NCBI GenBank assembly: GCA_016748015.1
Contig: JAAOMT010000070.1
Coordinates: forward strand, 248,001-312,000
Direction: 5' to 3'
DNA length: 64,000 bases
DNA from: Geosiphon pyriformis uo1
Taxonomy: Eukaryota > Fungi > Glomeromycota
This document shows, in pieces, positions 1-64,000 of this stretch. Each line of letters opens with the position of its first letter. Positions within the stretch are counted from its first letter, which is position 1. The notes under the pieces were generated by a model. That model did not search any database. It had not been told where the DNA came from and saw only the letters and a list, made by a program, of their open reading frames with translations. Made by a program: the position numbers and the translations under genes.

Positions 1-3000
1 TCTCAATCCAACATTGATTGTAGAAATCAGATACTGCCAATGCCACCTCCAACACATATGCATCAATAGCTGTTTGACTGTTGAGGTATACAATCAAGAA
101 ACAAGAAGATGGCACACATTCCAGAGACAAAGTGACAGCCTGCAATTCAGCCATAGTAAAAAAGGCAAAGCCATGCACTCCTACATTAATGCTCATGTCT
201 AATGCCAGAAAATATGCCACAGTATCACTAACCACATCATCAGGCCCAGTATTCCTCAATGAACCATCTGAATAAACTTCAAACAAGCCAGACCAAATTT
301 TATGTAAACTATCTTGCACCTTGGCAAACTCATTAGAATTCAGAATGTTCAAACCATCAGCCTGAAGAGACACAGACAGAACCAATGGTGAAAAGCTATT
401 ACTGTACAGAAACCTTGATGTAACATCAAACCAGTAGGGAACAGAGCCTTTGAAATCCAATCTTTTCCACCAATGGAAGGTTTTCCAATCCATAACACAG
501 CCCTTTTTATCAAAGAGCTTATCACTAAAAGCAATTTTAAAACATTTCAAAGACTAAACAAAACTAAGATATAAAGTCTTCTCAAGAATAGAAAACATAA
601 GAAAAACACCAGAACTATGAAAAGCATTAGGCAACTCATTTGCCAATAACAGCTTATTAGCTAAAAAAATCCTAACCACTTTAGCTAAAAAATTGTTTAC
701 AGGACTAAAAAGCAACTTAACTGAGAACTGCAAGGGATTTAGAGGAGCCCACTCCAAAACCTGCAGATCCAAGAATCTATGATGAAACAACCAACCAAGG
801 ATGCCAGAAGCATTGGAGAATGAGACCACAGCAGTTAATTTATTCTCTGATTGCACTTGCTCAAAGGACTTCAGACTATAGAGCAAAAAATGGTGTAAAG
901 CCTCATTAGGGAAATTTCAGGACAAGTGTGTTTTAGACTTGAGGCCCTTTTTAATCATGACATTCCACTTGTTGTACATACTTGATAAGACAAAACTAAA
1001 TTGAGTTTTATAACTAACAATAGGCTGCAAAACAGCTAACATCAAATAGGAAAACTGCTTGTCTATAATAGTCTTTCTAAGCACCACATTTACAAAGAAA
1101 TAAACATCAGCATAAGCCCTAACCAAATTCAGCTTGAAAAGTCTCTCAGTTGACAAAAAAATTCCCAGATATTTGTAAGTCTTGCCCTTTCCAGCCATGG
1201 AAATAGGTTGGCCATTAATACTTAAAGCAGCAAACTTAACACCTTGATTGATTGGAATGATCACTGTCTTCTCATTATTGATGGAAATGTCATTGATCGA
1301 AAAGAATTCACTGGCAATGTTCAGAGCATATTGCATAGAAGCTTAACAATCCTGACCCAAATTGTGTTATTCACAAATGCACCAGCTGCAAAAAATGAAG
1401 ATAAACCACTACTATTCTCAACTCTGCCAGTTTTTGCCACAAATTTAGTATCAATCTAATAACTGCACAAATGCTTATGTCTCTTAACTTTACACAAGAG
1501 AGGATCATAAAAGATTCTCTAAAGAAGGGGGGAGAAAACTTTATCCTGGTCCAATCTATCATGCACTCTATAGCCTTTTGAAAGGCCAAAATCTGTCATA
1601 ACTCTATTGATCCTATCTGTGTGTATGCTACCAAAAAATTTAATAAACCTATTGCATATCTTGATCCTATTTAAACTAGCCTCCAAGTAATGTCAACCAA
1701 CCGAGTCATATGCTTTGTGCATATCTTGCAAGATTAGCCAAAGTTCCCAACTCTTTTCCAATGTGTCTTCTACCACTGAACCAACTGCAAACACAGGAAA
1801 TTGAGTAGACATACTCTTCAAAACCAAAAAATTATCATCTTTAAAAACACCAAATTTATTGCATGCAGACGAAATCCTGTTGGAAATAACTTTGGAAAGA
1901 ATCTTTCTGGTGGTTTCAATTAAAGCAATAGGTTAAGTATTTATAAGAACTTCATTCCAGTCATAAGGTTTTGGAATCATTGAAACCCAAGCCTTTTTCC
2001 ACAAAACAGAAACACCTCTAACCACTAAACATATATTCAATAGTTCCAAAAGGCACTCCAACATTTCCTTACCACAATGTTTTCACAGCTTATTAGGAAT
2101 GCCAGACAAACTAGTGGCTTTATCATCAGACAGATTATTAACAACCAAAAGCAGCTTATTCATATTGATTGAACACATCACACTGAAGAAAGCATCATTT
2201 TTCATGTAATTTAATGACACATATTGGTGGGCTCAAAGATTAGGCATCACTGAGAGCACATTCTGCTTTTTCATCCAACTTTCCATTATTCTATTAATAC
2301 TGAGTTTGATTTTTTCTGGCTCTAAAACCAATTCATTGTCCACCACTAAGTAATTCAGGACTACTTTGCAAAAGGGACAATTCAAGATGCTTCTAATTAT
2401 GCCACCTTTATCAAAACAAAATTTTTCTATCTGCTTTTCTATCATCTTCCTAATAGATGCCTCCTCAGCCAATTTTGATTCAAACATCTTGGATTTTTGA
2501 TATTCTTTCTTAACCAAAGATAAATACTTAAGAACATTCATAGACCTCCTACTATTTTGAACTATTTCCATCACCACGATAGCTTTGTCAGCATCTAAAG
2601 ATGACCACTTCTCAATGAAACAATTATAACCAAGAATATTACCTGTGCTCAAACATTTAACTACTTTAGCAATTAACAGTTCCAATCCCAAAAACTTAGA
2701 TAAATATTTGTTCTTTGAACACTGAAACTTACTGAACCAATGTTTTGCAAAAATTTTATCAGCTGCACCAACCACCACTTTTTCCAAAACTGCTCATATA
2801 GTATCTACATTACCCTAAATTTTGGCATCAGAGAACATGGTCTTTATTACTGAAAGTTTGACAAAAAAGTATTCCTTAAATTTCAACCACTTAGCATCAT
2901 CTGCATTTTTGATCTTGAACTTCCAACAATCTTTATTAGTCTGTTTGTGCAAGCTATTCAAACAAACATCTAATAGCCCACTTAAGCCAACTAAGACCAA

Positions 3001-3679
3001 TACAGCATTGTAGTCAGTGTTAAAAAAACTAGAAACAAAGCAGACCTGATGACCAGTAACAGCAGACAACAAGGTTTTACTGACAAAAATATAATCAATA
3101 GTTTTCTCAGACCCTTGAAAGTTGTACCATGTGGAAGCCTTTACTAGACAATGACCTGCAAATGAATTGACTAAACTCAGATCTGAACAGAACTTGAAGC
3201 TTGCACTTCTCCCAGACCCATTCTCATTAAAGTCTCCACCCAAAACCACAAAAGTGCTGGAGTTGACAGCCTTTGCAATAAGAGAGTTCACAGCTAAAGC
3301 TTGACTAAATCTTGTTTTAGGAAAGACACCAGTATACAGTTCCAGAATTGTAACCAAAAGTTTGTCCTTAAATAAAAGCTGCACTAAAATAACTCAACCA
3401 GAGACCTCTTCAACTTTAGACACATGATGAGCAAGAGAATTGTTTATAATTACAGCCATCTTAGCACCAAAAAACCCCTTATCCAAACCAGTTATAAAAA
3501 CACACACTTTTAAACTTATTGGCTATCTATGATTTGACACTAGACCACAATTTAATTTCCATCATGAAAGACACCATACAACCAGAACTTACATGCCAAT
3601 AGACCACATCATTCTGCTTTGTAGAAACATTAATACCATGAATATTGCATGTAGCAAATTTCCAAACCAAATTATTCAT
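1..3679 (-). pseudogene. LINE-a ORF2 (APE endonuclease-RT-RNase H), disrupted
   Basis: Starts ATG AAT AAT TTG GTT TGG AAA at 3679. Many stops and frameshifts; motifs as above. Confidence 0.88.
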
Positions 3680-5324
3680 TAAGATAGAGGGGGAGCTAAT
3701 AAACTCAAATTAGAACACAAAGAGTTCAATCTTACTAAAACTAAACTGACTAAAATATCCAGAACCATTATTTTTAATTCCAGACCATCCATCTTGGTGG
3801 TAAAAACCTTCAAACTACTCAAACTGAATTCAGGAGCAATATTTTTGACCACCAGAGAGGAAATAGAAGAAGACACCATCACATTATCCACAGCCATGTC
3901 TGAATTCAAAGCTAAATTCAAGGGAACAGCAACAACAAGAGGGGAAACACAAGATATAGATAACATTGGCACCAATTCCACAAAACTTAGTTTCTTCAAA
4001 ATTACAGAAACTTGATCTGATAAAAGCTCTAAGAAGTACTCCAAAGAAGCCAAGCGATCAGTCAAACAAGAATCACCAAGAGAATTAGAAGCCATTAAAA
4101 AGAGTTTTACACCCAGAAATGAACCAGCACTAGATAAAACTAATAATACCCCATGAGAAGAAAAGCCACCTGCAATCTGAGCCCAAGTTTTTTCACCAAA
4201 AAACACTGGATAGACAATAGAAGTCTGTTTCCTTTTATAAATATCAACTAGACAAATCTGATCTTAAAAAGACACCACTCACTTATGACAAACTCCAGAA
4301 TTCTCACCAACTGAATACATATTAGAAATATGACCAAATTGTTTACACTTGGCACAACAAGCCAAAAAAAGACCAGTTCAGTACAAATTTACACTTTTAT
4401 AAATTAAAACAGAACCAATAACAGCCAATTTGGATGCTTCATTAGCAAAACACATTATTGCACATCTATCACATACATATGAGCTGGAATTATGGCCAAT
4501 GAAGCAAGTTTTTTTACCATATAATTCTATCAAACCAGAAAGATCATGTCCTATAGTTCTAACTGGAAGAGTATAAAGCAAAGCCCAATGCTGATCTCTG
4601 AATACTCATATTTGTTTATTACCAATGGCTTTTGCCACACAAACAGAATTTTTTTCCAAGAAAACAGACCATTTAGCTGTGACCAAATTAGCTATCTCAA
4701 ATGATTCATACTCCACCAAAGCTTTTTGTCACAAACCAATCAATTGTATCTTGATTGATACAATCTTCTTAAACTTAGAAAAAACAGATTTCACAGTTGA
4801 TTTGAGAAGATCAATTGAGATTTTCTTGACAATCACTTTCCAATCTGATTGGCTGTTAATCTTTCTAAGATTATCATTAACAAGAATTTTTTCACAGACT
4901 GCCAATTCCTTTGCCTTATTCAGACTAAATTCAGATGTAAATAACAACTTAATAATTTCAAAAATTTTTGAAGAAGTGGAAATCCCCCCAAAACCATCAA
5001 TTCAATAAAAAATTTTCTTGATTGCAATTAACTTATCACTATTTGTTTTTCCAGACACAGCAGACAATTCAACATCCAAAATGAACAATTTAATTGGTTC
5101 GAAGCTATGTTTCTTTAGGACATGTAATTTGGCAGACAGAAGCTAATTGGATCCAACAAATTTAGGTGCCAAGAGCACCAACTCAGTATTATTATTATTC
5201 ATATGTTTGAATAAAAACTGCTTTGGTGGGTTGCTCAGCACATACATCCACATGCAAGTTTTTTTCAGTATTGTTTTATCCATATTATCATTCTCACCTG
5301 ATTCTGCATAACTGGTTTCTTTGG
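3676..5324 (-). pseudogene. LINE-a ORF1 (RRM-like + CCHC knuckle + coiled coil), C-terminal part
   Basis: ORF fragments 3679-4206, 4378-4581, 4729-4947 and 5143-5337 match ORF1 of LINE-d (40933-42399). Confidence 0.85.
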
Positions 5325-6297
5325 TGTTACCAGACAAAATTAGAGATATTATTTAGCATAAAATTATCTTATAATTCCTATCATTAATTAACATCGTTTC
5401 AAATTATTACTTATTACATTAGCAAAAATGTCCAAAATTATTATTTAATTAATAACCCAAATTGTACACAACACAAATGTAACCTAATTGCGATGATCAA
5501 TCATGCAATACCCTGAACTATGTAACATTCAAAAGTTTGCCGAAATTTATAGAAATTCACCAAAATAATTGATAGTTTACCGAAATATCTAATAATTCAC
5601 AGAAATAACTTGTAGTTTGCTGAAATGTATCTTTAGTTTAGTGAAATTGTAGAAAATAGCAAAGTTCAAGTTCATAGAATAGTGTTATGACAAGTTGTAT
5701 AAAAGAAGAGCTTCTCTCTTTGAGAAATGTATCTTACTTTAGATTTAACAATTAGAATCATCCTTTACACACAAAAACGAAATAAATATCAAATAATTCG
5801 AAAAATCAAATCCTGAATTATTTCACTTTTGAAATTAACTAATTCCTACTAAACAGTTTGAAATTGATTAGCTACCAATTTCAGTAAACTGTTAGTGACT
5901 CCAGGCCTGGATAGAAAACATTTCCTTTGACAGAAATTCTATTTCTTTTACATTTCTTTTATTTTTCTTTTATTTTCTTATTACAATCATTAGGGTAGTC
6001 TACAGACAAGATTCCTGTAAAAGAGTTGACTTTCACAGCAAAGTAACTACACATTTTTAGTGAGCTTCCAGATGAGCAATTCCTGGGAAAGAGTTGACAT
6101 TTACTACAATGTAACTACATAAAAGCAACTGGCAAGGAATTGACCATTCCATTCATAAGTCCAGCAGCTCAAATTATAGGAGATAATTTGAGAATAAATT
6201 CAGTTATTGAAGGTTTAAACACTTCTCATAATCGTAAATTAACAGCATTACAATAAACATACAAGAGCTAAGAAGAGACCAAAAACCTCCAGTAACA
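5325..6297 (+). repeat. LTR-A 5' LTR (973 bp)
   Basis: TGTTACC...GTAACA; near-identical to 14207-15180. Internal AGTTYGCCGAAAT-like repeats at ~5531-5650 and a TATAAAA box at ~5698. Confidence 0.96.
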
Positions 6298-6299
6298 TT

Positions 6300-6315
6300 T
6301 GGTGCTCTTCCACGG
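6300..6315 (+). promoter_or_regulatory. Primer binding site (TGGTGCTCTTCCACGG)
   Basis: TGG begins 2 nt after the LTR-terminal CA. The same TT-TGGTGCTC follows the 5' LTRs at 16816 and 50723. Cognate tRNA not determined (it would end ...GAGCA-CCA). Confidence 0.85.
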
Positions 6316-6342
6316 AAACAACACAGCAAAAACAACTTCAAA

Positions 6343-8379
6343 GTGGCGACCACACCAGACACAACAACTCTAGAGTATTACCAATTAATTTACACCCACT
6401 GCAAGCAAAGATTCAACATTCCAGACGGAATTAAAATTGTCAAGAAATCAGTATACCAATACATTGAAAACTGCATCAACAATTATTTTTTTGGAAATTA
6501 CAATATCTCAGAAGTTAGAAGCAACCTTTACAATAATTTAGCATACTATTCACAGTTGGGAACTGAAGACCTTAACAGTGAAACACTTGCCACTTACTTT
6601 CATGAACTTAATTTTAACATTTTCAAATACTGTGAAGAAACATATCCAGTGCAGTCTCAATACACTATTGATTTTGAATTGGAAACAGAAACAAGCAACA
6701 AAGGCAAAAACAAATTGAAGCAATACTTAAAAACCACCCCAAATACTCCAACACTACCAAAAACAACTGCCAATTATTTACAAACACCTGAACAAGGAAC
6801 CAGTTCAAAACTTCCACTTACTATCACACCTTTTCCAGCTTCACTTGCACAAACACAAACACCTAATTTACCCTTGAATCAATTTGCAAGACCAGAAGAT
6901 TTTACATTACTCAGAAGTTCCACCAGACAACAAGAACTCCTTCAAACTAGCTCCAATCTCCTTGATTTTCTAGCTGAAAATCAAAGTGAACACTCTGAGA
7001 CAGCAGCAAACGAAGAAAACAACTCTGAAATAACTGAAGAAGAATCAATAGACAGTGAAAACGAAGAAGATGAAATGACAACATACATCACAAAAATCCC
7101 TAAATTCAATGGAGAAGATATTGAGACCAGTCCCCAAGAATGGCTTGACCAAGTTACTAAAGCTGGAGATGCAAATGGATGGAATTCTGCCAGAATGTTA
7201 AGAACAATTCCCTATTTTCTCAAAGGAACAGCAGGAGAATGGTTTAAAAACTTGGCTGCTCCATTCAATGATTAGAACGCTTTCAAAGCAGCCTTCCTTG
7301 AACAGTTTACCGACAATAATACCTCTATCACCCTTCATAATCATTTTCGAAATATCAAACAAGAACCCTCCAAATCTGTTATGACTTATATTGGGAAATT
7401 CAACAAACTTCTTAGACAAATTCACCAACTTGAAACAAACAATTATTATTTCAATGCTCAAATCTTGGATCAATTTATCACTGGTCTAAAAGATAAACTA
7501 ATTAAAAAGGTTTACCCACATGCACCAGAAGATTTAAACTCTGCCATACAGCATGCGAAAAGATATGAAATGGCCATGGAAGAGACCAATTGCACAAAAT
7601 TTGTAAATTTGGCAATTGGAAAAACCAGCTCAGCAGCTGAGGAAAAAATTAACCAACTTACAAAGAAGGTTGAAAACTATTTCACCAATCAACAACAACA
7701 GCAACCCCAAAGATATCAACCACTCCAAAGACAAAATCAAAATAATTTTGCACCACTTTCCAATAACCAGCCTCAAAATTGCCATTACTGTGGAATCTCT
7801 GGCCACTGGAAAAGAGATTGCAGAAAGCTACAATGAGACCAACAAAATAGGAGTAATTAACATTACCCTCCACCACAGCAATCTTATTATCAACCACTAC
7901 CATCAGCTTACTATCCACCAAAACTCCAATACCAAAATAACTATTATCAGCCTGCCCCACAGCCAATCCAACAGCAATACCAGCAACCGCTCACACAACA
8001 TTATCAAGTACCTGCTCGAAGACTGCTTACACAGAATCAATTCACACCACAAAATTGATACCAAGTAAACAACAATAGAATCAGTTCGAATAACCAATTG
8101 GTTCCTCAAAATTCTACTCAACCAAGACCCAACCACTACTACACTCAACCCAGTTATTTAACAATGCCAGAAGAACAGAATTTTCATCATACTGCACCCT
8201 CGGAAGGTAGAGCTGCAGCATAACAACAAAACCCTTCCTATACTCTTACCACAATCCCACCAGCCAGAATTGCTGAAAATGCCAACCTTTCAGATATATT
8301 TCCTTTTGAGTTCGAAGCAAATGAGTTATCATCCCTGCTTAGCAATGCAGCTGCCAATGAACAAAAAGCAATCACGGCT
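6343..8379 (+). pseudogene. gag: LTR-A gag (long N-terminal extension, capsid-like domain, CCHC knuckle, Q/P-rich tail)
   Basis: IPKFNGED...EWLDQV...LKGTAGEWF; CHYCGISGHWKRDC knuckle. In-frame stops only. Confidence 0.9.
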
Positions 8380-8760
8380 ATGTACACTGAAGCAGAAGTC
8401 AAAGGAAAGACAATTCGCTTGATCCTAGACAGTGGATCCACTGGAAGCATTATCACCTACCAGTTAATACAACAGTTGAAGAGAAATGTCGACCAACCAG
8501 CTCAAACAGTAATCGTCACTGTTGATGGCATGAAAAAGACCCCAGTAGGAGAAATTGACAATTTTCCATTCACTTTTGATGGAATCACCATTCCAGTCAA
8601 AGTTCTTGTAATGGATGCACCTCAGTACCAAGCTCTCGTTGGAAATGATTGGCTTCAAAAAGCCAATGCTAATCTGAATTGGGAAACACAAGAGTTAACA
8701 ATCTCCTACCAAGAACAACACGCCCAGGTATCTGCCACTTGTAATACATTCAACAAACAC
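8380..8760 (+). pseudogene. LTR-A aspartic protease domain
   Basis: LILDSGSTGSII and ALVGNDWL retropepsin motifs. Confidence 0.92.
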
Positions 8761-8929
8761 TCTGAAAAAGCCCCAGCTTTTGAATTCGAACCAGAAAAGG
8801 AAAAACCTCTCATTGAAACATTCATGGCTCTTGGATCAATGTTCAACTGGGCCGATGAAACAGAACAAGAACATTTTACCCCACACTCTGAACCCGAAAT
8901 CTCTAGATGGAATATCCCTTACTCAAAAC

Positions 8930-9575
8930 CTGAACTAAGAAAACAATGCCCTTATATTCCCCTTAAATGTAAGAACTGCCACAAGAAACTATTGTCAATG
9001 GGAGCCTGCATTTCACCTGAAGAAGAATATGAAAATCATACTTGTTATTACTGCAAGGCTTGCCACAGAGAACAATGGGGCCATCTAATAAAAAGGAGTG
9101 GAAAATGGGACAACACCCCTTGTTTGACTTGTGGAGATATGCTACTGGAAGAATGCAATTGGATTGATGTAGCCATAAGAGAAGGAGTCTGTGATCAGAC
9201 CTGCCAATATGCTTTATCAATTTCAGAAAAAGTAAAAAGAGGAACATCCTTTAATGCAGCATACAACAGTGCTCTCAACAAACTTTATCACTACCTCCAT
9301 GATGCTGAGATGATTTTCGACCTAGCAATGGCATTAATTAATAGAGCTACCAAAGAAGATGTTCACCAAATGAAGGAAGCAGAATACATTGAATACACCA
9401 TGAAATTAGCTGGATTTGATTACGAAGACAAAGTAGAAGTCTACCACCAAATTGCAAGTCATACCTACCCAACTCAAGAAGCTCAAATTCAATGATTAGA
9501 GCAAATGAACATTAGGCTATGTGAAAAATGCATTATGCCTTGCAATGAACAGTGGTGTCCTGAATGCTATGCTCT
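8930..9575 (+). other. Cysteine-rich (multi-CxxC) module within pol, function unknown
   Basis: CKNC, CYYCKAC, CLTC, CDQTC, CEKCIMPC, CPEC. A homologous block lies in LTR-C at ~53760-54390. Confidence 0.75.
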
Positions 9576-9689
9576 TAGTATTTTCTTGCCCAGTGAAAAT
9601 GATGAAAACAAAATTGAATTTGGAGAACTTAAAGCAATGGAAGAAATTGAAACAATATCTATCTACCTTATCAAAAATCAGCCTGCCTT

Positions 9690-10122
9690 ACAACTTAAAT
9701 ACTTCAACAACAATGGACAAGGAATAAAACCCGAAAAAGCACATAAAATTGATGCTAAATATGACCTAAAATATCCAGGCAAGGATACTCTTGTTCTCAA
9801 ACCCAAATCTCTCACAAAAATCAATCTTAAAATTGCACTCGAAATCCTACCAGGAGCAATGGTTCAAATTATCTTCCAGTCCTCTCTGGCAAGCAAAGGA
9901 ATCAATGTCAAAGGAGGAATAATTGATGCTGGATATACTGGAGACATTACAGTGATGCTTCAAAATGAAACTGACAAACCATTCAAGATCGAACATGCTG
10001 AAAAAATTGTCCAAGCTATTTATCTACTCTTAATCAACATTTCAGGTTTGCAACTAGTCAATCAAAGAGAACAATTAGGAAAAAGTGATAGAGGAACCCA
10101 AAGTTTTGGTTCAACTGGACGA
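9690..10122 (+). pseudogene. LTR-A dUTPase domain
   Basis: All five trimeric dUTPase motifs, some mutated: DAKYDL, QSSLASKG, GIIDAGYTGDI, IVQAI, RGTQSFGSTG. Confidence 0.92.
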
Positions 10123-10549
10123 TTCACAGTTCCAGTTAACATAACTTTTAACACACAGAACAAATCCCACCAGATTCTCAGACTTCTACAACCGATTACC
10201 ATCTCACCCTTTGGAGAACATCCAGAAATCTACACCTGCCCAAAGCCAACAACCACACAACAAAATTTTGAGTTCAATGAACAAGTCTGCTTGGAACATA
10301 ATATTTTGATCCCAAACATTTATATTCCAGAAGGAACAAAGAAAATACAAGTTACTTTTTACAACCCCAATAATTACCCCATAATTTTATTAAATAATTT
10401 AGAAATTGGAGTTATTTACAGTAATATATTTCAACAAGAATTACCCCAAACAGTTCCCAATTTCTCTGAAATTATTGGACATTCACTACCAAAAATCAAC
10501 CCAAACCCCAGCTCCGAAAACTACCATGTTGTCATGGAAAAACTATCTC

Positions 10550-11961
10550 AAATCAACATGGGACAACTTGAACCACAACAACAGACCCAACTCAAAAAGC
10601 TAATTGCAGAATTTGCCGATATCTTCGCTGAAAACAACAATGACTTAGGAAAAACCAATTTGGTCCAACACCAAATTTATACAGAAGATGCCAAACCAAG
10701 AAGACAACAAGCATATCGAGTTGCTCCAGAAAGCCACCAATTCATCCGAGAAAAAGTACAATGAATGCTTAACAATGGGCTCATTCAACCCTCCATGAGT
10801 CCTTGGACTTCATCTGTAGTGCTAGTTAAAAAAAAAAATGGAAAGATCCGATTTTGTGTTGATTATTGACAACTCAACAGTATTACAATTAGAGATGCCT
10901 ACCCCCTTCCCTGGATTGATAACATGTTAGATGCCCTTGGAAAATCCAAATACTTTTCAACACTAGATTTAGAAAGTGATTACTGGCAAGTTGCTATGAA
11001 TCCCAAAGATCGCCCCAAAACAGCATTTACCACCCAAGACGGAAATTATGAGTTCAATGTAATGCCTTTTGGATTATGTAATGCACCAGCAACATTTCAG
11101 AGATTAATGGATGTTGTGTACCAAGGACTTCTTTGGAAATCAGTAGTTGTTTATCTTGATGATACTGATGTTTATTTTCTATCATTCGAATTACACTTAA
11201 AACACCTGCAAGAAGTTTTTCAATGATTATGAAAAGCAGGACTAAAACTCAATATCAAAAAATGCTATTTTGAAAAAACAAGCCTGGCCTTCCTTGGTCA
11301 TATTGTTAGTAAAGATGGAATTAAACCAGATCCTGGAAAAATCAGCGTTGTCAAAAACTTCAAAACTCTTCGAAACACTACAGAACTAAGAGAATTCATA
11401 GGATTAGCATCCTACTATTGGAAGTTTATCAAAGGATTTTCGGAAATTGCAAAACCCTTCAACCAGCTTACCACCAAAAACGTTGAATACAAATGGACTA
11501 CCGAACACCAAAAAGCTTTTGAAATTCTCAAGGAAAAACTGACAACAGCTCCAATTCTCATCTACCCGGATTTCAGCAACCAATTTCGACTAGCTACAGA
11601 TGCTTCATATACTGCCTTTGGTGTTATCTTATCACAACTAGACAACAATGGAAATGAGTGAATAATTGCTTATGCTAGCAAAACATTAAAACCAGCTGAA
11701 AAAAACTATCCTGCCACAGAACTAGAAACAGCAGCCATAATTTGGGCCCTACACTACTTCAATCTTTATCTTAGGCCTAAAGAATTCAATATTATCACTG
11801 ATAATATTGGATTCAAATGGCTTCAGAACAAAAATACTCAGCTGAATGCAAAACAAACCCGATGGACAGAATTTCTAGCAAACTATTAATACATAGTATA
11901 TCACAAACCAGGAAAACTCTACACCAATATTGACTGTCTCTTCAGAATAAGACAAGATTAG
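10550..11961 (+). pseudogene. pol: LTR-A reverse transcriptase and RNase H
   Basis: RFCVDY*QLN, FSTLDL, MPFGLCNAPATFQR, VYLDD, FLGHIV, TDAS, ELET, HKPGK..N.DCL.R. Ends at TAG 11959-11961. Confidence 0.95.
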
Positions 11962-12012
11962 AAAAAACAAAAACCAACACTCAACTTAACCAACCAAAAG
12001 AGCTAACAAACA

Positions 12013-13398
12013 ATGAATTTGGAAAACTACAATGATCTCAAACAATATTTGGAAACATTAACAATCCCAACAGATTGGTCTCCAGATAAAAAACATTGAC
12101 TACAACAACAAGCCAAACAATATTTTCTACACAACAACATTATTTATTACCAAAATTTCAAAAACCCAGACAAACCACTTAGATTAATACAAAAACAGGA
12201 AAAAGAGACTATATTATACAACATGCACTCAGATCCTTCATCAGCCCACTTTGGAAAAGACAGCACCACCCAAAAAACACTAGAATACTACTTTTGGTCT
12301 CGAATAAGAAAAGACATTCACGAATATGTCGAATCTTGTGATAGTTGTCAAAGAAGAGGAGGAACTTGCCCTACAGAACTTTTAAACCCAATCAAAGTTG
12401 GACAGCCTTTTGACAAAGTTGGTATTGATTTAGTCGGACCACTACCTATCACAAACCAAGGAAACCGCTACATTGCAGTAGCCATAGACTATCTCACCAA
12501 ATGGCCTGAAGCCAGAGCCATTCAACGGGCAGATGCAAAATTAGTAGCAAACTTCATCTACGAAGACATCATTTATAGACATGAATGCCCAATAGAACTT
12601 TTATCTAATCAAGGAACACATTTCATGAACAATTTAATCCAGGAAATTTGTGGACAATTTAATGTCAAGAGACTATTATCTTCACCCTACCATCCACAAA
12701 CAAATAGACTGGTAGAACAGTTTAACAGAACATTGTGTGAATCATTAGCCAAAGTTTCAACCGATTTTGAGCAAGAATGGAATCTCTTTATTCCATCAGT
12801 GTTACTAGCATATAGGACACTAAAACAAGATACCACAAAACACACACCATTTGATTTAACTTATGGAAGGATGGCAATGTTACCAATTAGTTTCACAGTG
12901 GAAACATACCCAGCACAACCAATTGATGAAAACAATTTTCAAGAAATGCTTCAACAAAGAGCCTACACTCTGCTTAGCACATTGGAAGGAAAATGATGAA
13001 TAGCAGCCACCCATATTGAACACTCCCAAGCTCAACAAAAAGAATGGCATGATGACAAATTGTCTTCAGTCACCAATGAATTTAAAATTGGAAACAAAGT
13101 TCTCTTACACAGAACTAAAGCTGAAAAACAATGGAGTGGAAAATTTGAAAATAAATGGAATAGACCATTCTTTATCCATGAAGTTTTAGGCAACGGATCA
13201 TATAAGCTAAGACTTGATGACAAAATTCTAGCAAAAGTTGCACATGGAAATTGTTTGAAACACTATAATTCCAGAAACAATCTTGAACCATTAATTCCAC
13301 AAATTGGTACATATTCCCCTTTAATCAATCCCGAAGACATTCCCCAAAATTTAAAACTAATAGTTGTCATTGAACAGCCTCACAACTTGAACACTTAA
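12013..13398 (+). pseudogene. LTR-A integrase (HHCC, DDE core, GPF-type C-terminus, no chromodomain)
   Basis: MHSD..AHFG...CDSCQ; VGIDLVGPLP, SNQGTHF, PYHPQTNRLVEQFN; KWNRPF. Own ATG at 12013. Confidence 0.93.
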
Positions 13399-13518
13399 TT
13401 TAAATTTATTATTATAGTTATCTTCTTATAATTTAGAAACAATCTCACAAAAACAAAACAAAATAACATAAAAACTCATGCACCAAAAATAATTTTCTTT
13501 TATTTCAAATCGCTTATA

Positions 13519-14195
13519 ATGACTATTCCTCAAAACATTCAACAATTATTCCAAAAACTAATGTTAGCTTTAAAAACAATACCCGAATTATTCATTACTG
13601 TTACTGGAAACCACATTAATTATACCCAAACAGAAGTAGTTACAAATTTAGCTCCAAATTCACGAAAATATTACCCATATAAGAAGAACACAAGAAGTTA
13701 TACTGGAATTTACCTGCCAGAACTTTTAAAACTTACTTTAAGAGAAAATCTAATGTTCACTCTGATTAATATTCCACCAAATACTACAATTCAACAAAGA
13801 CTTCAACTGTGTCTCAATGAGGAAAACACTGAATATCCTCCAATCTATAGATATTTTCACATTGGAAAAACACTCTACAAACGGAAACTGGAACTTACAA
13901 CAGCAAATCTTGCAAAAGAAGCTATTCAGAAACAACTCCACAATGAATTCAAGACAACAGCTGGATCAACAAACAGTTGCTACAGGCTCAGAACTGCTCT
14001 TAGACTTTATGACCTATTTCACACCTGTGAAAACATACTACAAAACCCAATTTTTCAACCTTTGAAGATTTAATACATTGGAAAGCTCACAGAACTGAAA
14101 TTTCAACAATTTTCAGACCAAATTTCTTCAATAATTTTGGATTATTATCTGGAAATAACAAACAGTACTTGGACTTCAATGGAGCTCAGTCTTAA
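13519..14195 (+). pseudogene. LTR-A ORF3, unknown function
   Basis: 184 aa open, then one TAA at 14071; continues to the PPT (the frame would stop at 14238 inside the LTR). Motifs are shared with ORF3 of LTR-C and LTR-F. Confidence 0.8.
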
Positions 14196-14203
14196 GGAGG
14201 AGG
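14194..14203 (+). promoter_or_regulatory. Polypurine tract AAGGAGGAGG
   Basis: Purine run 3 nt upstream of the 3' LTR. Confidence 0.85.
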
Positions 14204-14206
14204 TTA

Positions 14207-15180
14207 TGTTACCAGATGAAATTAGAGATATTATTTAGCATAAAATTATCTTATAATTCCTATCATTAATTAGCATCGTTTCAAATTATTACTTATTACA
14301 TTAGCAAAAATGTCTGAAATTATCATTTAATTAATAACCCAAATTGTACACAACACAAATGTAACCTAATTGTGATGATCAATCATGCAATACCCTGAAC
14401 TATGTAACATTCAAAAGTTTGCCGAAATTTATAGAAATTCACCGAAATAATTGATAGTTCACCGAAATATCTAATAGTTTGCAGAAATAACTTGTAGTTT
14501 GCCGAAATGTATCTTTAGTTCAGTAAAATTGTAGAAAATAACAAAGTTCAAATTCATAGAATAGTGTTATAACAAGTTGTATAAAAGAAGAGCTTCTCTC
14601 TTTGAGAAAATGTATCTTATTTTAGATTTAACAATTAGAATCATCCTTTACACACAAAAACGAAATAAATATCAAATAATTCGAAAAATCAAATCCTAAA
14701 TTATTTCACTTTTGAAATTAACTAATTTCTACTAAACAGTTTGAAATTGATTAGCTATCAATTTCAGTAAACTGTTAGTGACTCCAGGCCTGGATAGAAA
14801 ACGTTTCCCTTGACAGAAATTCTATTTCTTTTACATTTCTTTTATTTTTCTTTTATTTTCTTATTACAATCATTAGGGTAGCCTACAGACAAGATTCCTG
14901 TAGAAGAGTTGACTTTTACAGCAAAGTAACTACACATTTTTAATGAGCTTCCAGATGAGCAATTCCTGGGAAAGAGTTGACGTTTACTACAACGTAATTA
15001 CATTAAAGCAACTGGCAAGGAATTGGCCATTCCACTCATAAGCCCAGCAGTTCAAATTATAGGAGATAATTTGAGAATAAATTCAGTTATTGGAGGTTCA
15101 AACACTTCCCATAATCGTAAATTAACAGCATTACAAAAAACATACAAGAGCTAAGAAGAGACCAAAAACCTCTGATAACA
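14207..15180 (+). repeat. LTR-A 3' LTR (974 bp)
   Basis: Direct repeat of 5325-6297. Confidence 0.96.
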
Positions 15181-15605
15181 TTGGCAACTATGTTCTCCAT
15201 ATTTTTGACATCTGAGAAACTGCTCACACTGCTAGAAACACTGCCAACTTTGCTTTCTCAGAACACCACAGGCTTAATACTGACATTACCAATATCTACC
15301 AAGCTCAGAGGGCCAGCAGATGAATTGACTATATTACTGGCTACAGGCATCTTTGGCTTCTTAAATGACAGACCATGAGAATACACACTATTCACACAAG
15401 CTTTTTTTTCCTACTAGACTGGGTCTTCAATCCAGTCAAACCAGCACCAGAACTACCAGCAAAAACGCTTACTGGATCTATAGAAACAAAAAAAGAAAAG
15501 TTGAAAGAAATAATTAGAAAAAAAACAAGAAAAAAAAAAGACTAATTAAACTTTGATAAAATTTTGCTCTTATTGTGGTTAGAGGATTGACAAAAGAAAA
15601 AAAAT
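15181..15605 (-). mobile_element. LINE-a 5' part (ORF1 N-terminus and 5' UTR)
   Basis: Removing LTR-A and one TTGG restores a sequence colinear with LINE-d around 42570-42610. The shared 5'-terminal motif is at 15567-15600. Confidence 0.9.
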
Positions 15606-15609
15606 TTGT

Positions 15610-15927
15610 TTTTCCTATATTTTTCTTAAATTTAATATTGTTAGTTTATGTTTAAAAAAAATTTATTAAAATTAATAGCATAACTGTTTTAAAAAATATA
15701 CAGTATTTTATTTAAAATATTTTTAAACCAATTAATTTTGCTTATTAAAAAGTTGGATTTAATATTAAAATTTTAAGTAATAATTTGCTAAAAAAAATTA
15801 ATTAGATTTAGTTATTTTTAATTTGGCACTTTAATTTCTATATAGTAGTTAATTTTATAAGAAAATTTACAACTGGTTTGTATTTTTATTTTATAAAAAC
15901 TTTGTATTATTATTTATTTATAATTAT
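15610..15927 (+). mobile_element. Ancient LINE ORF2 relic (left half, split by LTR-B)
   Basis: AT-drifted but alignable to ORF2 'LVWHPNSH...YFIKALHH.LPVAV' (aatttggcactttaatttc). Confidence 0.7.
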
Positions 15928-18900
15928 TATTACTTATAGAAAAAAAATACAAAAAAATAATAAGAAAAACAGATAGAAAAAATAGACCAATAAGAAAATA
16001 ATATTTAGCACATGAGCATATTGTCAAAAATTACAGGCACATTGCTTAGCAATGTAAGCATTGCTTGAAAAATTATAGCATATTGCTTATAAATGTGCAG
16101 AATCTTGTATAACATAAATTATATATATATAGCAAAAGTATTAAAAGCAAAAAAAGCAATTCCAGGAGAATTCAATAAAGTTTTATTAATTTAGAACAAT
16201 CTCTTTTCTTCTTTATTTATTAACCCTCATTTCAAGGATAGTGCTATTAACTGAAATGGAATTATATAAATAAAATATCTCTTTAATTTTTCAAATCTAT
16301 GTTATTATTATTTGTTTGAGAATTTAATCATTCTTCCATTTATCAACACTTCATGTTGATAAAATCTAACACTTAACCACACTAGAACAATAGCTCTTGA
16401 TCATAGCTATTAATGGAATACTATTTTCTTTTATTTTCTTTTATTTTATTTTATTTTATTTTTTTGTATTTACTAATTGATTAAAAGAATTAAAGTGCTA
16501 AATTATTGATGTCAAGAATAGCCTGGTAAAAAACCCAAAAATAAGGGTGAAATTACATATATATTAACAGATAGCTTACCAGAAGGGCACAACTGCCAGA
16601 ATAAATCCAACCACTAAGCTGAAAAAAAAATTGGGCAGAATTACGATTCCAAAAAACTATTACAATCACCATTAAATTTCTGTTCATTATACAAAAAACT
16701 CCACAACAAAACTTTCAGATTACAAACAATCTACTAATATCACCAACATTATCAATTGAGCACCAAGTTATGGATTTGTTATTTGATTTAAAATTCCAAA
16801 TAACCACTTATAACATTTGGTGCTCCCTATAAAATATAATCTAACAGAGAACCAGTATCAACAACAACTATGCAGGAAAGTGGCAGACCAAGAAAAAACA
16901 AGGGAAAATCACTTAGAATTTGTGAAATTCTTATTTTACTATTATCTTTAATAAACTCATTAAACTTAAAACTCTGATTATTTAAGACCTGATTATTAAA
17001 AACCCCAAACATTCGAAAACTACTATTGATAAATTCATTAAAACTTGTTAAATTAAAACTTCATTTATTTAAAACCCAATTATTAAAACCCCAAACATTC
17101 AAAACTTACCCTTGATAAATTTGTTAAAAATTTGTTAAATTAAAACTCTGATTATTCAAGATTTGATCATTAAAACCCCAAACATTCAAAAATTACTGTT
17201 AATAAATTCATTAAAACTTATTAAATTAAAACTCCGTTTATTTAAAACCTGATAGTTAAAACCCCAATTATTTGAAACTTACCTTTGATAAACTTGTTAA
17301 AAACTTGTTAAAACTCTGATTATTTAAGACTCAATCATTTAAAAACTCAAATATTTGAAACCTGATAATTCCAATTCCACTATCATACAAAAAAACTTAT
17401 CATCAATAAAACTTGTTAAACCTCTAACAATTCAAACTCCAGGAATTATTCAAAAACCCAAACATTTAAAGTCTAATAAATTTCAAACCCCATGAAACTT
17501 ACTTCTAATAGCCCAATAAAACCTAATTCTCACAGTACCAATAAATTAGCAAAACTTATCTGACAGTCCTGAGTTAGAATATTGGGACATAGTCACAATT
17601 GACTCCCATGTATTATATATTCAAAAAAGAGCCAATTAGTAAGAACAAATGAGAATTTGAATCAAAACTTAATCCTGATTCAAACTCTGTTAATGACAGC
17701 AACAATTTAACCTCCGTTAATAACAACAATTATTCAAACTCCACCAACAACAATTCAAATTCCACTTCAAATACTGAACAATATATCACACTTCTAGATC
17801 TTACAATAAAGTGGGAATTAACTTAATTCAGTAATAATAATGAGGGCATTATATCTGAACATATATATAATACAGATGCAAGATTTGAACTTGGATATTC
17901 TGAACAGACTATTATAGTTAAAAATTCCAGTTACATATAAAATTAGATTTAAAAATAGCAATAAAAATTACAGTAACAATATTGATACAAAAGAAAAATT
18001 TAGAAAATTTTGCAGAAGCTCAATATTAAAAGAGGGAATAATATTACTTATAGAAAAAGAATACAAAAAAATAGTAGGAAAAACAAATAGAGAAAATAGA
18101 CCAATAAGAGAATAGTATTTAGCATGTAAGCACATTGCTCAACAATAAGCATATTGTCAGAAATTACAGATATATTGCTTAACAATATATAAATATTGCT
18201 TAGCAATATATAAATATTGCTTGAGAAATCATGGCACATTGCTTATGAATATGCAGAATCTCATATAACATAAATTATATATATATAGCAAGAGTATTAA
18301 AAACAGAAAAAGCAATTCCAGGAGAATTTAATAAAGTTTTATTAATTTAGAACAATCTCCTTTCTTCTCTATTTATTAACTTTTATTTCAAGAATAGTTG
18401 CTATTAACCAAAATAGAATTATATAAATAAAATATCTCTTCAATTTTTCAAATCTATGTTATTATTATTTGTTTAAAAATCTAATTACTCTTTCATTTAT
18501 CAACACTTCATGTTAATAAAATTCAACACTTAACTATACTAAAACAATAGCTCTTAATCATGGCTATTAATGAGATACTATTTTTTTTTATTTTTTTTTA
18601 TTTTTTTTTTTGTGTTTACTAATTGATTAAAAGAATTAAAGCACTGAATTATTGATGTCAAGGATAGCCTGGTAAAAGACCCAGAAATAAGAGTGAAATT
18701 ACATATATATTAATAAATAGCTTACCAAAAAAGCACAACTGCTAGAATAAATTCAGCCACCAAGCTGAGAAAAAAATTGGGCAGAATTACAATTCCAGAA
18801 AACTACTATAATCACCACTAAATCTCTATCCATTATACAAAGAACTCCACAACAAAACCTTCAGATTACAAACAATCTACCAATATCACCAATGTTATTA

Positions 18901-18961
18901 ATTGAGCACCAAATTATGGGTTTGTTATTTGATTTGAAACCCCAAATAATCACTTGTAACA
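15928..18961 (+). mobile_element. LTR-B: non-autonomous, internally deleted LTR element (3.0 kb)
   Basis: LTRs 15928-16815 and 18042-18961, PBS TGGTGCTCCC at 16818, PPT AAAAGAGGGAA at 18028-18038, TSD TTAT/CTAT (one transition). The 1.2 kb interior holds the gag start, a tandem array and the dUTPase N-half. Confidence 0.9.
16945..17370 (+). repeat. Tandem array of ~5 units of 86-87 bp
   Basis: Anchor CCCCAAACATTC or a variant at 17003, 17089, 17176 and 17262. Confidence 0.85.
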
Positions 18962-19500
18962 CTATATAAAAACAGTTGTATAATAAGTATTATTATAATA
19001 TTTTGTGTTTTTATTGTAATAAGATTGAGTTTTTTGGTTATTTTTTTTATATAAAATAAATTTTAACATTTGTAAATAATTATTAGATTTATATACTGTT
19101 TTATAAAAATTAAACATTAATTTTTATGGGTTGTTATTATGTGTATTACAGCTGTTTTTAAAAAATAATACTAGGAATTTCTTTTTATCTTTAAGAATAC
19201 TAAAATTACAATTAATAAAATTGTGAAATTTGTGTGTAATTTTAGAATAGTATATTAAAAAAAAATTTGGCTGGTTTGTTTCAAATACAAAATAATTATA
19301 AAAAAAAATAATTTGATATTTTAAAATAAATTTGTATTGTTTATTATCAGTGGTTTTTTATTTCTATTTTTTGGTAATATTATAAAATTATTTAAAATTG
19401 TTAAAATATTTTGTATTAATTTTGGTATATATAAATTATGTTTATTTTTTTAAATATTAACAATATAATTTTTATTAGCTTAAATAATTAGTTATATATA
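18962..19500 (+). mobile_element. Ancient LINE ORF2 relic (right half: CCHC finger and C-terminus)
   Basis: Reads KQLYNKYYYNILCFYCNKIE, continuing from 15927; 'IWLVC' remnant at ~19265. Confidence 0.72.
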
Positions 19501-19544
19501 AAAATTATTTAATTTGATATATTATATTAAATTATGTTTAGATC

Positions 19545-22500
19545 TTTTTTATTTTATTTTATTTAAAGAATAAGATCCATATATTACTTAGTACAATATA
19601 TTATATAAGTAATTTAAATTAGGTGTAAATCATGTTTTTTCTATATATAAACAGTCATTTAGGCTGACCAAAACAATGCTATGCACTTATATAATTCAAA
19701 ACTGAGTCTTTAATGTCTAAAAAAACAAACAAGACTTATATAAGCCAAAATTAATACCAAATGCCTTAATAATATCAAACAATCTAATTTTATTAGCAGA
19801 AAATACTGTAAACTGTCCAAAAACAGAAACAAAAACTGAATTATCATGAAGAATTAGCCCATTTTTTTCATAAAAACATGATGCTTAGCACAAACCAACC
19901 AAATTTCTTTCTTAAAAGCAAGACAAAAATTACACACAAAATTCATGATTTTCAGATTCACAACTTTGAAATCACTAAAAACAAAAACAGTTTTCTGACA
20001 CCAATCATTAAAGACAAAGCTCTTGCAAAAAACTGTATACACTACAGCATTAGAGATACAAAAGAACATTAGTTGAGACATATATAAAGAGGAACAAAAA
20101 AGACCAAAAATCACTTTTCAAGTATCTGTATAAGCATTTAACAAATAATAACAAACAGAATTGTCAATTATACAAAAAAAAATATGGTTTGAGATCTTAA
20201 CATTATCACAATACAAATATGTCATATTAAAGTAGTACTTGTCATATAGGCATTTTTTAATAGCAATAAGTAATTAATAATATAAAGTTTTTATAAAATA
20301 AGTGTAAATATTAACAATAAGTCTACTAATAAAATCAGCAGCCATATGCAAATCAGAATGCTACACCAAAGATAAACTAAACCAATTAATATTCGAGAAC
20401 AAACAATTAGCCAGAACCTTAGAATCAGAACTGATTTACCAGCATACATGATAAATAAATCAAAAAATCTTACAAACAAAATATATAAAATTACCAGAAA
20501 CAATACTACTATCAGCCTTAATATAATGTTTTCTTAATTGGAAAAAAAGACACCAATTAGAAAAAAATACAATGTTAGTAAATGTATTAGCACATTTATT
20601 ATCTAAAACATCTGAGTAACTATTCACTTTGTGCCAATTAATATTCAAATTCTTGTCATGAATAACATCTATAATGTGCTATCATTCAATTTAACACCAA
20701 TTCTAAAAATCTGGATACATCAAACTTAACTCAAATTTACATATATCCAAAGCCACTTGACTGTTTGTAAATAATTAAATTGAGCCATAAAGAAAATACA
20801 CTTAAGAGTCAATACAATAGTCTGCAATTTTACTAATATAAAAAACATCAAACCAAAAATCTCAATACTTAGACCCAAATTCACATCTTCAAAAAAAACC
20901 ACAACATCAGCCTTCATGTGAATTGTTTCCAAGTTTTTTAGAGACTCATTTGTATAAACAGACATGCTACCAATATTAATATCTAATAAACAACTACAAA
21001 CCAACTCAAATTCACTCAATTTAAGAATATTAAAAAGTCTAACATTGCCCAAAAAAGGAGAGCAGATAAAAAAAGAGACCATATTACTAAAAAAGTTAAT
21101 AAAAGGCTTAAACCATTCAGAAATAAAGCCACAAGAGTCTAATTTTTTCCATTGCTTAAAAATTTACTAATTAAAAATAAATTCATTTTGACAACAAAGT
21201 TGGTCCATAAAAGCAATATTATATTATCAAAGTAAAGAGAAAAACTTAAAGAACTTAGATTCATTAAGAACAATTAACATAAAAGTTCCACTCCCAAAAT
21301 AAAAAGAATTGTTTATAAAACTACCTAAGGACAAATTGTACTTAAGAAAAATACAAATCACATTTGCCAAAAAATTATTAAAAGGACTGATTCTAATATA
21401 AGTTAAAGAGCACAAAAGATGAATTAGACTCTAATACAGAATTTGCAAATCATGAGATTTGTGAGAAAACAAACAATTCAAAATTCTAATAAAGTTTGCA
21501 AAATTTACAAGAAAGGCCAATTTGCTCTTAATTTAGACCTGCTTAAAAGTTTTCAGACCATACAAAGAAAGGTAATAAAGTGTATTATTAGAAAAATTAA
21601 AAAGCAAACCAGATTTTAACTTTAAGCTTTTGTGAATCAAAGCATTTTACTTATTATATACACTAATAAGAACAAAGCTGAATTGCATTCTGTAGCTAAC
21701 AATAGATAAAAAACAGCTAACACCAAATACAAAAACTGTTTATTAGAGATAATTTTTTTCAGAACAAGATTGGCAAAAAACCAGATATTTGTATGTGCTT
21801 TAGCCAAACTAGATTTTGATAAATTCTTAGTTGATAGAAAGATACTCAGGTAACAATGAAATTCTTTTTTTTTAATAATAGAAATAAATAAGTCACTAAT
21901 TAACAAAGAAAAGCTTCCAACTCTGCAATTGATAGAAATGATCACTATCTTGTCATTTTTAATAAAAATGTTATTAATCTGAAAGAATTCATTTGTAATA
22001 TTAAGAATATATTGGGTAGTATTTTGATTGCAACCAATCCAGATAGTGTTATTAACAAAAGCACTAATAGTGAGAAAAGATGTCAATTCAGTCCAAGATT
22101 TTACACAATCAGTTTTGGCAACAAAATAAAAATTCAATTTATATTCACACACATTTTTCTGTCTTTTGATTTCACACAAAAGAAGATTATAAAATATACA
22201 CCAAAAAAAAGACAAGAACACTTTCTCCTAATCCAAACTATCATGTATTTGATATTTACCTGTTAATTCAAAATCAGTCATCACTTTGTTAACACAATTA
22301 TTGTAAATATTACCAAAAAATCAAATAAACCTGTTATATATCTTTATTTTAACCAAGTTTTTTTCAAGATGCTCCCAACTAACAGAATTGTAAGCTTTTT
22401 ACATGTTCTGCAAAACCAGCCAGAGTTCATGGTTTTTTTTCAAAGTGTTCTCAATTATTGAACCAACAGCAAAAATAGGAGACTATATTATTGTACCCTT

Positions 22501-23650
22501 CAAAACTGAAAAATTATCTCTGCAGAAGATGTCAAAAACACTATATAACAAAAAAATTCTGTTAAAAAGAATTTTACATACAGTTTCAATTAAAGCAATA
22601 GAGTGAGTATTCATAAAAACTTCATCTTACTTATATAATTTGGAAATCATTGAAACCTAAGCCTTTCTCCAAGATTTGAACATTGATTCACAAGATAAAT
22701 AAGAGTTTAAAAGCATCAAGAGTATATTCAAAACTGATTTGTCACAATGTTTCCAAAACTTATTTGAGATATCAGAAAAACCAACAGCTTTGTTATCAAG
22801 TAGATCAAAAATCACATTGAATATTTCATCAAAAATAACCAGACACATTACATTAAAAAAAGCATCATTAAAAACATATTTTAAAGACTGATATTGTCAA
22901 GACTATTTATTAGAAATATTAATAATCACTTTATATTTCTTAGTCCAACTCTTCATAATTTTGTCTACATTGGCTTTAACCAAATCAGATTCTAAGATCA
23001 GTTTATTATTAATAACTAAATAATCTAAAACCACTTTGCAAAATAAATGTTTCAATACATTTCTAATAGTATAACTCTTGTTTACTTCAAAATTTTCTAT
23101 CCTTTTATCAATCATCTTAAAAAAATAACTCAACACATATGTTCAAGTATGAATTTTTCTAGATGTGGTATTGTTTATATTCTTATTTATTAAAGCATTC
23201 AATTTGGCATAATTGGTTTTCTTAGTAACTATATCTTTCATGTTTTCAACATCCAACAGACTACTGATACTGCTTGCAACACTACTAACTTTGTTTCTCC
23301 AAAATTTTGAAGGTTTAACACTAAAGCCACCAATATTTAACATGCTTATAGCATTAACAGATGACTTGACTACACTATTAGTAGCAGCAGATTTCTTTGG
23401 CTTCTTGTATAATGCACTGCAAGATTGAAAACCAACCAAATGCTTATTCTTAATGCTAAACTAGGTCTTTAATCTAGCTGAGCCAATACCAAAACCACCA
23501 GCAAAAAAACTCATCAATTCTATAGCAACAAATAAAGATATATTGGAAGAAATAACTAAAATAGATAATAGAGAAAAAAAAGAGGAAAAATTATTTTTTC
23601 AGCTACTCTGTGCTCTCATTGTAACTAGAGGATCAATAAAAGAAAGAGTT
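19545..23650 (-). mobile_element. LINE-b: degenerate LINE with a large internal deletion
   Basis: RT (SAFVNNTIW), RNase H (VYTNES, WHKV) and C-terminal fragments; ORF1 N-terminus 23143-23520 joined directly to the ORF2 linker at ~23120; 5' motif at 23612-23646; 3' UTR and (TAAA)-like tail at 19545-19690. Confidence 0.88.
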
Positions 23651-24039
23651 TTTGATATTTTTTTGTTTAACAATAAAAAAATTTTTTTAAGTAAATATGA
23701 ATAATAAAAATATATTATGAATATAAATTGTAAAAAGATTATACTTAATAAAATAAAATTGTTATTTTATGTGTGTAAATTAAAATTTTTAATTCAACAA
23801 AATTTTCAAATTTTAATAACAACTTTTATTTAATAATAATAAAGATTGGTGATGGATTAATAAAAGTGTTTATTTAGATTATTGTTATTATTAAAACCTA
23901 CCATTTATTAGTAACTAAAATAAAAGGATACTAAATTAAAATATATTTCTTCAAATTTACATTTTTTTATATTTTATAATTGCCTTAATTATAACTAATA
24001 TATATATATATATTACAGTTCTAGTTTTGAAGCTTTTAG

Positions 24040-24450
24040 TGAAACAGAGGTATAAGTTTGGGCAATATAACGGCGGGAATAAATAAAAAGGGTAACGGCG
24101 AGAATAAATAGAAAGTTTGATGATATCAAAGGTAACATTTACGTGTCGACCTTTTTTTGGAATTTAGAAACACGATAACATTTTTGGCCGCCGGCCATTC
24201 TCTATTTTAGTCCACATAGAATTTCAGCAGTACAATATTTTTCATGTAATACATGAAGCCTAAATCGTTTTTAGTTGGGGTCTCTGTGCGTTATAGCTAC
24301 TTAGATTTGTTTATAGTTATACCTATCTAGTATGATTTGTAGCGAATCACAGTCTGATGAATAAGGTTAATAAATTGATTTGTTACACTATGCGCCTTTA
24401 GACAAATAACTATAAACGTACTATCAAATAAACCTTTAAAGAAACCCTCT
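24040..24450 (+). promoter_or_regulatory. CpG-retaining upstream region of the kinase gene (putative promoter)
   Basis: Numerous CG dinucleotides (cggcggg, acgtgtcgac, ggccgccggcc), unlike the CpG-depleted flanks. TATAAA at ~24411. Confidence 0.5.
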
Positions 24451-24498
24451 TTGAATAATAACTTATTCACATTTTATTCTTTGTCCGTTATTTATATC

Positions 24499-26005
24499 AT
24501 GGAAAACAAAGAAATTAAAAGAACAACTCGTCCATACGCTCATGATTGCAATGAGTGTCACTGGTGTCAACAGTATATTAAAAATAATTCGTCTAATAAT
24601 TGTAGTCCATGCCAGTTCATGTTTTTCAAAAAACATTATAAAGACTTTTCAAGTGGCAATGAAGAAGTTGATAAAATAATTAAGAATCCAATCTATATTC
24701 CACCTAATCATTCTGGTAATTGGGATAGTGAATTGAATTACTATGAATGGATTCCATGGGAACGTTTGTTGTATATCAACGAAATTGCTAGAGGAGGGTT
24801 TGGTATAATTTATAAAGCAACCTTAATTGATGGATTAATTGATGTAGAAAGTATAAAACATGATGGTTCAATGGAATATGAAAGACATAAGAAAGGGATA
24901 GAAGTAGCAATAAAAATTATAAAAACGAACAGTTCAGAAGTGTTTAAAGAGGTAAGCAAACTATTTATATTTATATATATTAATTTAATTCACATTTACC
25001 TATTATTTATTTACTATATATATTATCTATTTACTTAATCTTTTTTTACACTGTGTTTTGATAGTTATATATTCAAAGAGCTATGTTTAGTTATAATGGA
25101 TATGAAAGTTCTTCTGTCTCTAAAATATTGGGGATTACGCGAAACGCTGAAACACTCGAGTATGGAATTGTGATAGAGTTTGCCGAACATGGAGATATGC
25201 GAAAATATTTATCAAAAAATTTTCATTCTACGAGTTGGGATAATTAAATACGTATCGCATGTTATATAGCTTGGGGACTTTCAGAAATTCATCTGGTATG
25301 GTTCATCGTGACCTACATTCGGGCAACATCCTACAATTAAATGAAAACTGGGTAAATATTGGAGACCTAGGATTATGTCAACCTACAAACCATGAAGCAA
25401 CAACAACAACAATAACAATAGAGGAAAAAAAGATATTTGGAGTGATTCCATATATTCCACCAGAAGTTTTAAGAGGAGAAAAGTTTACAACAGCTGGTGA
25501 TATTTATAGTTATGGAATGTTATTATGGGAATTATCAACAGGAAAACCTCCTTTTCATGATTGTCCTCATGACGAAATCCTTATAATGGCTATTTTAAAT
25601 GGTCAAAGACCTAATATTACCTCCCCACTTATTCCACCTTCTATCCGTAAACTCATTAAAAAGTGTTGGGATGCTAATCCTAAGAATCGTCCTACTGCCA
25701 TAGAACTTAAAGATAAGTTTACGGAACTTAACTATTTGTATCATGATAATAGGTTTAAAAGATGGATACACTTTGGGAAATCAAATATCCTAACAAAAAT
25801 AGCAAAAAATGACTCGACAACAACAAAGATAGCAATTCATCCAGAAGCAGTTTATACAAGTCGTCTTTTAACTGCTCAAATGGTCAATTTTTCAACAGGT
25901 TTGTTTATTTAATTTATAAAATGATTCATTTTATTTGCTTTAATTACATATTTTAACTTTCTTTTTAAAGAATTAGTCTATTTACCAGAGAGTAAAAAAA
26001 GGTGA
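24499..26005 (+). pseudogene. Tyrosine-kinase-like protein kinase, probable pseudogene; exons 24499-24951, 25065-25898, 25971-26005
   Basis: IARGGFGIIYKA, VAIK, HRDLHSGNIL, IGDLG, YIPPEVL, DIYSYG, CWD.NP.NRP. GT-AG introns 24952-25064 and 25899-25970. In-frame TAA at 25245-25247 and a frameshift at ~25290. Confidence 0.85.
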
Positions 26006-27099
26006 AGAAAATTTTGAGTGTAATCGTTTAAATGAGTTTAAATAGATTTAATCTTTTTAATTATAAATCAATCATAATTAGATTAGAATTATATTTTATA
26101 TTTAGCAAAATTATCTTTTATTAATAAAATTTAAATATATACATGTAACATACTTTTATTTTCCATTTTACCGTTTTAAAAAAAAATTATAATTATCTTT
26201 TAATATTTATAATTAAAATATTTAATTATTTTGTTTTATATTATTTGTGATAAATTATATTAATTTAAATTAAATTAAATTAATTAATTAATTAAAATCA
26301 AAATAATCAATAATTAAAACACTAAAGCATTCTTTTTTTTTTTGTTTTCCGAAAACACTATTGGTTTTAATAGTGTTTAAAAAATAATTACTAATTATTA
26401 AAATTTTTTTAAATAATGGTTTTTACTCAAATGCTTAATAAAACTAGAAAAATCAAATTAGTTTATGTTAAAATTATGGTTTAATTTCTATATGAATTTA
26501 TTAGTTTAAAATTGATTATTAAAAACAATGTTAAATTTTTTGTATTTTAAGTTTTTTTAAATACTGTTATTAAGATTAAATTTGTTAATTTATTATTTTT
26601 TACTACTTTTAAAATTGCAAAATCTTTTATATTATTTAAATTTGCTTCTGTTTTTGCTGTTATAAATTTTTACAATAATTTTTTAACATTTTTTTAATAT
26701 AATTAAAAATGTTTTTGGTATTTTTTATAAAATTTCTAATATTAAAATAAAGTTTATTAGTTTGTAATAATATGTTAATATATATTTCAAGTTTTTTAAT
26801 ATTGTTAAATATATTTTTGCTTATTGATTAATTTTAATAATAAAAAATAACATTTGAATTTTTTTATTAATTAAAAACAAATTATTGTTTTTTATAATAT
26901 GTTAAAAATCAAATTATAAAATTTTTTTTAATTATACAGTTTTTAAATTTGATAAATTAATTTTTTAAGCTAATAATTAAACTTGTTTTATTTTTTTATT
27001 TTTTAATAATTATGTCCCAAATTCCTGAAAAAAAGTCAAAATTTTGAAAGAAGTTTTTCTGTTTTATATATACTGTTTTCTACTATTTCACAAAAAACA

Positions 27100-28949
27100 A
27101 ACCTTTTCATTGTTGGTCCAGCTGCCACTATAAGTGGCCCTAGTGTTAAGAAAAGATCAACCAGAGTTTCAACCACTGGTTTGGTTGGTGGTGATTCAGG
27201 TCATAAAATCAAGAAACCTTTCGGTGATACTAAACTCTCAAGTAGTGATACAACTCTCAAAAGTAGTGGGTCTAGTTATGTGGTCAGACAGTTTAATGGT
27301 ATGAATACTAATGGAGAAGCTTCCGAAGGTGGGGAAGTACCTGATTCTAAGATGAATACAAGCATTTCAATAATGGTGCGACTGTTGGCTCCCCTCTCGG
27401 CTCTATTAATTATGACATGGATGATGAGGAGGAAGTTTTTCTTCTTTCCTGTTTATCTTTCTCTCTGGAAAAAGTGTGGGTGGATCCCAAAATTGTTAAG
27501 TCTCAAGTAGAAGTTGCTGAGAAGAAATCGTTCGCTTTGGATATCAATCTATCTGCTGTGAAGGGGAAATCAGTGACAGTCAAGACTCAAGTTATCAGGA
27601 AATTATTTTCAACAATCAATGGTTTTGGGGAGGCCACTATCTCCTCAAAATTTGAGGGGATCATCAGATCTACCTTCACCTTTAAAGCAAGCATAGAAAA
27701 GGCCGCCTCATTGGCCAGGGAAAATGGGATCATTGTAAACACTGATTTCAAGAGACAAGGAGTTCATTCAGATCGGACTGTGGTGATAAAGGAAATTCCT
27801 ATGGACATGCCAAAAAAAATGATTGTCGCCGTAGTGTCCGAATTTGGTCAAGTGGTGTCAATCCAATTGCAACTCATTGGGCTGTGGCAGAAGGCTGTGG
27901 TGGAGTTTGCTGAATCAAGTTAGGCAGATCAGTTGACAGCTAAGTGGTCATTCTTAATTGGGAAAAATTCTGTGCATGTGGCCAAAGCTGTAAAAGATCG
28001 TGAGATGTGGGCATCTAGAGATTGGTATAGGGTGCTTTTGTTTACTTTGCCAGTAGGAACAACAGCTCATGATCTTGGTGATCTTTTGGCAGAGGCTGGT
28101 GGGAAAACTTGTGTCATAAATTGATCCTTAGACACTAGTAATAGAGTTTGTTGTGCTGTGGTTTGTTTTAAGAATGACGAGAATTTGGAGTCTGCGTTTT
28201 GTACAGAGCCTGTTTTTGGTGGAGTGAAACTTTCTTGGGCTAGATTGGACCTGGTTCAGTGTGAATGGTGTGGGAAACTTGGTCATTCTGTTCTGGAGTG
28301 TAATGCTGAGATCTCACATTCTCCTAAACTTTCCAAGTCATTTAAGAAGGTTGTCTCTAATGAGAACTGCCTCCAGTTGGCCAAGCTATATGCGAAAAAG
28401 AGTGTGTCTATTTCCAGACTGGCTGCGTTTAGCAGCAAGTCATGGGCCCAGGTTGTCTCTCTAGCATCTTCATCTAATGGTCCTCACTTTGGTTTTGGTC
28501 CTGGTTTTGGCTCTTCTTCTGGCGCCTCAGGTTTGGTTGGTCACTCGTCTCTAGCAGATTCTGTTAGTTCGATTTTGGAAACTTGTCTCGCTTCTTTGGA
28601 ACTTCTTACAGATAAGGTGTCCAGTATTATTGACAAACTTGACAGTTTAAGCCTGGTGCCCTTGGCTCTCGCCTCTTCTTTTCAGCCCTTGGTTGCCCCT
28701 GGTTCGGTTGATATGAAATTTGGTTCAGATATGGTTTTAGATGAACCTGATTCTGTGGTTATTCCTCCTTTTTCAGTTTCTTCTGGTGCCTCAAGTTTGG
28801 GTTCGAGTGGTTCAAAAATTCTGACTTTGAAAGTGGGCTGCTTAGAGTCAAAGTTGATGGCTCTAGAGGCTTCGGTTTGTTCAGTATTGGGGAAGTTAGA
28901 TCAGATGTGTGCTGGCTTTGGTTCTGTGGTCTCTTTTGTACCTCAATGA
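27100..28949 (+). pseudogene. LINE-c ORF1 (start approximate)
   Basis: RRM-like VIKEIP...FGQVVSIQLQLIGLWQKAVVEF; CEWCGKLGHSVLEC knuckle; C-terminal heptads. Confidence 0.87.
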
Positions 28950-31900
28950 ATGATTTAGTATGGAAAATAGCTACGTGTAATGTCAGGGGAATGAACAATT
29001 CAGCAAAGCAAGAGGACATTATACGTTGGCACAGAGATAGGAACAATTTAGTTTCAATTGTTACTAAGATGAAGTTAAAAGATAAGGTTTGGCCTTGGAT
29101 TGCTAGCAAATTCGATGGTGTTCGGGTCTTCATTTCTGGTTTGAATTCTGGTCATTTTGGTTCTGGGGTGGTGATCGTTATAAACAATTCTCTGGCCAAG
29201 CATGTGTGCAAAGTTTCTAAGGTCCCTGGTCATTTTATTTCTGTCAAGTTATTTTTTAGGAATAAACTATCGGTTTTTATTTTGGGTCTGTATGTTGGCG
29301 CATTGGCTTCGGTGCACTTTTCTCAGGCTGATGACGTGAATGCTTTAATTGCTAGTGCTGTGAATAAATCATCCTTTGTGGTCTTAGGTGGTGACTTCAA
29401 TGAAGATGGTTTGCATAGAAGTGCCAGTTTCAGAAAGTGTGATAGCTTGGGTCTGGTCAACTCTTTTGTTGGTAGTCCGTTTGTGAAAGTTCCAACATGA
29501 AGTAATTCCCAGGGTGTGACAAAAACAATTGATTATCTTTTTGTGTCTTCCAATTTGGTCAATGTTATTGTGGATCGTGATGTTCTGGATGTGTCCAATT
29601 TCTTTGATACTAATCATCATGCTGTCTCTGCGTCGATTGGTTTAGGTGGTCTCTTGGATACACATTTGTGTTCTGTTTGCAAACAGGCCAATAGGGATTG
29701 TTGAAAGTACAATTTTAAGGATGCTGGTGTTGCCTTGTGGTTGAGATTCAGGGAGGCCACAACAGTGAATGCTGCCATGTTCTCTGATGATTTCTTGGCC
29801 GCCAGGGAACTGTCAGATTTGGATGCGATGTGGAATGCTGTTCGGAAAACAATGAGCTTTTTGGCAAGTGAAGTTTTCAGGAAAAAATGGTTTAAAGGTT
29901 ATGACGGCGTTTTCACTAAGCATTCATTCAGGTTCCATAAATTAAAACTTTTGGTGTCCAAGTTAGTCAAGGCTTCCCGTTCTGTTGATTGTGATGTATT
30001 CATATTGCTGCTTCATACTTGGGAATTGCTTGATTCTGCTGGTGCTGCTGTAGTGAGGTCTCTTTTTCTCTCAAGGTCTCCTTTTGACAACATTTGTTTA
30101 GCTCTGTCCAAAGCCAGAAAGTCTTATCATGCCTCAAAGTTGTCAGAATCAAAACGTGCTAAAGATTCACAAATCAGATCTGCTATTGATAAGAGGATGG
30201 AGAGCTTTGAATCTAATAAGGGTCATACTATTAAAAGTGTCTTGGAGAGGCCTTTCTACAAGATGGTTTTGGATCATTTGGTCATTGGTGATGAGCTGTA
30301 TTTGGAACCTGATTCTGTTAAAAAAAAAGTGGATGAGATTATAGAGGGGTGGACTCATAAACGTGGAGTGGTTCTTGATATTCCAGGGAATTGGTTTTGC
30401 CAATATTGGCCTTTGGATTACGTGTTTGATGGTGCTTTTTTAGATGTGATGAGCTGTGTTAGTTTTGATAAAATGTCTGGCATGGTCTCTGACCTACCTG
30501 ACAGGAAGGCTGCTGGTCTCTCAGGCATCTCCAATGAACTTTGGAAGCACTGTGACAAATCTGTTCTTGATATGCTCTTGGTGTTTATTAATTCTTGTCT
30601 TTGTGGTGAGTCTGTGCCTGGTGCTTGGAAGGAAGCCTGGGTGTCAATGATTCCCAAACCTTATGAATGAGAGGGCGTGTTCACAAACACTCGTCCTATT
30701 GTTCTGATTAAGACAGCTCGAAAAATTCTTTCCAAGATTCTCTCTAATAGGATCTCTTTGGCATGTAGCAAGTTTGATGTTCTTTGTGGAGACAATTTTT
30801 CGGTTCTTAAAGGCACTACAACTCAGTCTCCCATTTTTGCGATTGGTTTGGTAATCAAGAATGCTCTTGAAAAAAACTGGGAGCTCTGGCTGGTTTTACA
30901 AGACATGTGGAAAGCATATGACTCAGTCAGTTGGGATTATCTTAAGAAAAGTTTGGTTAGAATAAAAATGTGCTGCAAGTTTATTAGGTTTTTTGGAAAT
31001 ATTTATGGTGGTTGCACCAACCAGGTTATGACTAATTTTGGGTTGATGAATGGTTATCATGTACACGATGGCTTGGACCAAAGGGAGGTGTTTTCATCTC
31101 TTCTTTGGCATATATTTTACGATCCTCTCTTGTGTGAAGTTAAGAGGCAGGAAAGTGTGTGTGGTTATAGGTTAAACTCTCATTTCGTTGCTAAGACGGG
31201 CCATGTGAAGTCTCAGACTGGTTTGTTGTTTTTCTTTACTGCTGGCGCTTTTGTGGATGATATGATCTGGGTGGGTAGCAGTCAGACTGTCACTCAACAC
31301 ATTTTTGATGTGGCTAGTGAATTTTTCCACATCAATGATATTTTTATTAATAATGATAAGACAGTGGCCATTCCAATTAATAGCCGTGTTAGTGCATCTT
31401 CTCTTTTCATCAGTGGGTCCCCTATTTCAATAGCTAAATCAGGCGAATCACATCATTATCTGGGTATTTTTGTGTCATCTGAGGAACTGTTAAAGCCCAG
31501 CCTGGCAAAAACACATTCAGATGTTTGTTTTTTTATCAATATGGTTCTAAGAAAGACCATATTAGACAAACAATTTCTATATTTAGTGTCGGCTGTCCTC
31601 CATCCCATCATCAGTTATAGGACTCAGTTTAGTTTTGTTCCTGTTAGTGTGTGTAATAAGTGGAATGCTTTGATTCACAGAGGCTTGAAATCCAAGTCTG
31701 GATTATCTTTTGATTTTTCTAGTAACACGATCCATCACTCTTCATTCTATGGGTTGAAATTTTTTGTTTAGATTCAATTGGAGAGTAAAATCGCTTCCCT
31801 TATTTGTTTTGCAAACTCAGTGGGAATCCTGAGTTACCTATTCTCCCACAGATCTCATGACTTACAAGTCTCGTGTTGGTGCCCTGTTCATCCTTTAAGT

Positions 31901-33370
31901 GTTCCTGTTTGTGTTTGAGTCAGCCCTTTGAATAACTTCTTAGTGGGGGTTGTTCGTGTTTTTCTCAATTGCAATTTATCTTTGAGTGGTTTTTTTGATA
32001 GTCTATTTCGGCTTTGTGGTGGGATACCCATGTCTACCGTTCTCGGTGAGTCTAGATTTGTCAGGTTCTTTCTTTCACTCTGGCAATATGGCATTGCCTT
32101 TGTTAACCAACTCCATGATCATCATGGTGCCGTGTTTGACTGGTACAAATTCAAGCGGTGAAAGAGGTTGGACCCCTGTGGTCCAATTCCTGAGTGGTTT
32201 ACGCTTTCTGTCGAGTTTCTGTCTGGTACGTCTTCTCCTCGTGCTCTTTTTCCTGCTTTGGTTGATGTGGGTCTTCAGAGTATTCTCATCTCTCCTGGCT
32301 TTGTGTTGGTTCGTGATCGGCTTTCCCAAGTTCTTTCTAGTAGCATTTCTGTTTATATGGATGGATCTCTAACAAACTTTGGTACCAAAAATTGCACAGC
32401 TGGGGCTGGAGTTTTTTTCAGTAACATTGATCTGGGTTTGGGTGTTGGAGTTTTGGGTCTGTTGTCTTCTACTTTGGTGGAAATGCAAGCTATTGCACTG
32501 GCACTGGAGTGTGTCCCCCATTTTAGTTTTGTTCGTCTGTTCTCTGATAGTCAAGCTGCTCTGGATGTCTACAAGACGGAATTGGGTCTGGTGCATCCAG
32601 ATTTTTGCAATTGCTGTTGGGTCGAATGCCAGCATATTGTAAACATTATTCGTGGCAAAAATTTGATGGTTGAATGGCACAAAGTGAGAGGTCACTCTGG
32701 TGTGATTGGAAATGAACGTGCTGATGCTATAGCTGGGGCTTCTTCTTACTCGGGCTGGTTTCTTCCTTCTCAATTACATGTGCGCTTCTTGTTGGCAGAC
32801 AGTGGGACTGTTTCTGGCAATTCTAGGCATTTTGTTCATAACATTTTTTGTTCCATCAGTTGTGCGCACTGGGAGGTTGGTTCTGGTTCTAAATTTCTGC
32901 CTGCCAGTTTTTTCATGAACATTGATTGGTCCTGCTCCTCACTGGTATGGCATCCTGATTCACACATGGCCACTGGCCACACTAGCAAGCCCACAGCAAA
33001 TGTGCGCAGTTTTTTCATGAAGGCATTGCACTACTGGCTGCCTATTGCTGTTCGTAAACACCTATATAACAGAAGATACCCCAGTGTATTGTGCTTATAT
33101 TGTGGTGAGGTGGAGACATCAGATCATGCTTTCTCTTGCAAGGTTGATGACTCTGCGCGTCTTCAGATACTGGATACATGTTCAAAATCTTGGAGGGTGC
33201 TTTCTGGCCTGTCTCTCTCTTTTTCTTGTATGCTGTAATTGTTGTCTTCTTGTGCCTCTGATGTCTCTGTATTTACAGCTTTCTTTAAAGGGTTTGTTTT
33301 TAATGAGTGGCTTCATGAAACTGTCTCTGTTTTCAAATCTCACAAGGTTGTTAGTTCGAATATTGTTAAA
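28946..33370 (+). pseudogene. LINE-c ORF2 (APE-RT-RNase H-CCHC)
   Basis: IATCNVRG, GGDFNE, IDYLF, KAAGLSGI, RPIVLI, KAYDSV, AFVDD, VYMDGS, SDSQ, VRGHSGVIGNERAD, CLYCGEVETSDHAFSC. Confidence 0.94.
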
Positions 33371-35610
33371 ATAATAAAAATAAAAATTGTTAATTAAAAA
33401 TTAATTTTGTTTAAATAATACTTTTTTATAATTATAAAAGGCTTAATTTATATTTTTTAACAAAATAATAGTTTTAATATTTAAATAAATTCAATTTATT
33501 AAAAAAAAATTTTTAATTAAAATTATAATTAAAAAAAATAAAATATTTGTTTTACTTAATTTTTCTAATATTTATATTAATTTTATAATAGTTGTATCAA
33601 TTATAATACTTAATTTAAATATGGTTGTAAATAATTCTTTTTTTATAAATAATAATAGTAATAATTATATTTATTAAAATTAATTTTAATTAATACATAA
33701 TTAAGTTATTAATATATTAAATTTTAATTAATTATTACTATTTTTAAAAACAAAACAAATATTTTTTATATATTTTTTTATATATTTATTTATTTAAATT
33801 TAAAAATTTAATTAAATAAAAATTAATTTTTTTTTTAAAAAAATATTGTTAATAGAAAATATTTTTAATAAGTTTTTATTATATAGATTATACAAAAAAT
33901 TAAATTAAAATTTAGCTTCAATTTTAATTTGCTAATTGATTCTTTAAACTTAAAGATTAAATAGATAATATATAATAGTAAAATATAAATAAAATTATAT
34001 TTGTTATAATATTTAAAATAATATAAAATAAAATAATAATTACAAAGTTTAATATTAAAATTAATAGGTTATTATTTTTGGTTTTTATAAATTAATATTA
34101 AAACTTAAATAATAATTTTAAATTTTTTTTGAATTAGTTAACAAATTAAAAAAAGTTTGCTTATTAATATATTTATCTAATATATTTTTAATAATAAAAA
34201 TTTTAGTTAATATTATATTGTTAATTTTAGTTATAATTTTTTTTGATATATTGAAAATATATTTGTAATTTTATTATAAATTGGTTTAATTTATCATTAT
34301 TATTATTATTATTATTAAATTTTTGTTTTTTTGTTTTTTTACAGCATATATTTACAAATATATTCACATAAAAACTAGTATTTATTATTTAATTTAAACT
34401 TTTTTTACAAAAAATTATTTTATGTAAAAATTTTCAATTAATAATCTAATTTTTTTATAATTTTTTTAGTTTTAAAGATAAATTTTATTTAATTCATTTA
34501 TTTTATATTAAACTCAATTAAATTTGTAATATATATTTTTAATGATTTTTTTAGTATTAAATTAATAATGTAAATAAAAAAACAATATTAATTAACTAAA
34601 AATAAATTAATAAAAAATTTTAATAAAAAATTCAAAATATAACCAATAAATAATAAATAATAATATTTAATTACAAAAAAATATATTAATTATTTTATAT
34701 GATTTTTTTACAAAATTCACAAATTAAAAATATTTTAATCTAAATAAATAATTTATAATATATTTTATAATTTATACATAAGTTTGTATTCTTAAATTAA
34801 ATATATTAAAATTTTTTAAATATTTAAATATTATATTTATTATAAAGAATTTATTATTATTATTATTATTTATTATTTAATATTAATTTTATAAAAATAT
34901 TTTTATTTTTTCTAATTTTTATTAAATAATTCAATTTTAGCTTATACAAAAAATTAAAATTAAAAATAATTATTTACAATTATTCACTCAAAAATAAAAT
35001 TTTAAATAGAAATTTATTAACTATATCTTTGTATTTACTTTATATATTGTTAATTTAATCAATTTTTAAATCTTAAATTTAACTTTACAAAAATATTTAA
35101 ATTCTGGTTTTTCAATATTGAATATAATAAATAAAATACTTACTATTTGTAAAAAATTGTGGTTTTAAAATCAAACTGGTTTTTATATTTTGTTTTTTTT
35201 TAATAGTATTTTATATCTCTTTGAAATAAAGTACTTTTTTATTAATAAGTTAATTTAAATTACAATTATTGTAAACTACAATATTTTTTTGTTAAAGTTA
35301 TTCTGTAGTATCATAAAAACACAAATTATATTATTATTTTTATTAATCAATTTTCAAATATATTAAAATATATATGTTTTAATTATAAAACATTTTCTAT
35401 TAATTATATTAAATTATATATAAATAGAATATATATTATTTAAAGCTGTTTTTTTTTGAAATAAATTTACAGAAAATAATATAGAATTATTAAAAAATAT
35501 TATAAATTTTTCTAAAAAATAAAGAGTATTTAGCAAGACAACAAAATTTAAAAACAAACAAACCAATTTTTAAAGATTTGCTTTCAAAATAAAAATATTT
35601 CTAAATATAA
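33370..35610. other. Extremely AT-rich low-complexity tract, with short (TAT)n runs at ~34296-34317 and ~34852-34878
   Basis: Almost no G/C and no ORFs in the track. Confidence 0.8.
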
Positions 35611-35614
35611 GAAG

Positions 35615-36092
35615 ACTTTGTATTAAGGAATTAGTATGTTGAGACTGTTTTAATCTTTAAAGAAAAAAAAAACTGTTTTGGCTTTGGTTGAATATATTTA
35701 GTTTGTAGTAGAATTACATTATACTAAAGTATAATTGATTAGATCCAAACATAGGGTGAATATAGAAAAGATTGATTTGGTCAAGAATAATAATATAATT
35801 GTGAGCTTATCTTATTGTGTAGTGTCTATGTTGTTAAATGAGATGGTTTGTATGCTTGGTGTTATAAAATTCTTTGCTGTTAGTTTTGGTAGATGCAAAA
35901 TATGTCTTTTTTTTTCTGATTTAGGTAATAATGTTTTTATTAGTATAGAAATGTAATGTTGTTTTAACTGGTCCAAGTAATTAGCCACATGTAGCAAATA
36001 TGTGAACTGCATTTAGTTTGAACCTCTTAGTTTAATTTTATATACTAGATAGCAATTGGGCTTTATTTGTAAAATCTTGTGATAAAAAAAAA
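35615..36092 (+). mobile_element. LINE 3' fragment (ORF2 C-terminus, 3' UTR, short A tail), LINE-e type
   Basis: ...LGVIKFFAVSFGRC...ISIEM*; the UTR aligns with 59847-59985. Confidence 0.85.
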
Positions 36093-36247
36093 TATAAGTT
36101 CTTATAGTTTATTTTTATTTATTTATTTATTTTAACAAGTAAGATCCAAACACAACCTAGTGCCTTACATCATACAAATGATCTAAACTAGAAGCAAATT
36201 ATGCGTTTTCTACATGTGACCAGCCACTCAGGCCAGTTAGAACTACA

Positions 36248-39200
36248 CTATATATCTATATGCACAGAAACTAAATCCCCAATACCTGAAAAAAATGGAC
36301 AAAACTTACGAAACCTGAAACCAACTCCAAAAGCCTCAGCCACACCTAGCAATCTAACTACACCAGCTGAAAAAACCATAGACAAACCAGAAACCGAAGC
36401 GGGAGCGGAGCCATTACATGGAATCAAACCATGCTTTTTCATAAATGCCTGGTGCCTGGCACAGACCAACCAAATGTCATCCCAAAATGCAAGACAGAAC
36501 CCATGTACAAAATCCACAATTTTACTAGCTCCAACCTCAGAATCCTTGAAAACCAAGACAGATTCACAATACCAATCATTGAAAACAAGGCCCTTATACA
36601 AAGCAGCACCAATCCCAACCTTGGAAACACAGGAATCCAACAGCTACAAGACACACGAAAAAGACTGAGACAGACCAGAAAGAGTTGTCCAAGCCAAAGC
36701 ATGAATGTCCAACAATTGGGCATGACCAGTAGCATCATGAGAACAAGAAAAGACATGATCCAAGATCTTAACATCACCACAATACAAACACACTACACTG
36801 GGGTACCCCCTATCATACAAATGTTTATGCACAGCAACTGGGAGCCAATGATGAAAGGCCTTTATAAAGTAAGTCCGAAAGCCAGCCATATGTGCACTAG
36901 TGAAACCAGCAGCCAAGTGAGAATTGGGGTGCCACACCAGGGAAGACTTGGACCAATTAATATCAGCACGCAAACCATCTGTCACAACCCAAGAACCAGA
37001 CCCAACCTCCCAGCGAGCGTGATGAACCAAACAGAAAACATCATGAACAAAGTGTCTAGAATTACCAGAAACCGTGGTACCACCCACCTTCAGAAAACGT
37101 TTGCTGACCAAATGAGACAGGCGTCAAGCAGAAGAAGTGGCCTCCTTAGCAAGTGCATCAGCACATTTATTGCCTGGGATGCCTGAATGGCTCTTAACTT
37201 TAATCCAATTCATATCCAAATTCTTGTGATGAATAACATTAGCTATATGACAGCACTTAATCCAACAACAGTTTCTAAAATCCGAATAAACCAACAAAGA
37301 CTCCGACTTGCATGCATCCATAGCAGTTTGGCTGTCCAAAAACAAGTCAACCGACTGAAAAAAGAGAACACACTCAAGAGCCAAAGCAATTGCCTGCAAT
37401 TCCATCAGAGTAAAAGAAACCAAACCAGACACTCCAACACCCAAACCCGAGTTAATGTTCTCAAAGAAAGCAGCAGCACCTGCTTTCACGTCAACAGTGC
37501 CCAGACCACTTAGAGACCCATCCGTATACACAGACAGGCGAGCAGTATCAATGGTTAGCAGAGTGTTACAAACCACACCAAAACCATAAGACAGGCAAAC
37601 ATCAGAACCAGCACGATCCTTTACAAAAGAGGGACAAATAGAAGGAGGAACAACACTACCGAGAAATTGAATGGAGAGATCAAACCACAAAGGAACTGGG
37701 CCACAAGGGTCTAGTTTCTTCCAATGCTTGAAAGTTCCCCAACTGAAAACATCCCCACTATGGTCATGAAGTTGTTCCACAAAAGCAATCCCATAATGTC
37801 TGAGTGAAGAGACACACTTGAAAAAATAGTGTTCACCGAGAACCAGAGACATAGGAGTACCACTCTGATGGTGAAAAACACAAGTCAGAGAGCCACCCAA
37901 AGACAAATCATATCCAGAAAAAATACAAACCACACTCGCCAAAAAATTATTCGAGGAACTGACACCAACACGAGCTGAAAACAGCAAGGAATGACAAGAA
38001 CGCCAGCTGAGAACTTGAAGGTCATGAGACCTATGAGAAAACAAGCAACCCAAGACACCAGTAGAATTTGCAAAAACAACAACAGAGGCCGATTTACTCT
38101 CAGTCTGGATTTGTTCGAAGATCTTTAAATTGTACAAAAAGGGGTGATGAAGCGTATCACTAGAGAAATCACATGGCAACTCAGACTTAGCTTTCAAGAT
38201 CTTGCATATCAGAACATCCCATTTATTACAAACACCAACAGAAATGAAACTGAATTAAGTCCTGTAGCTGATGATAGGGAAAAGAACTACAGACAACAAA
38301 TATGCACACTGTTTGTTCAAAACCGCCTTCCTTAAAACAAAGTTCACAAAAAATCGCACATCCGTCTAAGCTTTAGCCAAGCTAGGCTTCAAAAGACCCT
38401 CAGAAGACAAAAAGATACCCAGATAGCGATGAGATTCCCCCTTCTTGGTGATGGAAATGGGTGAGCCACTAATAGTTAAACATGGGTTCATCACCTGGCA
38501 GTTAATAGGGATGGCAACCATCTTGTCATTATTTATAGAAATGTCATTAAACTTGAAAAATTCACTAGCAACATTAAGGATGTGTTGAGTAGCAGCCTGG
38601 CTGCTACCAATCCAAATAGTATCATTAACGAAAGCACCAGCAGTAAGAAAGAAAGTCAGTCCAGCTTGAGGATCTACTTGACCAGTTTTGGAAATAAAAT
38701 GAGAATTCAATCTGTAGCCACACACACTCTCCTGTCTCTTGACCTCGCACAAAAGTGAATCATAAAAAATATGCCAGAGAAAGGATGAGAAAACTTCTTC
38801 CTGATTCAGCCCATTGTGGACACAATACCCATTAGTCAAGCCAAAATCAGTCATTACCTTGTTGACATGACTATTGTGAATACTGCCAAAAAATCTAATA
38901 AACCTGTCACATATCTTGATCCTAACCAGACTTCTTCTAAGATGTTCCCAACCAACTGAGTCATAAGCTTTGCACATGTCTTGTAAAACCAGCCAAAGTT
39001 TATGGTTCTTCTCCAAGGCATCCTCAACCACAAAACTGATAGCAAAAATAGGAGATTGCATCATCGTACCTTTCAAAACAGAAAAATTATCTCCACGAAG
39101 GACCTCAAAAATGCTGCAAGCCAATGAAATTCTATCTGAAAGGATCTTGGAAAGAATTTTGTGGGCTGTTTTAATTAAAGCTATAGGATGGGTGTTCGTA

Positions 39201-40936
39201 AGAACTTCTTCCCATTCATATGGTTTAGGAATCATTGAAACCCAAGCTTCTCTCCACGGCCCAAGAACTGATTCACCAACCAAACAGAAATTCAAAAGCA
39301 CTAAAAGCATATCTAAAACTGATTTGTCACAATGTCTCCACAATTCGTTGGAGATACCAGAAAGACCAGCTGCCTTTCCATCAGGAAGATTCTTGACAAC
39401 AGTCAACAATTCATCTAAACTAATCAAACACATGACATCAGAGAAAGCACCATCGAACATGTAATCCAGAGGCTAATATTGGTGAGCCCAATCCTCAGAG
39501 ATGTCAGATACCACTTTACGCTTTCTGGTCCATCCCTCCATAATTTTGTCCACCTTAGATTTAACCAAATCAGGCTCTAAAACCAGTTCATCTTCTACAA
39601 CCAGATGATCCAGGACCACCTTGCAAAAAGGATACTTCAAAACACTCCTAATGGTGTGACCCTTGTTCAGCTCAAAACTTTCTATTCTTTTATCAATAGC
39701 CTGCTTGATTGAGGACTTTTTAGTGTGCTTGGATTCCAATAATTTGGAAGAGCAGTACAATTTCCTTGCTTTGGCTAGCACAGAACAAATAAGATTAAAA
39801 TTAGAACCTGAAAGAAACAGAAACCTAACCACCGATGCACCAGGGGAGTCAAGTCTGTGCCACACCTCTAGTAAAGAAGCAAAACCATCACTAGAATCCA
39901 AACGCAAAGCCTTAACCAACTTAGAAACTAGCAGCTCCAGCTTATGAAACCTGGAGGAAGTCTTGGTAAACACACTATCAAAACCTCTGAACTATTTTTT
40001 CTTAAATGTACTACCTACTGAAAGAACCATAATCTTGCAAACAATGTTCCACATAGTGTCCATATCTGAAAACCTCACTGCCACACCAAAAGCATCTGAG
40101 AACATAGAGGCATTAGCAGCTGAAGCATCTTTGAACTTCAACCACCTAGCTCTATTGGCACTCTTGATGTCAAACTTCCAACAATCTTTATTCGCTTGTG
40201 TGTAAAAAGAATTCAAGTGCATATCCAAAAGTCCACCCAAACCCAAAGACACTGAAACAGCTTGATGATCTATGTCAAAATGCTCACTGATATTTAAAAC
40301 TCTATGATTCGCTATTGCATTGACCAGATTCGGGAAGACAAACATGTAATCAATTGTTTTTTTAACACCCCTAGAATTTTCCCAAGTGGGCATTTTCGCA
40401 GCCGGGCTACTGACTAAAGAATTGACCAGACCCAAATCAAAGCATTTTTTGAAACTCGCACTCTTATGAGAACTGTCTTCATTAAAATCACCCCTGAGAA
40501 CGACGAAAGAAGATTCGTTAACAGCCTTTGTAATAAAACAGTTGATCTCATTAGCCTGAGAAAACTGCACCACCAAAGACGCACCAGCATACAGCCCCAG
40601 AATAGACACAGAAAGTTTATTCCCAAAAAGCAGCCTTAATGACAACAGCTGACCAGGTATCTTTGAAATCTTGCACACATGCTTTGCTAAAGAAAAGTCC
40701 ATAATTATTGCAACATCAGAACCCATGTGACCAGAATCCAGACCAGAAGTAAAAACACGAACACCATCAAACTTATCAGCAATCCACGGATGAACCATGC
40801 CTTTTAACTTTGTCTCAGTAACAATGGAGACTAGATTGTTCATATCCTTATGTCAACGTATAATGTCTGCCTGCTTTGCATAATTGTTCATACCTCTGAC
40901 ATTACACGCAGCAATTTTCCAAATTAAGTGAGTCAT
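36248..40936 (-). pseudogene. LINE-d ORF2 (APE-RT-RNase H-CCHC)
   Basis: VTETKL, GDFNE, IDYMF, DIDH; KAYDSV, AFVND; VYTDGS, KSHSGIPGNKCAD; CLYCGDV..LDHVFSC. Several stops. Confidence 0.94.
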
Positions 40937-42865
40937 TGAGAAGACAAGGGAACTGACAAACCCAAACCAAAGCACAAAATATTTAACTTATCCAAAACTG
41001 AACCAACCAAGGCCTCCAAAGCAATCAATTTTGTTTCCAAACCATCCACTTTGGCAGTGAGGACTTTGGAACTACTAGAGCTGAGCTCAATAACAGCATT
41101 ATGAATGACAGATGGAGGAGTACCAGACAAGACCAAAGCAGTATCCATAATTATATCAGAATCCACATTAGAATTCAAAGTTTCAGAAACAGCAGGAAGA
41201 AGGCTCAGAGATGGAGTCGCCACAGGAACCAAATCAATGGATTTCAGTCGAACCAAAATGCCAAAAATGCAGTCAGTCAAAAGCTCCAAAGAGTGCTCTA
41301 AAATTGCCAGCTGGTCATTCAAATAAGAAATGGTAGAAGAGTCAGTCATTATTGAAGAAGAAACCAAACCAGAATGCAAACCAGCACCAACCAAATCAGA
41401 GAAAATCATATGAGAAGAAGAGCCATCAGTAACTTGGGCCCATGTTTTACCACCAAATGAGACTGGACAAGCAATAGGAGCCAACTTTTTCTTATATATT
41501 CCAGCTAGACAAATCCGATCTTGCTCAGAAACCACCTTCTTTCCATGAACACCAGAATACTCATCCAAGGAACAGTTGACCATAACATGACTGAATTGTT
41601 TACAACAAGTGCAACTGGCCAAAGAAAAACCAGCCCAACACAAACTCACACTCTTGAAAACTGGAACAGTACCAATAGCAGCCAACTTGGATGTCTCATC
41701 ACCAAAACAAATTACAGCACATCTATTATGAACATATGAATTAGGATTACGGCCAATGAAACAAGTCTTTCCACCATATGATTCCAACAAACTGGAAAGG
41801 TCATAAGCATTGGTGCCAACCAGAAGAGTATAAAGCAAAGCCCGATGCTGATCTCTTGATATCCATGTTTGTTTATCACTGACTGCCAAAGCCATACACA
41901 CTGAATCTTTTCCCATGAGGACTGACCATTTGGATGCAACCAGACTAGCTACTTCAGATGATTTGAATTCAACTAAGACTTTTTGCCAAAGACCAATCAG
42001 CTGTATCTTGATGGACACAATCTCACCAAATTTAGAAAATACTGATTCTACTGCCGATCTGGAAAAATCTACTGGGATCTCCTTGACAATCACTTCCTGA
42101 TCTGAATGGCTGTTTATTTTCCTTAGATCATCATTTACCAAAATCTTTTCACCAATCGCCATTTCTCTTGCCTTAATCAAACTTTTTTCAGATGTAAATG
42201 ATAATCTTATTATTCCTGGAAATTTTGAGGGAGTTGAAGCTTCCCCAAATCCATCAATTCGATAAAAAATTTTTTTAACTGCCATCAACTTATCAACATT
42301 TGTCTTCCCAGGCACTGCCGAAACCTCAATATCTAATGCGAAAAATTTTACTGGCTTGAAATTCCTTTTTTCTGGGGCACGTAACCTGATATGCGGCACC
42401 TAATTGGCACCATCGAATTTAGGGGGAGGAAGCTCCAGTGCATCATTGTCATCACTTATATGGTCAAACAAAGATTGCTTTGGTGGGTTGCCCAACATAT
42501 ACGTTTGAGTACAAGTTTTCCTTGGCGTATTTTCGTCCATGCCATTGTCTTCACCTGATTCCGCATAGCTGGTTTTTTTGGCCATCGTGTTCGCCATATT
42601 TTCGACATCTGAGAGACCACTGATACTACTAGCAACACTGCCAACCTCACTGCCCCAGGACCCCACAGGCTTGGCACCAGCAACACCAATATCCTCCAGA
42701 CTCAGCGATCCAGTAGACAAGTTGACCACATTACCAGTAGCAGGCTTCTTTGGTTTCTTGTAAGATGCATTCTGAGAGTAGACTGTATCTATGCGCTTCT
42801 TCTTCACACTCTGGCGGGTTCCCAAACCAGCCAGAACCACCAGCAGAAGAGCCTACTGGTTTCAT
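40933..42865 (-). pseudogene. LINE-d ORF1
   Basis: 488-aa open segment plus an upstream 146-aa segment; RRM-like region, CTCCKQFSHVMVNC knuckle, coiled coil. Likely ATG at 42865. Confidence 0.9.
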
Positions 42866-43169
42866 TGCAACAAATAGAGGTATAGTAGAAGAAATGACTT
42901 GATGAACAATGGGTAAAGGAATAAAGTAAAGTGATTTCTCCTAAAAATTTTTATTCGCTCTCACAGTGGCCAGAAGATCAATGAGAGAAAAAGATTTTTT
43001 TGTTTAAAATCAATTTCTTATAACTTATATATAAATCTTGGCACTAACAATTTAAAAAAAATATAAAAAAGCATTTTTTTAAATAAAAATGTTTTTGTTA
43101 ATTTTAAAAAAATTTTTAAAATCTTTTATGTTTTATAAATAATAAAACTATTATAAATTTATTGAAAAA

Positions 43170-46100
43170 CTTTTTTCTCTCTTACTTCTAAAAATTCTCA
43201 AAGAATGCATTTTTTGAAAAAGAAGTTTTTTGGTTTTTTTTGTTAGTTTACATCAATATTTCTTTACTTAATAATTCTTTTATCATTATTTTGAAGACTG
43301 TCTCAAATAGCAACATGTCTAAAAAAAGGTACTCAATAGTGCTTTCTATGATTCTGCTGGTAGTTCTTTTTCACAGAAAAAAAGATTGTTCTTGATAACA
43401 TAAAACACTTTAATGATGAAAAAGATATCTTTCTGAGTAAATCTGGGTTTAGTGATAGTATGTATTCTGATGTGGATAGTCTGTCTGGTAATGATAAGAA
43501 TGTTGACATGACTGGTGTGAATAGTGAGTCTCTTCTGAGCTTGACTGTTACTATTCTTAAGACAAAGTGTATTAATACTAATGCTGATTTTGGCTTTTCA
43601 CTTAGTTTTCCCAATTTTTATATGGATAATAATGAAGTTGTTTTTCTTTTCTGTTTACCTATTTTTCTAGACAAGAAATAGATTGACCTGAAGATTATCA
43701 AAACTCTTGTGAAAGTATCAGTCAGAAAATTTTTTGCTTTGGACATTAATCTTTTAGCAGTAGAAAGCAAATATGCCACAGCTAAAACCCAACTCATCAA
43801 AAAAACTTTTTCTTCAGTCAATGGTTTTGGGCGGGCCACTACCTTTTCAAAATTTGAAGGAATTATCAGATCAACATTTACTTCTGAGAAAAACATAAAT
43901 AAGGCCACATTATTGGCCAAAGAAAAGAGGATTGCTGTAAACACCAATCTTAAAAAACAAGAAATTTGTTCAGATTGGGCTGTGGTAATTAAGGAAATTT
44001 TCATAGATATGCCTAAAAAAATGATCATCATTGTAGTAGCTGAGTTTAGTGAAATTAAGTCGATCAAAATTCAACTAATTGGAATGTGGCAAAAGGCTGT
44101 GGTGGAATTTGCCAAATCAGATCAGGCTGAGTGGTTGGCTGTTAAATAATCCTTCTTAATTGGTAAGAATTCAGTGCATGTGGCTATAACTGTAGAAAAT
44201 TATAATATATGGGCATCAAAAGATCAGTTCAAAGCTTTGCTGTTTACTTTGCCAATAGGAACAACTGTTCATAATTTGGGCACTTTTTTGGATGAGGCTG
44301 ATGGAAAAACCTGTATCATCAATTGCTTATTGGATTCTGGTAACTGAGTTTATTGTGCTGTAGTTGGTTTTAGATCTGAGAAAGATTTGGAGTTTGCATA
44401 TTGCATTGAGTTGATATTTGGTGGTGTTAAATTTTTTTGGGCTAGATTAGATTTGGTTTATTATAAGAGGTGTAGACATTTTAGTCATTCTGTTTTGAAG
44501 TGTAACACACTGACTACAACCACTTTTAAATTTTCAAAGTCCATTAAAAGAGTCATTTCAGATAAATGTTGCCTTTAGCTAGCAAAGTTGTATACAAAAA
44601 AGAGTGTTCCTATCTTCTGTTCTGCTGTCTTTGGTAACAAGTCTTGGACACAGGTGGTTTTACTTGCTTCTTCTTCTGGTGGTCTTTATTTCAGCTCTGG
44701 TTCTGGTTCTGGTTTTTTTTTTCTTGGTGTCTTATGCAATAAAAGAAGTAAACCAGTTGTTAAAAATAATTCCTCTATTAACAATTGTCTGGTCTTGCTG
44801 GAATGTTTCTTGAAGCTTTTGGCTGATCAAGTTTTAGGTATTGTGAAGAAGCTAAGCTCAGTTGACCTAGTGCCTTGGGCATTTGTATCTTAACCTCTCT
44901 TTTCTGCTATGGTTGTGTCTTTGAGTTCAGATTCAGATTCAAATATGGTTTTAAATATTTTGCAAGTGCTCTCTATAACCTCTTCTATGGCTGTAGTGGA
45001 TACATTTTCAACTCTGAATCCAAGTAGTTTAAAAATTCTTACCATTAAGATGGACAGTCTGGAATCAAAATTGGTGGCTCTTGAAACTTCTGTTAATTTT
45101 GTTTTGTTAAAATTGAATTATTTGTGTGCTGGTTTGAATTTCTTAGCATTTCTTTCTTCTCAATGATGGATCTGGTCTGGAAATTTGCTACATGCAATAT
45201 TAGGGGAGTCAATGTTTCTGCCAAGTAAAAAGACATTGTTCATTGGCATAAAGAATCAGGGAATATGGTTTCGATTATTATGGAAACAAAATTGAGATCT
45301 AGCATTAAACCATAGATTATGAATAAGTTTGATGAAGTTCGGATTTTTACTTTTGGTTTGAATACAGATTTTCTTGGTGTTAGGGTTGTCATAACCATGG
45401 ACATTTCTCTGACTTATCATGTATCTAAGATTAAGGAAATTCTTGGTCGGTTGATCTTTGTATGTCTTTTATTTAAAAACAAATTTTCAGTTACTATCTT
45501 GAGTTTCTATACTGGTGTATCTTTTAGTACTTATTTTAGTCAAGCTGCTAATATCAATTCTAAAATCTTTATGGTAATTAGTTCCAGCTTTTTTGTGGTC
45601 TTAGGTGGTAATTTTAATGAAAATAGATCAAAAAAAAGTGCTAGTTTCAAGTTCTGCTTGGATTTGGGTCTGGTCAATACTTTTAATAAACATTCATTGG
45701 CCAAATTTTCTACTTGGAGCAATTTTAGAGGAGTCAAGAAAGTAATAGATTTCATTTTTGTGAGTAAGCATCTGATGTCTGCAATTGTATCACATATTGT
45801 CAATGATGTATCAAGATTCTTTAATACAGATCATAAATCAGTTTCAGTTTCTATTGGTTTAGGTGGACTTCTGAATACCTGTCTTATTAGTGCTCATAAA
45901 CAGACCAACCAAGACCAATGAAAATTCAAGTTGGAGAATATAGATAAAGTTCAGTGGTTGTATTTTAAGAGTTGTTTTTCTGCCAAGTTGTTGGCCAGAT
46001 TTTACATGTTTAGGGTTGCTGAGGACAATAGTAACTTAGATATAATGTGAAAAACATTAGAAGAAGCCATAGTGTAGGCTATTACTAGAGTGTTTTTTAA

Positions 46101-49100
46101 AAGCTGGTATAGTGAATATGATTGTTCAAAGAACAAACAATTTTCAAAATTTTATAAGCTAGAACTGCTTATTGCTAAAATTATGAAATACTAGAATTCT
46201 GGTAACTTTTCAAACTTTGACTGTTTTGTTAGAGTTTAGGCATCTATTGATGATGTTAAAACATCTAAGATTACTAGCATAATTTCAGATGGTATGAGTT
46301 TGATGAATTTGGTTAAGCATTTGTCAGTAATAAGGAAGAAATATTGAAAGTTTAAGTATTTTGAGTCAAAATTAGCTAAAGATACTAATATTAGGAAGAC
46401 TATTGACTGGTATATAAAAAATTTCTGTTTTAACAAGAAACAAATGATAAAAAGCATTTTGGAATGCTTATTTTGCAAGATTGTTTTGGATTATTTGGTA
46501 GTGAACAATGTAATAGTAGTGGAGCCTGAAGAGATAAAGCTTAAGAATAATAAGATTATGAAAGAGTGGACAAAAAAGCAGTTAGTGCTCCCAAAGATGT
46601 CTGATCTGTGGTTTTATTAATATATGCTCTTAGATTATATAGATAATAATACTTTCTCTGGCATAATGAAGGAGATTGATATGGCAGAATTGTTTTTGGT
46701 TATTGATGACTTGCCAAATGATAAAGCAGCTAGGTTGTCTGGAATACCTAATGAACTTTGGAAACATTGTAATGGAGAGGTGTTGGTCTGCCTTTTGAAG
46801 TTAATGAATTTGTGTTTGAGTTTGGACACAGTTCCAGCTGTCTGAAAGAAAGCATGAGTTTCAATAATTCCAAAATCTTATAAATGGAATGGTGTTTTGA
46901 CAAATATTAGGCCTATTGTATTAGTTAATACTACACGTAAAATTTTATTTAAGATTCTTTCTGACCAGATATCTTTGGCTTGTAGCAAATTTGGTGTTTT
47001 TTATGATAATAATTTTTTAGTATTAAAGGGTACTTTTACCCAGTCTCCTATTTTTGCAATTGGATTCATTGTTAAGGATGCTCTAAAAAAGAATAAAGAA
47101 GTTTGGCTGGTACTGTAAGATATGCATAAAGCTTATAACTTGGTAGGCTGATATTATTTGAGGGTAAGCTTGTGCTATATCAAAATATGTAAGTGGTTCA
47201 TCTGGTTTTTTGGCAACATTTATAAAGATAAGATTAACAGGGTAATGACTGACTTTGGACTCTCTGAAAGTTATAGGGTACATAATAGGTTGAATTAGGA
47301 GGAAGTTTTTTTTTTATTCCTTTGGAGAATTTTTTATGATCCATTTTTGTGTGAAGTGAAAAGACATGAGCACTTGTGCAAATACAGAATAGATACTAGA
47401 TTTGTGGTGAAGTCTGACAGGATTAAGACAGTTGGGAGGAAAACTTCTTTTTTGGCTGTTAATGCTTTTGTTAATAATACAATTTGGATTGAAAGCTGTT
47501 AGGCTTCTACACAGTATATTTTGAACATTGCTAGTGAGTTTTTTGAGATTAATAACATTTCAATAAATAACAATAAAACTGTGGCTATTCCCATTAATTA
47601 AAATATTAAGAATGCTTTGCTGTTGATCAATGACTTACCAATTTCAATTGTCAAAAAGAGTGAGTCACATCAATATCTGGGTATCTTTTTATCAACTGAG
47701 AGTCTTTTTAAGCCCAGTTTGGCTCAAGCTCATGTGGATGTTAGGTTTTTTTCTAATGTGGTGTTGAGAAAGACTATTACAAATAAACAATTCTGTTACT
47801 TAGTTTTGGCAGTTTTGCAACTGATTATTAGTTATTGCACACAGCTTAGTTTTGTTTCTTTGGATGTGTATTGTAAATGGAATGTAATAATTAGAAAGAG
47901 TCTTAAAACTAAAGCTGGTTTGCCATGTAACTTCCCCAGTAAAGTCTTGTATTATCTATCTTTGAATAATTTAAAGCCCTTTGAGCAAATGCAGTCTGAG
48001 GGAAAACTGGCTTCTTTAATTTTATTTTCCAATGATTACAGCATTTTTGGGCATTTGTTTTGATCATAGATTTTTAGATTTACAAGTTTTGGGTTGGTCT
48101 TCTCTAAATTCTTTACAATTTTCTGTCAGATTATATGTCAGTCCTATGAATAATTTTTTGGTGGGAGTGGTGAAAATTTTTCTGGTAAATAAGTTGTTTC
48201 TAACAAACAATCTGCCTTGTGTCTTCCATGAATCTGGTATTTTTCTGATGTCTGGTATTTTGGATCAGTTCTTGTACTACAAATTTGTTTTTTTGTTGAA
48301 ACAATTTGGCATTGCATTTGGTGACAGACTTCTTGACAAAAAGAGAAAGGTAATAAACTGGAAAACATTTCGGCATTAAAAGTAGTTGGATCCAAGAGGC
48401 TTTGTGCCTTACTGGTTCAGGTTGACATCTGATTTTATGAGCATTTCTGCTTCTTCGGAGGTCAAAGCTGCTGCTGTTTTTGGAAAAGATATGCTAAATG
48501 TTTTAGATTCTGAAAGGTTTTTTTTTGTTTATGGTAGTTTATTGGAGATATAGTCTGATTGTATTGAGGTCTACATGGATAGATCTTTAAAAGGTGTTGG
48601 TTCCATTGAAGTGACAGATGAGGCAGCTGTATACTTTCCAGCTGCTGACATGAGTATTGGGTTTAAGATGACTGGGCTTCTGTTTTCTACTTTAACTGAA
48701 CTGCAGACTGTGGCTTTGGCTTTAGAGTGTGTTTTATCTTCATGTTCTGTGATTCTGTACTCGGATAGCCAATAAGCAATTGACACTTGTGTGTTTGAAA
48801 CTTTTTTCACTGTGTCTGATTTTTGTAACCAATGTTGGATCAAAAGATTGCAAATTGTCAATCTTTTTAAAGATAAAAACATTTCAATTAAATGGATGAA
48901 AGTTAAGGGCCATTCAGATGTATCTGGCAATATTAAGACTGATGTATTGGCTAGTGATGCTACTTCCTCTCCTCTTTTTTTGCTGGTTAAAATTTGGGAA
49001 AGATTTTTGGTTGCTGAAAAGACTGCTGTATCTGGCAATATTCATTACTTTGTTCATAATCTGCACCATTTAATTTGCCATGTTCATTGAAAGGCTGGTC

Positions 49101-49851
49101 CTGGTTTTGATATAGTTTCAAGTGCTATAATTAAGAATATAGATTGGAGACATACCATAATAGTTTGGCACCCTAATTCACATATGTTTTCAGAGTTTAC
49201 AAGTAAGAATTTGGCCAATTTGTGTACTTATTTAATAAAGACAGTTTATAGATGGCTATTAGTTGTAGTTAAGAAAAAGTTGTATAACAAAAGTTATTCT
49301 GGAGTATTGTACTTGTTATGTAATAAGATAGAATTGTCTAATCATGATTTTACTTGTTCTGGTAACTCTGGTCTCTGTGAGAACATTTTGGTTGAAGCTG
49401 CTGGGAAATAAATGTCATTGTTTAATCTTTTATGCTTATTTGGTTCTGCTATTTTGTGTTTACTAGCAATATGTTCTTCAGATGTGGGTCTGTATACTAC
49501 TGTTTGCAAAGGCTTTATAATAAGAGATTGGTATACTGAAGCTGCTTTGGTTTTTGAGAGTAAGGGTAAAACTGCTCTGGTTCTTGTAAAGTTTATTAGA
49601 TTTGTGATAGAGTTGTATTGCACTAAGATGTGAATTGTCAAGGCCAAACATAGAATAGATATAAAGAAAACTGGCCTAGTCAGGATTACTGGTGTGGTTT
49701 CAGACTTGTCTTATTATAAGATATCTGTATTGTCAGTCGAAGTTGTCCATATGCTTGGCATTATAAAATCTTTTGCTGTTAGGTTTGGTAGATGCAGATT
49801 GTGTCATTTTTTTTCTGGTTTAAGTGGTGATGCTTTTGTTAATATAGACAT
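43170..49851 (+). mobile_element. LINE-e: full-length degenerate LINE (ORF1 ~43315-45166; ORF2 45163-49851), split by LTR-C
   Basis: Same domain series in fragments. ORF2 ends ..NID M*, with the final Met codon split by the LTR insertion. The 5' boundary is approximate. Confidence 0.92.
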
Positions 49852-50722
49852 TATTATTCATAGAATATAGAAAATATATTAACACATAAATTAGCCAATC
49901 AGAAATAGATATAGTAAAATGTAGAATTTTAGGATTCCTCTTAGAGGAATTGCAGGATTTCAGGAATTTCAGAATTTTCATACAAGAAATTGCAGAATTC
50001 CAGAATTCCAAGATTTCTCTCAAAGAAATTGCAGAATTCCAGAAATTGCAGGATTCCAGGTGTGAAAAATTGAGAAATGAAGGAATCTCAAATATATATA
50101 TATAGCAATAGCATTAAAAATAGAAAAGATAGACCTCTTAGTTTAGATTTGATCTAAACAACCTTTTTATTCACAAATATTAATAAATAACTATTCATTA
50201 TTTTAATCTATTCTCTATTATCTACACTTTATGTTAATAGTAATTAATACTTAACCATGCTGAAACAATAGCTCTTGATTATGACTATTGATAAGATACT
50301 AACATTTATTGTTTTGGCTTATTTTTTTATTTTTTTTTATTTTTTTTTATTTTCTTTTGTTATTTCTTTTTGTTTTATTAATTAATTAAGGATTAAAAAA
50401 GTGCTAAGTTATTAACATTATGGATAGTCTGATAAAAAACCCAGAAATAAGAGTAGAATTATATATATATTAACAGATAGCTTACCAAAAGGGCACAACT
50501 ATCAGATTAAACTGGCCATCACACTGAAGACAGAAATTGGGAAAATAACTTGAAGAATTAACCAAAACCAACCATAGTGAATCTCTGTCTATTATACAAA
50601 AAACTCAACCAAAACCTTCAGATCTATAACATCTTCAGATAATTACCAACATAATTCAGCTATTAAGCACCAAGTTACAGATTTGTTATTTACTTTGAGA
50701 CCCCAAATAATTACTTGTAATA
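49852..50722 (+). repeat. LTR-C 5' LTR
   Basis: Direct repeat of 58964-59842. GAAATTGCAGGATTCCAG-type repeats at ~49920-50060 and a TATATATA box at ~50093. Confidence 0.93.
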
Positions 50723-50739
50723 TTTGGTGCTCTCTGTAA

Positions 50740-53700
50740 GGTATAATTCTACAAAGAACCAACATCAATACACAACTATCCAAAAGTAGCAGAATCAAAA
50801 AGAATAGGGACAAACCATTTAGGATTTGCTAAATCTTTGTTTCAATATTACTGTCAACACTTGGGATTAACCAACAATCACCTATCTGCAGAATCAGCAT
50901 TTAATTTCTACATCAACCAAAGAATTTCATATTTGCTAGGAGTACCAGTAGAAACTAATTCAGCCAGAGGAAATTTCTATAATGAATTAATTCAAAATAC
51001 CAGCCCACCAGCAAATTATAATTTCACAGCAATTTTCACTGAAATCAATAAAAAAATTGAACATTACATGCAACAAAGATACCCAATCACCTATGTAAAC
51101 AAAGATAAAGGAAAACTACAAACATCAGCAGTAATACCACAAAGAATATAACCATCTACTTAAAAGAAAACAAGAGTAGAATCTCCAACCAATCTATCAT
51201 ATCACTATATACCCAGAAGTGCCATTAACATCTTATTAGCAGGTGCATCCACATTGAATGTGAAAACCCTATTAACAAAAATACCATTTTAAAGTAAACA
51301 ATCAAAAACTGATCTATTAGGAACCTATGGCAAATATTTTGAGGGATTTAAATCACAATCACTGACATCATCAGGACTTCAATTACCACTGCCTTTACCA
51401 AATTTTGGAATTGCAAGTTTTTGAAAAGTAACAGAATCAAAAGAAAAAGAAAACAATAATTAAAAATTCAATTACCAAAACCTAATTGTCAAAAACCCAG
51501 AAATAGAAACTCCAAATGTTCAAACTCAGCAAAACCTGATTTTAAAAAATTCAGAAATTGAAACTCCAAATCTTCAAACTCCCTAAAATCAGAACAATAC
51601 AAACACCAATATTAATAATTAACAACACTTATCACCAGTAATAGTTATCAACCCACTACCAGTTGCTGTATAACAACAGCCATCACCACAACTCCAAATT
51701 CAATTACCATTCCAACAACAACAACAACAACAACCACAACAACCAAACTTGGATCCAATGGCCTATGTCCCAATAGCAAAACTTGAAAAATTTACAGACG
51801 AAGAAAATGACACCTAAGTATGATTAAACAATATTAAAAAAGCCATCGCAGCCAATAAATAGAATGACACCAGAGCCATGCAAGCCATCCTATACTTTCT
51901 TCAGAATACTGCCAACTCATGGTATTAAAGCTTAGCCAACAAACCTCAAGATTTCAATACATTCAAGCTTGCATTCCTACAATATTTTAGCAATAATAAT
52001 AGTATTAATCAACAAATAAATACCTTCATTATTATTAAACAAGGAAAAACTGAAGCAGTTACTACTTATTTAGAACACTTCTACAGAAATCTGCAGACAA
52101 TACAAGCTGATTATTTTACAATACCACAAATCTTAAATCAATTTATTAGAGACCTGTACAGTAGCATCCTCCAATATGTATATTCATTGCATCCAACAGA
52201 TCTTTAAGCCACCATTACAAATGCCAGAGATTTTGAAGCAGCTGAATTTGAAGCCAATCACATTCAAGCTGTAAATTTAGTGATGAATGGATCATCTGAC
52301 TTGGATTCCAAATTAAAGCAATTCAGTAAATCAATCAATCAGAAATTAGAGGGATACTTAGTTAACAATAATCAGACAATTTATCAATCTCCTCAATAAC
52401 ACAATAATCAAAAAAACTCTAATTGTTTCCAAAATCAATTGCATTCATTATCATTGATCAATCAACAATGACAACAAGAAATACGTGTTTACCACTATTG
52501 TGGTAAACAAGAACACCTACAAATTGACTGCTACCATTGATTAAATAACCAACAATTGGGAAATCAATATTGAAAACCTGATTGCTGGTTTTAAACTCTG
52601 AGTTATTAACCAAACCCAGCATCATATCAACCAAATTATCTACCAATAACATAGCAGCCCATTTATTAACCACCAATTTATAAAACTCTAGCACTAGTTA
52701 TTTATTAACCACAGTCATAAATAATATATCAACCTCAACAAATTTAAACACCACCACAAATTTTAACTTTGATGTCACATAGAAACCAAAGACCAAGATC
52801 TATTCAACAAAACTCGAGATTGGCAATAATTGTTCATCAACCAATTTCCAGTTTATCTACTCAACAATTAAAATTGTATCAGTGGAGTTTAAGAACTGGG
52901 TACATTTAAAACCCAAATTTTCAGAACTATTTAAGTCTTTTGGTTACCCCAAAAAATACTTCATCTAATAATGTAGAAACCAATCAAACACAACCACTCT
53001 CTAGCAACATACCTCCAGTTACCATCACTAATGACAAATTACTAGCAGCAATCTTTCTATTCGAACTCAAGGAACTGTCATCCACATTCTTATTTAGTAG
53101 AGCTATGCTTGAAGAAAAACCAATCACCACCATATATACTGATGTTAAAGTTGATGGCCACTCCATCAAACTCATATTAGATAGCAGATCAGTAAGCAAT
53201 ATTATCACATAACAATTCATGGACCAATTAAGTCACCAAGTTGATCACATTGCCAGTGCCAGAATTATAACAGCTGATGAAATGACCAAAACTCTAATTG
53301 GTGAGATTAATAACCTCCCTATAAAAGTCAATGGCATCATTGTACCCATTAATGTATTAGTCATAGAAGCCACTTAGTACCAAGTATTTGTTGACAATAA
53401 CTTGTTGTTCAAAACTTACATAACACTCAACTGGAACACACAGGAGCTCTAACTTAGCCAAAATGGTCAATACATATGTGTACCAGCCATATGTGGCCAC
53501 TTCAAGCCTATCATCATACCAACAGCACCCCTTATTGAGTTTGACAACAAAAAAAAAACCTACCTGGAAAGCATATCAAATTTCCTGGACTGATAATAAC
53601 TACAATACACTACTACCAATTCTAAACTGGAAAGAAAAAGACAAAAAAAAAGGGAAAGAAAAAGAAAAAAACATACCTGAGGAAACCAACAATACCATGA

Positions 53701-56700
53701 AAACTAGTAGATGGGAAAGTTCATACTCCATAAATATCAGGCCAAAACTACTTTATATTTTTCTTAGATACAAAAACTACAAAAAGAAACTGTCTTTCAT
53801 GAGAGCTTGGATTATGCCAGATGAAGATTACTGGATGTGAACCCATTACTACTATAAACTATGCCACCACAAACACTATGGTTATCCTAAAAGACAAGAC
53901 AAGTGGGACAACAAACCATGTCTCACTTGTAGTAAACAACTATTGGACAAAAAAATAAAGAACAACATTTCTGGATAAGGAGAAACATGCAACACTTTGT
54001 GTCAGTACATAATTCTTATAAGTGACTGAGTCAGTCATAGAACACCCATTACAGCAGTCTGGCACCAAGTGATCTCTTGCTTGGATGGTTACTTACATAA
54101 TAAAGACAAGATCTGGTGAATAGCAAATGTCAAAGTTAAAGATACTTTGCCCAATAAAATCTTAAAGATAAAAAATAACCCACCTAAACCAATTAATGTT
54201 GTTTTGATTCCCAACCCAGATGCTTTCCTAAACATTGAAGTAGACCCAGAAGAATTCTACAAGCACTACCAAAACCTAGCACCCACCAGAGAAAAACAAG
54301 AGCAATGGTTGGAAGAAATAAACACCCAACTATGTGACTATTGTTTAATCCTATGTGACTTTTAATATTGTAATAAGTGTGGTCTTATTTACAATCCACT
54401 ACCACACATAATTTACACAATTCCTGAAGAGAAGAAACCAATCAGCAGCTGTACATTAGAATCAGAATCAACATTTAATCCTGATTCAAACTCCAACAAC
54501 AATAACAATGAAAACAATGGTTCCAGCTCTGTTTAAAATGGCAATAATAATTACAATAATTTGAACTCCAATTCAAACCTTAAACAATATATTGCTCTTC
54601 TTAATTTTTTCAAGAAGCAGAAACTCAAATGGTTCAATGATAACAATAAAAACATCATGTTAGAATGAATGCATGATACTAATGCAGGGTTTGATCTGAG
54701 ATATCCAAAAAAAGATGCCATCAAATTGGAACCACACTTATGCATTTGTATTAATCTTAAAATAGCACTGAAAATTCCAGCAACAACAATGGTTCAGTTA
54801 GTATTCAGAAGTAGTTTAACAAAAAAGAGAATCAACATCAAAGAAAGAATAATTGATACAGGATATATAGGAAATATCATTGCAATACTACAAAATGACC
54901 CAGAAAAAGCCTATATCATAGAGCCAAATAAAAAGATAGCACAAGCAATATTCCTGTCTCTGTTAAAATAGCTCAATTAGTATTAGTGGAAAACAGAGAA
55001 AAATTAGGAATTACAGCTAAAGGGATACAGGAATTCGGATCTATGGGTAAAATAGATGTACCAGTCAATATGGCAGAAGAAGAAATTATTAACAAGAGAG
55101 AAATTATCTTCAACTGTCAATTAATTTCTATTCTATCATATAATCAGTACATGTTAGCCATAGAAAGGAAAGTAAAAGATCAAGCTCAGATTTTTGAAAC
55201 AGAAACTACAATGTGTAAATCAGAAAAAATTGGACTTACCAATCTTTATATACCAGCCAAAAGCCCAAAACATATCAAAATTCTTATTTACAACACAACA
55301 GAAAATGTTCTTAAGATACCAAAAAAAACTACCATCAGATATCTAAGCACTGAAGTTAAAGAACAATTACCAAATCTCATTCCAAACTTTTCACAACTGT
55401 GTGAATATGTGAATATCACATCACAAACAATATATGGACAAGAAGAATATTATCTGCTCCAACTAGAACAATTAGAACAGATGAACTTGGGAAATTTAGA
55501 CCCACTACAACATATGCAGCTTAAGATGTTACTCAACAATTTCAATAACATCTTTGCCAACAAAAACAAATTTGGTTGTATTAATATCATTCAATATTAG
55601 ATTAAGACTGGTGATACAATACTAATAAAACAACAAGCATACAGAATACCACTAGCCAGCCATGAACTCATTCAACAAAAAATCAATCAGATGCTAAACA
55701 ACAGGTTAATTCAACCATCAATGAATTTATGGTTGTTATTAGTAGTACTAGTCCATAAGAAGAATAAAAAAATCTGCTTTTGTGTGAATTACTAGAAACT
55801 AAATAGAGTAACAAAAAAAGATAGCTACCCAATTCCAAAAATCCAGGAACTTTTCAATGTTTTTGGAGGAAAAAAATGGTTTTCAACATTAGACTTAGAC
55901 TGTAATTACTGACAAGTAGCCATAAAATCAGAAGATAAGAAGAAAATAGCTTTTACAACTCGAGAAAAAAACTTTGAATTTAAAGTAATGCCATTTGGCT
56001 TAATAAATACTTCAGCCACATTTTAACAGCTCATGGAAATTGTTTATACAGGATTACTATAAAAATTAATAGTAGTCTATTTGGACAACACCAATGTATT
56101 TTCAAAAACATTTAATGATCATTTACATTATCTTCAGCAAGTGTTTAAGAGATTAAAAAAAGCTGAACTAAAGTTAAATACAACTAAATATTTCTTTGGA
56201 AAAACAAAACTCAAATTCTTAGGATATGTTGTAAGCAAAGATGGCATTAAAATGAATTCTGACAAGATTAAGATAGTTAAAAACTTTTTAGTACCAACCA
56301 ACTTAACAAAACTAAGAGCATTCTTGGAATTTGCCAGATAATATTACCATTTTATCAAAGACTTTTCCAAAATAGCTCAACCATTACACCAACTCCAAAC
56401 AAAAAATACCAAATACAAATAGACTGAAACTCAACAAAAAGCTTTTAACACACTAAGAGAAAAACTTATTTAGGCTTCAGTATTAATTTATTCAGATTAC
56501 AACAAACCATTTATTATTACTATAGATGCATCTGGTTAAGCATTAAGAGCTGTACTATCTCAGAAAGGACCAGATGAATGAGAACACCTAATAGTTTATA
56601 CCAGCAGAAGCTTAAGTCCAGCTGAAAAGAACTATGGAACTCCAGTATTAGAACATTTAGTTATCTATTGGGCTGTTATTAAATAGAAAGAATATTTGAG

Positions 56701-56878
56701 TCAAAAGTTTGATGTGTACACTGATTACAAAGGATTGACTTCAATCCAGAAACAAGAATTTGGAGACAATTGCTATGCCAGATAGAAAATAGAACTTTCA
56801 CTATTTAATTATACAATACATTACAAAAAAAAAAAAAATGGAAATACCAATGGTTTGTCAAAAATGAAACAGATCTAA
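50740..56878 (+). pseudogene. LTR-C gag-PR-Cys-rich-dUTPase-RT-RNase H, heavily disrupted
   Basis: PIAKLEKFT gag start, LILDS protease (~53170), NAGFDLRYP/RSSL/IIDTGYIGNI dUTPase (54620-55050), MPFGL, VYLDN, IDASG. Confidence 0.9.
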
Positions 56879-56908
56879 GAATATTTTAACCCAAAAATAT
56901 AACAAAAG

Positions 56909-58283
56909 ATGAATATACAAAAATACCAACAACTCCAACATTATATAAATATCGAATTGTTCAAGGAGAAATTATCTCAAAAAAAACAAAATAACATAAA
57001 ACAACAATCAAAATATTTTATTAACCATCAAAATATACTTTATTGGAAGAACAAAAGAAATTCAAATCAACCAACCAGAGTAATTACAGAACCAGAAAAA
57101 GAAACAATATTATTTAACATGCACTCAGATTCAACAACAAAATATTTTTACAAAGAAGCAACCATAAAAAGAATTAGAAAAAGATACTATTGGCCATCTA
57201 TGTATTCAAACATCATTTAATATGTTTAAAACTGTAATGCTTGTTAGAAAAGAGGAGAAACAAAGCCAAGTGAGTCATTAAGACCAATCAAAGTGAGACA
57301 ACCATTTGATCACATTAGAATTGACTTAGTTAGACTATTGACAATAACCAGCAGAGAAAACAGATATATTGTAGTAGTCATAAACTATTTTACAAAATAG
57401 CCAAAAGCAAAAGCCATTCAAAGAGCAGATGCAAAATCCATTGCTGAATTTGTTCATCAAGATTTGATTTGTTGACATGAATGTCCAAAAATTTATTATC
57501 AGATCAAGAAACTCACTTTGTAAATAGAACATTGACAGAATTAAGTCAAAGATTTGGGATAAAAAGACCATTATTATTACCATATCATCCACAAACCAAT
57601 GGGCTAGTAAAAAGATTTAATAGAACATTGTGTGAAACAATTGCCAAAATCAGCCAAGAAAACCAGGACAAATAGGATTTGTTTATACCATCAGTATTAT
57701 TTGCATACAGGACAATAAAGCAAGACACTACACAAACAACACTATTTAAATTAGTATACAGTAGAACAGCAACATTACCAGTTAAAATAGAAGTCAAAAC
57801 ATATCCAACAAAACCAATAACTTAAGATAATTTTTAAAGAACATTGTTGAAAAAAACATATAACTTAATAGAAACACTAAAAAATAAATGGCAAAGAGCA
57901 GCTAATAATATCCAAAAGTTACAAGAAAAACAAAAAAAAAATACAATAACCAACTACTAAAGAAACTAGTCGAATTCAAGATTGGAGACAAAGTACTTTT
58001 ATATCATACCAAAGCAAAAAAACAATGGAGTAGAAAATTTGATCCCAAATAGGACAGACCATTTCACATAGAAGAAATTCTAGGAAATAGAACTTATAAA
58101 TTAAGTTTAAACAACAAAATCTTAACCAAAGCAACACATGATAATCAACTGAAACTATATAATCATATAGCATTATCATTCACCAATAATATTCCACAAT
58201 TGAAAGTACAGAGAATACTAATCAAACCAGATGAAATTCTACGAAATTTAGAACCAATTATAATTATTAAACCAAACACATAA
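56909..58283 (+). pseudogene. LTR-C integrase
   Basis: NMHSD, RYYWP, SDQETHF, PYHPQTNGLVKRFNRTL. Own ATG at 56909. Confidence 0.9.
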
Positions 58284-58313
58284 AATTGAACAACCAAAAG
58301 AGTATATAAAGAC

Positions 58314-58949
58314 ATGGTATATGTGACAAAAGACAGCAGAAAAATGGAGATTACTGACAACATCAACTCACTAGCACAACAACTCTTTTAACTGATCCAA
58401 CAACAAGAGATGAAAATTACAATCAACCAACAAACTATTAGATATACAAACACCAGAAAGAAACCATAAGATAAAGTACAGAGAAAAACAGAAAACACTG
58501 TTGACAAAATAATTACCAAGGTAAAATTAGCAATAAAAACATCACCAAAAGTCACCCAATATTAAGAGTTAATTATAGAAACTTGGAATTGGTAGATACA
58601 ACAATTTCCAAAAAACTTTTATTACTTTTACTTAGGATAACACCTAAACATTCAAAGTTTGTACACAGATAAAACAAAACAATTATTTAACACAACAGTA
58701 CTATAATAACTAGAACAATTTGTGAAAAAAAACAATTTAACCACACAAGCAAAAGCCATTTATTGGCTGCATACTGGATTTTAAGATCAGCCAGAAATTT
58801 TACTCAATACAGCAATAAACTCTATTACTGTTAATCAAATGGAAAAAATAACCAATGTCCAATTTAAAAAATTACAGAACAAGATAACACAAGTAATTCT
58901 CAAAGATAAAGAATTAGAATTAGAAAATCTTGACGGAGTTTAATATTAA
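58314..58949 (+). pseudogene. LTR-C ORF3 (212 codons, internal stops)
   Basis: ATG at 58314 is in frame with TAA at 58947 adjoining the PPT. Colinear with 62718-63377. Confidence 0.78.
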
Positions 58950-58963
58950 AAAAGAGGAAATAA

Positions 58964-59842
58964 TATTACTCATAAAATATAAGAAATATATTAATACATA
59001 AATTAGTCAATTAGAGATAAATATAGTAAAATATAGAATTCCAGATTTCTTCTCAGAGGAATTGCAAGATTCTAGGAATTTCAGAATTCTTATATAAGGA
59101 ATTGCAGAATTGCAAAATTTCAGGATTCCTCTTAAAGAAATTGCAGGATTTTAGGAATTTCAGAATTTCAGATATGAAGAATTAAAAAATAGAGGAATCT
59201 CAAATATGTATATATAGCAGTAGTGTCAGAAGTAGAAAAGACAGACCTCTTAATTTAGATTTGATCTAAACAACTTTTTCATTCACAAATATCAATAAAT
59301 AACTATTCACTATCTTAATCAATTCTCCACTATTCATACTTTATGTTGATAATAATTAATACTTAACCATGCTAAAACAATAGCTCTTGATTATAGTTAT
59401 TGACAGGATATTAATATTTATTGCCTTGGCTTATTTCTTTATTTTCTTTTATTTTCTTTTATTTTTTTTATTTTCTTTTGTTATTTTTTTTGTTTTACTA
59501 ATTGATTAAGAATTAAAAAAGTGTTGAGTTATTGATGTTACAGATAACCTGGTAAAAAACCCAGAAATAAGGATAGAATTATATATATATTAATGGATAG
59601 CTTACCAAAAAGGCACGACTGCCAGATTAAACTGGTCATCACATTAAAAACAGAAATTGGGAAAATGACTTGAAGAATCAACCAAAACCAATCATAGTAA
59701 ATCTCTGTCTATTATACAAAAAACTTAACCAAAACCTTCAGATCTATAATACCTTCAAATAATTACCAACATAATTTAGCTATTGAGCACCAAGTTATGG
59801 GTTTGTTATTTGCTTTAAGACCTCAAATAATTACTTGTAACA
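58964..59842 (+). repeat. LTR-C 3' LTR
   Basis: Ends TGTAACA, followed by the TSD ACAT. Confidence 0.93.
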
Positions 59843-59985
59843 ACATGTAGTGTTGTTTTGTTTGGCCCAAGTGGCTGGTCACATGTAGTCAGTACATAAG
59901 CTGTATTTAGTTTGATTCACTTAGTTTGGTTTTATATACTAGATAGCAGTTGGGCTTTACTTGTATAACTCATAATAAAAAAAAA
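59843..59985 (+). mobile_element. LINE-e terminal codons, 3' UTR and A tail
   Basis: GGCCCAAGTGGCTGGTCACATGTAG motif; aligns with 35950-36092. Confidence 0.9.
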
Positions 59986-60124
59986 TTTATTGGTTGTAAT
60001 ATCTTTTATTATTCTATAGCATTTAAAAATATATTTGCAAAATACATTTTTAAAATAAATAATAAATTATTTTATGCATTTTTTATTATTATGTATTTAA
60101 TAAATATGATTTAATTATTATTTA

Positions 60125-60789
60125 AATATTAGACATAAACTAAGTATACTAGGGCTAAATGCAACTCATATGTTTTTTATATATAACCAATTACTTGAAC
60201 CAGCTTAGACTATATTACATTGATGTTATTAAAAAAAAACTTATTCAAAGAAAATATTCTTTAAATAATTTCAAACAATATAACATTATTATTAATTATT
60301 TTAACCAATTATTTAGCTATTTTCAATATAATAATCTTTACAATAACAGATTTGTATTTTCAAAATAATATTAAGCTAAAAAATATAGCATTATTAATAA
60401 CAAACAAACTTATCTAAAAACCAGCTATATTAATATTTTTATAGCTATATTTAGTTTTTAAAACAATTATTTTACACTTTAGCTTATCAATAGTTTTGCT
60501 AAAAACATTTATATATATTATAACTTTATTAATCTTAAAGCCAAGTGTTTTATTTAGAACTAAATTACCATTAATAAATTATTTAAACACAGTAATTAAA
60601 GAACTAACTAGCTTAATAATAGACTTAACTAGAATAAAAAGCTTGGCCAAATCAGATTTCAAAAAAATTAAATGAAAAAAAACCATAGAGTTATTAATTA
60701 TTATATTAGCAGAAAAAGCTATATTAACTAAAAGATTAGAAACTAAAAAAAAAACATAGAAGCAATAGCCTTAGTATAAGATTTAACAT
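60125..60789 (-). mobile_element. Degenerate LINE-related fragment (LINE 3' UTR at ~60130-60222 preceded by non-ORF2-like coding remnant)
   Basis: Reverse complement atgtaatatagtctaagctggttcaagtaattggttatat...gagttgcatttag aligns with the 35951-36016 UTR. Confidence 0.6.
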
Positions 60790-61489
60790 TGTTATTCATA
60801 GAAATTAGAAATTATAATAGTAGATAAAATAGCCAATCAGAAATAGGCATAGAAAAAAAAATTTCAGGATTCTTTTTGAGGTAGAAAAGACAAAATTCTT
60901 TAATTACAGATCTCTCAGTTTAGATTTGATTTAAGCAACCTTTCCATTCACAAATATCAATAAATAATTATTTGCTATTTCAATCTACTCTTCACTATTA
61001 ACACTTTATATTGATAATAATTGATACTTAAACACACTGGAACAATAGCTCTTGATCACAGCTATTGACAAGATACTAACTTGCTACCACCTTGGCTTAT
61101 TTTTTTTATTTTTTTTTATTTTTTTTATTTTCTTTGTTATTTTTTTGTTTTACTAATTGATTGAAGATTAAGTGCTGAAGTTATTGACATCATGGATAGC
61201 CTGGTAAAAAACCCAGAAATAAGGATAAAATTATATATATATTAATAGATAGCTTACCAAAAGGGCATGACTGCCAGAATAAATCTGGCCATTAAGCTGA
61301 GAAAGAAATTAAAAAAGCAACTTACTAACAACAGCCATATCATTATTGAATCTCTGTTCATTATACAAAGAGCTCAACCAAAACCTTCAGATAACAATAC
61401 CTTCAGATTACTATTATTGTGAATAGCTTCTGAGCACTAAGTTATGAGTTTGTTATTTGATTTGAGACCCCAAATAATCACTTGTAATA
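60790..61489 (+). repeat. LTR-D: solo LTR with U3 deletion and mismatched flanks
   Basis: TGTTATTCATAG...TGTAATA, homologous to the LTR-B/C LTRs. No PBS or PPT adjacent. Flanks are ACAT / CCAT. Confidence 0.88.
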
Positions 61490-61833
61490 CCATTGATCTG
61501 AATTCTTGTATCCCTCTTGCTGTTATCCCTAATTTTTTCCTGTTTCTTATTGATACTAACTGAGCTACTTTAACCAGAGGCAGAAATATTGTCTGTGCTA
61601 TCTTTTTATTTGGCTCTATAATATAGGCCTTTTCTGAATTATTTTGTAGCATAGCAATAATATTTCCTACATATTCTGCATCAATTATTTTTTCTCTGAT
61701 GTTGATTTCTTTCTTTGCTATACTACTCCTAAATGCTAGTTGAACTATTGTTGTTACTGTAATTTTCCAATACTACTTTAAGATCAATGCATGTGCACAA
61801 ATGTGATTCCAATTTGATGGCATCTTTTTCTGG
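61490..61833 (-). pseudogene. Isolated dUTPase fragment of another LTR-C-family element
   Basis: PEKDAIKLESH...AFRSSIAKKEINIREKIIDAEYVGNII...IAQTIF...RGIQEFRSM. Colinear with 54706-55045. Confidence 0.88.
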
Positions 61834-64000
61834 TGTTACAGGTGATTATTTCTGGTGTTGGATTAAGTAACAAACCCATAACTTGGTGCTCAAATCTAGT
61901 TGCAGTTGATAGTAATCTGAAGGTTTGTGTCTGAAGGGTTTGTATCCGAAGAGTTTGGTTAAGTTCTTTGTATAATGGACAGAGATTCAATGGTAATAGT
62001 TTTATCCATAGCTTTCTAAAACTGCAGTTTTGTTAATTTCTTTCTCAGCTTGATGGCTGGTATTTCTTCTGGTAAACTATCTTCAATCAAGTATTTTACC
62101 CTTATTTTTGGGTCTTTTACCAGTCACGTTTATCCTGACATCAGTATTTTGCACGTTAATCCTCAATAGAGTTAGTAAACAACCATAAAATCAAAGCAAG
62201 AAATAAAGAAAAAAAAAGAAAATAAAGAAAAAAAAAAAATAAGCCAAGGTGATTTGCAAGTTGGTATTCCATTAATAGCCATAATCAAGAGCTATTGTTC
62301 CAGTATGGTTAAGTATCAATTACTATCAACATGAAGTGTTGATAGTGATAGCGGGTTTAAGATAACAAACAGTTATTTATTTGTGGTTTGGAAAGTTGTC
62401 TAAATAAAATCTAAACTGAGAGATCTGTCTTTTCAGCTTCTAATCCTACTGCTATATATACATAATTAAGATTCCTCAATTCCTCAATTCTTCACAACAA
62501 GAATCCTGGAATTCCTGGAATCCTGCAATTTTTTTGAAAGAAATCCTGAAATTCTGAAATCCTGCAATTCTTTGTAAAAATCTTGTAATTCCTGGAATCC
62601 TGCAATTCCTGAAAGGAATCCTGGAATTTCACATTTTACTACGTCTACTTCTGATTGGCTAATAACTATGCTAATATATATTCCCTATATTTCTATGAGT
62701 AACATTATTCCCTCTTTTTAATATTGAGCTCTGTCAAAATCTAACTTTGTTAATTTCCTTTCTTGAAGTATTTCCTGAATTTCATTTTCGAGAATTACTT
62801 GTGTTATTTGAGTCTGTAATTTTTCAAATTAAGCATTGGTGATCTTTTCTAATTGATTACTGGTAACCATATCTATTGCTTTGTTGAGTAAGATTTCTGG
62901 TTGATCCTGAAATGCTGTGTGTATTTGGTATATGGCTTAGGCCTGTGTAGATAAGTTGTTCTTTCTTACAAAATGTTCTAATTGTTGTAGTATTCTTGTG
63001 TCAAATAATTGCTTTGTTTTATCCGTATATAGATTCTGGATATTTATGTGTTATCCCAAGTAAAAATAACAATAGTTTCTTGGAAATTGTTGTATTCACC
63101 AATTCCAAGTTTCTTTAGTCAACTCTTGGTATAGTGACTTTTTTGTCAACTCTTTTATTGCTAATTTTACTTTCACAATGATTTTGTCAACGGTATTTTT
63201 TGTTTTTTTTTGTGTTCTATATGGTAATGTCTTTCTAGTGTCTTAATATCGAATAGTTTATTGATTAATTGTAATTTCCATCTCTTGGTGTTGAATCAAT
63301 TGAAAGAGTTGTTGTGCTAGTGAGTGGATGTTGTCTGTAATTTCCATTTTTCTAATATTTCTTGTTGTATTTACCATGTCTTTATATATTCTTTTTATAG
63401 ATTAATTTAATGTGTTGTTGTCAATGATGATAATTGGTTCCAGATCTTGTGGAATTTTCTTTGGTTGGACTAGTATCCTCTGTACTTCTAATTGTGAAAT
63501 ATTACTGGTGGATAGTAGTGTGATATTGTGGTATGGTTTCAGTCGATTTCTATGTGCTGCTTTGGTTAAAATTTTGTTATCCAGTCTTAATTTGTAAGCT
63601 CTATTTCCTAGAATTTTTTCTATGTAAAATGGTCTATTCCATTTGGGGTCAAATTTTCCACTCCATTGTTTTTCTGCTTTGGTACGATGTAAGAGTACTT
63701 TGTCTCCAATTTTGAATTCAACTGGTTTGTCTGGTAGTTAATTATTATGTCTTTCTTTCTGTTTCTCTTGTGACTTTTGTATGTTATCAGCTGCTCTTCT
63801 TCATTTGTTTTCCAATATTTCTATTAAGTCATATGTTCTTCTTAATAATGTTTCTTGGAAATTTTCTTCTGTTATTGGTTCAGTTGGATATGTGTTAACC
63901 TCTATCTCAACTGGTAATATTGTTGTTCTACCATATATCAATTCAAATGGTGTTGCTTGTATGGTGTCTTGCTTTATTGTTCGATAAGCAAATAATACTG
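61834..64000 (-). mobile_element. LTR-F: 3' end of an LTR-C-family element (integrase C-terminus ~63400-64000, ORF3 62718-63377, PPT 62708-62719, 3' LTR 61834-62704)
   Basis: The minus strand reads AAAAAGAGGGAATAA-TGTTACTCATAG...TGTAACA. Integrase end FKIGDKVL...KWNRPF. Runs off the window end. Confidence 0.93.

Follow-up and report, generated by a model that had tools for sequence, protein, structure and literature searches.

A Ty3/Gypsy retrotransposon family of Geosiphon pyriformis with a stand-alone integrase gene and a third open reading frame

The window, a stretch of 64,000 nucleotides from contig JAAOMT010000070.1 of Geosiphon pyriformis, contains a full-length Ty3/Gypsy copy, here called element A, with the following features.

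5325-15180, forward strand: element A, LTRs 95.6% identical
5321..5324 (left) and 15181-15184 (right), no strand: target site duplication (TSD) TTGG
5325..6297, forward strand: 5' LTR, with TG...CA ends
6272..6310, forward strand: predicted hairpin, U5 end paired with the primer-binding site (PBS), z -2.5
6300-6307, forward strand: PBS TGGTGCTC, within the predicted hairpin
6298..11961, forward strand: ORF1 in a single frame, comprising an N-terminal extension, capsid (CA), NC zinc knuckle, protease (PR), Cys-rich module, dUTPase, reverse transcriptase (RT) and RNase H (RH)
7075..7833, forward strand: Gag capsid from the first Met (7075) and CCHC knuckle (7780); Retrotrans_gag E 2e-10, zf-CCHC E 9e-5
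8353..8739, forward strand: aspartyl protease, LDSG at 8425, Pfam E 9e-11
8896..9660, forward strand: Cys/His-rich module of no known family
9730..10125, forward strand: dUTPase domain, Pfam E 7e-17, motifs damaged in this copy
10543..11958, forward strand: reverse transcriptase (YLDD at 11152) and RNase H (TDAS at 11596)
11962..12012, forward strand: spacer from the RH stop to the integrase start, 51 nt, ATG-free
12013..13398, forward strand: ORF2, stand-alone integrase (IN) with its own Met and 3 decay stops
13519..14235, forward strand: ORF3, overlapping the polypurine tract and extending into the 3' LTR; 239 aa in many family members
14194..14203, forward strand: polypurine tract (PPT)
14207..15180, forward strand: 3' LTR

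Element A is a decayed copy of a Ty3/Gypsy LTR retrotransposon. Its LTRs align with 929 matches and 43 mismatches, 41 of which are transitions, and its flanks align with an uninterrupted paralogous LINE site (approximately 42560-42610) that has a single TTGG near 42580. The coding frame from 6298 to 11958 (1887 codons) is interrupted by 12 stops, whereas the two alternative frames have 84 and 142; for the integrase stretch the corresponding counts are 3 versus 30 and 39. Pfam domains follow in the order Retrotrans_gag, zf-CCHC, aspartyl protease, dUTPase, RVT_1, RT_RNaseH, Integrase_H2C2 and rve, and ORF3 has a copy-specific stop at 14071. The U5-PBS hairpin, whose stability was equaled by only 3 of 200 shuffled sequences, led us to consider self-priming of the Tf1 type; this was rejected, as its pairing arm is located at the end of the LTR and relatives L005, L007 and L016 lack the hairpin.

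Further copies are present in the window.

49852..59842, forward strand: element C, full-length and older, from a diverged subfamily; same module order, LTRs 86% identical
56876-56878, 56909 and from 58344, forward strand: RH stop, IN ATG and ORF3 of element C
15928..18961, forward strand: short, internally deleted C-type element with two LTRs and an interior of about 1.2 kb, TSD TTAT/CTAT
61831..64000, reverse strand: 3' end of a third copy, with the IN C-terminus, ORF3 and LTR

The first-pass annotation had described one architecture in two divergent full-length elements plus fragments, with 4-bp TSDs, and both points hold. CA, PR, the Cys-rich module, dUTPase, RT, RH and IN occur in the same order in elements A and C at 32-53% amino-acid identity, and ORF3 of element C was detected via P0370 (E 3e-8) and P0372 (E 3e-19). 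The TSD of element C is ACAT, and its flanks align with an uninterrupted paralogous LINE site (approximately 35930-35975) in which the 4-mer occurs once. The interior of the short element retains a remnant of the dUTPase start, and the 3' end of the third copy lies next to a dUTPase fragment (61494-61781) that belongs to yet another copy. Frameshifts are present in element C; the single-frame ORF1 is kept by element A only.

The stop between RH and IN is fixed family-wide, and the Met start of the integrase is conserved. No variant at a level of 8% or more was seen at the TAG following RH (11959-11961) among 164 contigs aligned to the junction, whereas a second stop in element A, at 12004, is copy-specific; of the eight longest contigs listed, three show gaps (3-9 nt) within the junction stretch, including one of 4 nt. 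Elements A and C stop at the identical RH residue, and the separate integrase reported at first pass is thus real. A search confined to proteins of 253-807 aa gave 916 integrase relatives; of the best 120, 117 have a Met start and in 100 the N-terminus is exactly as long as that of element A; the named relatives among the matches listed come from Rhizophagus irregularis and Entrophospora. In close metagenome loci that show RH as well as IN, a stop separates the two in 10 of 10 cases and the frame changes in 8 of 10, and the spacers range from overlap (in locus L022 the integrase ATG overlaps the RH stop) to 727 nt. If the integrase were made within Pol by stop-codon readthrough, or if the RH stop were merely a decay mutation, one could point to the integrase lying in the RH frame in A, C, L009 and L012 and to the 12 further in-frame decay stops of element A. 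This is highly improbable: the TAG at 11959 is fixed and its neighboring decay stop is not, spacer lengths vary, the integrase Met is conserved at one position, and the frame changes in the relatives largely refute it. As the product of a separate gene, the integrase would likely have to rely on something other than the usual Pol polyprotein for its synthesis and packaging.

The integrase itself has a YPYY-like motif, H2C2, a DDE core and a GPY/F-like C-terminus. Across its family the first motif is well kept (Y/F at position 12 in 102 of 108 sequences, then P in 95, F/Y in 111 and Y/F in 113 of 118), as is the second (G and P in 117 each and Y/F in 118 of 120). Thus, YPYY before H2C2 and GPY/F, the marks of the YPYY-integrase group, are both present. 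According to the available part of its description (PMC2836005), that group includes Athila/Tat, Cer1, Gypsy-1_RO, DGLT-A and the Ginger1 transposases, which share the N-terminal Y/F-P-Y/F-Y/F, H2C2, DDE and GPY/F; the likeness is one of description. Ginger1, as presented there, also has a free-standing integrase-like gene and a 4-bp TSD, whereas the Geosiphon-family integrase lies inside an LTR element beside RT-RH, without TIRs, OTU or Ulp1. The chromodomain that marks chromoviruses at the integrase C-terminus is lacking: Pfam found no Chromo match on the C-terminal ORF of the element A integrase, and the same scan detected Chromo in L033 and L040.

In 11 loci an ORF3 homolog lies 3' of IN; these score 41-134 bits in leave-one-out tests, versus at most 9 for shuffles. 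The profile built from these loci matches an R. irregularis protein (E 1e-21) and the Geosiphon ORF3s (best E 6e-7); hhalign relates the Geosiphon ORF3 to the others with a probability of 73% (E 3e-5), although they are distant (12-18% identity), and with the window ORF3 as query the relatives among the matches listed are all Geosiphon pyriformis gene models. ORF3 is absent in L014 and L017, where IN runs directly into the PPT and LTR start, and the profile has no match in L001, L020 or L023; since some relatives do without it, ORF3 is accessory. The sequence matches no Pfam family, has no real NCBIfam match and no PDB sequence match, and in Atlas its matches are all below 0.9 or there are none. 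A homolog is predicted with confidence (pLDDT 90) as a compact all-helical domain, whose closest solved structure gives Z 4.9 (rmsd 3.2, 79 residues aligned), with no Foldseek match to solved structures at E 0.001; the Geosiphon-only model is poor (pLDDT 47, best structural Z 6.2). The missing match to the predicted structure does not prove a new fold. The maximum 19-residue hydropathy is only 0.3-1.3 in 16 of 16 sequences, with no hydrophobic or membrane segment, and modeling indicates that ORF3 is a soluble helical protein.

These properties bear on the term "retrovirus-like", under which the family was first described. An infectious lineage with an env-like ORF3 would account for an ORF at the env position and for the dUTPase, which is common in retroviruses. 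We find it very hard to credit, as ORF3 has neither a hydrophobic segment nor the SU and TM domains of errantivirus-type 3' ORFs, its homolog is modeled as soluble, and RT is Ty3-like. Against solved structures, RT-RH matches Ty3 with E 4e-95 and 1e-94, followed by 1e-64 and then 1e-36 and weaker, retroviral entries being at 1e-36 and 3e-30. RT-RH is nearer to Ty3 than to the enzymes of retroviruses or caulimoviruses; with LTRs, PBS, PPT, CA and NC, and the order PR-RT-RH-IN, the family belongs to Ty3/Gypsy, and the retroviral-type RT and env of Retroviridae are absent; the term is not supported. Metaviridae (type member Ty3; PMC7879559) share all these parts. In their profile (PMC7879559), however, the integrase is a pol domain and the third gene an env with SU and TM, whereas here IN is a gene of its own and ORF3 is predicted to be soluble. 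Because the integrase is not a pol domain, we class the element as non-canonical Ty3/Gypsy rather than as a canonical metavirus.

Between PR and RT, the window elements carry linkers of 601 and 661 codons, against 63-152 in four of four relatives without the insert. The Cys-rich plus dUTPase insert, of about 500 residues, was observed in Geosiphon only. Its first part, judged by conserved CxxC pairs, probably binds zinc; it has no Pfam and no PDB match, and its relatives among the matches listed are all Geosiphon pyriformis gene models. Kinship with the Cys/His tail that follows RH in L004 and L007 was considered and rejected (hhalign 2%, no HMM match). In the dUTPase, the residues of the five trimeric-dUTPase motifs (I-V) are in the majority among 43 gene models, yet no copy among these has all five exactly intact (best 4 of 5), so the family enzyme is putatively active. 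The domain matches TIGR00576 with E 2.5e-25, yet under that model's cut-off; its best PDB matches vary with the copy used as query, and its phage matches are at most 40% identical. The stretch after it is not a second, decayed dUTPase (hhalign 0.07%). Reportedly, the Geosiphon genome paper lists dUTPase among expanded domains. In 103 Geosiphon gene models PR is followed by the Cys-rich module 102 times and the latter by dUTPase 52 times, dUTPase being reached in only 56; these family-wide counts come from the gene models and contigs of one run. The first-pass idea of a distinct lineage, to be judged by whether the modules recur among copies, therefore stands as to a family with consistent order in Geosiphon and fails as to a single package, since members of the wider group lack the insert.

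A dUTPase is not new in such elements. As far as the available part of one report goes (PMC2864245), dUTPase occurs in pol of the fungal Gypsy elements PosPlaTy3-3/-4/-5 (Postia), of Phanerochaete elements and of Tuber Tmt1, having been captured repeatedly and independently, and in PosPlaTy3-5 it lies between PR and RT as here, by description. There these elements are treated with chromodomain-containing ones, and that part of the text mentions neither a Cys-rich module nor a separate integrase; the Geosiphon family has both and no chromodomain. The bdelloid rotifer elements Juno, Vesta and TelKA, in what is available of PMC5408684, likewise have dUTPase between PR and RT and a 3' ORF3; their integrase is in pol and their ORF3s are of the env-like, GDSL or DEDDy types, whereas our ORF3 matches no Pfam family and our integrase is separate. 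Of "possibly undescribed", the dUTPase position is thus already known, and the layout survives: a literature search, with Repbase and GyDB outside it, found no description of the three-ORF arrangement, and scans of viral contigs gave nothing relevant.

The layout has two layers: the separate integrase, often with ORF3, marks a wider group found in Glomeromycota, with members in Rhizophagus and Entrophospora, and in metagenome contigs, and the Cys-rich module and dUTPase were observed in Geosiphon only. The trees we inferred combine unnamed loci with a small number of R. irregularis proteins, without named GyDB, REXdb or Repbase references. In the RT-RH tree, 9 separate-integrase rows of 28 fall on one side of a branch that is unstarred (support 80/86, 82% of bootstrap trees). 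In the IN tree, A and C group with proteins of R. irregularis and of the Entrophospora cluster in a set of 15 rows that is starred (SH 96), and the separate-integrase label needs two changes because L035 falls outside. The separate-integrase layout would be the older, common to Rhizophagus and Entrophospora elements, and the insert would have come later, in the lineage expanded in Geosiphon. Going further, one might, by analogy, see an undescribed Ty3/Gypsy clade of arbuscular-mycorrhizal-type fungi with a free integrase made from polycistronic RNA and an ORF3 of new helical fold acting as restart or packaging factor, as the caulimovirus transactivator suggests, the Geosiphon branch having added a zinc-binding module and dUTPase; as a whole we think this rather unlikely.

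How, then, are IN and ORF3 expressed? On balance we lean toward a three-frame Ty3/Gypsy family in which ribosome restart frees both and dUTPase keeps uracil out of the cDNA. The 5' LTR would give a single genomic RNA; ORF1, read with no frameshift, would yield a single Gag-Pol-like product, which PR would cleave to release CA, NC, the Cys-rich module, dUTPase and RT-RH; and ribosomes would reach IN and ORF3 on this RNA by crossing short spacers, most of them free of ATG. A tRNA would prime at the PBS, which starts with TGG, and the integrase would cut with a 4-base stagger. As IN is not tied to Gag, it would need its own RNA or protein contacts to enter the particle or join the cDNA, and ORF3 is, speculatively, a candidate helper for IN packaging or restart. 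Restart after the RH stop is our best guess for the integrase, on slender evidence. ATG is rare in 10 short RH-IN spacers (1 observed vs 7.5 expected, P 0.003), yet the control word GTA is equally depleted (0 vs 7.5), and this count left out the long spacers of L001 (365 nt) and L016 (727 nt), which between them contain 19 ATGs; with these added the depletion is lost (20 vs 26.1, P 0.11). The 10 IN-ORF3 spacers give 1 vs 7.9 (P 0.003), a count biased because ORF3 starts were chosen by eye. In eukaryotes, moreover, ribosomes that have translated a very long ORF restart inefficiently across 30-160 nt.

An alternative, which we regard as possible but not probable, is that the same three-ORF element expresses IN and ORF3 through subgenomic mRNAs arising by splicing or internal initiation, in the way foamy viruses make Pol. 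Such messages would predict ATG-poor leaders as well and would suit the two long, ATG-rich RH-IN spacers, and T-rich stretches ending in TAG precede ORF3 in element A and in L007 and L025. ORF3s of LTR elements typically come from spliced messages, to judge from the available part of PMC5408684. On the other hand, YAG is absent from 5 of the 10 short RH-IN spacers (L005, L009, L012, L020 and L021) and, by inspection, from those of A and C, and is slightly depleted across the short spacers (9 vs 15.3, P 0.04), although an acceptor inside RH is possible; the start-stop overlaps in L022 (RH-IN) and L006 (IN-ORF3) suit coupling. The balance tips only weakly toward restart over separate mRNAs.

LTR retroelements normally bring integrase into the particle by Gag-Pol fusion. 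A widespread group with separate integrase must solve its expression and packaging in another way. Rhizophagus, whose Gypsy elements are expressed according to the accessible part of 10.1101/2021.03.30.436303, offers a system in which to test this. The group also provides a natural case for studying the movement of integrase genes between LTR elements and Ginger-like DNA transposons, as well as a conserved small protein, ORF3, for which we found no structural match. In Rhizophagus, genes of this type likely account for many of the models annotated as a stand-alone "integrase core domain". LTR sequence makes up 41.2% of the Geosiphon genome (PMC11952901, as far as available), and well over 100 Geosiphon "hypothetical protein" gene models are pieces of the element A/C family.

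The window holds two full-length LTR elements of one family, A and C, both inserted into LINE copies, and a short deleted element.

Elements of the family in the window
5325-15180, plus strand: element A, LTRs at 5325-6297 and 14207-15180, target-site duplication (TSD) TTGG
49852-59842, plus strand: element C, seven modules matching those of A in unchanged order at 32-53% identity, TSD ACAT
15928-18961: short deleted element, TSD TTAT/CTAT

The feature described for element A is real, and the element passes as Ty3/Gypsy in the tests for that group. Pfam places gag, CCHC knuckle, protease (PR), dUTPase, reverse transcriptase (RT), RNase H (RH) and integrase (IN) in this order, and a Pfam scan of element A detected no chromodomain. 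As the first-pass annotation had claimed, the architecture recurs in C, and in A the modules from gag to RH (ORF1) share one frame, which has 12 stops in 1,887 codons (6298-11958); the other two have 84 and 142. The claimed TSD length of 4 bp also holds, because paralogous LINE sites within the window that lack the insertion carry the 4-mer once. Element C is older than A; its LTRs are 86% identical (K2P 0.16 versus 0.046 in A), and it contains frameshifts.

The integrase, described earlier as separate, is indeed so. The TAG at 11959 showed no variant at or above 8% among 164 contigs spanning the RH-IN junction, all from a single DNA run (X1), whereas the stop at 12004 of element A reads C in all contig depth covering it. 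RNase H ends at the identical residue in A and C. A search for integrase relatives returned 916 proteins of 253-807 aa; among the best 120, 117 start with Met and 100 have an N-terminal length exactly equal to that of A. Since this length window could not reveal fused forms, we checked DNA loci in metagenomes, keeping the best 80 of 578, with a measurable integrase start in 58. A contig end truncates two of the 22 top-scoring loci, a set defined after the fact by a 405-bit cut; in each of the remaining 20, at most 23 open codons precede a Met. All 10 loci showing both RH and IN have an intervening stop, with a frame change in eight; in one (L022), the IN start overlaps the RH stop. In most of the more distant loci, IN is fused to RH. 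In an RT-RH tree of 28 rows, the nine separate-IN rows form one side of a branch (support 80/86, not starred; 86 in a quick tree). The IN tree has 87 rows and places A and C in a starred set together with proteins of R. irregularis and the Entrophospora cluster; here the separate-IN label needs two changes because one locus (L035) lies outside this set. Both trees were built without named clade references. In three relatives (L007 3497-4438, L016 4945-6702, L004 2-541), the polyprotein continues past RNase H for another 300-590 residues, which are acidic, include a Cys/His cluster and are unmatched in Pfam; kinship of this extension with the Geosiphon Cys-rich module was rejected, as comparison shows no relation.

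The data establish a layout of three reading frames, in which the stop is fixed and the Met conserved, and a TSD of 4 bp. The element would be expressed from a single genomic RNA, reverse transcribed from a tRNA priming at a primer-binding site (PBS) that begins with TGG; a Gag-to-RH polyprotein would be cleaved by PR, and IN and ORF3 would be free proteins. Stop-codon readthrough into IN is unlikely given the RH-IN frame changes in eight of the 10 loci. We lean, by a modest degree, towards translational restart after the RH stop rather than subgenomic mRNAs because ATG is scarce in the short spacers between ORFs (1 observed versus 7.5 expected), several of these spacers lack YAG, and two junctions have start-stop overlaps. 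Against restart, the control word GTA is depleted as much as ATG in the short spacers, the ATG depletion disappears once two long spacers are included (20 versus 26.1), and the ORF3 starts behind the spacer evidence were chosen by eye. Production of IN from subgenomic mRNAs is a serious, if somewhat less probable, alternative. Of 17 starts (one of them a wrong Met), 14 have a purine at -3, which is compatible with genuine initiation and does not discriminate between restart and subgenomic mRNAs.

ORF3, the small 3' ORF, is 239 aa long in many Geosiphon models, and its frame crosses the polypurine tract (PPT) and enters the LTR. Among the best 120 of 167 matches, 119 are Geosiphon pyriformis gene models and the remaining one is encoded by the window itself. 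When 1.84 billion representatives were searched with a profile, 34 proteins matched, including two from ENA/JGI, one of which connects the ORF3s of A, C and a minus-strand fragment. Eleven metagenome loci have an ORF of 119-283 aa 3' of IN; these ORFs are homologous to one another (leave-one-out scores of 41-134 bits; no shuffle above 9). Their homology extends to a protein of R. irregularis (E 1e-21) and, at a greater distance, to the ORF3 of Geosiphon (E 6e-7 at best; hhalign 73%). ORF3 is accessory, since two loci (L014, L017) pass directly from IN to PPT and LTR. A model of the L004 homolog from a 20-sequence alignment is an eight-helix domain (pLDDT 89.9, pTM 0.83); its best structural match reached Z 4.9, and Foldseek gave none. 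Any function assigned to ORF3 is speculation.

None of 16 ORF3s examined has a membrane-like segment, and chromovirus, errantivirus-like element and retrovirus were each rejected on the features tested; the earlier label "retrovirus-like" should be dropped for this family. The family departs from the ICTV layout of Metaviridae, in which pol includes the integrase domain and env is the third gene (PMC7879559). Its integrase has YPYY-type and GPY/F motifs, common to Athila/Tat, Gypsy-1_RO, DGLT-A and Ginger1 according to the part of PMC2836005 available. The available portions of PMC3248453, PMC2774666, PMC10508981 and 10.1101/2021.03.30.436303 do not mention a separate-IN layout; in PMC10508981, a separate ORF carries an extra RNase H, not integrase. 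Literature searches, with Repbase, GyDB and the Geosiphon genome paper outside their scope, found no published description of the three-ORF layout. For a specialist, the notable part is the separate integrase with its conserved ORF3, a protein whose structure found no match.

The extra modules had been proposed as one distinct combination. The separate IN and ORF3 stand, but are common to relatives; the Cys-rich and dUTPase insert appears in the window and in Geosiphon models, and its two profiles matched no locus outside the window. The PR-RT linker has 601 codons in A and 661 in C versus 63-152 in four of four relatives. The relatives of the Cys-rich region, 103 in number, are all gene models of Geosiphon pyriformis, very likely the source of the window; PR precedes the Cys-rich module 102 times, dUTPase follows it 52 times, and 56 models contain dUTPase, these being counts from models, not DNA, in a set chosen by Cys-rich match in which many models stop after that module. 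LTR sequence makes up 41.2% of this genome (PMC11952901, in part). Many cysteines of the module are kept (e.g., 57/57, 50/52, 69/71 and 68/68), and it has no match in Pfam or PDB; it probably binds zinc. All five dUTPase motifs are majority residues across 43 models, and no single model has all five exact. The dUTPase is a familiar kind of capture: fungal Gypsy elements are known to acquire one, including between PR and RT, and in this family the enzyme would limit uracil in the cDNA, as viral dUTPases are assumed to do (the capture and the viral role are both in the accessible text of PMC2864245); rotifer elements have dUTPase together with an ORF3 (PMC5408684, in part). Two unrelated Gypsy elements with a chromodomain (L033 2000-8096, L040 1813-7780) show a weak dUTPase match in the PR-RT interval and, 3' of IN, a GDSL-lipase-like ORF (Pfam E 8e-11 in L033; similar by eye in L040).

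The short element is non-autonomous and of C type; it contains a tandem repeat of 86-87 nt and what remains of the dUTPase start. Decayed LINE copies, in which RRM, endonuclease, RT and RNase H are matched, lie at 1-5324, 19546-23700, 27010-33336, 36100-42900 and 43600-49500, and a protein kinase gene fragment at 25244-25912 (PK_Tyr_Ser-Thr, E 1e-27). LTR differences are nearly all transitions (41 of 43 mismatches, beside 929 matches, in A; 114 of 119 in C) and hit every cytosine context, not CpG alone (CA 16, CT 12, CC 7 and CG 6 in A); the observed-to-expected ratio of CpG is 0.25 for A and 0.06 for C. Such decay suggests a RIP-like process or broad deamination; RIP signatures were undetected in G. 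margarita or Mucoromycotina, as far as the available part of 10.1101/2021.03.30.436303 states. Between the PBS and the first Met (6298-7074), the gag frame stays open over about 260 codons, a stretch contained in 81 of the 103 Geosiphon models, and L005 and L007 are likewise open directly after the PBS. Pairing between the U5 end and the PBS is predicted for A (6272-6310, z -2.5), C (50666-50731, -2.6) and the short element (16758-16825, -5.1), is weak in L004 and L017 and is absent from L005, L007 and L016; such pairing could regulate primer access. L014 (1280-2171) has two PBS-like sites of the ACAAA-TGGTG type, about 80 nt apart, 3' of its LTR.

Follow-up and report, generated by a model that had tools for sequence, protein, structure and literature searches.

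A conserved third open reading frame without env features in dUTPase-bearing Ty3/gypsy retrotransposons of Geosiphon pyriformis

Fungal LTR retrotransposons are generally depicted as gag plus pol. We analysed a 64,000-nucleotide stretch of the Geosiphon pyriformis uo1 genome (contig JAAOMT010000070.1 of assembly GCA_016748015.1, positions 248,001 to 312,000 of the forward strand; hereafter the window), in which an earlier note made from the letters alone had reported an additional open reading frame (ORF3) in the env position of three elements. All three ORFs are indeed present at that position, and the motifs quoted for them are all found in the window. The question is whether ORF3 is a genuine gene of these elements, whether it is an env and what its product may do.

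The element that carries the best preserved copy in the window, element A, is a dead Ty3/gypsy LTR retrotransposon with a dUTPase. The structural marks of Ty3/gypsy are all present (TG...CA LTRs, a target-site duplication, a PBS-like site and a PPT), and Pfam recovers the order gag-PR-RT-RH-IN with the dUTPase between PR and RT. The gag region contains Retrotrans_gag and a CCHC knuckle, and a PBS-like sequence, TGGTGCTC, lies immediately 3' of the 5' LTR. Self-comparison of the window showed 95.5% identity between the LTRs of element A and 85.4% between those of element C (~49852-50720 and ~58964-59842), the two elements being flanked by 4-bp target duplications of TTGG and ACAT, respectively. 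Element C encodes gag-PR-dUTPase-RT-RH-IN in an order identical to that of element A; a third, related element (D) lies on the minus strand and is truncated at the window end. The coordinates are collected in Table 1.

Table 1 Features of the ORF3-bearing elements. Positions refer to the window unless the metagenome contig L002 is named.
Feature	Position	Strand	Remarks
5' LTR, element A	5325..~6296	+	TG...CA termini
gag-protease-Cys-rich region-dUTPase-RT-RNase H, element A	6238..11961	+	single frame with nonsense stops; start is a stop-to-stop boundary, no ATG mapped
RNase H stop to integrase ATG	11959-12015; 56876-56911; L002 772-801		
integrase, element A	12013..13398	+	H2C2, rve, SH3; own in-frame ATG
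IN-ORF3 spacer, element A	13399..13518	+	T-rich, then A-rich
ORF3, element A	13519..14238	+	239 codons; PPT read through; last 32 nt within 3' LTR
PPT, element A	14195..14206	+	direct from sequence; overlapped by ORF3 tail
3' LTR, element A	14207..~15180	+	TTGG directly after
ORF3, element C (decayed)	58344..58953 (end approximate)	+	upstream of LTR ~58964-59842
ORF3, element D (decayed)	62718..63347	-	C-like lineage; stops just short of PPT

Several other features of the window were recorded. Within element A, a Cys-rich interval with several CxxC pairs between the protease and the dUTPase (8830-9492) had no Pfam match above noise, and a long N-terminal extension ahead of the gag capsid domain, with an acidic stretch at its end (6238-7095), had no Pfam match. 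Differences between paired LTRs are nearly all transitions (41 of 43 in A, 114 of 118 in C) and fall in every cytosine context rather than specifically in CpA. The CpG observed/expected ratio in the elements is 0.25; transition-biased decay together with low CpG suggests host cytosine methylation rather than classical RIP. A second retroelement family (429-3819, 19546-23112, 28803-33336, 36112-42850 and 45023-48417) carries RRM-like, RT and RNase H regions; its copies are ~65-68% alike, no LTR was seen and it is probably non-LTR. A protein kinase fragment at 25244-25912 (PK_Tyr_Ser-Thr, E 1e-27) probably belongs to a host gene, and 33368-35101 is a low-complexity region of ~12% GC with inverted self-similarity.

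The limits of ORF3 differ in part from those first proposed, which placed it between IN and the PPT with ~210-230 codons and ATG starts at 13519, 58314 and 63377. ORF3 does follow IN on the same strand, but in element A it runs past the PPT to position 14238. The start at 13519 stands, whereas the homologous starts of C and D are at 58344 and 63347, since the alignment of A-type and C-type ORF3 begins at residue 1 and stops shortly before the C-terminus; the ATGs at 58314 and 63377 are in frame and lie 10 codons further 5'. In a profile search of the six window frames three strong matches of 201-257 bits were obtained, at 13519-14199 (+), 58344-58910 (+) and 63347-62757 (-), and the next-best match scored only 1.1 bits. 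As this profile was made from relatives of the window copies, it demonstrates their number and location and not independent homology. Homology between the two types was established directly: hhalign aligned A with C/D ORF3 at E 1.5e-6 over 183 columns (26% identity) and blastp gave E 2e-7, which disposes of the concern that the ORF3s of the two lineages would not align significantly.

None of the window copies is intact. ORF3 of element A is interrupted by a single TAA at codon 185 (14071-14073), which is private to this copy because 98% of the summed A-family contig depth (356,216 of 363,028, from a DNA run that may itself be the source of the window) has a cytosine at 14071. The copies of C and D contain nine and six internal stops, respectively, with no frameshift across the matched part. 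At the 3' end, a DNA motif adjoining the PPT on its 5' side (14181-14206; 62700-62735) is kept between lineages that translate it differently: A and L002 read it in one frame, and C and D in another that ends at a stop. Its conservation despite the change of frame indicates that it is probably a cis element, and the ORF3 tail is thus not a protein feature. The overlap of ORF3 with the LTR looks like a by-product of this motif.

To determine whether the frame has been under selection, we compared C with D, a single pair of dead copies, over 195 codons and obtained dN/dS values of 0.21 (95% bootstrap 0.13-0.34), 0.33 (0.22-0.48) and 0.41 (0.26-0.59) at transition weights of 1, 3 and 6, respectively. 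When all six frames were compared, the true frame was lowest (0.18/0.31, against 0.37-1.50/0.57-2.18 in the others). The integrase control gave 0.31/0.48 and the LTRs 0.63-0.87/0.98-1.31, so that ORF3 is at or below the integrase in this comparison. Because C and D both decayed after insertion, dN/dS is probably lower still in active lineages. A value near 1, which would have spoken against a maintained protein, was therefore not seen.

Relatives of ORF3 are numerous in the genome of this fungus. Searching with the A protein gave 167 relatives among 257 candidates; among the 120 listed, 119 are G. pyriformis hypothetical proteins and one is the window's own. All 107 relatives of the D protein (from 232 candidates) are likewise Geosiphon pyriformis hypothetical proteins. 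An ORF3 profile found 121 matches among 1.84 billion representatives, of which ten were looked up (five Geosiphon, five metagenomic), and a wider profile found 40 among 2419 candidates, 34 of them from Geosiphon. The matched G. pyriformis hypothetical proteins look like copies of the same retrotransposon gene. A link to the element is also visible in the gene models: of 352 family proteins, 37 carry part of an integrase N-terminal to ORF3, and only one has such a piece behind it. Intact natural copies also exist (P0264, P0265 and many 239-aa proteins).

The alignment and tree resolved two A subfamilies and a well supported clade uniting C/D with three more Geosiphon sub-lineages; four metagenomic lineages were weakly placed in this tree, which used 16 of 31 rows and in which long branches were flagged. 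ORF3 is kept in at least seven diverged sub-lineages, at least five of them beyond those of A and C/D. Together with purifying selection in C vs D, these homologues bear out the proposal that the protein is maintained across lineages. Scanning 593 metagenome stretches for ORF3 context, in 31 of the 64 parts of the collection, yielded at least two loci: L002, with RT-RH-IN, a spacer, an intact 230-aa ORF3, the PPT and the start of an LTR, and L001, with the end of IN followed by ORF3. The L002 ORF3 matches A (E 6e-18) and not C/D, and its pol is likewise nearer A, which suggests that ORF3 and pol may have diverged together, a point on which global identities and the tree give no resolution. Identity between lineages is ~28-37% for ORF3 vs 46-61% for RT-RH and IN. 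In a viral contig collection, searches with ORF3, IN and the PPT motif found nothing related, and the single phage tblastn match to ORF3 (E 0.4, on a non-coding strand) is a chance match. The earlier note also proposed a resemblance to an abundant hypothetical family of arbuscular mycorrhizal fungi. The one lead for this is the top match in a part-search of the ESM Atlas, a 127-aa cluster of 63 members whose commonest phylum is Mucoromycota (score 0.93). Every named match is from G. pyriformis.

Two further observations concern the neighbourhood of ORF3. The extreme C-terminus of the integrase carries a motif common to A, C, D and L001 (P-x-D/E-I-P-x-x-L-E/K-P-I-I/V-I/V-I; window 13290-13398, window 58190-58283, L001 30-135), a candidate targeting or interaction tail. 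In L001 a 128-codon ORF lies between IN and ORF3 (425-811), with a TATA box ~110 nt 5' and no Pfam or window match; it may represent another accessory gene.

In A, C, D and L002, ORF3 lies on the gag-pol strand between pol and the 3' LTR, and it is therefore a sense additional ORF (aORF-3S). How it is expressed was approached through the spacers. TATAWAWR occurs in four of the five IN-ORF3 spacers (C, D, L002 and L001), located ~40 nt before the homologous ATG in C and D, ~125 nt before it in L002 and ~110 nt before the intervening ORF in L001. In element C the sequence TATATAAA lies ~40 nt 5' of the ORF3 ATG (58344); the spacer of element A has only a degenerate TATA-like TATAATTT ~95 nt before the ATG. 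In a shuffle test the spacer TATA was above chance in C alone (P 0.03; P 0.28-0.35 in the others). By eye, no conserved splice acceptor was found before ORF3 in C, D and L002. Read-through from IN into ORF3 was considered as a general rule and rejected, the L002 spacer being 316 nt long and 82% of the A-family depth having a 1-nt spacer insertion.

Integrase itself has an unusual arrangement. In A, C and L002 an in-frame stop closes RNase H and is followed by a CA-rich spacer and an integrase ATG, the spacers being 51, 30 and 24 nt long, respectively, and all three in frame (a 1 in 27 chance). The A-family TAG at 11959-11961 is fixed, with every other letter below 8% of the depth; a neighbouring private TAA is a cytosine in all of the depth. 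As the spacers are in frame, integrase could be made in these three lineages either by read-through or by separate initiation. Either route would be unusual for Ty3/gypsy, and a search of titles and abstracts found no RNase H/integrase stop of this kind.

The protein predicted from ORF3 lacks the hydrophobic segments of an env. In all 11 family members tested, Kyte-Doolittle means over 19 residues peak at 0.27-1.29, below the usual transmembrane threshold of ~1.6, and by hydropathy alone the first 35 residues contain no signal-like stretch (highest 11-residue value of 1.25 or less). These profiles agree with the proposed lack of a signal peptide and of a long hydrophobic transmembrane (TM) segment. 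An AlphaFold model from a 31-sequence alignment with the intact P0265 first reached pLDDT 83 and pTM 0.66, with the core mostly above 90, and with the hydropathy it favours, as a prediction, the soluble helical non-env protein first suggested. It comprises a small alpha/beta N-domain (~residues 11-42, made up of helix 11-24 and a beta hairpin), a linker, helix 60-72 and an all-helical core (~85-210) with helices at 88-96, 105-122, 129-144, 149-163, 167-171, 180-185 and 188-223. An earlier model from a shallow A-only alignment had reached pLDDT 46 and its fold search was uninformative (best Z 6.6); a homodimer prediction, run without an alignment, scored 0.02, which speaks neither for nor against a dimer.

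Comparison of 12 lineage representatives showed polar conservation at R/K54, N148 (11 of 12), R158 (11 of 12), K/R185 and S/T187, alongside an aromatic Y-x-Y-F-x-I-G helix, G145, L159, F163 and G184. No Asp, Glu, His or Cys is conserved among these 12, which argues against an enzyme and would fit contacts to a nucleic-acid backbone. The proteins have few cysteines, and their pI is 8.8-9.8 in the tested Geosiphon members vs 5.1-6.9 in four metagenomic ones.

Searches for known families gave no clear match to an env or any other characterised protein in Pfam, PDB or BFVD; such a match would have overturned the original reading. The best Foldseek E values for the confident model were 0.25 in PDB and 0.027 in BFVD, against a threshold of 0.001; the VIA fold search with the whole model gave best Z values of 4.4 (a designed protein) and 4.6, both at background level; a PDB sequence search returned nothing under E 0.2; and no ORF3 match in Pfam, PHROGs or NCBIfam reached a curated cut-off. 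Below these levels, some leads point to helix-turn-helix (HTH) domains. Three ParB/KorB DNA-binding domains (1vz0, 6s6h and 1r71) were in the top 50 of 48,161 chains, their scores being at background level (Z 3.9, rmsd 4.5 and 91 aligned residues for the best of the three; Z 3.4, 3.0 and 59, and Z 3.3, 5.8 and 96 for the others). Profile homology was not found by hhalign between ORF3 and 26 ParB domains (E 0.32); in the same test DUF1016_N and ParB proved mutually related (E 1.5e-4). DUF1016_N itself matched residues 109-173 in Pfam at E 0.12, one of 31 members tested scored 12.9 bits against it (cut-off 32.8 bits), a DUF1016 cluster scored 0.85 in ESM, and hhalign against our own DUF1016_N alignment was borderline (E 0.012-0.028). 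The DUF1016_N score of 18 fell within 7-column block shuffles (maximum 19), and that of 20.7 lay above single-column shuffles (maximum 14.4). A small phage family, phrog_23683, was matched by 10 of 31 members (best E 1.4e-4), and the unrelated FtsQ scored about the same (E 4.6e-4, 9 of 31). DUF3102 was rejected (hhalign E 0.13 vs ORF3 with a shallow alignment; its link to ParB failed too).

Like ParB/KorB (PF17762) and DUF1016_N (PF17761; YhcG N-terminal), the ORF3 model has a helical core with a helix-Gly-turn-helix, and two of its helices, one with Y/W-x-I-G and one with N...R-x-[FY]-x-x-F, can be aligned to DUF1016_N. Unlike them, it has an additional N-domain of alpha/beta type as well as a long helix at the C-terminus, and the similarity is not significant. 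With no single match significant, the HTH reading of the core remains a weak lead.

Taken together, ORF3 is almost certainly a real, selected, non-env accessory gene. As to its role, we tentatively favour a soluble accessory regulator that would bind the element's own DNA and regulate transcription, at a probability of about 0.4. On this model the core helix-Gly-turn-helix (129-144, G145, 149-163), with Asn148 and Arg158, would contact nucleic acid; ORF3 would have its own transcript from a TATA-type promoter within the IN-ORF3 spacer; and the protein would act in trans on the LTR or an internal promoter, giving more expression or less host silencing. The mode of action might resemble that of foamy-virus Tas or VANC, by analogy and not by family membership. 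In favour of this reading count the conserved polar residues, the HTH leads, the spacer TATA boxes and the methylation-like decay of the elements; against it count the lack of any significant HTH match, TATA boxes that exceed chance in C alone and a charge that is not basic throughout the family. A more specific version is unlikely: that these are three-gene (gag-pol, integrase, ORF3) 'complex' retrotransposons whose ORF3 is an HTH derived from a prokaryotic or phage ParB/DUF1016-like domain, recruited as a transactivator or anti-silencing factor with an internal promoter. If true, this would make ORF3 the fungal equivalent of foamy-virus Tas and might go some way towards explaining the Geosiphon LTR expansion.

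The conserved N/R/K residues would suit RNA as well as DNA, and an RNA-binding post-transcriptional factor, acting in Rev/CERV-like export or in control of translation or readthrough, is a possible if doubtful alternative. To express three separate frames from a single genome, the element would need unusual control, given the RNase H stop and the integrase's own ATG; CERV of Cer1 offers a precedent (PMC10309623), and the clusters returned by the ESM part-search included one of closterovirus coat protein (0.93) and others of phage translation repressors (0.91). The ESM matches, however, share fewer than 170 features and are leads only, and this alternative sits uneasily with the lack of a conserved splice acceptor by eye upstream of ORF3 in C, D and L002. 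It is somewhat unlikely that ORF3 is instead a protein adaptor, a partner of IN or Gag in chromatin tethering of the integration complex or in particle assembly. The integrase has no chromodomain match yet keeps its short C-terminal motif in A, C, D and L001, and the weak fold lists for the helical-bundle core include TPR-like and other scaffold proteins; but those fold scores are at background (best Z 4.6) and gene order is the sole link between ORF3 and IN.

It is distinctly unlikely that ORF3 acts on the host by binding host proteins rather than element nucleic acid, for example to suppress RNA silencing or to inhibit a methylation protein. Host-facing accessory proteins are often fast-evolving, and ORF3 does diverge faster than pol (~28-37% vs 46-61% identity) in elements that are transition-hypermutated; yet C vs D shows no sign of positive selection and there is no homology to a known suppressor. 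Many host contacts are predicted for TE accessory proteins (PMC13547354), which is also compatible with such an effector. That ORF3 derives from an env now degenerate, or was taken up from the host and does nothing for the element, is very improbable. For it speak the env position and a core resembled by a short Mucoromycota ESM cluster, so that an origin from the host or another mobile element is possible; the frame, however, is under selection and kept in at least seven diverged sub-lineages, and in all 11 members tested the protein, helical in the model and poor in cysteines, is free of TM-level segments. An env identity is largely refuted.

The favoured reading, a soluble regulator, has several known systems to be set beside it. 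'Env-like' aORF-3S are known from Ty3/gypsy elements such as Athila and Bagy2, some with TM domains and that of Bagy2 spliced (PMC7264820). ORF3 shares their position, orientation, presence across copies and lineages and lack of an assigned function; it differs in being fungal, in having no TM-level segment and in showing no detected sequence similarity to them. The dUTPase-bearing LTR retrotransposons of bdelloids are also retrovirus-like with a third ORF other than env, which encodes recognisable enzymes (a GDSL esterase, a DEDDy exonuclease) or fusion proteins (PMC5408684). The fungal ORF3, in contrast, has neither conserved catalytic residues nor a Pfam match. CERV of C. elegans Cer1, an accessory regulator made from a spliced mRNA (PMC10309623), and VANC, transposon-encoded anti-silencing proteins (PMC13547354), could serve by analogy as functional models for ORF3, although they come from other hosts and element types and share no demonstrated homology with ORF3.

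Retroviral accessory genes offer a further comparison: Tas of foamy viruses has an internal promoter, and MMTV sag and HIV nef overlap the 3' LTR. ORF3 is likewise 3' of pol and may have its own promoter, and the A/L002 type overlaps the PPT and U3. No sequence or fold similarity to these genes was found, and the LTR overlap of ORF3 is only ~10 codons and absent in the C/D type. The ORF3 family is not described in the open papers searched, though TE libraries in supplements (e.g. PMC11952901) may include the elements. We conclude that ORF3 represents a new protein family within a known category, the sense additional ORFs of LTR retrotransposons.

This finding adds an undescribed family, predicted to have two domains, present in seven or more sub-lineages and not confined to one genome, together with a fixed stop that parts integrase from pol. 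Several hundred G. pyriformis 'hypothetical proteins' are thereby accounted for as transposon genes. Since intact natural copies are available, the function of ORF3 is directly testable. LTR elements are reported to make up 41.2% of the Geosiphon genome (PMC11952901), and if ORF3 regulates its element or counters silencing, it would provide a handle on LTR expansion in a heavily mutated, TE-rich genome of the mycorrhizal type.
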